64,000 bases of DNA from an uncultured Flavobacteriales bacterium (GTDB lineage: Bacteria > Bacteroidota > Bacteroidia > Flavobacteriales_G > JALEGO01): contig CAZEIM010000001.1 in assembly GCA_964512145.1 (NCBI GenBank), positions 19,094-83,093 on the forward strand, given 5' to 3'. Each line of letters opens with the position of its first letter. Position 1 is the stretch's first letter. A program made the translations under genes and the position numbers. Below, in pieces: positions 1-64,000 of this stretch. The notes beneath the pieces are model-generated. The model was not told the origin of the DNA. It was given only the letters and a program-made list of their open reading frames with translations, and did no database searches.

Positions 1-1421
1 TGATTAACATAATTTAAGGTTTTTACTAAAAACATTAAAAGGGCAGCTAAAAATTTTGAGATCATACCAAATAATATATAATGTCCTAAAAAAAATGAAA
101 TTCCAACGTATAATGTTACAGTAGCTAAAGGAATTACTATAATGTTCGACAATATGAAATAATTTGGAAACTGATGGAAATAATACCAGGAAAATGGCAA
201 AGTACTCATTTGAGCGGCAATTGACACACATGTTATCTTATATATATTATCTACTATAAATAATATATGTTTTTGTTTTGTGAAGTAGCATAAAATAGGT
301 ATTTGTTCATATAGTTTAGGGAATATATATACAATTCCTAGCACTGCACAATATGAAAGTTGAAAACCTACTTCGGTAATCATAAATGGGTTTATCATCA
401 AAATAATAAATGCAGAAGAAAATATGCTGTTGTAAATATTTGCTTCACGTTTAATAATTTTACCTAAAATATGAATAGAAAACATAGTAGAAGCCCTAAC
501 TACGGAGGCTGAAAACCCCGTAATTAATGCATAAAACCATAAAAATAATATCATTAAAATTAGCGTCAATTTCTCAAACTTTTTTCTTTTATCAATCTTG
601 TTAAAAATAAACTGTAAAAACACAAATATTAATCCCACATGTAGCCCCGATACAGCTAAAACATGCATGGCACCTGATGCAGAATACGCTTGGGAAATTT
701 CATCGGATAAAGTTGATTTTTCCCCTAGTAATAAGGCGGCTGAAACAGATAATAAATCTGCGTGTAAACCATGTTCTTTTAATACATTCATCCAATTTTT
801 TTGTATAGATTGTGCTAAATAGTATAAACTAGTACTTTTTTTGTCCACTGCCGACCATATAGTATTCGATGAAATATAACATGTTTGATAAATATTTCTA
901 TACGACAAGTATTTTTTATAATTAAATTCTTCCGGATTTTTAGGACTTTCAATTTGTTTAATGAGGCCTTTTAATGCTATCCAGTCTCCAGCGTTTAACG
1001 ATGTATTTAAGGTTTTATCGAAATATAGATCAACCATTCCAAAAACCTTTATTACACTATCTTTTCTAACGATATATTTAGTTTTTAGGGTTGTTTTAAA
1101 TGTTTTTTCTTTTTCTGAAAGATTAGTATGTATTACACCATATACCCAATCACCTTTTTGGTAGATTTTTGAAATGTTATTTGAATAGTTTATGTGACTA
1201 TTTATATAGGAAGATAAATAGCCAAGTGTTAATAATATCCAAAAAAATGTAATTCCTATAATCCACTGGTATTTAAGTCTTTTAAGTTTTTTTTGAAATA
1301 TCAAAAAAATATATATGCAAAAAAATAATCCTAAAAATGCCACAGAAATATATGGCTTAATATGAATTTCATGAATATAACATATTATTCCAAGCAAAAA
1401 CGGCACAAGTAATTTAATCAT
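1..1421 (-). CDS. comEC: ComEC/Rec2 family competence membrane protein (N-terminal ~473 aa; 3' end lies beyond the left window edge)
   Basis: This gene is absent from the ORF track because its frame leaves the window without a stop. Manual translation of the minus strand from ATG 1421-1419 stays open to position 3 (MIKLLVPFLLGIICYIHEIHIKPY...). It is polytopic and contains ...AYSASGAMHVLAVSGLHVGLIFVFL... and ...GFSASVVRASTMF..., typical of the ComEC competence domain. Track ORFs 4-231(-), 598-822(+) and 961-1164(+) are off-frame artefacts inside it. Confidence 0.75.
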   Translation of the reverse strand, partial: MIKLLVPFLLGIICYIHEIHIKPYISVAFLGLFFCIYIFLIFQKKLKRLKYQWIIGITFFWILLTLGYLSSYINSHINYSNNISKIYQKGDWVYGVIHTNLSEKEKTFKTTLKTKYIVRKDSVIKVFGMVDLYFDKTLNTSLNAGDWIALKGLIKQIESPKNPEEFNYKKYLSYRNIYQTCYISSNTIWSAVDKKSTSLYYLAQSIQKNWMNVLKEHGLHADLLSVSAALLLGEKSTLSDEISQAYSASGAMHVLAVSGLHVGLIFVFLQFIFNKIDKRKKFEKLTLILMILFLWFYALITGFSASVVRASTMFSIHILGKIIKREANIYNSIFSSAFIILMINPFMITEVGFQLSYCAVLGIVYIFPKLYEQIPILCYFTKQKHILFIVDNIYKITCVSIAAQMSTLPFSWYYFHQFPNYFILSNIIVIPLATVTLYVGISFFLGHYILFGMISKFLAALLMFLVKTLNYVN

Positions 1422-1572
1422 GGGAGTTTGCTCCATGAAATAAAAATTTAAACGATATAAATGTGTTTTAATTTACAAATAAATATACATGAATACAATA
1501 CCCTACAATACGCACGTTTTAATAAGTTATCGAAAATTATAAAATTGTGGTATTATTGTATTTTAAACAACG

Positions 1573-2634
1573 ATGTCAACAAAAGCCTCCAAAATAAATA
1601 CAGTTTTTATTACGGGAGCTAGTGGTTTGGTAGGGAGTCATTTGTTGCTAAAATTACTTCAAAAGGGATATTTTGCCAATGTTTTAATTAGAAATGAAAA
1701 TAGTATCCAACAAATAAAAGATACTTGGTCAAATTATGTTCAAGATTATTCTTTGCTTGATCAATGTAAATTTATAAAAGGTGATTTATTCGATATACAT
1801 GCCCTGCAAGAAGGCATGAAAGATGTGGTATGCGTATATCATTGTGCTGCTTTAGTCTCATTTATGAGAAAAGACAGAGATTTAATGCTAAAAATAAATA
1901 TAGAGGGCACCGCACAAGTTGTAAATATAGCTCTTGAGTTAAACGTTCCTAAGTTGTGTTATGTTAGTTCTACGGCTGCTATAGGTTATACCAATATCAA
2001 TAATGGAGTTATTGACGAAGAAAACATTTGGGAACGCAATGCGTATACCAACTATTATTCTATTAGTAAGTTTTATGCAGAGTTAGAAGTATGGCGTGGA
2101 ATAGAAGAGGGATTGCCTGCTGTAATAGTAAATCCGGGTATGATAATTGGACCGGGTAAGTGGGGACAAAGTAGTACAAGTTTTTTTAACAATATAAATC
2201 GGGGTATGTTATTTTACCCATTAGGTGGCACATCTTTTATAGATGTGCATGATGTAACAGAAATTATGATATTATTAGCAGAGAGCAATGTAACATCGGA
2301 AAGATATATTTTAGTTTCGGAACATCTTTCTTTTAAAGATTTTTTTGCTAAAGTTGCGTTGGCCTTAGGAAAAAAACACCCAAAATACCCATTAACAGAT
2401 TTTATACATAATTTGCTTTGGTTTTTTGTCAAAATAATGAATCTTTTTTTAAAAAATAAAATTCCAATTTCACGCGAATCGATTATTCGATTAAAAACAA
2501 ATAGTTACTACAGTAACCAAAAAATCAATCAAACATTACCGGTTGAGTTTACTCCCATAGATGTATCTATAAAAAATACAGCGAAGTTTTTTTTGCGATC
2601 TTTATCTAAAAAGGATAATCAATCCCAATATTAA
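1573..2634 (+). CDS. NAD-dependent epimerase/dehydratase (extended SDR) family protein
   Basis: It has the N-terminal Rossmann motif ITGASGLVGSHL and the catalytic YxxxK (YSISK). The length of 353 aa is typical of extended SDRs. Confidence 0.7.
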   Translation: MSTKASKINTVFITGASGLVGSHLLLKLLQKGYFANVLIRNENSIQQIKDTWSNYVQDYSLLDQCKFIKGDLFDIHALQEGMKDVVCVYHCAALVSFMRKDRDLMLKINIEGTAQVVNIALELNVPKLCYVSSTAAIGYTNINNGVIDEENIWERNAYTNYYSISKFYAELEVWRGIEEGLPAVIVNPGMIIGPGKWGQSSTSFFNNINRGMLFYPLGGTSFIDVHDVTEIMILLAESNVTSERYILVSEHLSFKDFFAKVALALGKKHPKYPLTDFIHNLLWFFVKIMNLFLKNKIPISRESIIRLKTNSYYSNQKINQTLPVEFTPIDVSIKNTAKFFLRSLSKKDNQSQY

Positions 2635-4972
2635 AATTTGATCCGGGCTTAAATGTTCTATTATATTGCTGTTCAAACTGTGGTTTATTTTGAAATATCC
2701 AACGCTCTCCTTCCGGTAATAAAGGATCGTGAACCTGTAAACCCCAGTCAAATCGAACAACAAAAAAGCTAAAATCAAGTCTTAAACCAAAACCAGAACC
2801 AACGGCAATTTCTTTGTAAAATCGATTCCATTTAAATTCTGCGTTGGGCCTGTCTTTATCTTCATTTAATAGCCAAATATTTCCGGCATCAATAAATAAA
2901 GCTCCTTTAAAAATACTTATAATATCAAATCTAAGCTCAGCATTTCCTTCTATATGAATATCGCCAATTTTATAAAATGATGATATGTCTTGATTAAATG
3001 ATCCAGGGCCTAGTGTTCGTATTCTCCATGCTCTTATACCATTGGCTCCTCCTGCAAAAAAACTTTTTTCAAAAGGCAAAGCCAAGGAATTTTTTAGCGG
3101 TATTCCCATCCCATAAAAAATGCGGTAACATGCATCTACCTTATTATTGGCATTTTTTGATTGTCCACGCAACACTTGAAGTGTTCTGTATTCTGCATGA
3201 AATCTTACGAACTGTGCAAATTGAATTCCAAATACTTTTCCGGGCAATGTATCGTGTGTTTTAAGTTCATACAAATATCTCAACATATTTCCGCTACTTT
3301 CTATACCAACCCTATACGAAAAATTATTTTTACGCACATCTACATCTACGGGTTTGTTGGTATAGGCATATTGCAATCTTGATCCCAAGATAAAGTGGTT
3401 GATGTATGTGTTAGAGAAAAACGGGTTGTTAATTTCCTTCAAAAAATTTTCAAAACTCTCTGTTTTGTTTACTCTAACAACATTCACATTGGCTAGTGAG
3501 TATTGAAATGAATTGAATTCACTACCACTCCAAGAATAATTCCATTCAAACCCCAACACATCTCTTTCAAACCATTGTATTTTTTGATAATTGAATAATC
3601 CTGTAATCTCGGTTTTAGGAGCATACAGTTTACTAAACTTTTTTTCCCAAAACGGAAAAAGTATTTTTGGAATATTTAATCTAGATTCGATACCATATTC
3701 TAATGTATTAAATACTCTTTCCCCTTCAGTGTCTTCAACTTCTTCTATACCAATGTATTTTTGCGCTTCTGCACCCATTCTTAATCTAATTTCAAAGGTT
3801 TCTGCATATTTAAAAGGATTTCTTCTTCTATAGTTTACAAATCCTTGTAAACCTAAGTTTCCATGTCTGTTTGTGCCATTGGTTTCAAACGAAATAGCAT
3901 TGCGTGGCAGTAATGGCGTAAAAATATGAAGGTTAACCTTAGGCATGGTATCTGTTTCAATAATATCTGTTTTAATATTTATACCTTTAAAAATATTTAG
4001 TTGACGTAATCTGCCGTACGTAAAATCAAGTTCATTTTTTTTGTATAATGTACCCGGTTTTGTAAAAATATTTTGTTTTAAAAAATAAGTACTTAATTCA
4101 CGTTGAATTTCATGGTCAAAACAGTATCCATCTTTACATAAAAATAAGCTTGAATCCGAATTTTTATTGGACATCATTTTACTGCTGAAATGTATATTTC
4201 CAATGTAATGTTTTTGATGTTTATCCCCTAAAAGACTATCGTTTTTATATTTTATCGGATTTACAATAATTTCTTGTACATTAAATCTTTTTTCTGTTGA
4301 ATTGGTATCAATTTCGTACCGAATGTGCTCATCTGAAAAGCTTAAATAACCTCTGTTTCTCATTTCTTTCACTAAGTTTTCTCGGTCTTTATCAAATAAA
4401 TCAACATCAAATATTCCTCCTTTTACTAAAAGAGTTTTTTTATTGGCACTGGCAATATCTTTAACAAGTGAATCATCTTCTATAATATACGATAAATTTT
4501 GAAGACGATATGGAGAATTTAGTTTTACAAAGTATACCACTCTCGATTTTTTTTGTGTAGGATTATAATAGATAGAGTCTAATACATCGCAATCTAGATA
4601 CCCCTTATTATTTAAAAATAACTTTAATTGTTGTTTAGTTTTTGAAATGTATAATGTGTCTATTTCTACTGGAGGTTCTCCCAGTTTTCTGCTAACCCAG
4701 TTTTCGGGGTTACTTTTGAAGATTCTATTCCCAAAATTGTATAAATATAATTTTAGGGGAATAAAAAAGAATATTTTGGTATTGGGTTTTTGTTTAATAA
4801 TATATTCTATGTTTGACTCTTCAATGGCAAACAATGGATCATCTGTAAATCGAACCTGATTACTGGTTAAAAGATATGAATGATCAGGGACAAAACGCGC
4901 AGGCTTACAAGAGTAAAAAAATAGTACCCCATAAAAAAAAATAAAATATTTTTGTAGCCAATAATTAAACAC
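2606..4972 (-). CDS. Omp85 (BamA/TamA-like) family outer membrane protein
   Basis: The 788-aa protein has an N-terminal signal/lipobox-like FFYSC. Its C-terminal half is beta-strand rich with FFAGGANGIRAW and a terminal aromatic (GIDYPF), as in surface antigen D15/Omp85 barrels. Confidence 0.65.
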   Translation of the reverse strand: MFNYWLQKYFIFFYGVLFFYSCKPARFVPDHSYLLTSNQVRFTDDPLFAIEESNIEYIIKQKPNTKIFFFIPLKLYLYNFGNRIFKSNPENWVSRKLGEPPVEIDTLYISKTKQQLKLFLNNKGYLDCDVLDSIYYNPTQKKSRVVYFVKLNSPYRLQNLSYIIEDDSLVKDIASANKKTLLVKGGIFDVDLFDKDRENLVKEMRNRGYLSFSDEHIRYEIDTNSTEKRFNVQEIIVNPIKYKNDSLLGDKHQKHYIGNIHFSSKMMSNKNSDSSLFLCKDGYCFDHEIQRELSTYFLKQNIFTKPGTLYKKNELDFTYGRLRQLNIFKGINIKTDIIETDTMPKVNLHIFTPLLPRNAISFETNGTNRHGNLGLQGFVNYRRRNPFKYAETFEIRLRMGAEAQKYIGIEEVEDTEGERVFNTLEYGIESRLNIPKILFPFWEKKFSKLYAPKTEITGLFNYQKIQWFERDVLGFEWNYSWSGSEFNSFQYSLANVNVVRVNKTESFENFLKEINNPFFSNTYINHFILGSRLQYAYTNKPVDVDVRKNNFSYRVGIESSGNMLRYLYELKTHDTLPGKVFGIQFAQFVRFHAEYRTLQVLRGQSKNANNKVDACYRIFYGMGIPLKNSLALPFEKSFFAGGANGIRAWRIRTLGPGSFNQDISSFYKIGDIHIEGNAELRFDIISIFKGALFIDAGNIWLLNEDKDRPNAEFKWNRFYKEIAVGSGFGLRLDFSFFVVRFDWGLQVHDPLLPEGERWIFQNKPQFEQQYNRTFKPGSNFNIGIDYPF

Positions 4973-5034
4973 GTTGAAAAATCAGATAAAATTATCATTT
5001 TTTATATTTAAAAAACAATAATGCAAATAAATAA

Positions 5035-5790
5035 ATGAGTTTATCTAAAAATGTCATTCAGTTTATTCGATCGTTACACGATAAAAAAAATCGTAAACAG
5101 CACCAATTGTTTATTGCAGAGGGTGAAAAAATAGTGTTAGAATTAATTCAATCGAATTTTATCCTAAAAAATGTATATTATACTCAAAATAAGGAATCGA
5201 TTACACAAAATATCCCCGAAGATACCACTCATACTTTTACCTTAATTACTGAAACTGATTTAAAAAAAATAAGTCAATTAACTACTCCTTCAGGAATTTT
5301 AGGAGTTTTTCATATTCCTGAGCCAAAAAACTTTGATTTTAGTTCACAAACAAAAATGTTTGTGTTTGAAGAGATTAAAGATCCGGGTAATTTAGGTACT
5401 ATTATTCGATTAGCCGATTGGTTTGGTATACAGGATATTTTTTGTACTCCCACAAGCGTGGATGTTTATAATATAAAAGTGGTTCAAGCAACTATGGGAT
5501 CAATTGCTCGCGTAAAAGTACATTACTCCAATATTGAAAAAATAATTACAGAAGCTCAAAAACATAATATACCTGTATATTTAGCAGATATTGACGGGGA
5601 GAGTATATATACTACTAAATTTCCGGAAAAATACATGATTGTATTTGGCAATGAGTCACATGGAATTTCTCAACTGACTAAAAATCTTGTATACCAAAAA
5701 ATTACCATTCCAAAATTAGGCAAAGCAGAATCTTTAAATGTTTCTATGGCTACGGCTATTTTTATGGCAGAGCTTTGTAAAACTCATTAA
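5035..5790 (+). CDS. TrmH/SpoU family RNA 2'-O-methyltransferase
   Basis: It carries the SPOUT motifs DPGNLGTIIRLADWFG, VFGNESHGIS and SLNVSMATAIFM. Confidence 0.8.
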   Translation: MSLSKNVIQFIRSLHDKKNRKQHQLFIAEGEKIVLELIQSNFILKNVYYTQNKESITQNIPEDTTHTFTLITETDLKKISQLTTPSGILGVFHIPEPKNFDFSSQTKMFVFEEIKDPGNLGTIIRLADWFGIQDIFCTPTSVDVYNIKVVQATMGSIARVKVHYSNIEKIITEAQKHNIPVYLADIDGESIYTTKFPEKYMIVFGNESHGISQLTKNLVYQKITIPKLGKAESLNVSMATAIFMAELCKTH

Positions 5791-5836
5791 ATTTTTGTGA
5801 GGTTTATTCAAACAACCAATTCTGTTTTTAAATATC

Positions 5837-5844
5837 TATATTTG
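5837..5844 (+). promoter_or_regulatory. Bacteroidota-type -7 box (TATATTTG = TAnnTTTG), 12 nt upstream of the ATG at 5856
   Basis: This is an exact match to the TAnnTTTG consensus in an intergenic position. Such matches are frequent by chance in AT-rich DNA. Confidence 0.35.
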
Positions 5845-5855
5845 CCATAAAAAAT

Positions 5856-7064
5856 ATGTCGTATTTTTTATTTGATGATTCTAAACGAGAACATCTAAAA
5901 CCCTTTACTTTTACAAGATCTACTGCTGATATACGAGTAGGTGCTTTTACCATTAGAGAAAAATGGGAGGCATACCTTAAAAGTCCCCTAAAAATTATTA
6001 CACCCGAATACCTACAGGTTTTATACCCATTTAATGCTTCAAATAAAGGTTCTTGGTATATTAATAGCCGTTATTTTCCTACTAAAGAGCTTACTGAAAG
6101 TATTCATCACTTAGCTTTAAATTGTTCGTTCGTTAATCAATTAAATGGAGATATTGTGGCATTTTATACGAATGAAAAAATAGACGATTTAAATACATTA
6201 TATAATTACAGTAAAAAATTAAAAACTCAACAAGCCACTATCCCTTCCGATTATTTTTTAGAAAATAGGTGGGATATTTTTCAAAAAAATGAAAAGCAAA
6301 TTTATGCTGATATAGAAATTCTTAAAAAATCAGACATTCACTTTAAAGAACCTTCAGCAACTAATACTATATTAGGTAATCAAGTGTATATTCATCCAAC
6401 TGCGCAAGTAGAATGTAGTATTTTAAATTCAAATACCGGACCTATCTATATTGGAGAAAATGTAGAAATTATGGAAGGATGTATGGTTCGAGGCGGTTTA
6501 GCTATGTTACAAGGTTCTGCTTTAAAAATGGGCACTAAAATATATGGAGCAACCACTATTGGTCCATATAGCAAAGTTGGTGGAGAAGTTAATAACTCTG
6601 TTATTTTTGGGTATTCAAACAAAGCACACGATGGTTTTTTGGGAAACTCTGTAATAGGAACCTGGTGTAACTTAGGAGCCGACACGAATAATTCTAATTT
6701 AAAAAACAATTATAGTGAGGTTTCTGTTTGGGATTATGAAAGCAATAATTATATAAATACTCAACATCAATTTGTAGGACTTTGTATGGGCGATCATGCT
6801 AAAGCCGGAATTAATACCATGTTTAATACCGGTACAGTGGTGGGGGCATTTGCTAATATTTACGGAGGTGATTTTCCGGAAAAGTTTATTCCTGATTTTT
6901 ATTGGGGTTCAGCGCATTCGGCTCAAGTACATGAGTTTAATAAAGCAATGGATATGGCAAAAAGAGTCATGGAACGCAGGGGTGTCCAGTTAACAGAAGA
7001 ACTTATTAATGTATATCAAAATGTTTTTGATAGCACTCAAGAATACCGAAAAGCTTTTACTTAA
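5856..7064 (+). CDS. GlmU-like putative sugar nucleotidyltransferase/acyltransferase with left-handed beta-helix
   Basis: The 402-aa protein has hexapeptide-repeat-like segments in its C-terminal half (IGENVEIMEGCMVRGG, IGPYSKVGGEVNNSVIFG, LGNSVIGTWCNLG). The N-terminal domain is weakly nucleotidyltransferase-like. Confidence 0.55.
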   Translation: MSYFLFDDSKREHLKPFTFTRSTADIRVGAFTIREKWEAYLKSPLKIITPEYLQVLYPFNASNKGSWYINSRYFPTKELTESIHHLALNCSFVNQLNGDIVAFYTNEKIDDLNTLYNYSKKLKTQQATIPSDYFLENRWDIFQKNEKQIYADIEILKKSDIHFKEPSATNTILGNQVYIHPTAQVECSILNSNTGPIYIGENVEIMEGCMVRGGLAMLQGSALKMGTKIYGATTIGPYSKVGGEVNNSVIFGYSNKAHDGFLGNSVIGTWCNLGADTNNSNLKNNYSEVSVWDYESNNYINTQHQFVGLCMGDHAKAGINTMFNTGTVVGAFANIYGGDFPEKFIPDFYWGSAHSAQVHEFNKAMDMAKRVMERRGVQLTEELINVYQNVFDSTQEYRKAFT

Positions 7065-7164
7065 AACTGCCAGTATTACAAAAATTTATATCATTTGCTG
7101 ACTTTTTTTCCGTTTATTTGTTTTGGCATTAATGTTGAAACGTTAAATCGAAGTTTTTAAAATT

Positions 7165-9609
7165 ATGATGGAAGAAAATCCTATGAGCTTATATAACCTT
7201 TCCGATACTATAGACGAAGGAACAGAATTTATACCATTACTTTCTGTTGAAGATGAAGAGCAGTTTAATTTAGAAAATGTGCCTCAAGAATTACCTATTT
7301 TACCTTTACGGAATACCGTTTTATTTCCTGGAGTAGTAATACCTATTACAGTTGGCAGAGATAAGTCGATTAAGTTGGTAAAAGAGGCTTATCAAGGAGA
7401 TAAAACTATTGGAGTTGTTACACAAACCAACCAAAAAATAGAGGAACCGGAAGAAAAAGATTTATTTAAAATTGGTACTGTTGCTCGTATTCTTAAAATT
7501 ATTAGAATGCCCGATGGAAGTACTACTGTTATTATTCAGGGCAAGAAAAGATTTAAAATTGAGCAAATAACACAAATTGAACCATACTATAAGGCAACGA
7601 TTTCATCTTACGGTGAAGGTCAACAAAAAAATATCTCGAGTCATTTTGAGGCCTTAATTTCATCGGTTCGGGATGTTGCTGTAAGCATCATAAAACAATC
7701 CCCTCAAATACCAACAGAAGCAAATATTGCCATAAAAAATATTGAAAGTCCGGCATTTTTAATCAACTTTATTTCTTCTCATATGAATGCTCCACTGGAA
7801 GAAAAGCAAAAAATGCTTGAAACCATTGATCTTGAAAAGAGAGCAAACGCATTATTAGAGCATTTAACCAAGGAATTACAAATGTTGCAATTAAAAAACG
7901 ATATACAGGCTAAAGTAAAAACTGATATCGATCAGCAACAAAGAGAATATTTTCTCCATCAACAAATGAAAACTATTCAAGAAGAGTTGGGGGGGAATCC
8001 GGTGGATCAAGAAATTACAGAATTGCAGGAAAAAGCTTCTAAAAAGAAATGGAGTAAGGAGGTTAAAAAAGCTTTTGATAAAGAGTTGGATAAACTTTCT
8101 CGAATGAATCCTTCCGGTGCAGAGTTTTCTGTACAGGTAAATTATCTGGATACCTTGGTTGAATTACCGTGGAATGAATATACCAAAGACAACTTTGATT
8201 TAACTCGTGCCCAGAAAATTTTAGACAGAGATCATTATGGTCTTGAAAAAATTAAAGAACGCATCATGGAGCATTTAGCGGTGCTTAAACTGAAAAAAAA
8301 TATGAAATCACCTATTTTGTGTTTTTACGGCCCCCCGGGAGTTGGAAAAACATCTTTAGGACGTTCTATTGCCGAAGCTTTAGGAAGAAAATATGTCAGA
8401 ATGTCATTAGGAGGCATGCGAGATGAAGCGGAAATACGCGGACACAGAAGAACTTACATAGGCGCTATGCCCGGAAGAGTTTTACAGAACTTAAAAAAAG
8501 TAAAATCATCGAATCCGGTTTTTATTTTAGATGAAATTGATAAAATTGGTAGTGATTTTCATGGAGATCCCTCTTCGGCACTTCTTGAAGTCCTTGACCC
8601 AGAACAAAACTTTGCCTTTCACGATAATTTTGTAGAATTAGATTACGATTTATCTAAAATTATGTTTATTGCTACTGCCAATAATTTAAATACTATACAA
8701 CCCGCACTTCGCGATCGTATGGAAATTATTGAATTGACAGGGTATACCGTAGAAGAAAAAGTAAAAATCGGAACTAAACATATTATACCTAAATTATTAC
8801 AGGAACATGGATTAAAGAAAACCCATGTAGTAATACCCGAAAAAGCATTAGAATATATAGTAGAATCTCATACTATGGAATCTGGGGTTCGAGGTTTAGA
8901 AAAAAAGTTGGCCAAAGTGATACGATATGTTGCAAAAAACGTGGCCATGGATAAGGAATACGACAAAAATATTAGTAAAGAACTGGTAGATAAAATTTTG
9001 GGGCCCGGAATATCCAAAGAAAAATATGCTGGAAATGATGTAGCAGGTGTCGTTACCGGCTTAGCTTGGACAGCTGTAGGAGGGGATATTTTATTTATTG
9101 AAACCAGCTTAACTAAAGGCAAGGGAAAACTTACTCTTACCGGTAATTTAGGGGATGTAATGAAAGAATCGGCTACTATTGCTTTAGAATATTTAAAATC
9201 GCATGCATATTTGTTGGATTTAAAACAAGAAGTTTTTGACGAACACAACATTCACATACATGTACCGGAAGGTGCTACGCCAAAAGACGGTCCATCAGCA
9301 GGAATAACGATGTTAACCGCTTTAGCTTCGGCCTTTACCAAACGAAAAGTAAAAGCAAAATTAGCTATGACCGGTGAAATTACTCTTAGAGGTAATGTAT
9401 TACCAGTTGGTGGCATAAAAGAAAAAATTTTAGCCGCCAAACGTGCCGATATAAAAGAAATTATTGTATGTGCCGAAAACAAAAAAGACGTAGATGAAAT
9501 TAACCCTTCCTATATTAAAGGTTTAACTTTTCATTATGTTAAAAAAATGTCGGAAGTGTTAGATATTGCTTTAACCAAGCAAAAGGTTAAGGAAGTGGAG
9601 ATGGTTTGA
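7165..9609 (+). CDS. lon: ATP-dependent Lon protease (endopeptidase La)
   Basis: It has a Lon N-domain, Walker A GPPGVGKTS, the catalytic Ser context PKDGPSAGITM, and Lys in MTGEITLRGNVLPVGGIKEK. Confidence 0.95.
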   Translation: MMEENPMSLYNLSDTIDEGTEFIPLLSVEDEEQFNLENVPQELPILPLRNTVLFPGVVIPITVGRDKSIKLVKEAYQGDKTIGVVTQTNQKIEEPEEKDLFKIGTVARILKIIRMPDGSTTVIIQGKKRFKIEQITQIEPYYKATISSYGEGQQKNISSHFEALISSVRDVAVSIIKQSPQIPTEANIAIKNIESPAFLINFISSHMNAPLEEKQKMLETIDLEKRANALLEHLTKELQMLQLKNDIQAKVKTDIDQQQREYFLHQQMKTIQEELGGNPVDQEITELQEKASKKKWSKEVKKAFDKELDKLSRMNPSGAEFSVQVNYLDTLVELPWNEYTKDNFDLTRAQKILDRDHYGLEKIKERIMEHLAVLKLKKNMKSPILCFYGPPGVGKTSLGRSIAEALGRKYVRMSLGGMRDEAEIRGHRRTYIGAMPGRVLQNLKKVKSSNPVFILDEIDKIGSDFHGDPSSALLEVLDPEQNFAFHDNFVELDYDLSKIMFIATANNLNTIQPALRDRMEIIELTGYTVEEKVKIGTKHIIPKLLQEHGLKKTHVVIPEKALEYIVESHTMESGVRGLEKKLAKVIRYVAKNVAMDKEYDKNISKELVDKILGPGISKEKYAGNDVAGVVTGLAWTAVGGDILFIETSLTKGKGKLTLTGNLGDVMKESATIALEYLKSHAYLLDLKQEVFDEHNIHIHVPEGATPKDGPSAGITMLTALASAFTKRKVKAKLAMTGEITLRGNVLPVGGIKEKILAAKRADIKEIIVCAENKKDVDEINPSYIKGLTFHYVKKMSEVLDIALTKQKVKEVEMV

Positions 9610-9796
9610 TTTTTTAAAAATTAAAAAAAGAATGATTATACCCGTAAAGAGTAATCATATTTTATACCTTATGACTTGAGTAGACCCTCTGTTTTGATAT
9701 GAGCAATTGATTGGAATTTTAAACTATAATGTATCAAACATGAGGTGTAAAATATTTATGTAAAACCTCTTCGGGTAGTTCAGCCCCATAAATATC

Positions 9797-10015
9797 TCAA
9801 CCATAAATTCTGTTATTGGTCATTCTGTGTTCTAATGCACATATTAAATTCTTGGTATCGGGTTCAATTATAAATGAAAAAATCCAAGGGCTTGTGTTTT
9901 TATATGCATTAGAATTATAGGGATTTTGAGTGAAAAATTGACCTTTTAACTCATTTCCCATATACTCATGACCCGAAATCTCTAAAAACTTTTGTTTTTG
10001 TATGTTTGATAGCAT
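9797..10015 (-). CDS. Small hypothetical protein (72 aa), possibly a gene remnant
   Basis: It is the only ORF in a ~500-bp gap. The amino-acid composition looks protein-like, but I recognise no motif. Confidence 0.3.
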   Translation of the reverse strand: MLSNIQKQKFLEISGHEYMGNELKGQFFTQNPYNSNAYKNTSPWIFSFIIEPDTKNLICALEHRMTNNRIYG

Positions 10016-10107
10016 GTTATTTGATTTTAATCATTAAAAAATACTAATTTTCGTGTTTTTCCCAGTTGAAGTAATAAGAGTATTCATATCTTCATACAAT
10101 TTAATTC

Positions 10108-10932
10108 TTAAGCTCTTGTATGAATTAAAGCATTATTTTTAAGCTCTTTTGCTAACTCTTTTCCTAAATACTTGTCTATACCAAAATGTACCAAATATAA
10201 CATTGGAGTAATACAAATAGAGATCAAAAATTTATAAATATACCCAAGAAAACCAATAACCATTACATTTTTTAAGCTCCAACCTGCCCCAATATAAAAT
10301 GCAATAAAAAGAACCACAAAGCTATCTATAAATTGTGATATAATGGTAGAACCGGTTGCTCTTAACCAAATCATTTTTTCACCTGTTTTTTGTTTAATTT
10401 TTTGAAAAATAAATACATCTACAAATTGACTGGTTAAAAATGCCGAAATAGATCCTACAATTATCCAAAGCCCCTGCCCAAAAACTAAACGGTAGGCAAT
10501 ATTATAGTCTCCCACTTTTTTTAGCAAAGCTTCTTTTTCTATAGAACCAACATTTGTTGGGATGTGGGATGTAATCCAAAAATCGGCCGGAGCTAATTGA
10601 ATACTTATGTAAAACATAACAAAGGAAAATAAAATAAAAAATGATGTTATAAAGGTTAGTAAACGAACTCCTTTTATACCAAAGTATTCGTTGATTACAT
10701 CGGTAAAAATAAATACAACTGGCCACAATAATACGCCTGCCGATAAATTAAAACTTAGATTATTTATCCCGGCAATATCTACATTTAAAGGTAAAAAACC
10801 CAATGTTTTTTCTAACGAAAATATCTTTACTCCCATAAACTCAGCAATAAGTGCATTGGTAATAAAAAATCCAGACAGAAAAATAAAAAGCACGTTTTCT
10901 TTTTTATTTAAAATGCTTACATTAGAGTACAT
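10108..10932 (-). CDS. yhhQ: Queuosine precursor transporter (YhhQ/VUT family, DUF165)
   Basis: It is a polytopic membrane protein. The blocks FIFTDVINEYFG and SQFVDVFIFQKIK...WLRATGSTIISQFIDSFVVLFIAFY match the YhhQ family pattern. Confidence 0.75.
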   Translation of the reverse strand: MYSNVSILNKKENVLFIFLSGFFITNALIAEFMGVKIFSLEKTLGFLPLNVDIAGINNLSFNLSAGVLLWPVVFIFTDVINEYFGIKGVRLLTFITSFFILFSFVMFYISIQLAPADFWITSHIPTNVGSIEKEALLKKVGDYNIAYRLVFGQGLWIIVGSISAFLTSQFVDVFIFQKIKQKTGEKMIWLRATGSTIISQFIDSFVVLFIAFYIGAGWSLKNVMVIGFLGYIYKFLISICITPMLYLVHFGIDKYLGKELAKELKNNALIHTRA

Positions 10933-10968
10933 GGTAATGTTTTTAACTAAAATAACACTTTTAAAGTT

Positions 10969-11331
10969 TTGAGGAGTATAAATACAAAATATTTAGGACT
11001 AACCGGAGAGCAAATAGCTTTAGAAAAACAAAAAAAAAAAGGGTATACTCTAGTTTTTCAAAATTTCCGCTGTCGCATTGGTGAAATTGATTTAGTGATG
11101 CTTTTGGACACTACATTGGTATTTGTAGAAGTAAAAACAAGAAGTAGTGATTTTTTTGGTTACCCGGAAGAGGCAGTTAGTAAACAAAAACAGGAAAAAT
11201 TAAGAAAATCTGCCGAATATTTTTTAGAAGAAACCTCTATTTTGTATAAAGAAGTTAGGTTTGATATTATTTCAATTATTCAAAATCATAAAGTTCAACA
11301 AATTCAACATTTTGAAGATGCTTTTTGGTGA
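10969..11331 (+). CDS. yraN: YraN family (UPF0102) endonuclease-like protein
   Basis: It contains GEQIALEKQKKKGYTLVFQNFRCRIGEIDLVM...VFVEVKTRSS, the PD-(D/E)xK-like core typical of YraN. The TTG start taken from the track is uncertain. Confidence 0.7.
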   Translation: MRSINTKYLGLTGEQIALEKQKKKGYTLVFQNFRCRIGEIDLVMLLDTTLVFVEVKTRSSDFFGYPEEAVSKQKQEKLRKSAEYFLEETSILYKEVRFDIISIIQNHKVQQIQHFEDAFW

Positions 11332-11334
11332 ATT

Positions 11335-11685
11335 TTATTTTGTCAAAAACTTCTTCCAAATTTTTTCTTGAAAAAAATAATGGTATACTAGAACCAATAA
11401 ACCCAATGAAAAAATACTTTTCGACCAGTTGTGTAATGAATTATCAAAAAATAATTCGCTAATCATCCAAATGGAGTTGGCTGTTATCCAACATGTAACA
11501 GCAATATTATGCATAAATTCGGTTAAAACAGGTTTGCTTTTTATGGTAATCCAACATGCCAGTAAAATAGTAGGAATAATCATAATAGTACCCATGGTTT
11601 TATATTGCATTATCCAACATATATCTTTTAATAACCACAATATGATGTGTATATTTTCAAATTTTCGTAATGGTTGTTGTATCAT
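11335..11685 (-). CDS. Hypothetical small membrane protein (about 4 TM segments)
   Basis: The 116-aa protein has four hydrophobic segments rich in Trp/Ile. I recognise no motif. Confidence 0.45.
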   Translation of the reverse strand: MIQQPLRKFENIHIILWLLKDICWIMQYKTMGTIMIIPTILLACWITIKSKPVLTEFMHNIAVTCWITANSIWMISELFFDNSLHNWSKSIFSLGLLVLVYHYFFQEKIWKKFLTK

Positions 11686-11719
11686 TTTAAATTAGTTGGG
11701 AATTTCGCTTCAAAATTAC

Positions 11720-11727
11720 TATTTTTG
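11720..11727 (+). promoter_or_regulatory. -7 box TATTTTTG (TAnnTTTG) upstream of queA, with a TTG 21 nt further upstream
   Basis: This is a motif match in the intergenic region, 19 nt before the ATG at 11746. Confidence 0.35.
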
Positions 11728-11745
11728 CACTGCTAAAAAATATAC

Positions 11746-12795
11746 ATGAAACTTTCTCAGTTTAAAATAAAGATTCCTAAAGAGCTTATTGCTCAACATC
11801 CCGTAGAAAATAGAGATGAAAGTCGTTTAATGGTAGTTCATAAAGATACCGGAAAAATTGAGCATAAAATATTTAAAGATTTAATTGATTATTTTGATGA
11901 GGGAGACTGCTTTATTTTAAATGACACAAGAGTATTCCCTGCTAGAATGTATGGAAATAAAGAAAAAACAGGTGCCAAAATAGAGGTTTTTTTGCTTCGA
12001 GAATTAAATAGAGAGAGTTTTTTGTGGGATGTACTTGTTGATCCTGCCAGAAAAATACGAATTGGAAATAAATTATACTTTGGTGAAGATGACTCGTTGG
12101 TAGCTGAAGTAATTGATAACACTACCTCAAGAGGTAGAACATTACGTTTCTTATACGATGGAACATATCCGGAGTTTAAAAAACTAATTACTGATTTAGG
12201 TGAAACCCCAATTCCAAAATATATTGAACGTAAGGTTGAACCAGAAGATGAAGAAAGATACCAAACTATATTTGCAAAACACGAAGGCGCAGTTGCTGCT
12301 CCTACCTCTTCTTTACATTTTAGCAAACATTTATTAAAAAGATTAGAAATAAAAGGGGTAGACTTAAATTTTTTAACGTTACATGTAGGTTTAGGTCATT
12401 TTAGACCGGTAGAAGTTGAAGATCTTACTAAGCATAAAACAGAATCTGAAGAACTGATTATATCTGAAGAAACAGCCGAAAAGGTTAATCAAGTTAAAAA
12501 TAATAAAAATAAAGTATGTGCTGTTGGAACTAGTGTAATGAGAGGAATTGAAACTTCTGTTTCTACCGATGGTACTTTAAAACCCTATAAAGGTTGGACT
12601 AATAAATTTATTTTCCCACCGTATGATTTTAGTGTGGCAAATTCGTTGATTACCAATTTTCATATGTCAGAATCAACCTTATTAATGATGACAGCTGCAT
12701 TTGGAGGGTATGATTTAATTATGAAAGCATATAAAGAAGCTATAAAAGAAAAATATAGATTTTTCTCTTATGGAGATGCTATGTTGATTTTGTGA
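11746..12795 (+). CDS. queA: S-adenosylmethionine:tRNA ribosyltransferase-isomerase
   Basis: It has the [19 protein letters not shown] start, [17 protein letters not shown] and [14 protein letters not shown] blocks characteristic of QueA. Confidence 0.9.
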
Positions 12796-13472
12796 CAGAA
12801 AAGTTTGCCTTAATAGTTGCGGGAGGAAAAGGAGAGAGGATGGGAGAAAAACTCCCCAAGCAGTTTATTGAAGTCAATAATCACCCAATTCTTTATTATA
12901 CTTTACAAAAATTTTACGCTGCAGTTCCTAATATAAGAGTTGTTTTGGTATTACCCAAAGAACATTTTTTTTACTGGAATAATATTTCTCAAAAATACTT
13001 TTTTACTCACTTAACTTTAGTTGAAGGAGGAAATACCAGGTTTCAGTCTGTACTTAATGGCTTACAATACATTCCTGATAATGTTACGGTTGCGGTTCAT
13101 GATGGAGTAAGGCCTTTAATCTCAGAAGATTTTATCCTACAAATATTTTTTGAAGCAGAAAATAAACACGCTGTAATACCTTATACTTTACCTGTAGACT
13201 CACTTAGAAAAGTAGAAAATAAAAAAAACTTCTCAATTAACAGAAGTGAATATGTTTGTGTGCAAACACCTCAATGTTTTAACTCAACTCTTTTGAAAAA
13301 TGCATATAGCCAAGTTACGTATCGAGAAGAATTAACTGATGATGCTACAGTGGTTGAAAAATTTGGGCATCCAATTTATTTGTTTCCGGGCGATTCAATG
13401 AATTTTAAAATTACTACTCCACACGATTTAGAATATTTTAGGTTTTTATTATCTAAAAAAAATAGTCTTTAG
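12792..13472 (+). CDS. ispD: 2-C-methyl-D-erythritol 4-phosphate cytidylyltransferase
   Basis: It has [19 protein letters not shown] at the N-terminus, VHDGVRP and QTPQCF. Its GTG start overlaps the queA stop (GTGA). Confidence 0.85.
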
Positions 13473-15319
13473 TACATACAATGATGTAATACATATCCTG
13501 AATTTTCAATTGGCTCTGTTTTTTTTATAATATTTTGCATTTCTTGGCTTAAGGTATAATAATTAGGACAAATTAAAAACGGTATTTTTTGAGATTTCAT
13601 GAAATTAACTTGTATTTGATTTGTAGTATATTTTTTTGGATATTTTTTTTGATAGGTATTTAATACACTTTTTTCAAACACTTGTTTTTCGTAAAATAAT
13701 TCTGGGATGTTCTTTGACCATTTGATATCCCATATATTTATACATACCGGATGATAATTAGTGATATATCTTTGAATGAAGGCAAATGGCACATATACAT
13801 TTATGTTTTTTTCATACATGGTATTTATTGTATTGGTATCAGCCATAAAAGCAAATTTTTTGGCAGCCGATTCTTGCGTGATGTTCAAAAAATAATGACT
13901 AATTTTCCCATGTTCAAACGTTTCATGGATAGGTATGTATTTTTTGTAATGTTGTATGCTATTCCATATTAACCATACAATACAAATCATGCTTAATATA
14001 ATCTTATTTAATGCAAAAGCATTATATATAAAAATATTGATAAAAATAGCACCTAACCAAATATACAGTATGCACCACAACTGTATGCTATCAAAATAAT
14101 TACTCATCAATGCATACAATAAAGTTCCACTTACAATAAAAATAGAAAACCAAAACATTATTTTTTTTATATGATGTAATTTATAGATATAAGACAGAAA
14201 AATAGGAGCAATAAAGCTCATAAAGGAAAATTGCACAACATATTTCCATTCACCTATTTTTTTGATAAAATTTTCAATGTTTACTTTTTGTAAATTATCG
14301 TTCACCATGTTTTTATATGAATAATTATCTAAAAAAACATATAGTATTAACCAATACACCAAAAATCCCCATGTCGTTTTTAGTATGGTACGATTCAGTA
14401 ATTTATTTTTTTGAAAAAATGAATATAAATACAGTTCTAATAATCCCAAATAAATACTGGGCAACCATACACTATTTATAAATGAACTCACCTGTATAAA
14501 TATTAATCCTTGAAAATATTTTTTTTCAATACATAAAAAAATTCCAAATATCAAAAAAGGTATTGCTAGGAGTCCTTTTTTTCCGAAATACCCCAATACC
14601 GGTTCATTATAACCAATAGCATGAATATTAAATATATAGATGCCGCTTACAATATATAAGATAAACGGTGCTAATACAGCCCACCACCTATAGGGATTAT
14701 ATTGACATATTATTTGATATATGATATATTGCATTAAAGCAAAACATATACTCGGAAAAAACACTTTAAAGCATAATACGGTAGATTTTCCGGTCATTAA
14801 TTTAATCCATCCGGTAAACCAAAGTTCACCGAAGTGATAAAAAATCTCTCTCTTATTGGTTTCATATGAAAAATAGTCAATGATGGTGTTTTCTTTTCCT
14901 GAATACATCAGGTAATCTGTTAAAGAAACATAAAACCACTCATCTGAGTTTAAGGTATTAAATATCACTTTATTTAAAGAGTTATACTGAAAAGAAAAAA
15001 ACAATGTGCTAAAAAACAGGTATACTATAAATATTTTAGGAAAGGATTGATGCTTTTTTATATCATAATTATTGCTTTTATCTGTATGTAAAAAATGAAA
15101 TACAAAAAATATTATTAGTCCAATAAATATGGTGCTGCCTTTTGTAAATAGTACAGAAGCAAAAAAAATGTGTAAGATGATTCCGGTTAGTACATTAAAA
15201 ATAAAAAGGTATTTAACATCAACAAAACACTTTTTTAAGATATATCTAGAATAGAAATATCCCGAAAGATATAGTATAAAAAATAGGACAAAAACCCAAA
15301 TTAGGTTTAAAAGCAGCAA
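13469..15319 (-). CDS. Large polytopic membrane protein of unknown function (12 or more TM segments plus a ~150-aa C-terminal soluble domain)
   Basis: The 616-aa protein is extremely hydrophobic and F/I/Y/L-rich for ~460 aa, followed by a hydrophilic tail. This architecture is reminiscent of GT-C-type glycosyltransferases or polymerases, but I see no diagnostic motif. Confidence 0.6.
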   Translation of the reverse strand: MLLLNLIWVFVLFFILYLSGYFYSRYILKKCFVDVKYLFIFNVLTGIILHIFFASVLFTKGSTIFIGLIIFFVFHFLHTDKSNNYDIKKHQSFPKIFIVYLFFSTLFFSFQYNSLNKVIFNTLNSDEWFYVSLTDYLMYSGKENTIIDYFSYETNKREIFYHFGELWFTGWIKLMTGKSTVLCFKVFFPSICFALMQYIIYQIICQYNPYRWWAVLAPFILYIVSGIYIFNIHAIGYNEPVLGYFGKKGLLAIPFLIFGIFLCIEKKYFQGLIFIQVSSFINSVWLPSIYLGLLELYLYSFFQKNKLLNRTILKTTWGFLVYWLILYVFLDNYSYKNMVNDNLQKVNIENFIKKIGEWKYVVQFSFMSFIAPIFLSYIYKLHHIKKIMFWFSIFIVSGTLLYALMSNYFDSIQLWCILYIWLGAIFINIFIYNAFALNKIILSMICIVWLIWNSIQHYKKYIPIHETFEHGKISHYFLNITQESAAKKFAFMADTNTINTMYEKNINVYVPFAFIQRYITNYHPVCINIWDIKWSKNIPELFYEKQVFEKSVLNTYQKKYPKKYTTNQIQVNFMKSQKIPFLICPNYYTLSQEMQNIIKKTEPIENSGYVLHHCMY

Positions 15320-15327
15320 ATAATTAA

Positions 15328-15810
15328 TTACTTAATTTTATAACCTAAGGTTAAAATTAAACATCCCTTTGCTTCAGCACCTTCTGCAGGAGGCACATGA
15401 TAGTCGATGTAGAGTTTTCTGTATGACTTTTCAGGATCAAATACATACTGATCGTTTACTTTTTGAGATTCTTTAGATGAAAACAGTAATTTTCTGTCTT
15501 TAGATTCGTATTTTTTATCGTAAACTTCAATGTCTACATTTTGTGGAAGACCTTCCATACTAAAAATAAATCTGTATTTTTCACCTACGTATAAAGGAAC
15601 TTCTAATTCTTTAAATTGCATTTTAGATCCAAAAACCAAATGTGTTGTTTTTGAAGCATCATAACTATATATAGGCTTTAAAGTTTCTTTTGCTTTGTTT
15701 TTTATATTTAAAGCATCACAAGTGGTAGTAGTTTGCTCATCATCTGAAGTAAAGGCAAACGTTAAAAATGTAACCAATGCTATTAATAAAGTGTAAAATC
15801 TAGTATTCAT
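15328..15810 (-). CDS. Hypothetical secreted protein (160 aa)
   Basis: It has an N-terminal signal peptide (MNTRFYTLLIALVTFLTFAFT). The body is rich in predicted beta-strand. It lies 8 nt upstream of the 616-aa membrane protein on the same strand. Confidence 0.55.
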   Translation of the reverse strand: MNTRFYTLLIALVTFLTFAFTSDDEQTTTTCDALNIKNKAKETLKPIYSYDASKTTHLVFGSKMQFKELEVPLYVGEKYRFIFSMEGLPQNVDIEVYDKKYESKDRKLLFSSKESQKVNDQYVFDPEKSYRKLYIDYHVPPAEGAEAKGCLILTLGYKIK

Positions 15811-15830
15811 AGGATTTTTGTATAATTAAA

Positions 15831-16679
15831 TTATTGAGATACTATGTAAGTTCTTAATTCATCCATTTTTTGTGATAATTTTTTTATTTCATCACCGGTT
15901 AATTGAACTTCATCCATTGGGATATCATCAAAGTTTCTACCCTTAACATATTCAAAATTAAGTACGATTTGCTCTAATTCCGTTAAATGCTTTTGTACTT
16001 GCTGTAACTCTACTTCATGTATTTGAGGATGTACTTTTAATGCTCTTAGAATTAATTCCAACATATTGGTTTGCTCCATCAAATGTTGTGTTAATTTAAC
16101 ATTATCGGAAGACTCAAGCACCTTTGTACCAATATAAATAGCTTCAATCCAGCCTCCTAAAAAATAAATGGTACCCATGTGCTCAGATTGAGTGTTTTGT
16201 AAATGATCATCTAATCTTTCTTGAACGCTTGCTAATACCTTAATTAGCGAGTCCTCGTTACCAAGGTTTTTTTCGAAACTTTCAAATAAATTTTCCGCAT
16301 TAAAAACAGCTGTAATTCCTAATTCAGAACTTAAAGATTTTACACTTTTTAAATAACTCATAGCTTTTGGATTTTGATTATTCAATACGCAATAAGCTAG
16401 ATCAGCACCATATACGCCAAAATTTAATGATTTGGACATTTGAGAGTCGTAATTAGAAATATTTTCAGGATTATTAGTAATATTATCAATGTATATTAAT
16501 CCTGATTTTTTAAAAATTGAAGCCACCTGTAATGGAGAAGGGAAAATAATGTTTTGTTCTACAACAGGCGATTCTGTTGTGTCTACCTGATCAAGGTTAT
16601 TTTCTTCACTATCTGTATTATTACATGAGAAAAACGCAACAAATGAAAGTGCGTAGATAAAAAACAATATTTTTTTCAT
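15831..16679 (-). CDS. Hypothetical lipoprotein (282 aa, mainly helical)
   Basis: It has a signal peptide with lipobox (FVAFFSC) and an acidic linker, followed by a helix-rich body. It is the first gene of a same-strand trio. Confidence 0.6.
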   Translation of the reverse strand: MKKILFFIYALSFVAFFSCNNTDSEENNLDQVDTTESPVVEQNIIFPSPLQVASIFKKSGLIYIDNITNNPENISNYDSQMSKSLNFGVYGADLAYCVLNNQNPKAMSYLKSVKSLSSELGITAVFNAENLFESFEKNLGNEDSLIKVLASVQERLDDHLQNTQSEHMGTIYFLGGWIEAIYIGTKVLESSDNVKLTQHLMEQTNMLELILRALKVHPQIHEVELQQVQKHLTELEQIVLNFEYVKGRNFDDIPMDEVQLTGDEIKKLSQKMDELRTYIVSQ

Positions 16680-16741
16680 TGTATTTTTTTTGCTAAACTA
16701 TAATTTTTTTTTCTATCTTGGATGATGTAATTAAAATTTTT

Positions 16742-17305
16742 ATGAAGAATCGTTTTTTTTTAATTTTAAAGAACAAAATTTTTGCTGTTTTAGGAATTTT
16801 ATTTTTTGTTGTTTCTTGCTCAACAATTAATAAAAACGAAAGTAGTACATCATCATCTCATAATGTTGTTGAAAATAATATACCAGATAATTCCATGTTG
16901 TTGGATTTATCACCATATTTTTATCCTTTACAGGTATTTATTCCTGATAGTAGTAAAGGAGAATTAGAGGTTGAGTCTAATACTGATTATGTACAAATTA
17001 AAGTTGGTGAAGTTTTTAATATTGAGTTGAAATATGGCGGAGATATTGCTTTAAAAAAGGAAGATTTAAAAAATGATTTATTATATTTATTTGAAGTTAT
17101 TAATGAAGATGAAGAAACATTAATATATTCGCAAACATTACCGGATAAATCAAATACTTTTTATCATTTTTATGCCGTTAAAAATATTGATGGAGAAACT
17201 TATGAAATATCGGATGTTTCTTTAGATAAAGCATTTTCTAAAAAAAGGATTGAAAAAATGGTTGAGTATATACGAACATTAAGTTCCAATAAACCAAAGG
17301 TTTAA
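16742..17305 (+). CDS. Hypothetical lipoprotein
   Basis: The ATG at 16742 gives MKNRFFLILKNKIFAVLGILFFVVSCS, a signal peptide with lipobox. The track TTG start at 16718 is less likely. Confidence 0.55.
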   Translation: MKNRFFLILKNKIFAVLGILFFVVSCSTINKNESSTSSSHNVVENNIPDNSMLLDLSPYFYPLQVFIPDSSKGELEVESNTDYVQIKVGEVFNIELKYGGDIALKKEDLKNDLLYLFEVINEDEETLIYSQTLPDKSNTFYHFYAVKNIDGETYEISDVSLDKAFSKKRIEKMVEYIRTLSSNKPKV

Positions 17306-17306
17306 T

Positions 17307-18491
17307 TTAAACAATTGTTTCAAAAATTTTTTCAGCAACTTGTTTTTTACTTAATAATGGCAGTTTAGTTATTTCTTTTGATTTTGAAATAATGCTTACT
17401 TTATTGGTGTCTGTTCCAAAACCTGCTCCTTTATCATTTAGACTATTTAAAATAATGTAGTCTAAATTTTTTTTCTGTATTTTTTCTTTAGCATTTTCAA
17501 GTTCATGATCTGTTTCTAAAGCAAATCCACATAATACTTGTCCTTTTTGTTTGTTTTTTCCTAAGTACTCTAATATATCGATATTTTTTTCTAGTTCAAT
17601 AGTAGGTTGAGCATCCTTATTTTTTTTAATTTTTTTTGAACTTATTTCCTTTGGTTTAAAATCAGCAACAGCAGCCGACATTATTATTATATCTTGATGT
17701 TTTGAGTTTTTTTTGCATTCTAAAAACATTTCATCGGCACTCAATACATTAATTCTTTTTATTAAAGGATTAGTGTTTAATTGCACAGGTCCGGATATTA
17801 GTATAACCTCTGCACCCATTTCAAAAGCAACTTCTGCTATAGCAAAGCCCATTTTTCCACTCGAAAAATTACCAATGTATCGCACAGGATCTATTTTTTC
17901 GTAGGTTGGACCAGCAGTTACAAGAACTTTTTTTCCGGATAGCTTACTTTTTTTTTTTAAATAATGGCTAATTTCCTTTAAAATATCTTCCGGCTCTAAC
18001 ATTCTGCCTTCACCCTCTAAGCCACTTGCTAAAGATCCTTTAGGAGATGGTAATACATATACTCCATGTTTATGTAAAGTCATCATGTTTTCTTTTGAAG
18101 TTATATGATGGTACATATCTACATCCATAGCAGGAGCAACCATCACTTTGCATTTACAAGATAAGTAAGTAGCAAGCAATAACTCATCACATAAACCATG
18201 AGCCATTTTTGCGATGGTGTTGGCTGTAGCTGGTGCAAGTATAAAAATATCAGCCCACATACCCAATTCAACATGGTTATTCCAGGTATTTTGAGTAGAA
18301 AATTCTGAGTACACCTCATTTTTACTGAGTACTGAAAATAATAATGGTGTAACAAATTTTTGAGACTCTTTAGTTAATATAACTCGAACATCCGCACCTT
18401 GTTGAGTAAGTAAACGAACTAAATGAGCTGATTTATATGCTGCAATACTTCCGCAGACACCTAAAAGGATTTTTTTACCTTTTAAGAGCAT
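17307..18491 (-). CDS. coaBC: Bifunctional phosphopantothenoylcysteine decarboxylase / phosphopantothenate-cysteine ligase
   Basis: It has the N-terminal flavoprotein motif LGVCGSIAAYK, PAMDVDMY, and a C-terminal CoaB domain (AGPTYEKIDPVRYIGNFSSGKMG, AAVADF). Confidence 0.9.
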   Translation of the reverse strand: MLLKGKKILLGVCGSIAAYKSAHLVRLLTQQGADVRVILTKESQKFVTPLLFSVLSKNEVYSEFSTQNTWNNHVELGMWADIFILAPATANTIAKMAHGLCDELLLATYLSCKCKVMVAPAMDVDMYHHITSKENMMTLHKHGVYVLPSPKGSLASGLEGEGRMLEPEDILKEISHYLKKKSKLSGKKVLVTAGPTYEKIDPVRYIGNFSSGKMGFAIAEVAFEMGAEVILISGPVQLNTNPLIKRINVLSADEMFLECKKNSKHQDIIIMSAAVADFKPKEISSKKIKKNKDAQPTIELEKNIDILEYLGKNKQKGQVLCGFALETDHELENAKEKIQKKNLDYIILNSLNDKGAGFGTDTNKVSIISKSKEITKLPLLSKKQVAEKIFETIV

Positions 18492-18495
18492 AGTA

Positions 18496-18828
18496 TTATG
18501 CTTGTGTATTGTTTTCTTCTACCTTTCTAAAGTATATTTTGTCGTTTAAGAATTCTTCAATAGCAATGGCATTAGGTTTAGGGAGTCTTTCATAAAATCT
18601 TGAGATTTCAATTTGCTCTCTATTTTCAAAAATTTCTTCTAAATTGTCTACATTAGATGAGAATTCAATCAACTTATCATCTAACTCTTCTTTCATTTTT
18701 GATTGAATTTGATTAGCTCTTTTCGAAATAACCACTAAGGATTCGTATAAGTTTCCTGTTTTTTTATCAAAACTAGACTGATCTCTTGTAATAGTGGTTG
18801 GTTGAGCGTTTGTTTTTTTGAAATCCAT
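18496..18828 (-). CDS. rpoZ: DNA-directed RNA polymerase subunit omega (Bacteroidota type)
   Basis: The 110-aa protein contains GNLYESLVVISKRANQI...EQIEISRFYERLPKPNAIAIEEFLNDKIYFR. It sits in the conserved position between bamD and coaBC. Confidence 0.7.
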   Translation of the reverse strand: MDFKKTNAQPTTITRDQSSFDKKTGNLYESLVVISKRANQIQSKMKEELDDKLIEFSSNVDNLEEIFENREQIEISRFYERLPKPNAIAIEEFLNDKIYFRKVEENNTQA

Positions 18829-18834
18829 AATATA

Positions 18835-19638
18835 TCAAATTGCTTTAATTGTTTTTGTCGCTTTTTCGTATAAACTTTCTAACTCTTTTAAATAATTACT
18901 GGTTGAGTAATTATCTGCAAATTTAATATAAGAATTTATAAAATCCTCATATCGTTGTTTTTTTTTGCTTTCAATACTGTTTTGTGCCAACAAAAACTTA
19001 CTTTTTATAACATAATATTCGATTTTTTCTTTCGAATCAATATCCGGGTAATTTTCGAGGAGACTGTTAAAGGCTATAATTGCTGACTTATAATTTTCGG
19101 TATGATAATATAAATAGGCGTTTTCGTATGCTTTTTTTTCTAATTTATCCCGAAGTTTATCCATTATTACATTGCATGAATCAATTCTGGAACTTGTTGG
19201 ATAAAGATTCATAAACATTTGCAATTCTTCTATTGCAGTATAAGTTTCGGTCTGATCTAATGAAAAATTGGGGGATGTTAAGTAATTGCAATATGCCGAC
19301 ATAAAAAGAGCTTCTTCACTCCATTGGCTTCCAGGATATCGTTTGTAAAAAATATTAAATCGTGTAGCAGCTAACGTATAATCTCCCAAATGATAATCGC
19401 AATATGCCAAATAATAATACAGTTTTTCTGCTTTATTAGTTCCATTAAAAACGCCTAATAACTCGTCAATAAGTTGATAAGCCCTGTAATAATCATTTTC
19501 TTCGTAATATTTTACAGCGGCATCATATTTTAGGTTGTAATCGGTAGATTTTAATAATTTCCCATATTCATTGCAAGATGAAATAATACCCAAAAAAGTT
19601 AGAAAAAGTATATAGCGACTAATTTTTTGAATTAACAT
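18835..19638 (-). CDS. bamD: Outer membrane protein assembly factor BamD (TPR lipoprotein)
   Basis: The internal ATG at 19638 gives a canonical lipoprotein signal, MLIQKISRYILFLTFLGIISSC. The body has TPR-like Y/A-rich repeats. The track start at 19698 adds 20 unlikely residues. Confidence 0.7.
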   Translation of the reverse strand: MLIQKISRYILFLTFLGIISSCNEYGKLLKSTDYNLKYDAAVKYYEENDYYRAYQLIDELLGVFNGTNKAEKLYYYLAYCDYHLGDYTLAATRFNIFYKRYPGSQWSEEALFMSAYCNYLTSPNFSLDQTETYTAIEELQMFMNLYPTSSRIDSCNVIMDKLRDKLEKKAYENAYLYYHTENYKSAIIAFNSLLENYPDIDSKEKIEYYVIKSKFLLAQNSIESKKKQRYEDFINSYIKFADNYSTSNYLKELESLYEKATKTIKAI

Positions 19639-19858
19639 GTAACAAAGATAGAAAAGAGTTTGGAAAATATTTAGGTAATAACTATATATTCTAAACATTA
19701 TTTATGCATTTACAAAAAATGTATATTTTAATTTATTTTAAAAATATTTATCCCGTTTTTTATGCCGTTTAATATTTTTTAACAGCCATTTAATAATTGG
19801 CACCCCATTTGTAAGCAACTTATTTGTATTTTAACGTTACATTATAAAATAGTAGGTT

Positions 19859-20023
19859 ATGAAAAAAGTCAGAAATATTATTCACCAAATTCTGAATAAG
19901 CAGAAGTTGGATAAGCAATTAAAGATGGAAGACAGTTCATATATTGATAAAAACATTTTAGAAAAAGATTACCAACATATGCTTCCTGGGGGCAAAGTGA
20001 TTATTACGATTTATTTAAACTAA
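19859..20023 (+). CDS. Possible small ORF (54 aa), unknown function
   Basis: This ATG-to-TAA ORF (MKKVRNIIHQILNKQKL...KVIITIYLN) falls below the track length cutoff. It lies in the bamD-fabH gap. No motif supports it. Confidence 0.25.
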   Translation: MKKVRNIIHQILNKQKLDKQLKMEDSSYIDKNILEKDYQHMLPGGKVIITIYLN

Positions 20024-20097
20024 AATTTTTGTTTTTTTTCAAAACAATTTATCAAAGTAAAAAAAAATGATTAGGTTAGCAGTAAATTTAAATTGTT

Positions 20098-21078
20098 TTG
20101 AAAGCTACTATTACTGCTGTTGGGGGGTATGTACCCGACTTTATATTAACTAATTCAATTCTTGAATCACTCGTTCAAACAAATAACGAGTGGATTGTAG
20201 AGCGAACTGGAATTCATGAACGAAGAATATTAAACACTAAAGGACTTGCTTCCTCAGATATGGCTGTTGAAGCCATATTGCCTATGTTAAAAAAATATTC
20301 AATAAATGTGCAAGATATTGACTTAATAATTTGTGCAACTACAACTCCAGACATGGTGTTTCCTGCAACCGCTAATATTATTGCAGATAAAATTGGGAGC
20401 ACATCATCATTCGGCTTCGATATTCAAGCTGCATGTTCAGGTTTTTTATATGCTTTAGTTACCGCAAGTAAGTATATTGAAAGTGGCACACATAAAAAAG
20501 TATTAGTTGTTGGAGTAGATAAAATGTCTTCAATTATAGATTATTCCGACCGGGCAACCTCTATAATTTTTGGCGATGGAGCAGGAGTAGTATTGCTAGA
20601 ACCCTCCGAAAATAATACAGGCATCATGGATTCTTGTTTACATAGTAATGGTGTTGGAAGAGTTTATTTACATCAAAAAGCCGGGGGATCAAAGCTGCCT
20701 CCCAATAAAAATACGATCGATCAAAAATTACATTTTGTGTATCAGGAGGGATCGTCTGTTTTTAAATGGGCAGTTGAAAAAATGGCTGATGTTTCGGAAG
20801 AAATCATGTTAAAAAATAATTTAACATCCGATGATGTTCAATGGTTAGTTCCCCATCAGGCTAATAAAAGAATTATTGATGCTACCGCTAAAAGAATGAA
20901 TCTTTCTTTAGATAAAGTTATGTTAAATATTCAGAAATACGGAAATACCACAAGTGCTACCATACCTTTGTGTTTATGGGAATGGGAAAGCAAATTAAAG
21001 AAAGGCGATAATTTGATTCTATGTTCATTTGGAGGAGGATTTACTTGGGGGTCAGTATATTTAAAATGGAATTATTAA
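20098..21078 (+). CDS. fabH: Beta-ketoacyl-ACP synthase III
   Basis: It has the active-site Cys in QAACSGFLYAL, VPHQANKRI and GNTTSATIPL. The start is TTG according to the track. Confidence 0.9.
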   Translation: MKATITAVGGYVPDFILTNSILESLVQTNNEWIVERTGIHERRILNTKGLASSDMAVEAILPMLKKYSINVQDIDLIICATTTPDMVFPATANIIADKIGSTSSFGFDIQAACSGFLYALVTASKYIESGTHKKVLVVGVDKMSSIIDYSDRATSIIFGDGAGVVLLEPSENNTGIMDSCLHSNGVGRVYLHQKAGGSKLPPNKNTIDQKLHFVYQEGSSVFKWAVEKMADVSEEIMLKNNLTSDDVQWLVPHQANKRIIDATAKRMNLSLDKVMLNIQKYGNTTSATIPLCLWEWESKLKKGDNLILCSFGGGFTWGSVYLKWNY

Positions 21079-21087
21079 CTTTGTACT

Positions 21088-22335
21088 ATGAAAAAATCAA
21101 TATTTATATTATCGGTGTATTTAACATACATTAATGGTTTGTTTAGTCAGTATAATTGTACCGATGGGAGGTTTGTGCAAGAGAATTATTTTGATTCAGT
21201 TATTTTAACAGAAAATATTTTATTTGGAGAAAATATTAATGTTGCTTTAACAGGTAATCAAAGTTTATATTTAAATTTTTTTGAACCCTATGGAGATACT
21301 TTATCAAAAAGACCTTTAATCGTTTTAGCTTTTTCCGGGTCATTTGTAGGAGGAGATAAAAGCGAGGTAACTTCTCTTTGTGAGTTTTATGCAAAATTAG
21401 GGTACACTTGTGCTGGAATTGATTACAGGGTGGGTTTTTTCTTTCCGGTAAATGAAGTAAATACTACAAATGCAGTTTTAAGAGCAATGCACGATATGAA
21501 AGCTGCCGTTCGTTTTTTTAAAAAAGATGCAGCAACAGTAAATGAATATAAAATTGATACCAACACGATTGTTGTTGGAGGGATATCTGCAGGTGCTATT
21601 ACTGCTTTACAAACAGCGTTTTTAGATCAAGAATCAGAGATGCCGAGTATAGTATCTCCTTCTAGTATTGGAGGGGTAGAAGGTAATAGTGGTAATGCAG
21701 GTTACACTTCTAACGTGCATGCTGTTTTAAATTTTAGTGGAGCCATAGGGGATACGAATTGGATAGATTTATCGAATAATATTCCCGTTTATAGTGTACA
21801 TGACACGGGTGATGCCATTGTACCTTTTAATACTCGAGAGGTTTTGTTTGGGGGAGTTTTTCCAACCGGATTAGTTGCCAGTGGAAGTAAAGATGTTCAT
21901 GCTAGAATAAAAAATACACTAGCAGAATCTAAATTAACAACATATAATACCAACGGCCATGTTTCATATTTTATGGACTCGCTAAATACGTTATTAATTA
22001 TTAATGAATCTAAATTATTTTTAGAGAATAATGTCGTTTGTAAATATGCAGTAAGTGTAAATGATAAATATAAAGTTAAGGAAGAGTTTGTGGTTTTTCC
22101 TAACCCGATTAAAAATAATAATTTCACTATTGTAAGTTTGTATAATAATCAATATTACAAATCAAATGAAAATGTGTCTTTATCTGTCATTGATCATTTA
22201 GGTAAAGTAGTATATACTCAAATTAATTATATACTAGGGGATAATATTACTCTAGATGATATTGCTCCAGGAAATTATTATTTGAACATACATAATGGAA
22301 ACTCTAATTTTACTTACCCCATAATTAAGCTTTAG
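21088..22335 (+). CDS. Secreted alpha/beta-hydrolase (carboxylesterase-like) with T9SS type A C-terminal sorting domain
   Basis: It has a signal peptide ending ...GLFSQ, the nucleophile elbow GGISAGA, and a C-terminal ~80 aa (FVVFPNPIKNNNFTIV...APGNYYLNIHNGNSNFTYPIIKL) typical of the por secretion tail. Confidence 0.7.
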   Translation: MKKSIFILSVYLTYINGLFSQYNCTDGRFVQENYFDSVILTENILFGENINVALTGNQSLYLNFFEPYGDTLSKRPLIVLAFSGSFVGGDKSEVTSLCEFYAKLGYTCAGIDYRVGFFFPVNEVNTTNAVLRAMHDMKAAVRFFKKDAATVNEYKIDTNTIVVGGISAGAITALQTAFLDQESEMPSIVSPSSIGGVEGNSGNAGYTSNVHAVLNFSGAIGDTNWIDLSNNIPVYSVHDTGDAIVPFNTREVLFGGVFPTGLVASGSKDVHARIKNTLAESKLTTYNTNGHVSYFMDSLNTLLIINESKLFLENNVVCKYAVSVNDKYKVKEEFVVFPNPIKNNNFTIVSLYNNQYYKSNENVSLSVIDHLGKVVYTQINYILGDNITLDDIAPGNYYLNIHNGNSNFTYPIIKL

Positions 22336-22346
22336 CTAAGTAATTA

Positions 22347-24611
22347 TTATTGCGAAACATATTTTTTTATTTTTGGAATAATTTCACTCATATCTTTTAA
22401 TACTTCATTTATTCCCTCTTTATTTAAGATGTTTTTATACAAATCAAGTTCCAATACTTCCAATTTTTCATAACTTTTATTTAACCCTACATATACGAGT
22501 GAAGGTTTAATTTTGTGGACTGTTCGTTTAATGTTTTCAATATTATTGGTTTGCATTGAATTATTAATTTCTTCCATAAATTCAGGCCATTCAACAAGAT
22601 ATTGATTTAACATAATTTTTACTAATTCCTCATCTCCACCTGTCATTTCTTGTAATGAAGTTAAATTAATAATACCCTGAGTGTCGGATTCATGTTTTTC
22701 TAATTTTTTATCCTCTTTGGTAGTATTAATTTTATGAGGGAGGTATTTTTTTAATACTTCAAATATTTCAATTTGTTTAAATGGTTTTAAAACATATCCA
22801 TTCATTCCGGCACTTAAAAATTTCACTTGTTCACCGTTAATGGCATTTGCGGTTAAGGCAATAATTGGGGTGTTTTTTTTGTCTGAATCTGTTAATATTC
22901 TTATTTCTCTAGTTGCTTCCATCCCATCCATTAATGGCATTTGGATATCCATAAAGATTAAATCGTATTTTTTATTTTTAATTTTTTCTACAGCTTCAAT
23001 ACCATTAGATGCAAGGTCTACTTTAATATTCATTTTTTCTAGCACACTATTTAATAGTATTTGATTTAACGGATAATCATCAACGCATAATATTTGGGTA
23101 TTTACAAATTGAATATTTTGATGAATATTTTTATCTAATTCAATTTCTTGTTCTTTAGCTACCATGTATGGAATGGTAAAAAAGAAGTTACTTCCCTCGC
23201 CTTCTTTGCTTAAAACATTAATTTTTCCGGATTGTAACTCTACTAAGTTTTTACAAATGGCAAGACCTAAACCCGTGCCTCCATATATACGAGAGGTTTT
23301 ACTATCGGCCTGTGTAAAGCTATCAAATATTTTGTCTAGTTTATCTGCCGGAATACCAATTCCGGAGTCTTTAATCTCAAATTTAATAACGGCTTCCCCT
23401 AATTCAGTTCCTACATATAACGTATTTACTATTATGCTTCCTTTAGGAGTAAATTTAATGGCATTATTCATTAAATTTATTAGAATTTGCTTTAAACGAA
23501 AAGGATCTCCTAATAAAATATTAGGAATTTTTTCATCATGATTAAACTGTATGGATAATTTTTTTTCTTCTACCTTAAATATCAAAGAATGAATAACTTC
23601 TTCAACAACAGAAACTACTTTAAAGGGTATTTTTTCTAATGTAAATTTTCCGGATTGTATTTTTGAAAAGTCTAATATATCATTTACAATAGCCATTAGC
23701 TGCCCTCCAGAACTATTAATTCCCTGTATGAATTTTTTTTGTTCGTCAGAAATAGAGGTTTGATTTAGCAACTCTGTTAAACCAATTATTGCGTTTAATG
23801 GAGTTCTTATTTCATGACTCATGTTGGCTAAAAATATTTCCTTAGTTTTTTCCGATTCAATGGCTAAATCTTTAGCAGAAACTAATTCATCTTTTTGCCG
23901 TTCAATTTGTTCAAGCATTTCGTTAAATGCACGAATCGTTGAGCCTATTTCATCTTTTCTGTCTTCTTGTATTCTAATTGAATAATCATTGTTTTCTGTA
24001 ATTTCTTTTTCAACCTTTGCAAGCTTTAAAATAGGGTCTGATATCACTCGTTGAAATCGCAGTGATAAAAAGTAAGCAATTAAAATACTCACGATTAATA
24101 GAATTATTCCAATAACAATAAAATAAAAAGTTCTGCTTTTTAGTTCTTCCAAATCTGATACAATATATATACTTCCTAGTTCTTCATTATTTAATACGAT
24201 AGGCCTGAAAACCATTAATTTATCATGTTCAATATTTTCTTCTTTTAGCGATCCTGAAACGCTATAACTAAATACTTTAGGCCAAATATTTTTCTTTATA
24301 GTATCTCTACTGTATGAAGCGAAAATTTCATTATTCTTATCATATATACATGCATTTAAAATATTGTTATTTGCTTTTAATGAATTTAAAGAATGAATAG
24401 CATCTTGTTCGGATGAAAATAAAACGTTGGCGGTATTATTTTCGGCTAAAATATCGGCAATCGTAATTAAATCATTATATAATTTTTGTCTAAAATTAAT
24501 ACTGTCAATTATTATGTATGATACACAGGCTATAAATAAAGCAATGAAAGTAATTAACATGATAATGACAGACAATTTGTATTTTATAGTAATATCCTTA
24601 AACTGAATCAT
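22347..24611 (-). CDS. Hybrid sensor histidine kinase/response regulator with C-terminal HPt domain
   Basis: It has two TM segments flanking a ~130-aa sensor region, then a HAMP domain. Kinase motifs are the H-box SHEIRTPLN, N-box LMNNAIKFT, and G-boxes DSGIGI/GGTGLGLAI. The receiver has FMDIQMPLMDG ... KPF, and the HPt-like His lies in VHKIKPS. Confidence 0.85.
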   Translation of the reverse strand: MIQFKDITIKYKLSVIIMLITFIALFIACVSYIIIDSINFRQKLYNDLITIADILAENNTANVLFSSEQDAIHSLNSLKANNNILNACIYDKNNEIFASYSRDTIKKNIWPKVFSYSVSGSLKEENIEHDKLMVFRPIVLNNEELGSIYIVSDLEELKSRTFYFIVIGIILLIVSILIAYFLSLRFQRVISDPILKLAKVEKEITENNDYSIRIQEDRKDEIGSTIRAFNEMLEQIERQKDELVSAKDLAIESEKTKEIFLANMSHEIRTPLNAIIGLTELLNQTSISDEQKKFIQGINSSGGQLMAIVNDILDFSKIQSGKFTLEKIPFKVVSVVEEVIHSLIFKVEEKKLSIQFNHDEKIPNILLGDPFRLKQILINLMNNAIKFTPKGSIIVNTLYVGTELGEAVIKFEIKDSGIGIPADKLDKIFDSFTQADSKTSRIYGGTGLGLAICKNLVELQSGKINVLSKEGEGSNFFFTIPYMVAKEQEIELDKNIHQNIQFVNTQILCVDDYPLNQILLNSVLEKMNIKVDLASNGIEAVEKIKNKKYDLIFMDIQMPLMDGMEATREIRILTDSDKKNTPIIALTANAINGEQVKFLSAGMNGYVLKPFKQIEIFEVLKKYLPHKINTTKEDKKLEKHESDTQGIINLTSLQEMTGGDEELVKIMLNQYLVEWPEFMEEINNSMQTNNIENIKRTVHKIKPSLVYVGLNKSYEKLEVLELDLYKNILNKEGINEVLKDMSEIIPKIKKYVSQ

Positions 24612-24670
24612 AAAAAAATGTTAATAATTTCACAATATAAAAATATATGTTTTTACAATGCAAAAAAATC

Positions 24671-24678
24671 TAAATTTG
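24671..24678 (+). promoter_or_regulatory. -7 box TAAATTTG (TAnnTTTG) 20 nt upstream of gdhA
   Basis: This is an exact consensus match in the intergenic region. Confidence 0.4.
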
Positions 24679-24697
24679 CCGGATAAATAAATGTTAT

Positions 24698-26050
24698 ATG
24701 TCAACAAAACATCAAAAATCAATAGTACAATTTATGGATCAGGTTCGTAAAAGAAATCCACATGAACCGGAGTTTTTACAGGCAGTACATGAAGTGGCAG
24801 AAAGTATTATCCCTTTTATGGAAGAAAACAAGAAATACAAAGATTCAGCTTTATTAGAGAGAATGGTAGAGCCTGAACGAGTAATTATGTTTAGAGTTCC
24901 TTGGATTGATGATAAAGGAAATATTCAGGTTAATAGAGGTTATCGTATTCAAATGAATAGTGCTATTGGTCCATACAAGGGTGGTTTACGTTTTCATCCT
25001 TCAGTAAATTTGGGAGTATTAAAATTTTTAGCTTTCGAACAAGTATTTAAAAATAGTTTAACTACTTTGCCTATGGGTGGGGGTAAAGGCGGATCAGATT
25101 TTGATCCTAAAGGTAAGTCAGACAATGAAGTTATGAAATTTTGTCAAAGCTTTATGAATGAACTTTTTAGACATATAGGAAATGATACTGATGTGCCCGC
25201 TGGTGATATTGGGGTAGGAGCAAGAGAGGTTGGGTTTATGTTTGGTCAGTATAAAAAACTAAGAAATGAATTTACGGGAGTATTTACAGGTAAAGGATTA
25301 GACTTTGGAGGTAGTTTAATTCGTCCGGAAGCAACTGGGTATGGAGCTACTTATTTTGCGGCAGAAATGTTGGCAACTAAAAAAGATGGCATTAAAGGAA
25401 AAACGGTAGTTATTTCAGGTTCTGGAAACGTTGCTCAATATGCATGTGAAAAAGTTACTCAATTAGGAGGAAAAGTAGTTACATTATCCGATTCGGATGG
25501 TTTTATTTATGATAAAGCCGGAATAAATGCAGAAAAATTAGCATTTATAATGGAACTAAAAAATGTTAAAAGAGGCAGGATTTCTGAATATGTAAAAAAA
25601 TATAAAACAGCAGAGTATCATGCCGGAAAAACCCCTTGGATTATTAAATGTGATATTGCTATGCCGTGTGCAACACAAAATGAATTAAATGAAAAAGATG
25701 CTAAAACTTTAATTAAAAATGGATGTGTTTGTATATCAGAAGGAGCGAATATGCCATCAACACCCGAAGCAGTAAATACTTTTATTGAAAATAAAATTTT
25801 ATATGCTCCTGGAAAAGCTTCAAATGCAGGTGGTGTTGCAACATCTGGATTAGAAATGAGCCAAAACTCTATGAGATATAATTGGACAAGAGAAGAAGTT
25901 GATGCAAAGTTACAAAACATTATGAAAAACATTCATACTTCATGTGTTGAACATGGTAAAGAAGGTAAAAACATTAACTATGTAAAAGGGGCAAATATTG
26001 CTGGATTTGTTAAAGTAGCAAATGCAATGTTAGCTCAGGGAGTGGTTTAA
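24698..26050 (+). CDS. gdhA: NADP-specific glutamate dehydrogenase
   Basis: It has the LPMGGGKGGSDFDPKG catalytic-Lys motif and the GSGNVAQY dinucleotide fold. The length of 450 aa matches hexameric GDH. Confidence 0.95.
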   Translation: MSTKHQKSIVQFMDQVRKRNPHEPEFLQAVHEVAESIIPFMEENKKYKDSALLERMVEPERVIMFRVPWIDDKGNIQVNRGYRIQMNSAIGPYKGGLRFHPSVNLGVLKFLAFEQVFKNSLTTLPMGGGKGGSDFDPKGKSDNEVMKFCQSFMNELFRHIGNDTDVPAGDIGVGAREVGFMFGQYKKLRNEFTGVFTGKGLDFGGSLIRPEATGYGATYFAAEMLATKKDGIKGKTVVISGSGNVAQYACEKVTQLGGKVVTLSDSDGFIYDKAGINAEKLAFIMELKNVKRGRISEYVKKYKTAEYHAGKTPWIIKCDIAMPCATQNELNEKDAKTLIKNGCVCISEGANMPSTPEAVNTFIENKILYAPGKASNAGGVATSGLEMSQNSMRYNWTREEVDAKLQNIMKNIHTSCVEHGKEGKNINYVKGANIAGFVKVANAMLAQGVV

Positions 26051-26075
26051 ATAAAATATTTAATCTTTATTTTTT

Positions 26076-26106
26076 AATAGCTGTTCAGAAAATCTGAACA
26101 GCTATT
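26076..26106. terminator. Bidirectional hairpin terminator between the convergent gdhA and thioesterase genes
   Basis: A perfect 14-bp inverted repeat, AATAGCTGTTCAGA / TCTGAACAGCTATT, has a 3-nt loop. It is flanked by a T-run upstream and TTTTTA downstream. Confidence 0.65.
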
Positions 26107-26107
26107 T

Positions 26108-26623
26108 TTATTTACCATTGAACAATGCTTTTAATTCAGTAGCATCTTGAGGAAGCATTTTTCCGGCTAAAATTAAACTTAATTGTCTTCTTCGAAGGGC
26201 ACTTTCGAATCTTTTCTTTTCTTCTTCAGACTCTGGAATTACAGGAGGAACTTCAATGGGATTACCTATTTGATCAACAGCAACAAAAGTGTATATTGCC
26301 TCATTACATTTTATGATTTCTCTTGTTTTATGATCTTCAACGGTAACATCTATAAATACCTCCATAGAAGTATTAAAAGATCGAGACACCTTTGCAGTTA
26401 ATGTTACCACGTCTCCTAAGCGAATAGGGTGATTAAATGAAACATTATTAACGGAGGCCGTAACCACTACTCTTCTACAGTGACGTTGTGCAGAAATAGC
26501 TGCAATAACATCCATCCAATGTAGTAATTTTCCACCCATTAAGTTCCCTAAAACATTTGTGTCATTTGGAAGCACAATTTCAGAAGAAATGGCTAGTGAT
26601 TCTTTTGCTGATTTACCTTTCAT
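26108..26623 (-). CDS. Acyl-CoA thioesterase (hotdog fold, YciA-like)
   Basis: It contains LPNDTNVLGNLMGGKLLHWMDVIAAISAQRH and VTASVNNVSFNHPIRLGD, typical of the acyl-CoA hydrolase family. Confidence 0.8.
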   Translation of the reverse strand: MKGKSAKESLAISSEIVLPNDTNVLGNLMGGKLLHWMDVIAAISAQRHCRRVVVTASVNNVSFNHPIRLGDVVTLTAKVSRSFNTSMEVFIDVTVEDHKTREIIKCNEAIYTFVAVDQIGNPIEVPPVIPESEEEKKRFESALRRRQLSLILAGKMLPQDATELKALFNGK

Positions 26624-26685
26624 AGGATAAAAATAACAACAAACATACTTAATTTATTATGATAACGTCATACTCTTTTAAAGAA

Positions 26686-28806
26686 TTATCGAACTAATGT
26701 GACGTGTCCAGAGTGTTCATATTTCTTTTTTCCTACTGATGCATAAAGGATGTAATAATATACACCATCAACAGATTCTATGTCATTATTATTTATTCCA
26801 TTCCATTCAATATTTCCAGAGTTTTTAGAGTAAATTTCTTTCCCCCATCTATTAAAAATTTTTAATTCAAATTTTGTAAGACCTGTTGTAGGAATTAGAA
26901 ATGTATCATTAAATCCATCACCATTTGGGCTAAATATATTTGGTATAAATATGTCACAATCTTCAAATACTAAAAAAACACTTTCTTTTGCTTTACAATT
27001 AAATATATCTTTTATTTCAACCCAGTATTCTCCATTTTCGTTCGTTTCAATAAAAGGTTCAGTAGCTCCTGTGTTCCATAAATAACTAATAAACGATGAA
27101 TTTTCAGCAGAAAGAATGAAATTTTCCGGTAAACAATCTACTATATTTTTATTTAATTCAATGTTAGGCTTATTAAATCTTATAAGTATAGTATCTTTTA
27201 GCTCACAGTTATTAGAGTCATTTAATATAACCCAATATTCACCTGTTTTGTTAACAATAATAGATTTTGTTGTATCGCCATTACTCCAAATATAATAATT
27301 CGAAAAATAATTTGCGGATATTTCTAAACTTCCTTCATTCTCACAAATGGTAGTGTCATTTCCTATAAATAAATAGTTTGGATAAATAAAAATATTTATA
27401 CTGTCAGTATATTTACAACCTTTAGTTGATGTTGCCTGTAGCCAATAAGTCCCGGTTGAATTTATGATTATTGAATTAGATGTTTGCCCAGTATTCCATA
27501 AATAAGATTCAGCAACATAGTTAGGAGTAATAGAATAGGGTATTTGTGGGCATAGGATGGTATCGAGTCCTAACGTAAAATATATTGAATTACTATCTAC
27601 AAAAATACTATCGCTAATTTCACAGTTTTTATATGTAACATTTATCCAGTAATTTCCCGGTGTATTAATTAGTATACTATCGTTTACACTACCATCATTC
27701 CATAAATAACTTGACCCTAGATTACTTTCAGCTATTAAATATATTGCATTATTATTACAAATGATAGTATCATTTATTCCGCTAAAAAAATTTCCGTAAA
27801 TAGTAATTTGTTGTATTGAAGTATCTGCAATACCAGCAGTCCAAGAGTATAATGATACAGTAAATGTTCCTGTATCAGGAAAAATAAATGTAGGGTTTAA
27901 ATTCGAGCTAGTATCATAATCTATAGTAGATACTCCAAAGTCCCAAAAAACAGAATCTGGAACCGGATTAATAATAGATGAAAAAACTGTTGAGTCACCA
28001 AGACAATTATTTTCAAAAGTAAAATCGCTACCGCAATTAAAATCTTCAGCTAAACTTATTACATCTGCTGGAATTAAACTATAGGTAGTATACTGGATAT
28101 ATCTTCTTGGTGTAACTCCACTACCCTCTGGATCCCCTAAATTTGGTTCAACTGGACCTGAGTAGGTGTAACCAACAGATGAAATTGCTGCGGCAGCAGA
28201 AAAATCTGTAGCACTATGACCCATAAAAGGAGGTGTAATATGTACTAATGAAATTTCAGCATCTCTAAGTAATTTAAAGTCATTAAAAACTATAAAAGGA
28301 TTTGCAAAATCTGTAGAACTAACTAGTGCAGAACCCATAACTCCAAAAGAAGACCTTAATGCATCAGTATATATTAATATGCCTAATTTTGATGTTGGAA
28401 GTTGGTTTAAGGTATTTGTGGGACTAACTATTTCAGGGTCTGGTATACCATCTAATGCTTTACCGATTAATAACATAGATTCCGAAAGATAATCTCCCAT
28501 TCCAACCTGTGCTTGCCTATCTAAGAAATTTTTTGCGATCAAAGCATCCGATGTAAAGTCATTTTCTATATATATTCTGGGAGATAATCCTTGCATCCCA
28601 TAATGAGCTACTGCTATTCTTGTTCCTGGAACTAATAGAGCCTGATCTATAAAATCGTCTAATGATTGTTTGATAGATAACCAATTGATGGAAAGATTCA
28701 TGGACCCACTATTATCTATAAGTATTATTATGTCTCTAGGGCAATTTGCACGAATGTTAATGAATAATAATGTAGAAAAAATTAGTATATAAAATATTTT
28801 TTTCAT
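26686..28806 (-). CDS. Secreted vWA-domain adhesin-like protein with four internal repeats and a T9SS type B (gliding motility-associated) C-terminal domain
   Basis: It has a signal peptide, the MIDAS motif DNSGSM, and a PKD-like segment (NPTFIFPDTGTFTVSLY). Four ~65-aa repeats centre on Y(L/I)W(N/S)xG. The C-terminus IPNIFSPNGDGFNDTFLI...FNRWGKEIY...WNG...DGVYYYIL...GHVTLVR matches the type B CTD consensus. Confidence 0.8.
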   Translation of the reverse strand: MKKIFYILIFSTLLFINIRANCPRDIIILIDNSGSMNLSINWLSIKQSLDDFIDQALLVPGTRIAVAHYGMQGLSPRIYIENDFTSDALIAKNFLDRQAQVGMGDYLSESMLLIGKALDGIPDPEIVSPTNTLNQLPTSKLGILIYTDALRSSFGVMGSALVSSTDFANPFIVFNDFKLLRDAEISLVHITPPFMGHSATDFSAAAAISSVGYTYSGPVEPNLGDPEGSGVTPRRYIQYTTYSLIPADVISLAEDFNCGSDFTFENNCLGDSTVFSSIINPVPDSVFWDFGVSTIDYDTSSNLNPTFIFPDTGTFTVSLYSWTAGIADTSIQQITIYGNFFSGINDTIICNNNAIYLIAESNLGSSYLWNDGSVNDSILINTPGNYWINVTYKNCEISDSIFVDSNSIYFTLGLDTILCPQIPYSITPNYVAESYLWNTGQTSNSIIINSTGTYWLQATSTKGCKYTDSINIFIYPNYLFIGNDTTICENEGSLEISANYFSNYYIWSNGDTTKSIIVNKTGEYWVILNDSNNCELKDTILIRFNKPNIELNKNIVDCLPENFILSAENSSFISYLWNTGATEPFIETNENGEYWVEIKDIFNCKAKESVFLVFEDCDIFIPNIFSPNGDGFNDTFLIPTTGLTKFELKIFNRWGKEIYSKNSGNIEWNGINNNDIESVDGVYYYILYASVGKKKYEHSGHVTLVR
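26965..27780 (-). repeat. Four tandem ~65-aa protein-level repeats inside the vWA adhesin gene
   Basis: The units are anchored by YLWNDGSVNDSILINTPGNYWINVTYKNCEISDSIFV, YLWNTGQTSNSIIINSTGTYWLQATSTKGCKYTDSINI, YIWSNGDTTKSIIVNKTGEYWVILNDSNNCELKDTILI and YLWNTGATEPFIETNENGEYWVEIKDIFNCKAKESVFL. Confidence 0.65.
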
Positions 28807-28981
28807 TTTATTTTTTCACAAAATTAAAACTTTAATTTATTAAACGTTACATCAACAAGTTTTTAATTTTATATGAATATGTTTTTAAATACAGTATTTA
28901 AATATTTCACCCTTTTTTAGGAAAGCTATTTTTAGTTTAAAAATTAACGCATAAGGTTTTTTGTTTAAAAAGAAAAAAATA

Positions 28982-28989
28982 TACATTTG
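28982..28989 (+). promoter_or_regulatory. -7 box TACATTTG (TAnnTTTG) immediately upstream of atpB
   Basis: This is an exact consensus match. The TTG of the box is the track-predicted start (28987), and the first ATG follows at 28999. Confidence 0.45.
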
Positions 28990-28998
28990 CATCAAAAT

Positions 28999-30274
<1,276 letters not shown>

Positions 30275-30283
30275 AAAATTATT

Positions 30284-30309
30284 AAGGCTCAATTTTGAGC
30301 CTTTTTTTT
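30284..30309 (+). terminator. Intrinsic terminator-like hairpin with T-tract between atpE and atpF (probable intra-operon attenuator)
   Basis: The sequence AAGGCTC-aatttt-GAGCCTT is followed by TTTTTTT. It lies 10 nt after the atpE stop and 50 nt before atpF. Confidence 0.55.
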
Positions 30310-30358
30310 GATTTTAATTAATTATTAATATAGATCCCATTTTTTTAAAAAAATAATT

Positions 30359-30853
30359 ATGGAACTAGTAACCCCTGGAATAGGTTTAATTTTTTGGACA
30401 ACGATCGTTTTTTTAATATTAGTATTACTATTGAAAAAATTCGCTTGGAAACCCATTTTAACATCTGTAAATGAAAGAGAAAAGAAAATAGAAGACGCAT
30501 TATTATTAGCTGAAAAAACAAAAGAAGAAATGGAAAAGATTAAAAGTGACAATCAGTCGCTTTTAAGAGAAGCCAGAGATGAAAGAGATAAGATATTAAA
30601 AGAAGCAAAAGAAGCAAAAGATTTAATAGTAAGTGAGGCTAAAAATATTGCCCAAAAAGAAGCTTCAAAAATTATTGAAAACGCTAGAGGGACTATTGAA
30701 AATGAAAAAATGGCGGCCGTTACTGAGTTAAAAAATCAGGTAGCTACTCTTTCACTTGAAATAGCAGAAAAAATAATTAAACAGGAATTATCAGGAACTG
30801 AGAAACAAAAGGTATTTGTAGAACATTTAATCAATGAGGCAAATCCAAATTAA
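30359..30853 (+). CDS. atpF: F0F1 ATP synthase subunit b
   Basis: It has a single N-terminal TM segment (GLIFWTTIVFLILVLLL) followed by a long charged helix. Its operon position also fits. Confidence 0.85.
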   Translation: MELVTPGIGLIFWTTIVFLILVLLLKKFAWKPILTSVNEREKKIEDALLLAEKTKEEMEKIKSDNQSLLREARDERDKILKEAKEAKDLIVSEAKNIAQKEASKIIENARGTIENEKMAAVTELKNQVATLSLEIAEKIIKQELSGTEKQKVFVEHLINEANPN

Positions 30854-30855
30854 TC

Positions 30856-31410
30856 ATGAAGAATGTTAGAGCTTCACATAGGTACGCAAAAGCACTTTTA
30901 GATCTTAGTATCGAAAGGAATATTATACAAAGTGTATATGAGGATGCTCAAACATTTGTATCAATATGTAAGGAATCTAGAGAATTTATTTTGTTTCTTA
31001 AAAGCCCTGTAATAAAACCTAGCCAAAAGAAAAGCTTAATTGAAACGATCTTTAAATCAAAATTCAATGAATTAACGTATGCTTTTTTTAATATAGTTAT
31101 TTCTAAAGGAAGAGAAAGTATTTTGCCGGAGATAGCTTATGCTTTTATTGAAGAGTATAAGCAACATAAAGGTATTGTTACCGCTGAAGTTACAACAGCT
31201 GTACCTTTAGATAATAATACAAAGTCTAGTATAATTTCTTTATTGAATAAAAATAAGCAAGAGGTAGAAATTATTGAAAAAATTGATTCTTCTATTTTGG
31301 GAGGATTCATTATTAAAGTGGGAGATAAGCAAATTAATCAAAGTGTTAAAAGTAAACTTTTACAATTAAAATACGAGTTTAGTCAAAATTTATACGAATC
31401 TAAATTATAA
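30856..31410 (+). CDS. atpH: F0F1 ATP synthase subunit delta (OSCP)
   Basis: It has the RYAKALLDL start motif and a C-terminal [22 protein letters not shown]. Its operon position also fits. Confidence 0.85.
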
Positions 31411-31415
31411 TAATT

Positions 31416-32996
31416 ATGGCAGAAGTTAAAGCTGCAGAAGTATCTGCAATATTAAGACAACAATTATCAGGATATAACACACAAGCAGAGTTAGAGGAAA
31501 TAGGAACAGTATTAGAGGTAGGGGATGGTATAGCTCGTATATTTGGATTAGAATCAGTTCAGTCTGGAGAATTAGTGGAGTTTGCTAATGGATTAAAAGG
31601 TATAGCCATGAACCTTGAAGAAGATAATGTTGGGGTGGTGTTGTTGGGTTCTTCTACTGGTGTAAAAGAAGGAGATACAGTGAAAAGAACCAAAAAAATT
31701 GCTTCTATTAAAGCAGGAGATGGTATGTTAGGAAGAGTTGTGGATACTTTAGGAAATCCAATTGATGGTAAGGGGCCTATTTCTGGAGAATTATATGAAA
31801 TGCCTTTAGAGAGGAAAGCTCCTGGTGTTATATATAGACAGCCTGTTAACGAACCACTTCAAACTGGAATTAAGGCAATTGATGCTATGATTCCAATTGG
31901 AAGAGGTCAAAGAGAGTTAATTATTGGAGATAGACAAACAGGTAAAACAACCGTTGCTATCGATACTATTATTAATCAGAAAGAGTTTTACGATAGGGGA
32001 GAGCCAGTATATTGTATATATGTTGCAATAGGTCAAAAGGGCTCAACCGTTGCGGGTATTTTAAAAACATTAGAAGAAAATGGTGCTTTACCTTATACAA
32101 TAATTGTAGCGGCCAATGCTTCTGATCCTGCACCAATGCAATTTTATGCTCCATTCACTGGCGCGGCAATTGGGGAGTATTTTAGAGATACAGGTAGACC
32201 AGCATTAATTGTATATGATGACTTATCAAAACAAGCTGTAGCATATAGAGAAGTATCTTTATTACTTAGAAGACCTCCCGGTAGAGAAGCATACCCTGGT
32301 GATGTATTTTACTTACACTCACGTTTATTAGAACGAGCTGCAAAAGTTATTGCATCAGATGATATTGCTAAAAATATGAATGACTTACCCGAATCTTTAA
32401 AAGCAAGAGTGAAAGGAGGCGGTTCTTTAACTGCTCTTCCTATAATTGAAACTCAAGCGGGTGACGTTTCTGCATACATTCCTACAAATGTTATTTCAAT
32501 TACAGATGGCCAGATATTTTTAGAATCAAATTTATTTAATTCAGGAGTAAGGCCTGCTATAAACGTAGGTATATCAGTTTCTAGAGTAGGGGGATCAGCA
32601 CAAATTAAGTCGATGAAAAAAGTAGCTGGAACTTTAAAGTTAGATCAAGCTCAGTATAGAGAATTAGAGTCTTTTGCTAAGTTTGGATCTGATTTAGATG
32701 CTACAACTAAATCAGTGCTTGACAAAGGAGCTAGAAACGTAGAAATATTAAAGCAAAGTAATAATTCTCCATTATCTGTTGAAAAACAAATAGCCATTAT
32801 TTTTTGTGGAACAAAAGGCTTGTTAAAAGATGTGCCTTTAAATAAGGTTCGATCATTTGAATCAGAGTATTTAAACTTACTAGAGGTAAAACATGCAAAT
32901 GTACTTGCAGATTTAAAAAAAGGAAATTTAAGTGATGAAACTGTAAGTGTTTTAGAAAAAGTATGTTTAGAGCTGGCTTCTAAATACAAAAAATAA
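31416..32996 (+). CDS. atpA: F0F1 ATP synthase subunit alpha
   Basis: It has Walker A GDRQTGKT, plus the [41 protein letters not shown] block. Confidence 0.97.
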
Positions 32997-32997
32997 T

Positions 32998-33891
32998 ATG
33001 GCTAATTTAAAGGAGATACGTAATAGAATACAATCTGTTAGCTCAACCAGACAGATAACATCTGCTATGAAAATGGTTTCAGCTGCGAAACTGAAGAGAG
33101 CTCAAAATAATATACTACAATTACGTCCATATACTGAAAAATTATCTAGTTTATTACATAATTTGTCATCTCAAGTTGAGGATAGCGAAAATGTATATTC
33201 CAGAACGAATGTGCCTAAAAATATTTTAATCATTCCTATTAGTTCTAATAGAGGATTATGTGGGGCTTTTAATTCAAATATTTTAAAAGCTACAAATCAT
33301 TTAATTCAGCAGTATAAATCTGAAAACAAAGTAAATATTACCGTATTATCAGCCGGAAAAAAATCATACGATTATTTCAGAAGAACTGAATACAATATTA
33401 AAGGAAATTTATTGCCTAAAAATTTAAATGATTTGATAAATAATGCTTCTTTTGAAAATTTTATTCCTCATATCAACAATATATTAGATGGTTTTCTTGA
33501 TAAACAATATGATAGGGTTGTTTTAGTTTATAATAAATTTAAAAATGCTGCAGTTCAAGAAGTAGTAACAGAACAAATTTTACCTTTTAAAAAAGATGAA
33601 AATTTTATTACTACTGATATATCAACTAATAATGATTATATCATAGAACCTTCAAAATCTGAATTATACCATCATTTAGTTCCTAAATATTTAAAAATTC
33701 AGTTTTATAAAGCCTTTATTGATTCAAATGCATCAGAACATGGTTCAAGAATGACAGCAATGCATAAGGCCACAGATAATGCTTCTTCTTTGATTAAGGA
33801 TTTAAAATTACATTATAACAAAGCTAGGCAAGCAGCTATTACGGGTGAAATTTTAGAGATTTCAGCAGGTGCTGAAGCATTAAACGGATAA
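32998..33891 (+). CDS. atpG: F0F1 ATP synthase subunit gamma
   Basis: It has MANLKEIRNRIQSVSSTRQITSAMKMVSAAKL at the N-terminus and NKARQAAITGEILEISAGAEAL at the C-terminus. Confidence 0.9.
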   Translation: MANLKEIRNRIQSVSSTRQITSAMKMVSAAKLKRAQNNILQLRPYTEKLSSLLHNLSSQVEDSENVYSRTNVPKNILIIPISSNRGLCGAFNSNILKATNHLIQQYKSENKVNITVLSAGKKSYDYFRRTEYNIKGNLLPKNLNDLINNASFENFIPHINNILDGFLDKQYDRVVLVYNKFKNAAVQEVVTEQILPFKKDENFITTDISTNNDYIIEPSKSELYHHLVPKYLKIQFYKAFIDSNASEHGSRMTAMHKATDNASSLIKDLKLHYNKARQAAITGEILEISAGAEALNG

Positions 33892-33935
33892 TTAAGCTTT
33901 AGGGTTAGTGGTAATATATAACCAAATCTATAGAT

Positions 33936-35243
33936 ATGGTTAAAATTTATCGTTTTTGGATTACTTTCCTCTTTTTTATATTCCTTTGTTTATTCATTAT
34001 TTTTAAATTTCCCACAGTTGGTCACACATTTGATGTTTATAAGCATAAATTAATTTTTCTTAATGAAGGTAGAAGAACACCTCATTTATTTGATGCAGTA
34101 AATGCTTACAATGATTTACAAATACCTTTAATAAGGTATGTTGATTTTATAGATAGCGATTCTGTTGAAAAAAAGTTTATTTTTCCAATGGAAACTACCG
34201 GAGATGATTTAGGTATATATTTAGTAATTCCCTGGTTGTCAAAGACATTTAATATACATTATAAACAGGCATACTTATATTTTTTTATTTCAATGGTATT
34301 GCTTGGTTTTTTAATTGCTAATATAGGATTTCATTTACTAATTAATGAAAATACAAAATATTACTTTTCAGTACTAATGCTATCTATTTTAGCATTTTTT
34401 ATGTTTTATATTTTAGATGTATATGTATTTCTTTTTTTAAGTGTTTGCTTTTTACCCTTATTGATATATTTATTTCATTATAAATCCAATCAAGTTGTTG
34501 TTTATTTCTCTTTTCTTATGATTTTTATAGTTCTTGGAATATATAATCAATTTAGAGCTTACGCTTCATTTGGAGTTTTTTTATTTATGTTTTTTTATAT
34601 TATAATTACATGCTTTAAACAATCTTCTTTTTTTAAACCGTTACTTTTTGTTTTTATGATGTTAATGGGTCTAGGTTTACCTTATATTTTTAAACATCAA
34701 ATTATACAACTTAGAAATAAAACATTAATTCAGCGAGGGTATGATTCAAGGTTATTTTCTGGCTTTATGTATTCTCATATATTTTGGCATGGAATGTACT
34801 TAGGTTTAGGGTACGATAAAGAAAATAAATACGGAATTAAATGGAGCGATGTATATGGATATAATACAGTTCGAGATGAAATAAAATTAAAAAACATACA
34901 AAATATTCCAAAAATTAATGCATTAAGTATGCCTCAAAAATATGAAGAGATTATGATGAGAAAGTATATATATATATTAAAAGAAGATCCTATATTTATT
35001 TTGAAAACATATTTTAAAAAGTTACTCGATACATTGAGTAAAACATTCATTTTTTTTCATATTGGATTTTTAGGCGTATTTTATAAAAGACAAAAAGAAT
35101 ATATATTCCCCTTTATCATCATGATGTTATTTTATTCTATACCAGGGGTTTTATTTTGGCCCTATTATGCATACTTAACAGGTCTTATCTCTAGCTTTAC
35201 TATAATTGGCAGCTTGTTATTTGTAAAGACAAGAAATTATTAA
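33936..35243 (+). CDS. Polytopic membrane protein of unknown function (435 aa)
   Basis: It has about 10 hydrophobic segments. A long first loop carries acidic residues (…FPMETTGDDLGIY…). I recognise no motif. Confidence 0.6.
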   Translation: MVKIYRFWITFLFFIFLCLFIIFKFPTVGHTFDVYKHKLIFLNEGRRTPHLFDAVNAYNDLQIPLIRYVDFIDSDSVEKKFIFPMETTGDDLGIYLVIPWLSKTFNIHYKQAYLYFFISMVLLGFLIANIGFHLLINENTKYYFSVLMLSILAFFMFYILDVYVFLFLSVCFLPLLIYLFHYKSNQVVVYFSFLMIFIVLGIYNQFRAYASFGVFLFMFFYIIITCFKQSSFFKPLLFVFMMLMGLGLPYIFKHQIIQLRNKTLIQRGYDSRLFSGFMYSHIFWHGMYLGLGYDKENKYGIKWSDVYGYNTVRDEIKLKNIQNIPKINALSMPQKYEEIMMRKYIYILKEDPIFILKTYFKKLLDTLSKTFIFFHIGFLGVFYKRQKEYIFPFIIMMLFYSIPGVLFWPYYAYLTGLISSFTIIGSLLFVKTRNY

Positions 35244-35252
35244 AATAATTTC

Positions 35253-36230
35253 TTAAAAAACTAACACTTCTTCCTTATTTTGAAGAATAATCTCAATCTC
35301 CTGCATTATATCATTTGTTAACGAGGGTAAGTATTTTAAACTTTCTATATTGTCTTGTAATTGTTCCATTTTTGATGCCCCTAAAATAGCGGTACTAACA
35401 TGGCTGTTTTTTAAACACCAAGCTAAAGCTAATTTATTTAAAGGAACTCCTATTTTTTTAGAGAATTCTTCTAGTTTAATTACTTTTTGAATGTTGGTTT
35501 CAGTTAAATTTTTTTCTTTTAACCAATCAAAACCATCTAAACCTAATCTAGTGTCCTTAGGAAATTTTTTGTTATATTTTCCTGTTAATATTCCAGATGC
35601 TAAAGGAGACCAAATAGTACTACCATACGAATAATCTTTAAATAATCTATGATATTCAACTTCAAATCTTCTTCTGTGTAACATATTGTACTGAGGTTGT
35701 TCCATAACCGGGGCAATTAGGTGGTATTTATTAGCAATCCCTATGGCATCGGTTATTTCTTGTGCACTCCATTCGGATGTTCCCCAATACAATATTTTCC
35801 CTTGCATAATGAGTTGATGCATAGTCCAAACTGTTTCTTCAATAGGGGTGTTTACATCAGGCCGATGACAAAAATACAAATCTAAATACTCTACTTGAAG
35901 TCTTTTTAGAGCTGCATGACAGGCTTCTACAACATGTTTTCGAGATAATCCTTTTTGTGTAGGTTTATCTCCTCCCCAAAATACTTTGCTAGAAACGATA
36001 TAACTATCTCTGGACCAACCCATTTTTTTTAAAATTTCTCCCATCACAATTTCTGATTGTCCTTTGGCATATATTTCGGCATTATCAAAAAAGTTTATTC
36101 CCTGATCATATGCATATTTCATTAAGGATTCAGCAACACTATTGTCAATTTGTTTTCCGAAAGTAATCCAAGAACCAAGAGATAATGCGCTTACTTGTAA
36201 TCCAGAACTTCCTAACCTCCTGTATTCCAT
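35253..36230 (-). CDS. Aldo/keto reductase (Kv-beta-like subfamily)
   Basis: It contains [43 protein letters not shown] and QPQYNML, covering the AKR catalytic tetrad context. Its ATG shares one nucleotide with the stop of the upstream collagen-like gene (TAATG). Confidence 0.85.
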   Translation of the reverse strand: MEYRRLGSSGLQVSALSLGSWITFGKQIDNSVAESLMKYAYDQGINFFDNAEIYAKGQSEIVMGEILKKMGWSRDSYIVSSKVFWGGDKPTQKGLSRKHVVEACHAALKRLQVEYLDLYFCHRPDVNTPIEETVWTMHQLIMQGKILYWGTSEWSAQEITDAIGIANKYHLIAPVMEQPQYNMLHRRRFEVEYHRLFKDYSYGSTIWSPLASGILTGKYNKKFPKDTRLGLDGFDWLKEKNLTETNIQKVIKLEEFSKKIGVPLNKLALAWCLKNSHVSTAILGASKMEQLQDNIESLKYLPSLTNDIMQEIEIILQNKEEVLVF

Positions 36231-39019
36231 TAATTTATTTTTTTAATTCTAATATTTGCTGATACGTGTACACTTGTTCCAAAAAATCCGACAGATTTTA
36301 ATGAGATATTAGTAGCAGCTGCAACATTAGCAACAAAACTTGCAACAGTATTAATATTATCTCCATTGGTAGCTTGAATTGAACGCAAAAGAATGGTTTG
36401 TGATCCAGGAAATGCAGTTCCTGTATTTTCATTCCACCATTGTAATTGTACCCAGTCATTTGTAGAACCCATTCCCCCATTAATATATGCCTCAGCATGC
36501 AATTCATAAACTCCTGGCTGTAGAGTATAAATATCGGTTGCAGAATTATATGTGATATCTGTTCCATTTACATAATAACTTAATGCATCTGTTTTTTGTA
36601 GTGTGGCAGTAAAATTTTGAAAAGAAGAGTATCCTGCCCAAATATTTAATGTAGGAGTAGCGTTAGTCCAACTTAAGGTTCCATTTCCATCTGTTTTTAA
36701 AATTTGATTAGCACTCCCATCAATTGTAGGGAATTTATATCCTGTAGTACTAGGGTCATTTATTTGAAATTCACCATTAATCCTCAATTTATCTGTTAAA
36801 AAGTCCCCCCAAATTAAAGGAGTTGAAGAATTTGAGTTTTCAATAAATAGTTTATTACTACCAGTCGCTTGTTCACCCGCTCTATAACCTATAAATATAT
36901 TTGCGCTATCATTATTTTGTAGGCTATACCCAGTATTATTCCCTATTAATACATTAAATGAATTACTACTACCTGGGTTTATCAGGTTTCCTGATCGATG
37001 TCCAATTACTGTGTTATTACTACCAGTTTGGTTAAACTGAAGGCTAGTTGTACCCAAAATAATATTACTATTTCCACTCACCAGTTCGTATCCTGCATCA
37101 GTGCCAATTGATATGTTATTCCCGGCTGAAGAATTATTTGTTATACTGAATAATGATCTAGATCCTATCGCTATATTTGAATGAGGTCCTGTAGCAACAG
37201 CATTTAAACTTCTTAACGCCCAATATCCAATTCCAATATTACCTCCTGACGCAGCAGTTACAGGAACATTAGCACCGGCTTCGTGCCCTACAAAAACATT
37301 TGTATTTGCACCTCTTCTGTGCATAAATCTACCTCCAGATATTTTAAAATAATCTGCAGCATTATTTAAATCTATACTACCTTCCACGTCTAATTTATCT
37401 GAAGGATTAATAAGCCCAATTCCAATGTTCCCTCCGTCTGGCTGAAATGAAATATGTCTTTTTGTTCCAGCATCATCTAACTCCATACTAGCATATCTAT
37501 TAGTGGCTGTTGCGTCTGTTTTTAAACCAAATTGTAGTCTTAATGGATTAGCCGCATCGTTACTAGCAATAGAAACAATGTTTTGTAGTACAGCTGTTGT
37601 TGCTTTGGCATTAGTTCCTCTAATATCTAATTTTAAATTTGGATTATTTGTTCCAATACCTACATTTCCCGAAGTTTTATAAATATTATCTGTAATTGCA
37701 TCAGGAGGAATAGATGTTCCTACTTCAAACCAGTCTGCATCAGATCCTGATGCTCCCGTAGGACCAGTAGGTCCGGTTGCTCCGTTAGCACCAACACTTC
37801 CTGTTAATCCAGTAGGACCTGTAGCACCAGTGGTTCCTGCGCCTGTTGGCCCAGTAGGTCCGGTTGCACCGTTACTACCGGCAATACCAGTTACACCCGT
37901 AGGTCCAGTAGCGCCAGTAGTTCCAGCTCCTGTTGGTCCAGTAGGTCCTGTTGCTCCGTTATTACCCGCAATACCAGTAACACCCGTAGGTCCAGTTGCA
38001 CCAGTAGTTCCAACTCCCGTAGGACCAGTAGGTCCGGTTGCTCCGTTAGCACCAGCACTTCCTGTTAATCCTGTAGGACCTGTAGCACCAGTGGTTCCTG
38101 CGCCTGTTGGCCCAGTAGGTCCGGTTGCACCGTTACTACCGGCAATACCAGTTACACCCGTAGGTCCAGTAGCGCCAGTAGTTCCAGCTCCTGTTGGTCC
38201 AGTAGGTCCTGTTGCTCCGTTATTACCCGCAATACCAGTAACTCCCGTAGGTCCGGTTGCACCAGTAGTTCCAGCTCCTGTTGGCCCCGTAGGTCCAGTT
38301 GCACCATTATTTCCGGCAATACCGCTTACCCCAGTAGGCCCAGTTGCTCCAGTTGCTCCAGTTGCTCCAGTAGGTCCTGTTGCTCCGTTATTACCCGCAA
38401 TACCAGTAACTCCCGTAGGTCCGGTTGCACCAGTAGTTCCAGCTCCTGTTGGCCCAGTAGGTCCAGTTGCTCCATTATTTCCGGCAATACCAGTAACTCC
38501 CGTAGGTCCAGTAGCACCAGTAGTTCCAGCTCCTGTTGGCCCAGTAGGTCCAGTTGCTCCATTATTTCCGGCAATACCAGTAACTCCCGTAGGTCCAGTA
38601 GCACCAGTAGTTCCAACTCCTGTAGGCCCCGTAGGTCCAACACTTCCTGTTAATCCAGTAGGTCCCGTTGCTCCGTTAACACCACTAACACCAGTAGGTC
38701 CCGTAGGTCCGGTAATACCAGTAGCACCCGTTACTCCAATAATTCCTGTGCTTACATTGGTAGCAAAAATTTTTCTCCATATAATTCCATCCCAGTATCT
38801 AATGGTACTGTCAGGGGTATGAAATATAATTAAACCATACGCGTGAGGAAAAATTACGTTATTTGTATCTGATATTCTAGGAATTAGTAAACCTTTGTCG
38901 GTACTTAATATTTCAAGACTAGATGAATTATGAGGGCTATTGGTTCCTATCCCTACATTGTCTTGGGTAAATAGGTTTGTGAACAATATTATGAATAGTA
39001 AAACAATGTAAATTTTCAC
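36230..39019 (-). CDS. Collagen-like triple-helix-repeat surface fibre protein 1 (929 aa)
   Basis: It starts with GTG and a signal peptide ending ...LFTQ. Residues 20-91 form a conserved N-module, and residues 92-424 form a Gly-X-Thr collagen-like region. The motif VGIGTxxP..L(D/E) occurs three times. Tandem NxxIGxxA/S beta-roll-like repeats follow, then [26 protein letters not shown], then a ~140-aa C-terminal globular domain. Confidence 0.8.
37748..38746 (-). repeat. GC-rich collagen-like tandem array, core period 87 bp (29 aa), about 10 units
   Basis: The string TACCAGTAAC... recurs at 38401, 38488 and 38575, a spacing of 87 nt. At the protein level there are nine 29-aa units, [29 protein letters not shown], and one 27-aa unit. 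Confidence 0.85.
38615..38962 (-). repeat. Copy A of a ~345-bp near-identical direct repeat (N-module plus start of collagen region of fibre gene 1)
   Basis: By eye it aligns with 39990-40337 with only scattered substitutions. The encoded ~115 aa differ at 3 positions (NSP/NTP, VSG/ISG, VNG/ANG). Confidence 0.8.
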
Positions 39020-39083
39020 AATAATTTGAATTTAATACTAATGTAGTTATTAATTCTTTTTAATACAATATTTTAATAATAAT

Positions 39084-40394
39084 TTAAGGTGTTGTTGAAA
39101 ATTTAATCAAACAATACGCTCCGGTTGGAGTTGACCCAGTAAATTCATGTGTTCCTAATCTTATCCTATCACCCCTAAAAACCTGTCTACTGTAAATACA
39201 AGTTGATTCAAGTTCATTTTCTATAAAATTACAACTTGCTAAATTTACTCCACCTCCTGAAGCTTTTTGAATATTAATATTCATTCTTAAAATTCCGTCA
39301 GATGCAGTAAATACACCAAAACTTACAGTTGTAATATACCAACCATCCATACTTGCTGGTACCACTATATAATCACTAGAATATATTGTAAATGCTATTT
39401 GATTCGTAGTTGCTGGTATTGGAGCTATATCTAAATATCTTTCATTCAACCCTCCAGTAGGCCCGGTTGGTCCAACACTTCCTGTTAATCCAGTAGGTCC
39501 TGTTGCTCCGTTAGCACCACTAACACCTGTAGGTCCTGTAGGTCCAGTAGCGCCAGTAGTACCTGCGCCTGTTGGTCCCGTAGGTCCAATACTTCCTGCT
39601 AATCCAGTAGGTCCCGTTGCTCCGTTAGCACCACTAACACCTGTAGGTCCTGTAGGTCCAGTCGCCCCATTATTACCAGCAACACCAGTAGGTCCAGTAG
39701 GTCCAATACTTCCTGCTAATCCAGTAGATCCCGTTGCTCCGTTAGCACCACTAACACCTGTTGGTCCTGTAGGTCCAGTAACCCCATTATTACCAGTAGC
39801 ACCCGTAGGTCCTGTTGCACCAGTAGTTCCAACTCCTGTTGGCCCCGTAGGTCCAGCACTTCCTGCTAATCCAGTAGGTCCCATTGCTCCAGTAGTTCCA
39901 GCTCCTGTAGGTCCCGTAGGTCCTGTTGCACCGTTATTACCGGTAATACCAGTAACACCCGTAGGTCCTGTAGCACCAGTAGTTCCAACTCCTGTTGGCC
40001 CCGTAGGTCCAACACTTCCTGTTAATCCAGTAGGTCCCGTTGCTCCGTTAGCACCACTAATACCAGTAGGTCCCGTAGGTCCTGTAATACCAGTAGCACC
40101 CGTTACTCCAATAATTCCTGTGCTTACATTGGTAGCAAAAATTTTTCTCCATATAATTCCATCCCAGTATCTAATGGTACTGTCAGGGGTATGAAATATA
40201 ATTAAACCATACGCGTGAGGAAAAATTACGTTATTTGTATCTGATATTCTTGGTATGAGTAAACCTTTATCGGTACTTAATATTTCAAGACTAGATGAAT
40301 TATGGGGGGTATTAGTTCCTATTCCTACATTGTCTTGTGCAAGGAAATAAAATGATTTAAGAAAAAGTAAGAATAAGCCTATGTAATTTTTCAT
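39084..40394 (-). CDS. Collagen-like triple-helix-repeat surface fibre protein 2 (436 aa from ATG 40394)
   Basis: The ATG at 40394 gives the signal peptide [20 protein letters not shown]. The N-module is the same as in fibre 1. A ~223-aa Gly-X-Thr region follows, then an unrelated ~120-aa beta-rich C-terminal domain ([14 protein letters not shown]...[10 protein letters not shown]). The track TTG start at 40406 is less likely. Confidence 0.8.
39450..40118 (-). repeat. Collagen-like Gly-X-Thr triplet repeat region of fibre gene 2 (less regular than in gene 1)
   Basis: Translation gives [40 protein letters not shown]... through ...[10 protein letters not shown]. The region is markedly more GC-rich than its surroundings. 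Confidence 0.8.
39990..40337 (-). repeat. Copy B of the ~345-bp near-identical direct repeat (N-module of fibre gene 2)
   Basis: See copy A. The two copies are offset by ~1375 bp in direct orientation. Confidence 0.8.
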
Positions 40395-40451
40395 ATCCCT
40401 AAACAAAAAACTATTTATTCTTTGTTACGTATAGATTAAAAATATGTTACG

Positions 40452-41675
40452 TTAGCTAACAAATCCTTCTAAGTTTAATGTTTCTTTTGAGATGTTTTTT
40501 AAGGAAAATAATTTTAAAATAATTTCCTCTAAAATACTATCAGGACAAGAAGCTCCACTTGTTATGATGATTTTTTGAAAAGTGTTTCTAGATAATTCAA
40601 ATTTGGAATGTTTAATTTCGTTTGTGTGTATATTAAAATTGGCTATTTCTCCATTCGTTTTAATATCATCAGCAGATGAAATAAAAAAGGTTTTAAATTT
40701 ACTTTCGCAAAGTTCGACTAAATGTGATGTATTTGAGCTATTATACCCCCCAACCACCAGCGCATAATCCACATGTTTTTCTTTTAATAACTCTAAGGTA
40801 GAATCTTGATTGTCATTTGTTGCATAACACAAAGTGTCTCTTGTATCAGCAAAGTGTTCTGAAATATTTTCTATGCCAAATTTTTGTATTAAAGTATTTT
40901 TAATTAGTTCAGAAATTTCGTGAGTTTCTGAGGCAAGCATTGTTGTTTGATTAATAACTCCAACTTTATTTAAATGAATATTTGGGATAAAATTATTCGA
41001 GTATTTACCCTTAAATATTTGATTAAATTCATGAAGTGAAATTTTTTCTAAAATATATAAGCACAGTATTTTTGCTTCTTCTATATTTTTTACAATTATG
41101 GAAGGAGCATTTTGATTGGCGTGTGAAAATGTAGCTCTTGTTTCTTCATGGTTATGTTTTCCGTGTATAACAATAGAAAAATTTTTCTCACCAATTTTTT
41201 GAGATGTTTTCCAAACTTTTTCTACAAACGGACATGTTGTGTTATATGTTTTAATATCTACTTCTTTTTCTTTTAAAAGATTTTCTATTTCAAGCGTTGT
41301 GCCAAATGCAGGAATAATTACCACATCGTTTTTACTGATTTTATCCCATGATATTATATTATTTCCTTCAGTATCTAATATAAAATCAATTCCATTGCTA
41401 TTTAAATCTGCGTTTACATGAGGATTATGAATCATTTGACTCAGTAAATAAATTTTTTTTCCTTTATTTTCTTGAACAGCTTTATATGAAATTTCAATAG
41501 CATTTTCTACACCATAACAAAACCCAAAATGTCGGGCAAGAACAATTTCTAATGATTCAAAATTTAATCGTGTAGGCGAAAAATCTTTTTTTTTAGGGTC
41601 GTTAATTTTTCTGTACTGCTTAATTTTTTTTATTATATTGCTCTGATAAGCTTCTGGAATATCAAATTTTTTCAT
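40452..41675 (-). CDS. ispH: 4-hydroxy-3-methylbut-2-enyl diphosphate reductase, long (~407 aa) form
   Basis: The three cluster Cys lie in HFGFCYGV, NTTCPFV and SGASCPD. It also has HGKHNHEET and VVGGYNSSNTSHL. The ATG at 41675 (MKKFDIPEAY) is preferred over the track GTG at 41702. Confidence 0.85.
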   Translation of the reverse strand: MKKFDIPEAYQSNIIKKIKQYRKINDPKKKDFSPTRLNFESLEIVLARHFGFCYGVENAIEISYKAVQENKGKKIYLLSQMIHNPHVNADLNSNGIDFILDTEGNNIISWDKISKNDVVIIPAFGTTLEIENLLKEKEVDIKTYNTTCPFVEKVWKTSQKIGEKNFSIVIHGKHNHEETRATFSHANQNAPSIIVKNIEEAKILCLYILEKISLHEFNQIFKGKYSNNFIPNIHLNKVGVINQTTMLASETHEISELIKNTLIQKFGIENISEHFADTRDTLCYATNDNQDSTLELLKEKHVDYALVVGGYNSSNTSHLVELCESKFKTFFISSADDIKTNGEIANFNIHTNEIKHSKFELSRNTFQKIIITSGASCPDSILEEIILKLFSLKNISKETLNLEGFVS

Positions 41676-41687
41676 TTTTTTGTTGGT

Positions 41688-43433
41688 ATGATAAAAACAC
41701 ACATATTGTTCTCATTAAGATACATTATTACTATGGGGTGTTTTTTGTTATTTTACAGTAACAAAGTTAAGGCACAAAAAATATATCCCAAAGGAATTTT
41801 TAAATCTCCGGTAGACTCTACTGTATTACTGGCTGGAAATTTTGCTGAACTTAGGCCAAATCATTTTCATGGCGGCTTAGATATTAAAACACAGGGTCAA
41901 GAAGGAAAAAATATATACAGTATTTACGATGGTTATGTTTCAAGAATTAAAATATCAACACGAGGTTATGGAAAGGTGCTTTATATTACTCATCCTAATG
42001 GATATGTTAGTGTGTATGCACATTTGAGTAAATTCTCAGAAAAGATTGAAAAATATATTAAAAAGTTTCAATATGAAAAACAGACTTTCGAAATTGAATT
42101 GTTTCCTGATAAGTTAGATTTAGTTATAAAAACGAGTGAATTAATTGCTTACTCAGGAAATACTGGAGGTTCTAGTGCTCCACATTTACATTTTGAAATC
42201 AGAAATGTGGATGAAAAAACAATTAATCCTTTACTATTTGATTTTGGAGTGCAAGATAACATTAATCCTTCTATTTATAACTTGGGTATTTTTCCAAAAG
42301 GAAATCAAAGTTTTGTAAATGGTAAAACTGAAAAAATAATTCTTAGGTGTACAGGTAAAGATGGGAAATACAATATTAAAAATTATAAGCCTATTACAGC
42401 ATGGGGAGAAATAGGTTTTGGGGTATCATGTTTAGACTTTTTTACCAATTCGGGTAATCGGTTTGGGATTTATAAAATGGAAATGTACGTGGATTCAGTA
42501 TTGGTGTTTAAAAGTCAATTAGATGAGGTAGCTTTTGATGAAACTAGATATATTAACTCATTTGTTGATTATGAAATTTGGAAAAAATCGGGTATGAAAA
42601 TTCAAAAAGCATATGTTGATCCTGGGAATAAATTGAATGTTTATTCAAATTTAGAGAATAAGGGTATTGTTTCTGTTCATGAAGAGAGAACCTATAAAGT
42701 TAAAATAATCACAACGGATTATCATAGTAATACATCAGAATTAGAGTTTGAGGTTATCGGAAAAAAACAAATACAAGAAATTTCTGCTTCTAGTAGTAAA
42801 AGTCAGAATATTACAACAAAGTTTTTTCATTATGATATCCACAATTCTTATCAAAATGACGAATGTATTGTTACGATTCCTGAAGGGAGGTTATATGAAG
42901 ATATTTTATTCGAATATTCTTCTTCAAAAAATGTATCTAAAAACTTTTATTCAAATATTCATCATATTCACAATACTTATACTCCATTACACAAACCTAT
43001 AACTTTAGTTATTAAATTAACACGAGAAGCTCAAGATAATAGCAAACTTTTTGTTGCATCTATAGAAGGAGATAGGTATACTTATGAAGGTGGTAAGGTA
43101 GAAAATGGATATATAACTGCTCAATTAAAAAATTTTGGCTCGTATGCCGTGTTGTCTGATACTATTGCGCCATATATCGGAGTTTTAAAATTACCTAATT
43201 CAAAAAACAAAAATATTTCATTTAAAATTTCTGACAATTTATCAGGAATTTCAAATTATAAATTAATGATTTCAAATTATTGGTTGTTAGCTGAATATGA
43301 ATATAAGAATCATACTTTAACATATACACCGGATGAATATTTTCCTAAAATAAAAGGTCAGCAAGATTTAATATTAGAAGTAACCGATAAACTTGGTAAC
43401 AAAAGAGTATATAAAACGAAAGTTATTTTATAA
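41688..43433 (+). CDS. Secreted M23 family metallopeptidase with a large C-terminal extension
   Basis: It has a signal peptide ending KVKAQ, and the LytM-type motifs HFHGGLDI (HxxxD) and SSAPHLHFEI (HxH). Confidence 0.8.
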   Translation: MIKTHILFSLRYIITMGCFLLFYSNKVKAQKIYPKGIFKSPVDSTVLLAGNFAELRPNHFHGGLDIKTQGQEGKNIYSIYDGYVSRIKISTRGYGKVLYITHPNGYVSVYAHLSKFSEKIEKYIKKFQYEKQTFEIELFPDKLDLVIKTSELIAYSGNTGGSSAPHLHFEIRNVDEKTINPLLFDFGVQDNINPSIYNLGIFPKGNQSFVNGKTEKIILRCTGKDGKYNIKNYKPITAWGEIGFGVSCLDFFTNSGNRFGIYKMEMYVDSVLVFKSQLDEVAFDETRYINSFVDYEIWKKSGMKIQKAYVDPGNKLNVYSNLENKGIVSVHEERTYKVKIITTDYHSNTSELEFEVIGKKQIQEISASSSKSQNITTKFFHYDIHNSYQNDECIVTIPEGRLYEDILFEYSSSKNVSKNFYSNIHHIHNTYTPLHKPITLVIKLTREAQDNSKLFVASIEGDRYTYEGGKVENGYITAQLKNFGSYAVLSDTIAPYIGVLKLPNSKNKNISFKISDNLSGISNYKLMISNYWLLAEYEYKNHTLTYTPDEYFPKIKGQQDLILEVTDKLGNKRVYKTKVIL

Positions 43434-43436
43434 ATT

Positions 43437-44291
43437 ATGATTAGAAAACACATCATTTCTAAAGAACAAGGTTTTACTTTATTTACCAATGAAAGTTCAA
43501 AGTTTATTAAAATTAAAGGAATAGATATTCATTATAGAGATGAAGGCGATGGTACTCCCATTTTATTAATACATGGGCTAGGAGGGTCATTGCATAATTG
43601 GGATAAAATCACTAGCCATTTAGTAAAACACTTTAGGGTAATTCGTATTGATTTACCAGGTTTTGGACTAAGTGGGTATTTTGATGGAATAGACGTTCAT
43701 ACTATTGTTGATTTAATTCATGAATTTACTAATTCTATAAATATTAATAATACTCATATTGTTGGAAATTCTTTAGGAGGATGGATAACATGGGAGTTCG
43801 CTATTAAGTATAAGGAAAAAGTAAATAAACTAGTTTTAATGAATTCTGCAGGTTTTTTTGGTGGCAAAGAGAGGATCCCCACATTTGAAATTATTAAGCG
43901 ACCTGTTTTTAAAAAAATAATGAAAAGAGGAGTGCCCCGATTATTAATTTCCGTTATTTTGAGAAGGCAGGTTTATTATAAAAATAGAGTTTCTAAGGCT
44001 ATGATAGAAAAATATTATAAAATGATAAATATTGAAGGAAATTTTGAAAGATTATTTTCAATTGCAAAGGTAGATTTAAAGCCAAATGTAGATTTATTGC
44101 ATACTATTCAAAATCCCACTTTAATTATATGGGGGAAGCAAGATACTACTCAACCCGTTGAATATGCTTATGAATTTAAAAAGAGAATTCCTCAGGCAGA
44201 AATAGAAATTTACGACAAAGTAGGACATATACCTATGATTGAGGAGCCTCACCGAACTTTTGCTGATGTATTATCTTTTTTAATAAGATAA
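43437..44291 (+). CDS. Alpha/beta hydrolase fold protein
   Basis: It has the oxyanion HG in LLIHGLGGS, the nucleophile elbow GNSLGG, and a C-terminal GHIPMIEEP (catalytic His). Confidence 0.75.
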   Translation: MIRKHIISKEQGFTLFTNESSKFIKIKGIDIHYRDEGDGTPILLIHGLGGSLHNWDKITSHLVKHFRVIRIDLPGFGLSGYFDGIDVHTIVDLIHEFTNSININNTHIVGNSLGGWITWEFAIKYKEKVNKLVLMNSAGFFGGKERIPTFEIIKRPVFKKIMKRGVPRLLISVILRRQVYYKNRVSKAMIEKYYKMINIEGNFERLFSIAKVDLKPNVDLLHTIQNPTLIIWGKQDTTQPVEYAYEFKKRIPQAEIEIYDKVGHIPMIEEPHRTFADVLSFLIR

Positions 44292-44298
44292 TTTAAGA

Positions 44299-46083
44299 TT
44301 ACTTTACTACGTTAAAAATTCTTGTATTTATTATCCCTAATTCATCCCTGATGTTTAAAATATACATTCCTGCTGCTAAATCGGGTAAATTTATTGGGTA
44401 AAGTTTTTTCCCTTTTTCAATCGGAGTTTTTTCATAAATAAGCAAAACTCCTTTCGTGTTGAATATTTTGATATCTAATTCATTTATTTGGGTGCTTTCA
44501 ATTTGTATTTGAAGAGTTTCTTTAACAGGATTTGGATAAATATTAAACGAATATTGTAAAGAATTAATTGGAAATAATTCAACAGGAGTTGAAATACAGT
44601 GATTTTTTTTAACTAAGTAAACATTTGTATTTCCTGAACTACCATCGCACCATATTGAAAATATATCACAACCCATTTGAACACTTGTGTTATAGTCTCC
44701 ATAAAAATCACTACTTGTTTGTGCTCCTGAAAAATCTGTATAATTATTGGAAATAACTTGATAATTTGATAATGTTAATCCTGAATCTATTGAGTGAAGT
44801 AATAAATAGTCTGATAAATATGAGCTCCTGTCTACTCTGTACCACGAAATAGATAGATATCCTGAGTCGGCTGAGATATTGGGCATAAGATGATAATAAT
44901 TCCCCATACTTACAGAGTCTCCAAATTCTATTGGTAGTGTCCAATTATCCCCTCTGTTGTGAGATAAGGCATAAAATGAATGCACATCATTATTAGACAT
45001 ATCAGACCAAGCAATATATATATTATGATTATCTACCGCCAAACTTACAGCACTATTGTCTCTGCTATGTACTAAGTGTCCTGATGAATTTGGTAAAGTT
45101 GTTTTGGCATCGGCAATTTTTTGTGGAAAACTAAAAGAATTTGCCCCATCTGTTGATTTTGTATAATACACTCCTCCTACTCCAGTACTTTGCTGAAAAA
45201 CCATACAGGACAAATGAACTGTTCCCAACTCATCTACTAAAACATTACCAAATTGAGTGGCGTTATTACCTATTTTTGGTACAGCCGCTATTGCGGTATC
45301 TAAAAATCCATTATTTAAAGGGGGTTTTACCATAACAATTTGCCCGGGATTAGATAGTTTATTGCCTAAATATATTGCACTTAAATAAACATTACCATGG
45401 TGTGGGCCATTTGTTTTATCTACAGTCATCCATTGTCTGTCAATTAAATCTCCAGAAAATAAACTTCCCTCGTATACGATATGGTCATTTATATCGGAAG
45501 GAATATTAAATGTAATTCCCCCATCTGTAGAGTATGCATAAAACATACTTAATTTTAAATTTAATAAGTTTCCGTTTAAATATAGCCAGGTCATATGGAG
45601 TGTTCCATTTGCATCAAATACAAAAACGGGGTCACCTCCGCCTAAAGATTGTTTTCCTAGGTTATTTAAGGTTTGTAATGTACTGAATATGCTTTTAGTC
45701 CAATTTAAACCTCCATCAAATGAATAATATACGGGCATATCTAAGGTAGATCCAACTTGTTCCATATAAGTTACTACAATATGATTCATGTTTAATGGGT
45801 TTATAGCAATAAAGGGCTCTGCACCAAATCCAAAGTTGTTACTTGATTTAGGATTAATTTGGTTATTTTCTAAATAACTTTCAAGATCATTTTGATGTTT
45901 CAAAATAGATTGTAAATCATTGTTTTTATAATCTTCCCATGCATTTAATATATATTTTTTGATAGATTTATCTCGAACTTTTTCATCTATTACTTCTTCA
46001 ATATGATTATAGTATTTATTTTGACAAATTGTTGAATAACTTAATGAGAACAAAAAAATAGTAATCGCAGTATATTTTAGCAT
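44299..46083 (-). CDS. BNR/Asp-box repeat (sialidase-like beta-propeller) protein with T9SS type A C-terminal domain
   Basis: The signal peptide ends ...STICQ. Asp-box-like motifs are SFDGGLNWT, STDGGITF, STDGANSF and HNRGDNWT. The C-terminus is FNIYPNPVKETLQIQI...AAGMYILNIRDELGIINTRIFNVVK. Confidence 0.7.
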   Translation of the reverse strand: MLKYTAITIFLFSLSYSTICQNKYYNHIEEVIDEKVRDKSIKKYILNAWEDYKNNDLQSILKHQNDLESYLENNQINPKSSNNFGFGAEPFIAINPLNMNHIVVTYMEQVGSTLDMPVYYSFDGGLNWTKSIFSTLQTLNNLGKQSLGGGDPVFVFDANGTLHMTWLYLNGNLLNLKLSMFYAYSTDGGITFNIPSDINDHIVYEGSLFSGDLIDRQWMTVDKTNGPHHGNVYLSAIYLGNKLSNPGQIVMVKPPLNNGFLDTAIAAVPKIGNNATQFGNVLVDELGTVHLSCMVFQQSTGVGGVYYTKSTDGANSFSFPQKIADAKTTLPNSSGHLVHSRDNSAVSLAVDNHNIYIAWSDMSNNDVHSFYALSHNRGDNWTLPIEFGDSVSMGNYYHLMPNISADSGYLSISWYRVDRSSYLSDYLLLHSIDSGLTLSNYQVISNNYTDFSGAQTSSDFYGDYNTSVQMGCDIFSIWCDGSSGNTNVYLVKKNHCISTPVELFPINSLQYSFNIYPNPVKETLQIQIESTQINELDIKIFNTKGVLLIYEKTPIEKGKKLYPINLPDLAAGMYILNIRDELGIINTRIFNVVK

Positions 46084-46166
46084 ATGATATTTTTATAAAT
46101 GTATTAGTATTGTAAAAATAAATATTTTAATGTAAAGTAACTTAAAATTGAATATTTCGTAATAGC

Positions 46167-46937
46167 ATGAAAAAAAATAATATGGAAAAAAAGCAAAATA
46201 ATTTAGTTAGAAATTTATTAATAGTGAGTAATGTGGTGTTCTTTTTACTTTTTTTAAGAGGTTGTTTGTTTACACCAAAATGTCCGGATACTGTTGTTCA
46301 GAATAATGTGGCTGAAGAAATTTCGGAGAAAAATAACACCCATGAAATCGTAAGTAATGATACCGTTGAAAAGTCAGAAATCAATGAAGTAGCAGAGGAA
46401 CCACAAAATAATTCCGTGATAATAAATGAAGAACCCACATTATCAACAATAAAACAAGAGCCTGTATCAACCGAAGAAAAAAAAGAAAATGAAATATGGG
46501 AAAAAGCTAAGAAGAATAAAACACTGTATTCTTATAATGAGTATTTAAAAAAATTCCCCAATGGTAAACATAAAGACGAAGCAGAGAAGGCAATAGTAGA
46601 TTATGAAGTAAACGATATTTTTAATAAAGACTATAAAAGTTTACCCCCAATGGATTACAAAACCCCAAAGGGTGGAGTTAATAAGTCGACTAGTTTAGTA
46701 GAAGTTAAAAATGATACCGATTTTGATTTAATTATTCGTTACAGTGGACCTCAAAGTTATAAGGTTACTTTAAAATCTCAAGAAAAGAAAACATTTACAT
46801 TAGCCAATGGAGATTACAAAATGACTGCAACGGTGAATGCAGAACATGTTAAAAACTATGGAAGTTTTGAGAAATTACAAGGTATGAATTACTACAGTGA
46901 GTTTTATTTAAAAAGTAAAGAAGTACCTAATCCTTAA
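46167..46937 (+). CDS. Hypothetical membrane-anchored protein (acidic linker plus C-terminal beta domain)
   Basis: It has an N-terminal TM segment (LLIVSNVVFFLLFL), an E/N-rich linker, and a WEKAKKNKTLYSYNEYLKKFPNGKHKDEAEKAI helix-hairpin motif. The function is unknown. Confidence 0.5.
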   Translation: MKKNNMEKKQNNLVRNLLIVSNVVFFLLFLRGCLFTPKCPDTVVQNNVAEEISEKNNTHEIVSNDTVEKSEINEVAEEPQNNSVIINEEPTLSTIKQEPVSTEEKKENEIWEKAKKNKTLYSYNEYLKKFPNGKHKDEAEKAIVDYEVNDIFNKDYKSLPPMDYKTPKGGVNKSTSLVEVKNDTDFDLIIRYSGPQSYKVTLKSQEKKTFTLANGDYKMTATVNAEHVKNYGSFEKLQGMNYYSEFYLKSKEVPNP

Positions 46938-49249
46938 AAAGTCCAGTTAAATCCAACGGTTGGGAGTAGAGGCAATTGATCTACTCGTTCGTAGTTAATT
47001 CTGTCGAAGTAAAATATGTTATTTCTATTATACAAATTAGTTGCACCAATATTTACTTCTAATTCAGAAAAATCTCCGAAGTAAAACTTTTTAGAAATGT
47101 TTATGTCAAAACGATGATAATCAGGTAATCTTCCTGCATTTAAATCTCCATAATAAATTCCTAATTCGCCATTTGAAGATGTATAATTAGTATTTATACC
47201 ATCACTAAATGTAAATTGTTCGTAAAAGCCTTGAGTTTGAGTGAAAGGTAACCCAGAACCATAATTCCATCGAACGCTTAATTCCCAATTTAAGTCTTTA
47301 CCAAATTTATAATTACCCACTAAATTTATATTATGTCGTCTATCGAAAATAGGAGGATAGGTGTTTATACCATCAAACCTGTTTGATTTCATCCAAGAAT
47401 ATACAGCCCAAAGATAGGCTCTTTTAAACTCGTATTTTAGAACAAGATCAACCCCATAAGCATCTCCGGTTTCTATAATAAAGTCTTTCCGTAAAATTTG
47501 AGGTCGGAATGAATTTTCAGCGTTATCTTCAAATATTTTGTTTCGATTTATATTTGATAATTGATTAAACCATTTGTAATACCCTTCAACATTTAAATTT
47601 ATGCGTGAAGTAACATCTATTTCTATTCCACCAATGGCGTGAGTGGCTTTTTGAAGTTCGTGGTTTCGAGCACGCACTGTGCCATTTTTATAATAAATAC
47701 TATCTTGTAAACTTTCGGGACCTGATAAAAATCCGTTAAAAATATTTACAACATCTCTTTCTGAATTAGCACTGATTAAATTTTGAGAATATATTCCTCC
47801 TGCAGCTTTTAAACGCATATTATTTGTTACGTTATATTTAATTCCTATTCGAGGTTCGGGTGAAAATGTGTTTAGTGATGCGTAATATTGTATTCTCATC
47901 CCTGGATCTAAAATTAGATTACCTAAGGTAATTTTATATTTTAAAAATCCAGATAATTCAGTAGTAAAAGCTTCTTGAGAAATGGTTCGGTTAAAATCGT
48001 TTACAAATTTAAAATTGGTTGAAAATCCAAGGAGTTGAAATCCATATTTTAATTCATTTTTTCCCTGAAATGAAGTGAAATTCATATCAAAATTAAATCC
48101 GTCAATAGCACTAAAGCGCTCTCCTTTATTTGCCTCAAGTAAGGTAATGTCGTATTGAGAATAAGAAAAGCTTCCATCTATTAATGTAGCAGAAGCCTCT
48201 GGTATAAGCACGAAATTTGAACCAATGCCCCAAGTTTTCCAGTTTAAATCAGAAATTGCTTTCCAAGTAACCTGATCGTTAAAGTTAAAGCCAAAGAGGT
48301 TAAATTTACTACCGTTACTTCCATTGAATGAAATTTTTCCGTACACATCGGTAAAACTAAAGGGTATCCCTGAGCTGTCAACATACGGATAAAATACTTT
48401 TGAAGACTGATCGAGATACGATTTTTTTCCGGTTAATATAAAGGAAGATGAGCCTTTACTTTCATCGGTTACTTTTTTTAGAGGGCCTTCTAATATCACT
48501 TTTGAGCCAAATGTGTTTGCGCCAACTTTTCCTCCAAAACGTTTTTTGTTTCCATCGCGAGTAGTGATATCCATAACCGATGAAATTCTACCTCCGTATT
48601 GAGCATTAAATCCTCCGGTATATACATCTGCATTTCTCATGATATCGGTTTCAAATACAGAAAAAAGCCCAATAGTATGAAAAGGGTTGTAAATAATCAT
48701 GCCATCTAATAAAACTTTGTTCTGTATAGGTGCCCCACCTCTAATGTATAGTTGCCCTCCTTGATCACCGGTAAACACAACCCCAGGTAAAACCTGAAGA
48801 TATTGCGCAATATCCGCTTCACCTCCTATCGTAGGTAATTGCTTTATTTCTTTAGGAGTAATCTTGGTAACACTCATTTGAACTTGTGTTTTATTCTCTT
48901 CTTTTTCTGCTGAAACCTGAACTTCTTGTAATTGAACCGATGCTTGTTTTACATATAACTTTACGCTTTCAATTTGATCTTTTTTTACTGTAACACTTTT
49001 TTGAAGTGTATCATATCCAAGTCCGGATACTACAATAGTGTAAGTGCCCGCAGGCACTCTTGAAATGGTGAAAAAGCCATTTACATCGGTGGCTGCTCCT
49101 AAAGAAGTCCCTTTCAAAAATACGTTGGTAAAAATAATTGGCTCTCCTGTTTTTTCTTCGTAAATAAATCCCCTAATGGTTCCATTTCCTGTTTGCGAAA
49201 ATAAATACGAGCTCGAGAATAAAAATAAAAGTATTACTAACTGTCTCAT
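46934..49249 (-). CDS. TonB-dependent receptor with N-terminal carboxypeptidase-regulatory-like domain
   Basis: The signal peptide ends LFSQ. It has a CarbopepD_reg-like segment (GTIRGFIYEEKTGEPI...GTYTIVVSGLGYD), plug-like GGEADIAQYLQVLPGV, and a long beta-barrel ending in NWTF. Confidence 0.85.
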   Translation of the reverse strand: MRQLVILLFLFSSSYLFSQTGNGTIRGFIYEEKTGEPIIFTNVFLKGTSLGAATDVNGFFTISRVPAGTYTIVVSGLGYDTLQKSVTVKKDQIESVKLYVKQASVQLQEVQVSAEKEENKTQVQMSVTKITPKEIKQLPTIGGEADIAQYLQVLPGVVFTGDQGGQLYIRGGAPIQNKVLLDGMIIYNPFHTIGLFSVFETDIMRNADVYTGGFNAQYGGRISSVMDITTRDGNKKRFGGKVGANTFGSKVILEGPLKKVTDESKGSSSFILTGKKSYLDQSSKVFYPYVDSSGIPFSFTDVYGKISFNGSNGSKFNLFGFNFNDQVTWKAISDLNWKTWGIGSNFVLIPEASATLIDGSFSYSQYDITLLEANKGERFSAIDGFNFDMNFTSFQGKNELKYGFQLLGFSTNFKFVNDFNRTISQEAFTTELSGFLKYKITLGNLILDPGMRIQYYASLNTFSPEPRIGIKYNVTNNMRLKAAGGIYSQNLISANSERDVVNIFNGFLSGPESLQDSIYYKNGTVRARNHELQKATHAIGGIEIDVTSRINLNVEGYYKWFNQLSNINRNKIFEDNAENSFRPQILRKDFIIETGDAYGVDLVLKYEFKRAYLWAVYSWMKSNRFDGINTYPPIFDRRHNINLVGNYKFGKDLNWELSVRWNYGSGLPFTQTQGFYEQFTFSDGINTNYTSSNGELGIYYGDLNAGRLPDYHRFDINISKKFYFGDFSELEVNIGATNLYNRNNIFYFDRINYERVDQLPLLPTVGFNWTF

Positions 49250-49323
49250 GAATATACTATTTTGCGAACTTACTATTTTTTTAAGATATTATTTGATAAC
49301 AGCGTAAAATTAACGCATATAAT

Positions 49324-49731
49324 TTAATTTTCAGATAGCTCTAAAACTCTATCAAACTCAGATTTAGAAATTGGCATGACCGATAAACGTCCCTGTTTAA
49401 CTAAAGCCATATTTTGTAATATAATGTCTTGTTTAATAACTTCTAACGTTATGGGTTTTAACAGTGTTTTTATAGGCTTAATATCTACAGAAACCCAATT
49501 TGGATCTGTAGAGGTAGGATCTTGATAAAATTCTTTAATAACTTCGGCATATCCCACAATTTCTTTTCCTTCATTACTGTGATAAAACAATACCCAGTCG
49601 CCTTTTTTCATTGCTTTTAAATTGTTGCGTGCTTGGTAATTTCGAACTCCATCCCAAAAGGTTTTACCATCTTTTAAAAATTGTTCCCAAGAATATTTAA
49701 AAGGTTCAGATTTTACTAGCCAGTAGTTCAT
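49324..49731 (-). CDS. EVE (PUA-like) domain protein
   Basis: It starts MNYWLVKSEPFKYSWEQFLKDGKTFWDGVRNYQARNNLKAMKKGDWVLFYHS, typical of EVE domains. The ATG at 49731 is preferred over the track TTG at 49746. Confidence 0.75.
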   Translation of the reverse strand: MNYWLVKSEPFKYSWEQFLKDGKTFWDGVRNYQARNNLKAMKKGDWVLFYHSNEGKEIVGYAEVIKEFYQDPTSTDPNWVSVDIKPIKTLLKPITLEVIKQDIILQNMALVKQGRLSVMPISKSEFDRVLELSEN

Positions 49732-49795
49732 GATTTTTTTCGGCAAATATACAAGGATGCTTTAATATTTTTAATTAAAAAATAAAGGCTTTATT

Positions 49796-52558
49796 TTAGT
49801 GAGCTTCTAACCAATTATTTCCCACTCCTACTTCAACATCTAGAGGGACAGATAATTTTACGGCATTTTCCATGTTTTCTTGAATAATTTTAACGACCTC
49901 TTCTTGTTCAGATTTTAACACATCAAATACCAACTCATCATGTACTTGTAAAATAAGTTTTGATTGAATGTTTTTTTGCTCAAATGTTTTATGGATTTTT
50001 ATCATAGCCATTTTAATAATATCTGCAGCCGATCCTTGAATGGGGGCATTTACAGCATTTCTTTCAGCATGACCTCTTACAACAGCATTATTTGAATGAA
50101 TATCTTGCAAATATCTTCTTCTCCCCATAATCGTTTCTACGTAACCGTTTTTTTTTGCAAATTCTATATTTTTTTTCATATACTCTTGAATAGAAGGGAA
50201 TTGAGTGAAATAATTATCAATAATTTCTTTTGCTTCTGTTCTTGAAATTTGTAAATTTTGAGATAGTCCAAAAGGACCTTGTCCGTAAATTATTCCAAAG
50301 TTTACAGCTTTTGCCTTTATTCTCATTTCGCGCGTAACTTCTGTTTCTTTTACACCAAATACTTTAGCTGCTGTGGCTGCATGAATATCTTTTTTTTGTT
50401 TAAAAGCGAGCTTCATGTTTTCATCGTTGCTTAGTGCAGCAATAATTCGCAACTCAATTTGAGAATAATCGGCAGAAACTAAAATGTAATCGCTGTTTTT
50501 TGCCACAAAGGCTTTTCGTATTTCTCGACCCTCTTCTGTTTTTATGGGAATATTTTGCAGATTTGGGTTATTTGAACTTAATCTCCCAGTAGCAGCAACG
50601 GTTTGCATAAAGCTGGTATGAATTCGGCCAGTTTTTGAATTAACCAATAAGGGTAGGGGATCAACATATGTGTTTTTTAGTTTTCTTAACATCCTGTATT
50701 GAAGAATTAAATCAATTATTTGATGTTTATTTTTTAAGGTTACTAATACTTCTTCTCCTGTGGCATACTGACCTGTTTTTGTTTTTTTAGGTTTATCGAT
50801 AATGTTTAATTTTTCATACAATACTTCGCCTAATTGTTTTGGCGAATCGATATTAAATTGCATGTTACATACCGAATAAATTTTTTCGGTTAATGTGTCT
50901 AGTTTTGATTCTAGCTTTTTAGAATATTCTTGTAGAGCTAAAACATCAATATTTACTCCCTCACGCTCCATATTTGCCAAAATATTTGTTAAAGGCATTT
51001 CTAATTCAAAAAATAGTTTTTCTAAATTGTTTTGTAGCAGTTCAGGAGAGAAAACGTGCTTTAGTTGTAAGGTAATATCGGCATCTTCTGTCGCATATTC
51101 TGCAATTTCTGGTAATGCAACATCTTTCATGTTTTTTTGGTTTTTACCTTTTTCGCCAATAAGTTTTGTGATTGAAATAGGTTTATATTGTAAATAGGTT
51201 TCAGCCAGTAAGTCCATATTATGACGCATATCAGGCATAATAAGGTAATGAGCTATCATGGTGTCAAAAATAGGTTCGTGCACTTCAATTCCGTATTTAT
51301 GTAATATATTGATATCATACTTAATATTTTGAGCAATTTTTAATTTTGAAGAGTCTTTAAAATATGGTTTTAATGTTAACAACATATTTTTACATTCTCC
51401 ACTGAAAGGATATAATGGAATGTAATATCCAGTATGTGGTTTAGTGGAAAATGATAATCCTATAATTTCGGCTTCGTTTTCGTTTAAAGATGTTGTTTCT
51501 GTATCAAAGCAAAATTCATTGGATAAATCTAGTTCTTTGATTAATTCAAGCAACATATTTTCATCTAATATAATTTTATATTCATGAGGAACATCATCTA
51601 TTTGTTTTAAATCTACATACTTTTCGTTGGTAATAGTATTACTTGTTTCTTCTGAAAATAATGAGGTTTGACCATTATGAATCACTTGCAAATCTTCACC
51701 CAATACTTTTTTAAGTAAACTTCTAAATTCCAATTCCGAAAATATTTTTTTAATCTTTTCTTTATCTGGTTCTTGCAATTCAAGTGAGGTCTGATCTAAT
51801 GTTATGGGCGCATCTACCATAATGGTGGCTAATTTTTTAGAAATAACAGCTAATTCTTTATTTTCTGCAATCTTTTGACCTAGTTTACCGCCAATTTTGT
51901 CGACATTCTCTAAAATATTTTCTAAAGAGCCATATTCAGCTAAGAGTTTTTTTCCGGTTTTTTCACCTATTCCGGGAATTCCGGGGATGTTGTCAACGGC
52001 ATCTCCCCATAAACTTAGTAAATCAATTACTTGAGAGGGAGTGCTTATTTCAAATTTTTTACACACCTCAGTAATACCCATTATTTCGGTCGGATTTCCC
52101 ATTCTACCCGGCTTATAAATAAAAATATTTTCACTAACTAATTGTCCGTAGTCTTTATCGGGAGTCATCATGTATACGGTAAATCCTTTTTTTTCGGCTT
52201 GTTTCGCCAAAGCACCAATTAAATCATCGGCTTCGAATCCTTCTTTAAAAATAACCGGAATATTAAATGCATCAATGATTTCCATAATTTGAGGAATGGC
52301 TAATTGAATATCTTCTGGCATTTGCTCACGGTTGGCTTTATATTGTTCATAAATCGCTTCTCTTTCACCGGTTTCGGGTGAGTCAAAAACAACCGCAATG
52401 TGTGTAGGCTTTTCTTTTTGCAATACATCTAACAACGTATTGGTAAACCCAAACTGTGCAGAGGTGTTTTGTTTTTTTGAATTATAGCGGTGATTATTAG
52501 CAAAGGAAAAATAAGCTCGATAAATTAAAGCATAGGCATCCAACAAAAATAATTTCAT
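49796..52558 (-). CDS. polA: DNA polymerase I
   Basis: It has a 5'-nuclease domain, a 3'-5' exonuclease-like domain, and polymerase motifs A (DYSQIELR), B (RIKAKAVNFGIIYG) and C (QVHDE). Confidence 0.95.
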   Translation of the reverse strand: MKLFLLDAYALIYRAYFSFANNHRYNSKKQNTSAQFGFTNTLLDVLQKEKPTHIAVVFDSPETGEREAIYEQYKANREQMPEDIQLAIPQIMEIIDAFNIPVIFKEGFEADDLIGALAKQAEKKGFTVYMMTPDKDYGQLVSENIFIYKPGRMGNPTEIMGITEVCKKFEISTPSQVIDLLSLWGDAVDNIPGIPGIGEKTGKKLLAEYGSLENILENVDKIGGKLGQKIAENKELAVISKKLATIMVDAPITLDQTSLELQEPDKEKIKKIFSELEFRSLLKKVLGEDLQVIHNGQTSLFSEETSNTITNEKYVDLKQIDDVPHEYKIILDENMLLELIKELDLSNEFCFDTETTSLNENEAEIIGLSFSTKPHTGYYIPLYPFSGECKNMLLTLKPYFKDSSKLKIAQNIKYDINILHKYGIEVHEPIFDTMIAHYLIMPDMRHNMDLLAETYLQYKPISITKLIGEKGKNQKNMKDVALPEIAEYATEDADITLQLKHVFSPELLQNNLEKLFFELEMPLTNILANMEREGVNIDVLALQEYSKKLESKLDTLTEKIYSVCNMQFNIDSPKQLGEVLYEKLNIIDKPKKTKTGQYATGEEVLVTLKNKHQIIDLILQYRMLRKLKNTYVDPLPLLVNSKTGRIHTSFMQTVAATGRLSSNNPNLQNIPIKTEEGREIRKAFVAKNSDYILVSADYSQIELRIIAALSNDENMKLAFKQKKDIHAATAAKVFGVKETEVTREMRIKAKAVNFGIIYGQGPFGLSQNLQISRTEAKEIIDNYFTQFPSIQEYMKKNIEFAKKNGYVETIMGRRRYLQDIHSNNAVVRGHAERNAVNAPIQGSAADIIKMAMIKIHKTFEQKNIQSKLILQVHDELVFDVLKSEQEEVVKIIQENMENAVKLSVPLDVEVGVGNNWLEAH

Positions 52559-52598
52559 GTTTTTTTATTTCAAACATACCAATTTGTATTGGAATTGA

Positions 52599-53474
52599 TT
52601 ATGCTTTCGACTTATTATTTTTAAACAACCAACGGAAGGATATTTCATGTGCATTAAGGTTTTGGATTACCGAATTATACTTATCAAATGAATACGTGAA
52701 TGATATGTTTTTATGCTGTAAACCACCTAAAATCATAACATCAGCGTTTCGAAATCCTCCCCCAAGTATAAGGAACTTATATTTTAAAGATATACTCCCT
52801 CCGTAAATAGAACTAATGTAATGATTAACAAAAAATACAGACGGAACTAATTTAAGTTGTGAAGATAAATTAACATAGTATTCAAAAAATGTATTTGTAA
52901 ACAATCTTTCCCGGTAACTTTCATTCATAAATCCTATCTTAGGTCTGTTAATGTGATTAGAGGCTACAGACCATAAAAATTTATCTGAGTTTATCATAAA
53001 CCCTAATCCTATATCAAAATAAGTTTTACTCGTTTTAGAACTTAATATTGGGTCATTGGGATCTCCAAAAACAAGTTTTTCAGTATTTAGTTTTTTAGAA
53101 CTTACCCCTACATTACAACCTACAGATATTGTGTGCTTTTTACTTAAGCTAAATTTTGGAGCATAAGCTATTTGATGACTTGTGGTATAGAGGGTATTCA
53201 TTGAATTATCGCGAATAAAATAATACCCGATACCTCCTTTTATTTTGCTAAAGGTATTATCTATTGAAATGAGTGTTGTTTGAAATCCATTTTCATAATT
53301 TGCCCACTGAGATCGGTGTTGAGCATTTATTCTGAATTTGTCATAGGCTCCAGCCATCGCAGGATTTGAGTAAATACCGGCATTTTTATACTGTGTAAAA
53401 TAAGGATCTTGCGCTTTTAATATAGTTATGTTTATGGATATTAATGCACATGCTTTTAAGATTGATTTCATCAT
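52599..53474 (-). CDS. Type IX secretion system membrane protein, PorP/SprF family
   Basis: The signal peptide ends LKAQ. It is followed by DPYFTQYKNAGIYSNPAMAG, the family-defining N-terminal motif. The 291-aa beta-barrel-like body also fits. Confidence 0.75.
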   Translation of the reverse strand: MMKSILKACALISINITILKAQDPYFTQYKNAGIYSNPAMAGAYDKFRINAQHRSQWANYENGFQTTLISIDNTFSKIKGGIGYYFIRDNSMNTLYTTSHQIAYAPKFSLSKKHTISVGCNVGVSSKKLNTEKLVFGDPNDPILSSKTSKTYFDIGLGFMINSDKFLWSVASNHINRPKIGFMNESYRERLFTNTFFEYYVNLSSQLKLVPSVFFVNHYISSIYGGSISLKYKFLILGGGFRNADVMILGGLQHKNISFTYSFDKYNSVIQNLNAHEISFRWLFKNNKSKA

Positions 53475-53529
53475 TTTTTTTAGCTATAAAACGTATTCTA
53501 ACCTAAAAGTTACAGGGACATAAAAAAAA

Positions 53530-54303
53530 TTAAAAACCTGTGTCTTCAATAGGGATAATGATTAAATCTTTTGATTTTTTATCTTTTTTCTTTTTTTTCT
53601 TTTGTTCTTTTTCAGATTCTTGAGAATTTATAGGCTTTGTTTTATTCTCATTTATTTGGTTTTGCTTGTTGGATTCGTCTTGTTTGTTTTCTAAAGATTC
53701 GGTTTTTTGAAGTTCATTATTTGGAATATTAATGGGGGGTTCTTTCACTTCTTTTTTAGGAATTTGCTGTAAGCTTTCTTTGAAAATATTTTTTTTTCGG
53801 GTTGTTTTTGTTTTTTCAGAAACGGAAATATTTTTTTCTTGTTTAACTTCTTCTTGTTTTTGTAGGGTATCTAATTTTTCTACATTTGTTATGACAAAGT
53901 TTTCTTTTTTTAGTTGTTTTATTTCTTTTAAGGGGTTTGTTTCTAATATTAATGAATTTTTAGATCTTTTAGAATAGTATTTTGTATCCATTTTGTCGTC
54001 AGAGGTTCCGGATAATTTAGGTATTAATAGTATTAAAAAAGTAAAAAACGATATAATTTCTATTCCTAATAAACCTAATTTCCAAATATTATTGGAGTTT
54101 GAGTTTTTTTCGATAAAGGATTTATTCTCAAAAATTATCGTATCATCATTGGGCACAAAAGATAGTTTCCATAGCTCTAAATCTTCTTCGGCAGAAGGAT
54201 TTTGATGGATATATTTTTCTATCTCCTTTTGTTGTTCGGTAGAAAGGTTTCCTTCTACATAATCAAATAGATATTGGTCTATATTTTCTGATGTAATATT
54301 CAT
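53530..54303 (-). CDS. Putative anti-sigma factor (single TM segment, K/E/Q-rich periplasmic tail)
   Basis: Its start overlaps the sigma-factor stop (ATGA). The N-terminal ~45 aa (YLFDYVEGNLSTEQQKEIEKYIHQNPSAEEDLELWK) resemble anti-sigma N-domains, and one TM segment follows (LGLLGIEIISFFTFLILLI). The call rests largely on context. Confidence 0.5.
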   Translation of the reverse strand: MNITSENIDQYLFDYVEGNLSTEQQKEIEKYIHQNPSAEEDLELWKLSFVPNDDTIIFENKSFIEKNSNSNNIWKLGLLGIEIISFFTFLILLIPKLSGTSDDKMDTKYYSKRSKNSLILETNPLKEIKQLKKENFVITNVEKLDTLQKQEEVKQEKNISVSEKTKTTRKKNIFKESLQQIPKKEVKEPPINIPNNELQKTESLENKQDESNKQNQINENKTKPINSQESEKEQKKKKKKDKKSKDLIIIPIEDTGF

Positions 54304-54788
54304 GACAGAACCAATTTGTTTTTTAATAACTCTTTAATTTTTACTCTAGCTCTAAATAAATATACTTTTACTTGCGACTCAGATAATTCTAAAATTTCAC
54401 CAATTTCATCGTATGCATATCCTTCTAAATCTCGAAGTAATAAAACACTTTTTTGTATTTGGGGTAATTGTTGCAGTGCTTGATCAATTAAATCTTTCAA
54501 TTGCAAATCAGGAGCAAGGGTGATTTCGTTTTGTCTATAATTTCCTGCATGTGCTATAATTACATTTTTTCTTCGAATGTCGTTTAGTAATAAATTATGA
54601 GCAGTAGTATAAAGCCATGATTTTACTTTTTCAGGCTCAACTTCTTCTTTTTTTATCCATAACTTAGTAAAAGCATCTTGGGTAATATCTTTAGATAAAT
54701 CATAATCTTTGGTAGATTTATATATAAAGCGATATAAGGCATCGGAATAATTTTGTACGGCCAAGTTATATGTTTCTATATTTATCAA
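54300..54788 (-). CDS. ECF-type RNA polymerase sigma-70 factor
   Basis: Region 2 is YRFIYKSTKDYDLSKDITQDAFTKLW. The region 4 helix-turn-helix is YDEIGEILELSESQVKVYLFRARVKIK. The length of 162 aa fits. Confidence 0.85.
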   Translation of the reverse strand: MINIETYNLAVQNYSDALYRFIYKSTKDYDLSKDITQDAFTKLWIKKEEVEPEKVKSWLYTTAHNLLLNDIRRKNVIIAHAGNYRQNEITLAPDLQLKDLIDQALQQLPQIQKSVLLLRDLEGYAYDEIGEILELSESQVKVYLFRARVKIKELLKNKLVLS

Positions 54789-54840
54789 GATGCTTTTTTA
54801 ACGAGTATTTTTTAAAAAAGTTTCCGCAAAATTAGATTTT

Positions 54841-55650
54841 TTATTTACCACAACAGGCTGAAATATTGTGTAATTTTTTTACTTCAGAACTTGATAATGC
54901 CTTTTGGTATATAATAATATCATCTATAAGTCCGGTAAAATATTTTCCGATTATTAAATCGCCTTGGTCTTGAGCTAAATATAACGGAGAGCAATTAGCA
55001 TTTCCAGTTGCCGTTTCCTGCAGTACACCATTTAAATATATGCGGTACACATCGTTTTCTTTTACAGCCACTAAATGATTCCATACCTTACTTAATTCTT
55101 GTATTTCTTCACAAGTATTGTTGTTGGCCCATATTGGGGTGTTTGTCCATACCGAATTGTTGTGACCAAATACAGCTCGGTTGCAATCATATAATCCTAC
55201 CGACCATTCACCTCTTCTGTCTGCGCAATTTAAAGTTTCGCCTCGTGAAATTAGAATTTGATATTGACCATTTCCATTATATTCACTTTTATACCAAAGA
55301 GAAACAGAAAATACATATAAATTATTTAAAAAGTTACTGGCAGAGGCTTGTAAATATTCATTATTTGTATGGTCAAATTTAAAGGCACAGTTGCTGTTTG
55401 AACTTCTGTCTTTAGAAGCTTTTGCTGAGGTTGTATTGTTTAGATGATGATTGTTTCCACTAAAATCCGATAAACTCCCCTGACTAAACGGATAAAAAGC
55501 TAGTACCCCATTTTGTAAATCGTTTGGCAGGCATTGTAATGATAAATCTTTATCTTTTTTACAGCTATTTAAACTTAATGTAAAAATAGTTGCTATGGAT
55601 ACAGTTAATATGAACGTTTTGTTTTTAGTTTTTTTACTATTTTTTTTCAT
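54841..55650 (-). CDS. LamG-like (concanavalin A-like lectin) domain lipoprotein
   Basis: It has a lipobox (LSLNSC). The blocks DFSGNNHHL, FSVSLWYK, WNHLVAVKENDVYRIYLNG and FTGLIDDIIIYQKALSSSEV are typical of the LamG jelly-roll. Confidence 0.65.
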   Translation of the reverse strand: MKKNSKKTKNKTFILTVSIATIFTLSLNSCKKDKDLSLQCLPNDLQNGVLAFYPFSQGSLSDFSGNNHHLNNTTSAKASKDRSSNSNCAFKFDHTNNEYLQASASNFLNNLYVFSVSLWYKSEYNGNGQYQILISRGETLNCADRRGEWSVGLYDCNRAVFGHNNSVWTNTPIWANNNTCEEIQELSKVWNHLVAVKENDVYRIYLNGVLQETATGNANCSPLYLAQDQGDLIIGKYFTGLIDDIIIYQKALSSSEVKKLHNISACCGK

Positions 55651-55788
55651 TGGAGTAGTTTTTTAATAGTAAGAAACCTAAGTGTATTTAAAAGTTACAG
55701 ATGTATAAAAATTTAAATATTTTATTTTTCAGTAAATCATTTTAAACTATTAGTATCCTAAGGAAACTATAACATCTATAAAATAAAA

Positions 55789-56826
55789 TTACTTCATGAT
55801 ATCAAAAGATATTTGATGAATTCTTTCTTCTAATAGTTTCATCATTTCCCAAGTAATATCTAAATGTGTAACCATACGTAATTTTCGATTACCCATGGAT
55901 GTAATTTTTATTCCTGTATTTTCCAAAGCCGATAAAAAAATATTTTCGTCTATTTCTTCTTTTATATAAAAAATGACAATATTGGTTTGTACCGGGATAA
56001 TTTTTTCGATTATAGGCAATGATTGTAATATTTCTTCAATTTTTTTTGCTTTTTTATGATCTTCTTTTAGTCTTTCAACATGATGATCCAACGCATATAT
56101 TCCTGCCGCTGCTAAATAACCAGCTTGACGCATTCCCCCGCCTAATACTTTACGAATCCTGCGAGCTTTAAATATAAATTCATTACTTCCTAATAATACA
56201 GAACCAACAGGTGCCCCTAACCCTTTCGATAAACAAATGGATATAGAATCAAATATTTCACCGTATTTTTTGGGATCTTCTCCTGTTTCAACTAACGCAT
56301 TAAATATACGAGCGCCATCCATGTGAAATAATAAATTATGTGCCTTGCAAAAATTACTAATTTCAACTAAATCTTTAAAGTCCCAAATAGTTCCACCGGC
56401 TCTGTTACAGGTGTTTTCAGCAACTACCAACTTCGATAGAGGATAATGATAATTAAAGGAAGGATGGATATGTGCTTTTAAGTCATCAGCTTTAAATCTT
56501 CCGTCATTTCCATGAATATATCTAACAGAGCAGCCGGAGTTAAATGCAATTCCGCCCCCTTCATATTGATATACATGCGAATTAAATTCAAGAATTACTT
56601 CATCTCCCGGATTTGTATGTGCTTTAATGCCAATTTGATTAGACATAGTGCCCGATGGACAAAATAATCCCGCATACATGCCAAAAATTCCTGCTGCCTT
56701 GTTCTCTAATTCTAGTACTGTTTCATCTTCTAGAAATACATCATCACCTACCTTAGCTTTTATCATATGTTCTAACATTTTTTCGGTAGGCTTTGTTACA
56801 GTATCACTACGTAAGTCTATAATCAT
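55789..56826 (-). CDS. ltaE: Low-specificity L-threonine aldolase
   Basis: It has IIDLRSDTVTKPT at the N-terminus, and the PLP Lys context SICLSKGLGAPVGS. Confidence 0.85.
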   Translation of the reverse strand: MIIDLRSDTVTKPTEKMLEHMIKAKVGDDVFLEDETVLELENKAAGIFGMYAGLFCPSGTMSNQIGIKAHTNPGDEVILEFNSHVYQYEGGGIAFNSGCSVRYIHGNDGRFKADDLKAHIHPSFNYHYPLSKLVVAENTCNRAGGTIWDFKDLVEISNFCKAHNLLFHMDGARIFNALVETGEDPKKYGEIFDSISICLSKGLGAPVGSVLLGSNEFIFKARRIRKVLGGGMRQAGYLAAAGIYALDHHVERLKEDHKKAKKIEEILQSLPIIEKIIPVQTNIVIFYIKEEIDENIFLSALENTGIKITSMGNRKLRMVTHLDITWEMMKLLEERIHQISFDIMK

Positions 56827-56835
56827 ATTTTTATA

Positions 56836-56843
56836 TATTTTTG
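56836..56843 (+). promoter_or_regulatory. -7 box TATTTTTG (TAnnTTTG) 4 nt upstream of the S8 peptidase ATG
   Basis: This is an exact consensus match in the 21-bp divergent gap between ltaE and the peptidase gene. It implies a leaderless or very short leader transcript, or use of the second ATG at 56854. Confidence 0.35.
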
Positions 56844-56847
56844 CTTC

Positions 56848-58443
56848 ATGCGAATGTACATTTTTTTGCTTTTTGCTAATATTCCCTTTCAGATATTATA
56901 TTCCAATCAATATTATTGGGTACACTTTAAAGATAAACATCAAGTAAATTTTAATCCTTATGAGTATTTTCACCCTAAAGCCATTGAGCGAAGATTAAAG
57001 CACGGTATTAGTTTATATGATAGTACTGATTTTCCTTTACAAGAGAATTATGTTAGAGTGGTTTCTGAGTTATCTGATTCTTTGTTGGCAGAAAGTAGGT
57101 GGTTAAATGCTGTTGCTATTTTAACAAACGAACAAAATATTAAACGAATAGAACAACTTCCCTTTGTTAAAAACGTCCAAAAGTATTCTGTTGAAACTTC
57201 TTTTTTGTTAAAAGCGGATAAAAATTTTGTTGAAAAAATAGATGTGAATTTATTAAAGGATCAAACTAGTCATTTACAAGCAAAAGAATTTCATACAAGA
57301 GATGTATATGGTAAAAATATTCGTATTGCAGTTTTTGATGCAGGTTTTCCGGGGGTTGACCAGTTGCCCTATTTTAAGCATCTAAAAAATAAAATTGTTA
57401 AAACGTACGATTTTGCCCGAAAAAAAGATTTTGTGTATGCACATGATAATCATGGCACATCGGTATTATCTTGTATTGCAGGTGTACATGATACGATACC
57501 TATTGGTTTAGCTACCCAAGCATCTTTTTTATTGGCGATAACTGAATATTCAAAACGAGAGCCTTTTTCGGAAGAAAAGAACTGGTTATTAGCTGCCGAA
57601 TGGGCAGATAAAAATGGTGCGGATATTATAAACAGTTCTTTAGGATATACGCATCAACGATATTTTACAAACCAAATGGATGGTAACACCAGTTTGGTTT
57701 CAAAAGCGGCAAAAATGGCTTTTGAAAAAGGAATGTTAGTGGTAAATGCAGCCGGAAATGATGGTGATAAAGATTGGAAAATCATTGGAACTCCTGCGGA
57801 TGTTGATTGTGTATTAAGTGTGGGAGGAATTGATCCATATACACAATATAAAATTAGCTTTTCATCTTTTGGACCAAGCATTCAAAAGAAAATTAAACCT
57901 AATGTTTGTGCTTTTGGGCAAGTAATTGCGGCAAATGAACATAATCTACACGAAACATTCGGAACTTCTTTTGCTTCCCCTTTAATTGCTGGGTTTGCAG
58001 CATGTGTTTTGCAAATGGATACTACACTTACTAACGCCCAATTGTTTCAAAAAATTCAACAATCTGCTACATTATATCCATATTACGATTATGCTCACGG
58101 CTATGGAGTGCCTCAAGCATCTTTTTTCTTTTCTACCAAATTAGATTCTTTAAAAACTTTTACAACCTATATTGAAAATGAAATGTTACAGGTTCAAGTG
58201 TTAGATGATTTTATGCCATCTGATACGTTTAATAATATGTATGAGGCTGTGAAATCTTCCATTTCAAATCATCAATATATGTATGTTCATGTAGAAAATA
58301 CCGATGGATATTTAAGGCGATATTTTTTAGTGGATGTGTATAAAAAAAATGCCTTGGAAATTCCTTTAAATGACATACAAAAAGGAGAAACTATTAGAAT
58401 ACATTACCAAGGATATACCTACACATACAAACATGTTATATGA
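56848..58443 (+). CDS. S8 family (subtilisin-like) serine peptidase
   Basis: The catalytic triad contexts are IAVFDAGF (Asp), DNHGTSVLS (His) and GTSFASPLIAG (Ser). It has an N-terminal signal-like segment. Confidence 0.85.
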   Translation: MRMYIFLLFANIPFQILYSNQYYWVHFKDKHQVNFNPYEYFHPKAIERRLKHGISLYDSTDFPLQENYVRVVSELSDSLLAESRWLNAVAILTNEQNIKRIEQLPFVKNVQKYSVETSFLLKADKNFVEKIDVNLLKDQTSHLQAKEFHTRDVYGKNIRIAVFDAGFPGVDQLPYFKHLKNKIVKTYDFARKKDFVYAHDNHGTSVLSCIAGVHDTIPIGLATQASFLLAITEYSKREPFSEEKNWLLAAEWADKNGADIINSSLGYTHQRYFTNQMDGNTSLVSKAAKMAFEKGMLVVNAAGNDGDKDWKIIGTPADVDCVLSVGGIDPYTQYKISFSSFGPSIQKKIKPNVCAFGQVIAANEHNLHETFGTSFASPLIAGFAACVLQMDTTLTNAQLFQKIQQSATLYPYYDYAHGYGVPQASFFFSTKLDSLKTFTTYIENEMLQVQVLDDFMPSDTFNNMYEAVKSSISNHQYMYVHVENTDGYLRRYFLVDVYKKNALEIPLNDIQKGETIRIHYQGYTYTYKHVI

Positions 58444-59162
58444 ATATTTCTATCAAATATTTTTTTTTTAGCGCAATATTATTTTTTTTAATTTTTGTTG
58501 TTAAATCCCGAGACATAATATTTCAAGAGGAGGTAAATATTCCAGATTCATCTGATTATAATTTTGGATTGAATGGAAAAAATTATGTGCATTTTTTACT
58601 GCAATATGGTGTTTTATTTGGATCTACATCAAACAACGATTTAAGTTCTTTACATAAATTTTCTTCGAGCACTTTTGGATTGGGGTTAAGATATAAGCGT
58701 AAACTTACTAATTATATTGACCTAACCGGAGATTTTTTATATGTAAACAATACTTTTCGCTTTAAACAAGATACTATTAAAACATTTCCTAGTATTGGGG
58801 TTCACAATAAAGAGTTTTTATTATTTAATAATTTGCTACTAAATAGTGCACTTCGAATTAATTTTAATAAAAGAGGAAATATCATTCGAAATTACATGGA
58901 TGTTGGAGTATTGGGTGAATTTTCTTTTTCTGTAGTGCATGAGTATATTGATAAAAATGTACATCCTTTGGCAGGTAAAACAATGGTTAGAAATTACCGG
59001 TTAAAATACATTAACCCGTGGCAATACAGTGCTTTTTTAAGAGTTGGATTTAAAAAAATTAGTGTGTTTGCACAATATAGGGTTTCTAATATTATGAAAT
59101 CATCTTATTTGTTTCCTGAGTTACCTAGATATAAAGCAGGTATAGAATTAGGATTATTTTAA
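58440..59162 (+). CDS. Putative outer membrane beta-barrel protein (240 aa)
   Basis: It has a signal/anchor segment, alternating hydrophobic beta-strand patterning, and a C-terminal GIELGLF with terminal Phe. Its ATG overlaps the peptidase stop (ATGA). Confidence 0.5.
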   Translation: MNISIKYFFFSAILFFLIFVVKSRDIIFQEEVNIPDSSDYNFGLNGKNYVHFLLQYGVLFGSTSNNDLSSLHKFSSSTFGLGLRYKRKLTNYIDLTGDFLYVNNTFRFKQDTIKTFPSIGVHNKEFLLFNNLLLNSALRINFNKRGNIIRNYMDVGVLGEFSFSVVHEYIDKNVHPLAGKTMVRNYRLKYINPWQYSAFLRVGFKKISVFAQYRVSNIMKSSYLFPELPRYKAGIELGLF

Positions 59163-59166
59163 ATAT

Positions 59167-59589
59167 ATGGAATATATACTTTCAAATATTTCTCAACTAC
59201 CAGAACTAAGTAAAGAAATATTTAAGTTACAAAATCAAGGAGTGTATTTATTTTGGGGGAATTTAGGAGCAGGAAAAACAACGCTCATTAAACAATTATG
59301 TAAGGACTTGAGGATTGATGATCATGTTTCGAGTCCAACATTTAGTATATTTCAAGAATACATAGGTAATAATTCTGTTAAAGTATTACATGCAGATTTA
59401 TACAGAATAAAGGATCATCGGGAATTACTTGATTTAGGTTGGTACGATTTGTTGGAAGATCATACGTATATTTTTATTGAGTGGCCAGAAATTGCACTTG
59501 GTCATTTGCCCGATTCTTATTTGGAAATTAAAATAAACAAGGAGCCACTTACGGATATACGAAATGTTTCTTTATCTTTGGTTGTATAA
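59167..59589 (+). CDS. tsaE: tRNA threonylcarbamoyladenosine biosynthesis ATPase TsaE
   Basis: It has the P-loop GNLGAGKTTLIK, SPTFSI, HADLYR and IEWPE. Confidence 0.85.
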   Translation: MEYILSNISQLPELSKEIFKLQNQGVYLFWGNLGAGKTTLIKQLCKDLRIDDHVSSPTFSIFQEYIGNNSVKVLHADLYRIKDHRELLDLGWYDLLEDHTYIFIEWPEIALGHLPDSYLEIKINKEPLTDIRNVSLSLVV

Positions 59590-59610
59590 AAAGCTTATAT
59601 TATTGATGCT

Positions 59611-60825
59611 ATGATTACCAGTTCAGATGCTTTTAAGTCCTTTAAAGGATCTTTATTACCACAGGAAGAAATGTTGGAAGTTCAGGTTCGAAAAGGAAAG
59701 TTATTTATAGGAATCCCAAAAGAAATATCATTTCAAGAGAGTAGGGTAGCTTTAGGTCCATCTTCTGTAGGATTATTAGTTAATAATGGACATAAAGTAG
59801 TGATACAAAGAGGAGCAGGAGAAGGGGCGAATTTTTCAGATAAAGACTACAGCGAAGCTGGTGCTGAGGTAGTAGAGGATGCACAGGCAGTTTACAAAGC
59901 CGATTTAATTATAAAAGTGGCTCCACCTTCTATTGAAGAAATAGAATTATTACATAAAAATCAACTATTAATTTCTGCTTTGCAATTAGCAACCAGAAAT
60001 GCTGATTATTTTAAAAAACTTACTTCCAAAAAGGTAACAGCTATTGCTTGGGATTTTATAAAAGATGAAGCCGGAATACTTCAGGTTGTTCGAGCTATGG
60101 GAGAAATTGCTGGAACTACGGCTATATTAATTGCTTCTGATTATTTATCCAAATCTAAAAACGGCTTGGGCTTAATGTTAGGAGGAATTACTGGTGTAGC
60201 ACCAACATCGGTAGTAATTTTAGGAGCCGGTAGCGTAGGTGAGAATGCTGCTCGTGCTGCCTTAGGTTTAGGCGCCAGTGTGAAGGTTTTTGATAACTCT
60301 ATCTATAAATTAAAAAGATTGCAAGATTCCATTGGGCATAAAATATTTACTTCTACGCTTCAGCCCAAAGACTTAATAAAGGCTTTAAAAAGAGCTGATG
60401 TTGTAATTGGAGCATTAAAAGCTCCTGCAGGAAGAACTCCGTGCATTGTTTCGGAAGAAATGGTTCAAGAAATGAAAGAAGGAACGGTTGTTATTGATGT
60501 AAGTATTGATCAAGGAGGTTGTTTTGAAACATCAAAAGTTACAGATCACAATAAACCAGCATTTACCAAGTATGGTGTAATACACTATTGTGTGCCAAAC
60601 ATTGCTTCAGCTGTTTCTAGAACAGCCTCTATTGCATTGAGTAATATTTTTGCTCCAGTTTTACTTAGTATTGGCGAAGAAGGCGGATTGGATCAATTAA
60701 TAAGAAAAAGCATAGGACTACGTAATGGTGTATATATGTATAAAGGGGTTTTAACCCATAAAGACATTGGCAATAATTTTAAACTCTCTTATAAGGATAT
60801 TAATTTATTGTTTCCTTTATTGTAA
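59611..60825 (+). CDS. ald: Alanine dehydrogenase family protein
   Basis: It has the NAD fold VVILGAGSVGENAARAALGLGASVKVFD and an AlaDH/PNT N- and C-domain layout. The length is 404 aa. Confidence 0.75.
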   Translation: MITSSDAFKSFKGSLLPQEEMLEVQVRKGKLFIGIPKEISFQESRVALGPSSVGLLVNNGHKVVIQRGAGEGANFSDKDYSEAGAEVVEDAQAVYKADLIIKVAPPSIEEIELLHKNQLLISALQLATRNADYFKKLTSKKVTAIAWDFIKDEAGILQVVRAMGEIAGTTAILIASDYLSKSKNGLGLMLGGITGVAPTSVVILGAGSVGENAARAALGLGASVKVFDNSIYKLKRLQDSIGHKIFTSTLQPKDLIKALKRADVVIGALKAPAGRTPCIVSEEMVQEMKEGTVVIDVSIDQGGCFETSKVTDHNKPAFTKYGVIHYCVPNIASAVSRTASIALSNIFAPVLLSIGEEGGLDQLIRKSIGLRNGVYMYKGVLTHKDIGNNFKLSYKDINLLFPLL

Positions 60826-61215
60826 ATGTGGCGCAGGGTTAGAATTTATTTATTGGGTGTTTTTTTAGGAACTCTGTTTGTGTATTTCTTTTTAATACGA
60901 GGAAAAGACAGAAATTTTTCTTTTTGGTTTCCTTCCAATAGAATCATCGAGGAAATTCAAACCAAAAAAATGAATGTGACTCCGCGTGCTTTTTGTATGT
61001 TGACTTGTATGCAAACAGACACTTCCAATATTAAGCCATTGCTAAAAAATGCCACTATTGATTTTTCTAAAAGTTTACCCAGAAATACCCCAAAAACCTA
61101 CTATTTAAGTTTACAAAACATGCACATTTGGGTTGAAGTAAATAAAAATAATTCAACCTTACTGAACGTTTTTCCTGTGTCGGATACCCTGAAATGCGAT
61201 TGCAATGTTAAATAA
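60826..61215 (+). CDS. Hypothetical membrane-anchored protein (129 aa)
   Basis: It has one N-terminal TM segment (IYLLGVFLGTLFVYFFLI). It starts directly after the ald stop and overlaps aroB by 11 nt. Confidence 0.45.
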   Translation: MWRRVRIYLLGVFLGTLFVYFFLIRGKDRNFSFWFPSNRIIEEIQTKKMNVTPRAFCMLTCMQTDTSNIKPLLKNATIDFSKSLPRNTPKTYYLSLQNMHIWVEVNKNNSTLLNVFPVSDTLKCDCNVK

Positions 61216-62266
61216 GGAAAATAACCCTATACCTGTAATAGTTGATCGCCATATTCACCCATACATCGATACATTTTTTAAAGAAAATAATTTTTCTAAA
61301 ATTATAGTACTTACCGATTCAAATACACACACACATTGTTTGCCCTATATTGATTTACACAGCAGTGTTTTTTCTAATGCCGAAATCATTGAAATTGAAG
61401 TAGGGGAGGAGCATAAAAATTTAGATACTGCTCGCTTAATTTGGGAAACTTTATTAGATATTCAAGCCGATAGAAATAGTGTGTTGGTTAATTTAGGCGG
61501 TGGTGTAGTGTGTGATATTGGGGGGTTTTGTGCTTCAACATTTCAGCGAGGTATTTCGTATATAAATATACCGACTTCTCTTATGGCTCAAGTAGATGCT
61601 TCCATTGGAGGTAAAACGGCTATAAATTTAAATGTGATTAAAAATCAAGTAGGAACTTTTTATAATCCAAGGGCTGTTTTTATTTGTCCCGAATTTTTAA
61701 AAACCTTACCCGAAAGAGAATATATTTCGGGCATGGCCGAAGTATTTAAACATGCTTTAATTTGTAATAAAGAATTATGGTTTGAACTTGCTCATAACTC
61801 CATTTCTTTTGATCATTTAATTCGATTACAGTGGATTGAAAAAAGCGTAAAAATAAAACAAGACATTGTTCAACAAGACCCATTCGAAAAAGACCTTAGA
61901 AAAGTATTAAATGTAGGTCATACCATAGGACATGCATTAGAAACTTTTTTTATGCAAACAGAATCTCCGTTAAGTCATGGAGAAGCCGTTGCATTAGGAA
62001 TAATGTATGAAATAAAGGTTAGTTATAAATTAGGATATCTTGAAAAATCGGTTATGTTAGAAATTATTCAAACCTTACAAAAAATTTATTCCATGCCGGC
62101 TTTTTCTTTTGAAACGATTGAAATCATTAGAATCATTAAAAGTGACAAAAAAAATAGTCGAGGTACTATTTATCTTCCCCTGCTTAAAGATATTGGCGAC
62201 TATATTTTACATGTAGCAGTACCAGAAAAGGTATTATCGGAAGTATTGAGTGAAAAAGGTATTTAA
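61205..62266 (+). CDS. aroB: 3-dehydroquinate synthase
   Basis: It has LGGGVVCDIGGF, GGKTAINL and the metal ligand context NVGHTIGHALE ... HGEAVALG. Confidence 0.85.
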   Translation: MLNKENNPIPVIVDRHIHPYIDTFFKENNFSKIIVLTDSNTHTHCLPYIDLHSSVFSNAEIIEIEVGEEHKNLDTARLIWETLLDIQADRNSVLVNLGGGVVCDIGGFCASTFQRGISYINIPTSLMAQVDASIGGKTAINLNVIKNQVGTFYNPRAVFICPEFLKTLPEREYISGMAEVFKHALICNKELWFELAHNSISFDHLIRLQWIEKSVKIKQDIVQQDPFEKDLRKVLNVGHTIGHALETFFMQTESPLSHGEAVALGIMYEIKVSYKLGYLEKSVMLEIIQTLQKIYSMPAFSFETIEIIRIIKSDKKNSRGTIYLPLLKDIGDYILHVAVPEKVLSEVLSEKGI

Positions 62267-62274
62267 TTTTTGGG

Positions 62275-63522
62275 ATGAGTTTTGAATTATCTAACCATAC
62301 ATCGAATATACTTATTCAACTTCCGGCTTCAAAAAGCATAAGTAACCGAATTTTAATAATTCGCGAAATTTTAGGACATGAAATTCAGGTTAAAAATATT
62401 TCTGAAGCTAGGGATACTAAAATTTTACTAGACAATATACAAAAGCTACACACAGAAAAAGAATTTAATGCACAAGATGCCGGCACCACTTTTCGATTTT
62501 TACTGGCTTTATTTAGTATATTGCCTGGTGAACGCATTCTTACAGGGAATCATAGAATGTTAGAACGCCCCATTATGCCATTAGTTTTATTGTTGCGAAT
62601 ACTTGGGGCAGAAATTAATTGTATTGAAAAAGAAGATTTTCCTCCTTTTAAAATTACTGGAAAAAAAATATTAGGTGGAGAGGTATATATGAATGAGGTT
62701 ATTAGCAGTCAGTTTATTTCTGCTTTATTGTGTATTGCTCCAACTTTACCTCAAGGATTAATCATACATATCCCTTGGGAAAAACAATGGTCAAAATCGT
62801 ATATTTTGTTAACCTTGCATGTTTTACAGCAATGTGGTGTTACTTGTGGGATTTCTCAAAATAAGTTGTTTGTTGAACCTATAGTTAGGACACTACCTTT
62901 ACAATACATAGTAGAATCTGATTGGTCTTCGGCATCGTATTGGTATTTATGGGTACTGGTGAATCCCAATATTGTATTAACATTACATAATATTCATAAA
63001 AATAGCCCACAGCCCGATGCGGTATGTGCTTCTGTTTTTAGTTTTTTTGGGATAGAAAGTATTCAGGTTGAGGACAATTTGTTGATTCAATATACCAGCA
63101 TACAAGAAAACCTTAATGTTTTTGAATATGATGTGAGCGATTGTCCCGATTTGATGCAGACGTTAGTCGTTGCTTGTGTTATATTATCTGTTAAAGCTAA
63201 TTTTAAAGGCGTAAAAACCTTATTGTATAAAGAAACCAATCGCCTATTGGCTATGCAGCTAGAACTTAAAAAAATTGGGGTTGAATGTTCGTATACAGAC
63301 AATTCTTTTACCATTCATAATACTCGAAAAAATACAGATGAGGCTATCATCTTTGAAACCTATGATGATCATAGAATGGCAATGTGTTTAGCCCCACTAT
63401 CTGTTTTGTATAACATATCATTTAACAACTATAAAGTTGTAGAAAAATCCTACCCAAACTATTGGAGTGAATGTGAAAAACTGGGGGTTAAATTCAACAT
63501 AAATATGATGGATAAAGATTAG
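62275..63522 (+). CDS. aroA: 3-phosphoshikimate 1-carboxyvinyltransferase (EPSP synthase)
   Basis: It has LPASKSISNRILII, DAGTTFRFL, KETNRL and DDHRMAM. Confidence 0.85.
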   Translation: MSFELSNHTSNILIQLPASKSISNRILIIREILGHEIQVKNISEARDTKILLDNIQKLHTEKEFNAQDAGTTFRFLLALFSILPGERILTGNHRMLERPIMPLVLLLRILGAEINCIEKEDFPPFKITGKKILGGEVYMNEVISSQFISALLCIAPTLPQGLIIHIPWEKQWSKSYILLTLHVLQQCGVTCGISQNKLFVEPIVRTLPLQYIVESDWSSASYWYLWVLVNPNIVLTLHNIHKNSPQPDAVCASVFSFFGIESIQVEDNLLIQYTSIQENLNVFEYDVSDCPDLMQTLVVACVILSVKANFKGVKTLLYKETNRLLAMQLELKKIGVECSYTDNSFTIHNTRKNTDEAIIFETYDDHRMAMCLAPLSVLYNISFNNYKVVEKSYPNYWSECEKLGVKFNINMMDKD

Positions 63523-63540
63523 ATTTTTATTGCCTTAAAA

Positions 63541-63567
63541 TATAGTTACTCTAAACGTGTAACTATA
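63541..63567 (+). terminator. Hairpin downstream of aroA (putative terminator, no U-tract)
   Basis: A perfect 9-bp inverted repeat, TATAGTTAC / GTAACTATA, has a 9-nt loop. It begins 19 nt after the aroA stop. Confidence 0.45.
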
Positions 63568-63704
63568 GATTAAAAATTAAAACTTATGATTCACGTTAAA
63601 ATCAAATCACAAAAGAACATTTTTGTTTTTTAAGTAATTGATTCTGAATTACATTTTTAAAATTTAATAAGAATTTGAAACACAAAAATGTGTGTGGATT
63701 TGTG

Positions 63705-63737
63705 TTGTACGTATTAAAAATGTATATTTGTACGTAT
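63705..63737 (+). promoter_or_regulatory. Putative promoter/operator: two direct copies of TTGTACGTAT (each containing the palindrome TACGTA) bracketing a -7 box TATATTTG (63723-63730)
   Basis: The copies lie at 63705-63714 and 63728-63737. The TAnnTTTG match lies between them, 20 nt upstream of the ATG at 63750. Confidence 0.35.
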
Positions 63738-63749
63738 AACGAGAACTTT

Positions 63750-63995
63750 ATGGACACAAAACTAACGTTAAAACTGGATAAGGAAATTATAAGCCGGGCA
63801 AAACTTTATGCTGAATCCAAAAAAATTAGTCTTTCAAAACTTATCGAAAGCTATTTGTATTCGCTTACGAAAGAAAATTCAAATAAAGATAAAGTATCGC
63901 CATTGGTAGAAAGTTTATCAGGAGTCATCGAATTGCCAAAAAACTATAATGAAAAAGATGACTACACAGACTATCTAACTCAAAAATATAAATGA
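63750..63995 (+). CDS. Small ribbon-helix-helix-like putative antitoxin (81 aa)
   Basis: MDTKLTLKLDKEIISRAKLYAESKKISLSKLIESYL has the beta-strand/helix/helix pattern of RHH/CopG-like antitoxins. Its stop overlaps the next ATG (ATGA). The internal ATG is preferred over the track start at 63675 because of the promoter motif. Confidence 0.5.
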   Translation: MDTKLTLKLDKEIISRAKLYAESKKISLSKLIESYLYSLTKENSNKDKVSPLVESLSGVIELPKNYNEKDDYTDYLTQKYK

Positions 63996-64000
63996 CCAAA
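63992..64000 (+). CDS. First 3 codons (MTK) of a downstream gene overlapping the antitoxin stop; possible toxin partner
   Basis: The junction is an ATGA overlap. Only 9 nt lie inside the window, so identity cannot be assessed. Confidence 0.2.

Follow-up and report, generated by a model that had tools for sequence, protein, structure and literature searches.

Two collagen-like proteins of an uncultured Flavobacteriales bacterium are candidate trimeric fibers with an N-terminal module homologous to phage tail-fiber ends

Two adjacent genes, A and B, lie on the minus strand between ispH and an aldo/keto reductase gene, as verified by an open reading frame (ORF) check of the window, the whole stretch of 64,000 nucleotides analyzed here. 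Both are present where the original prediction had placed them, and the flanking genes it had named were identified by Pfam as LYTB and Aldo_ket_red. Further neighbors are ATP synthase gamma and an M23 peptidase. The features are as follows, in window coordinates.

35253..36230, minus strand: downstream flank, aldo/keto reductase (Pfam Aldo_ket_red, E 1.1e-67)
36230-39019, minus strand: gene A, 929 aa, GTG start aligning with the gene B ATG
36233..36652, minus strand: gene A terminal head, aa ∼790-929 (AF2 pLDDT 31-59)
36653..37279, minus strand: gene A beta-repeat stalk, 'PLIWGDF' cap, and neck, aa 581-789
37280..37738, minus strand: gene A linker, aa 428-580, with two 'NVGIGT..P...LDV' shaft motifs
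37739..38746, minus strand: gene A collagen-like region, aa 92-427; 106 triplets, 9 G-X-G interruptions
38747..38965, minus strand: gene A N-module, aa 19-91 (E 1.5e-29 with an HMM of 24 relatives plus A and B themselves)
38966..39019, minus strand: gene A signal peptide, aa 1-18, from the GTG start
39084-40406, minus strand: gene B, 440 aa as listed from TTG at 40406
39087..39446, minus strand: gene B C-terminal head, aa 321-440, near-orphan
39447..40118, minus strand: gene B collagen-like region, aa 97-320; 72 triplets, 4 G-X-G interruptions
40119..40337, minus strand: gene B N-module, aa 24-96, PF26696-type (same HMM, E 7.6e-28)
40338..40394, minus strand: gene B signal peptide, a hydrophobic leader from M5 to the predicted cleavage before Gln24
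40452..41702, minus strand: upstream flank, ispH (LytB) (Pfam LYTB, E 3.6e-68)

The ATG at 40394 (M5) is the likelier start of gene B than the TTG at 40406, because the MKNYIGLF of B aligns with the MKIYIVLL of A. A 330-aa ORF on the plus strand (37830-38822) is an antisense shadow of the kind usual for a collagen repeat.

The DNA of the collagen-like regions has a GC content of 0.53 to 0.55 versus 0.31 for the window, which bears out the GC-rich DNA in AT-rich surroundings that had been noticed earlier. The increase is confined to codon positions 1 and 2, while third-position GC (GC3) is as low as in the neighboring genes and, at 0.13 to 0.155, falls under the background of 0.212 ± 0.026. The GC peak is thus an amino acid effect and does not mark foreign DNA. 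The pair had also been described as inserted among housekeeping genes, a description we do not retain: third-position GC is native, the stop codon of gene A and the ATG of the reductase share one base (TAATG junction), and nothing marks a recent insertion. Judging from their sequences, A and B are paralogs. The two N-module copies are identical at 223 of 231 nt (96.5%), with seven of the eight differences being synonymous, and the pair arose when the 5′ ∼640 bp were duplicated, or copied through gene conversion, and joined to different 3′ ends. The same pattern of duplicated starts and different ends occurs in other Bacteroidota as tandem arrays, and two to three module ORFs stand side by side on one strand at 21 of 94 loci (79 metagenome and 15 viral).

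It is very improbable that A and B are repeat-rich ORFs that are decaying or unexpressed and currently lack a function. A convincing promoter was not found, the sigma-70 scan being at chance level with a model unsuited to Bacteroidota, which is compatible with such decay. On the other side, both frames remain open across 929 and 440 aa in DNA of 31% GC and cannot have arisen by chance, both proteins have relatives in a conserved family, low GC3 is kept throughout, the differences between the N-module copies are nearly all synonymous, and A is translationally coupled to the reductase.

The signal peptides and the shared N-terminal module of ∼75 aa in the original prediction were recovered, the module measuring ∼73 aa and being near-identical in A and B. 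As a family module of ∼65 to 70 aa (consensus VGIGT..P..SA.LD..S..KG.LIPRMT..QR..I..P..GL.VY.T....F..Y.G..W), it comes straight after the signal peptide in both proteins. All 68 relatives that carry the module at the N-terminus have a hydrophobic leader, and Gln stands immediately ahead of the module in 65 of these 68, in the same junction as in gene B (AQ followed by DNVGIGT). Gln is preferred at +1 in Bacteroidota signal peptidase I substrates, with which this arrangement fits. The signal peptides of A and B would be cleaved so that Gln heads the mature chain. The module had been taken to belong to no named family, which proved incorrect, as it matches PF26696-annotated proteins and is common in Bacteroidota and at the C-termini of phage tail fibers. 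Homologs P0001 and P0002 of the A module carry a precomputed PF26696 annotation, as do most module-bearing homologs, so that module and annotation go together. A and B thereby appear to be members of a widespread PF26696-type N-module family of Bacteroidota, a membership that is read from the annotation of homologs and not from a PF26696 model score. A literature search found no paper on Bacteroidota proteins sharing this module.

The collagen-like regions of A and B span 336 and 224 aa, in agreement with the G-X-T stalks of about 330 and 220 aa predicted originally, and both exceed the Pfam Collagen (PF01391) cutoff of 27.2 bits (A, E 5.5e-37, 125.8 bits; B, E 1.3e-28, 99 bits). GPT is the commonest triplet, Thr occupies the Y position in 79 of 106 triplets of A (with Pro at X in 34) and in 49 of 72 triplets of B, and charged residues are essentially absent. 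Triplets that are one residue short (G-A/V-G) interrupt the helix, nine times in A, mostly 29 residues apart, and four times in B. These breaks were overlooked in the earlier work. The 29-residue spacing agrees with an 87-bp tandem repeat in the A collagen DNA (10.3 copies, with a 261-bp super-period); the B collagen DNA has tandem repeats of 117 and 156 bp. If fully helical, the rods would be ∼96 nm (A) and ∼64 nm (B) long, and the collagen segment is a low-confidence coil in the AF2 monomer model of B. The breaks in an uncharged Gly-Pro-Thr helix offer a natural test of triple-helix stability without hydroxyproline or charge pairs.

Beyond the collagen, the C-termini of A and B are unrelated (BLASTP E 0.23), as had been claimed, but the ∼500 aa of A do not form the globular domain envisaged: most of them are a phage-type repeat stalk, and only the last ∼130 to 140 aa are a head. 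The linker of A contains a partial N-module HMM match at aa ∼450-470. The C-region of A has 606 homologs, with coverage peaking at aa ∼600-760, and its beta-repeat stalk matches tail spike and virion structural families in PHROG (E 5.5e-9 and 7.7e-9), with an AF2 pLDDT of 80 to 93 over most of aa ∼613-793. None of the homolog alignments to A extends past aa ∼870. The terminal heads of both proteins have no match in Pfam, NCBIfam, or PDB, so the statement that the heads are not recognizable holds for these ends and not for most of the A C-region, which is related to phage tail-spike proteins. The B head also had no match in a word-indexed search and gave three matches, two of them convincing, among 1.84e9 representative proteins; in one match, P0124, the N-module is fused directly to a B-type head. 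Most residues of both heads have an AF2 pLDDT of <50, the monomer means are 60.5 (A) and 49.1 (B), and Foldseek searches of the two monomer models against PDB returned nothing significant.

The architecture recurs among relatives. In ∼22 of 79 metagenome loci, the module lies at aa ∼20 and a substantial stretch of G-X-Y collagen begins at aa ∼86, forming a subgroup of PF26696-type proteins in which collagen directly follows the module, as in A and B. Most of these relatives use G-P-Q triplets, whereas A and B have G-X-T, and their heads include Lcl_C (L114), Fib_succ_major, pentapeptide repeats, and Peptidase_S74 (L159); the heads of A and B were not found among them. The module is also located at aa ∼20 in 42 of the 122 listed homologs of the A C-region, all of which lack a collagen segment, apart from a single run of five triplets in one of them. 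Bacteroidota proteins named 'tail fiber domain-containing' or 'beta strand repeat-containing' share with A the N-module, the VGIGT shaft motifs, ∼17-residue 'N..IG..AG' repeats, the 'SNKLFI.NS...PLIWGDF' cap, and the 'Q.L.TDG.G.L.W' neck. A C-terminal Peptidase_S74 chaperone or C1q domain is present in many A homologs, whereas A has neither, and Pfam detected no Peptidase_S74 (PF13884) in A or B. The homolog profile of A matches the domain that serves the T5 tail fiber and MYRF as a self-cleaving trimer chaperone. Fiber-type relatives thus exist, and the stalk-plus-head layout proposed at the outset holds.

We therefore interpret A and B as proteins exported through Sec and most likely forming trimeric fibers with a terminal cap, a collagen spacer, and a variable binding head, a reading to which we assign a probability of roughly 0.6. 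The trimer is suggested because collagen needs three chains and because the homolog profile matches the trimer chaperone domain. The N-module would probably cap the fiber end and set the three chains in register, starting the triple helix, and possibly docks the fiber to the cell envelope. The uncharged (Gly-Pro/Ala-Thr)n rod with its regular one-residue deletions would act as the spacer, the length of which could be easily changed through the 87-bp DNA repeats. The distal part, which differs between A (the phage-type beta-repeat stalk and a ∼135-aa head) and B (a ∼120-aa head), should determine the binding target of the fiber.

The N-module also extends into phages. An HMM built exclusively from bacterial modules matches phage proteins at E values of 1e-15 to 1e-32. 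The carriers come from genuine phage genomes, which encode terminase, portal, sheath, or major head protein, and they hit tail-fiber PHROGs. In cultured cyanophages and a Methylophilales phage, the genes with the module are labeled 'tail protein' or 'baseplate wedge subunit', and Foldseek against BFVD returned short, low-rmsd matches to phage proteins (e.g., 51 columns, rmsd 1.8, TMt 0.80). Phage tail fibers such as PSSM2_034 of Prochlorococcus phage P-SSM2, gp257 of Leptolyngbya phage Lbo-JY46, and those on IMG/VR myovirus contigs resemble A and B in the homologous ∼65-aa module, in tail-spike-type repeats, and in the VGIGT motif that recurs along their shafts. They differ in that the module is at the extreme C-terminus (in 15 of 17 of the phage proteins hit by the HMM, it ends 1 to 3 residues short of it), while it is N-terminal in A and B, in that no collagen occurs in the phage carriers examined, and in being encoded among virion genes. 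The occurrence of the module in phages of unrelated hosts favors a structural cap over a specific receptor- or envelope-binding role.

These affinities raise the question of whether A and B are assembled in the cytoplasm as tail or baseplate fibers belonging to a prophage, a tailocin, or a contractile injection system. The module and the A beta-repeats are common to phage tail-fiber and virion proteins, homolog P0114 has an Hcp domain fused to it or next to it, and contractile injection system fibers in Bacteroidota bear C1q or S74 heads, some with collagen shafts (PMC12923769). We nevertheless consider a phage-type particle quite improbable, given the opposite position of the module and the signal peptides of A, B, and all 68 relatives with an N-terminal module, in contrast to most phage carriers examined, which have no hydrophobic leader. 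The neighboring genes (ispH, reductase, ATP synthase gamma, and M23 peptidase) and the lack of any recurrent sheath or baseplate family beside the metagenomic relatives also argue against it. A more speculative version of the fiber reading, to which we give little credence, is that Bacteroidota domesticated a phage tail-fiber end-cap as the N-terminal foot of secreted surface fibers with no known sorting signal, A and B being a Gly-Pro-Thr 'nap' version with lineage-specific heads in a surface layer unseen before. Such a fiber could conceivably ride on or dock to a small T9SS-exported partner, or its module could bind an envelope component; the nap layer, if real, could mediate adhesion or the exclusion of phages and grazers.

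The cellular location of the fibers bears on another explanation. A and B have a Sec signal and no recognizable outer membrane export or anchoring signal (no lipoprotein Cys, LPXTG motif, or autotransporter barrel was found), so they might reside in the periplasm as envelope-internal structural proteins, spacers or tethers between the membranes, and not as surface fibers. The presence of T9SS cargo with C-terminal domains elsewhere in the window (26686-28806), which A and B lack, is in line with this. However, rods of ∼64 and ∼96 nm far exceed the width of the periplasm (roughly 25 to 30 nm), relatives carry adhesin-type heads (Lcl_C and C1q), and one marine lineage has the gene in translational coupling with that of a small T9SS-CTD protein, an indication of an outside location. 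We regard a periplasmic role as unlikely and favor fibers extending beyond the periplasm, presumably retained at the cell surface.

A surface location would also accommodate a protective or decoy nap, in which dense, phage-fiber-like, and possibly glycosylated Thr-rich rods hold phages or grazers off the outer membrane or mimic phage fibers instead of adhering to a target. Parts of A and B derive from phage tail fibers, the heads turn over fast, the repeats vary in length, and in their uncharged Gly-Pro-Thr composition the rods are similar to BclA, which is glycosylated on Thr residues and forms the exosporium nap. Variable heads are equally expected of adhesins, however, and no defense genes lie near A and B, which leaves a protective nap rather improbable beside trimeric fibers with binding heads.

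Collagen-stalk fibers are well studied in Firmicutes (BclA and Scl) and Legionella (Lcl). The N-module, which is abundant in environmental Bacteroidota and aquatic phages, ties a family of secreted fibers to phage tail-fiber tips and raises the question of how a long trimeric fiber with a Sec signal alone leaves and is retained on the Bacteroidota cell. For annotation, a defined modular architecture can replace 'hypothetical collagen-like protein'.

Several named systems were compared with A and B. Scl1/Scl2 (NF038329/NF038330) were rejected, with scores of 72 to 124 bits against cutoffs of 325 and 400 and no LPXTG in either C-terminus. Window ORF 26686-28806 is a T9SS cargo with a proper C-terminal domain (TIGR04131, NCBIfam). 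The same library, which thus does detect TIGR04131, found neither TIGR04183 nor TIGR04131 in the C-domains of A and B at E<=10, and T9SS cargo was rejected. Trimeric autotransporter adhesins of the YadA family are trimeric fiber adhesins, as A and B are proposed to be, with a similar-looking repeat motif; two A homologs bear a PF05658 (YadA head repeat) annotation, and several are named 'trimeric autotransporter adhesin' by JGI. Their orientation is opposite, the conserved end of A and B being N-terminal, and this identity was rejected, as Pfam found only Collagen and no YadA head, stalk, or membrane anchor in A and B.

Lcl of Legionella pneumophila likewise comes from a Gram-negative bacterium. 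After its signal peptide, a short N-terminal stretch forms the trimer and keeps the protein attached to the cell; a collagen stalk in which the number of repeats varies follows, and the C-terminus is a trimeric head for binding, the whole appearing as a 'lollipop' in EM (PMC11162425). A and B score 124.7 and 113.4 bits against the Lcl model (NF046116, cutoff 500), from the collagen region only. The Lcl_C head (DUF1566, PF07603), found in Lcl and relative L114, is absent from A and B (Pfam, E<=10). The Lcl N-terminus is a 30-residue amphipathic helix versus a ∼70-aa beta-rich module, its repeat is charged (GPQGLPGPKGDKGEA) versus uncharged G-P/A-T, and it is exported by type II secretion, whereas A and B carry a Sec signal only.

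BclA of Bacillus (and ExsJ/BclB) shares with A and B the uncharged Gly-X-Thr, mainly GPT, collagen stalk and a head. BclA has nearly uncharged (Gly-Pro-Thr)n-rich collagen of variable repeat number and a ∼130-aa C-terminal head, and its N-terminal domain fixes the fiber to a cell-derived layer. At least one A homolog (P0081) is annotated PF18573, which we take to be BclA_C. Neither the A nor the B head matches the BclA_C/C1q-like head in sequence, even at E<=10, and the collagen of A and B differs in its periodic G-X-G breaks. BclA has an exosporium-targeting N-terminus and no signal peptide, whereas A and B begin with a Sec signal peptide, followed by an N-module unrelated to that N-terminus; its host is a spore-forming Firmicute, whereas that of A and B is one of the Bacteroidota (ispH relatives, TamL/T9SS genes) and no spore former. 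A and B are thus best read as analogous to Lcl and BclA and as members of neither family.

Two adjacent genes for proteins with collagen-like stalks, as proposed in the original prediction, were confirmed. Both products, A and B, begin with a hydrophobic signal peptide whose last residues are TQ/AQ and continue with an N-terminal module (N-module) of about 73 aa that is nearly the same in the two (223 of 231 nt identical, 7 of the 8 differences synonymous), a stalk recognized by Pfam as Collagen (E 5.5e-37 in A and 1.3e-28 in B), and C-termini that are dissimilar between A and B (BLASTP E 0.23). The core-metabolism genes predicted on either side, ispH and an aldo/keto reductase, were also identified by Pfam. 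Together, the four genes look like a single compact block on one strand:

35253-36230, minus strand: aldo/keto reductase, one flank of the pair (Pfam)
36230-39019, minus strand: gene A, ORF of 929 aa
39084-40406, minus strand: gene B, ORF of 440 aa
40452-41702, minus strand: ispH/LytB, the other flank of the pair (Pfam)

The stop codon of A overlaps the start of the reductase (TAATG), and the remaining intergenic gaps measure 57 to 64 bp. Gene B more likely starts at the ATG at 40394 than at its listed start, because the leader read from there aligns with that of A (MKNYIGLF vs MKIYIVLL). That A and B are nonfunctional ORFs is hardly credible: the long frames are intact, the family is conserved, and nearly all differences between the N-module copies are synonymous. 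Exact-product look-ups found no record of B or of the reductase.

At the edges of the block, the listed ispH (GTG at 41702, minus) and a divergent M23 peptidase gene (41688, plus) overlap by 15 bp (41688-41702); the alignments of relatives to ispH begin only at about residue 10, so the true start is probably a downstream ATG (MKKFD...). Beyond the reductase, on the opposite strand, the cluster adjoins a gene for a 435-aa multi-pass membrane protein without a Pfam match (33936-35243, plus). Rfam and tRNA scans of the whole window returned no matches, and a scan for sigma-70 promoters and terminators gave matches at chance level only, the sigma-70 model not being suited to Bacteroidota.

The conspicuous GC content of the collagen DNA is real (0.53 to 0.55 against 0.31 for the window), with the increase restricted to the first two codon positions (GC1, 0.61 to 0.62; GC2, 0.84 to 0.86; GC3, 0.13 to 0.155). 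GC3 is 0.212 ± 0.026 in 38 other window genes and is low also in the non-collagen parts of A and B (0.12 to 0.26). Since the rise is limited to positions 1 and 2 and GC3 is low throughout, the peak is the outcome of Gly, Pro, Ala, and Thr codons under native AT-biased usage and does not signal foreign DNA. The idea that the pair had been inserted among housekeeping genes is thus unsupported, given the native-like GC3 and the overlap of A with the reductase. A reductase or fiber gene was found near ispH in 0 of 80 loci, all from distant relatives (species-representative genomes of Crocinitomicaceae and other Bacteroidota, the nearest ispH about 60% identical). Judging from its other genes, which include TamL and a SusC-like protein with a SusC/RagA-like N-terminal region (2606-4972 and 46934-49249, both minus), a 706-aa protein carrying the type B sorting domain of T9SS cargo (TIGR04131; 26686-28806, minus), PolA, Lon, and GdhA, the window is ordinary chromosome of a T9SS-bearing Bacteroidota.

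The two stalks share the same collagen chemistry, which is dominated by Thr at the Y position and nearly devoid of charge.

Collagen of the two fiber proteins
Span: A, aa 92-427; B, aa 97-320
Triplets: A, 106; B, 72
Thr at Y: A, 79; B, 49
Pro at X: A, 34; B, 26
Most frequent triplets: A, GPT 34 and GAT 24; B, GPT 26 and GAT 11
G-X-G interruptions: A, 9, mostly at 29-residue spacing; B, 4
Charged residues: A, 1; B, 0
Length if fully helical: A, ~96 nm; B, ~64 nm

The interruptions are triplets short by one residue (G-A-G or G-V-G) and reflect an 87-bp tandem repeat in 10.3 copies with a 261-bp super-period. Two long ORFs overlapping the collagen of A, one antisense (37830-38822, plus) and one in an alternative frame (38326-38643, minus), encode PVGPVAP... 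and LLDLRELL... repeats and are frame shadows of the collagen repeat, not genes.

The N-module, thought at first to belong to no named family, is a member of a large one, whose members mostly carry PF26696 in their precomputed annotation. Querying the word-indexed database with just the module returned two short proteins, both annotated PF26696, and the module is present in 42 of 122 retrieved homologues of the A C-region, typically from about residue 20; these are largely the ones with the PF26696 annotation. The aligned consensus reads VGIGT..P..SA.LD..S..KG.LIPRMT..QR..I..P..GL.VY.T....F..Y.G..W. A metagenome scan recovered 79 loci, with the module directly after a hydrophobic leader in 68 complete ORFs and Gln immediately before it in 65 of these, an arrangement indicating that it opens the mature protein. 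In about 22 of the 79, substantial G-X-Y collagen follows straight after the module at about residue 86, as in A and B; most of these relatives use G-P-Q triplets and a few use G-X-T (L094, L108, L119, and L159). Their C-termini comprise Lcl_C, Fib_succ_major, pentapeptide repeats, the Peptidase_S74 chaperone, and unassigned heads of about 110 to 150 aa. The related loci number 94 (79 metagenome and 15 viral), and 21 of them have two or three adjacent module-bearing ORFs on one strand, so that the tandem layout of A and B is typical of the family.

Three collagen proteins (L106:7947-9659, L140:2925-4022, and L157:1955-3196) carry the module twice, behind the signal peptide and near the C-terminus, where the same module would cap both fiber ends. 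In the modules of the four G-X-T relatives, two conserved Cys (...NFDC.YY......W.S.C) suggest a disulfide and hence an oxidizing, non-cytoplasmic location; neither Cys is present in the modules of A and B. One homologue (P0114) combines the PF26696 module with an Hcp (type VI secretion tube) annotation, the result either of a gene fusion or of two genes merged in gene calling.

In phages, the position of the module is reversed: it occupies the final ~65 residues in long proteins (15 IMG/VR loci and cultured phages), most of which have no hydrophobic leader. An HMM built from bacterial modules only matches phage proteins at E 1e-15 to 1e-32, and in 15 of 17 such proteins the module ends 1 to 3 residues short of the C-terminus. 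Two carriers lie in genuine phage genomes, L166 (with large terminase, portal, and tail sheath) and L163 (with a major head protein), and both match tail-fiber PHROGs. Cultured carriers include PSSM2_034 of Prochlorococcus phage P-SSM2 (a "tail protein" adjoining a tail fiber gene), gp257 of Leptolyngbya phage Lbo-JY46, proteins of several Synechococcus myophages, and a gene of Methylophilales phage Melnitz annotated "baseplate wedge subunit." This cultured-phage link was found only with a phage-type consensus or HMM; tblastn of the window N-module itself against cultured phages gave no match. The first ~20 module residues (VGIGT..P...L.V) repeat every ~80 to 95 residues along phage fiber shafts, and A has the motif twice (aa ~450 and ~530), in both cases behind the collagen. 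In three phage proteins (the 1,419-aa L173:3942-8198, and those of L163 and L172) the VGIGT motif recurs along the shaft and the complete module stands only at the C-terminal end, which suggests that the module arose as an altered form of the final shaft repeat. By sequence, the N-terminal module of the Bacteroidota family is the terminal module of phage tail fibers. That A and B are themselves phage or injection-system fibers assembled in the cytoplasm is nonetheless highly unlikely, being contradicted by their signal peptides and by the housekeeping gene context.

A relationship to phage fibers also emerged from the C-region of A, which had been taken for a 500-aa globular domain and is mostly a phage-like repeat stalk of known type. 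At aa ~581-789, repeat units (N..IG..AG) precede a conserved cap ("SNKLFI.NS...PLIWGDF") and a neck ("[13 protein letters not shown]"). This segment is common to 606 database proteins that their sources name "tail fiber domain-containing," "beta strand repeat-containing," or "trimeric autotransporter adhesin." PHROG families of tail spikes and virion proteins also match it (E 5.5e-9 and 7.7e-9), the same ones that a 1,780-aa phage protein of L163 hits strongly. Within the C-region, AF2 is confident in the stalk only (pLDDT 80 to 93 for most of it). A profile of A homologues matches the T5 tail fiber and MYRF at their self-cleaving trimer chaperone domain, through C-termini absent from A. The last ~135 residues of A are covered by no homologue, have no match in Pfam, NCBIfam, or PDB, and are modeled at pLDDT 31 to 59. 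The 120-aa head of B has no match in Pfam, NCBIfam, PDB, or the word-indexed database and three among 1.84 billion representative proteins; no relative of either head occurs among the 94 related loci. In one of the three matches to head B, P0124, the N-module runs straight into a domain resembling that head with no collagen between them, so collagen behaves as a spacer placed between two modules that can also be joined directly. The fiber interpretation was largely right, with corrections to the insertion, the orphan status of the N-module, and the nature of the A C-region.

AF2 monomer models are confident only for the A repeat stalk and part of the N-module, which is modeled as small beta elements with moderate confidence (pLDDT 55 to 91). 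In BFVD, the N-module aligned with phage proteins over short stretches at low rmsd; the top matches there were disregarded as collagen composition (rmsd > 30 Å). Foldseek against PDB returned nothing below E 0.4. The resemblance of the N-module to the collagen XV/XVIII trimerization domain (Foldseek E~3, TMt 0.5 to 0.6) is nonsignificant and a lead only. PDB sequence searches, run with the N-module, its profile, and each of the C-domains, returned nothing significant, and matches to WD40, WW, and ErbB4 (E 0.01 to 2) were judged chance. Whole-protein scans returned Lcl and Scl models far under cut-offs and dozens of PHROG tail-fiber families; these hits are collagen-driven and were discarded as evidence of membership, and the non-collagen parts were rescanned separately.

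We propose that the A and B chains trimerize, since collagen requires a trimer and related stalks belong to trimeric phage fibers. The N-module, a fiber-end cap in phages and bacteria, would align the three chains in register at the N-terminus and may additionally fix the fiber to the envelope; a structural cap is favored over a specific receptor-binding role because the module also occurs in cyanobacterial and Methylophilales phages. Collagen would serve as a spacer whose length is alterable via DNA repeats, with binding set by the variable distal parts. Pfam and NCBIfam scans of A and B found no T9SS sorting domain, lipobox, LPXTG motif, or autotransporter anchor. Surface exposure is plausible, if unproven, from the rod length and the adhesin-type heads of relatives; we consider it unlikely that the proteins act in the periplasm, and less likely again that they form a protective or decoy nap. 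In one marine lineage (L084, L091, L106, L113, L114, L128, and L154), a ~235-aa ORF lies directly upstream of the module-collagen gene, overlapping it by a few bases (for example, L106:7238-7942, fiber gene 7947-9659), and its product has a signal peptide and, at the C-terminus, a T9SS type-A-like domain (...VYPNPTTDYL...TFKIIKK). This protein could anchor the fiber at the surface or act as its partner in export; the 64-kb window encodes no homologue of it.

Among known systems, the best working analogue of A and B is Lcl of Legionella, which has a signal peptide, a stalk of collagen, and a trimeric head that binds glycosaminoglycans, and whose N-terminal region trimerizes and binds the bacterial surface (PMC11162425). 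BclA is nearest in collagen chemistry. A and B fall outside both families, with an unrelated N-terminus, no detectable Lcl_C, BclA_C, or C1q domain, and scores far below the Lcl and Scl cut-offs. What is new is a version of an uncharacterized Bacteroidota fiber family with Gly-Pro-Thr collagen, its helix broken periodically and its two heads near-orphans, together with the identity of the family's N-terminal module with the terminal module of phage tail fibers.
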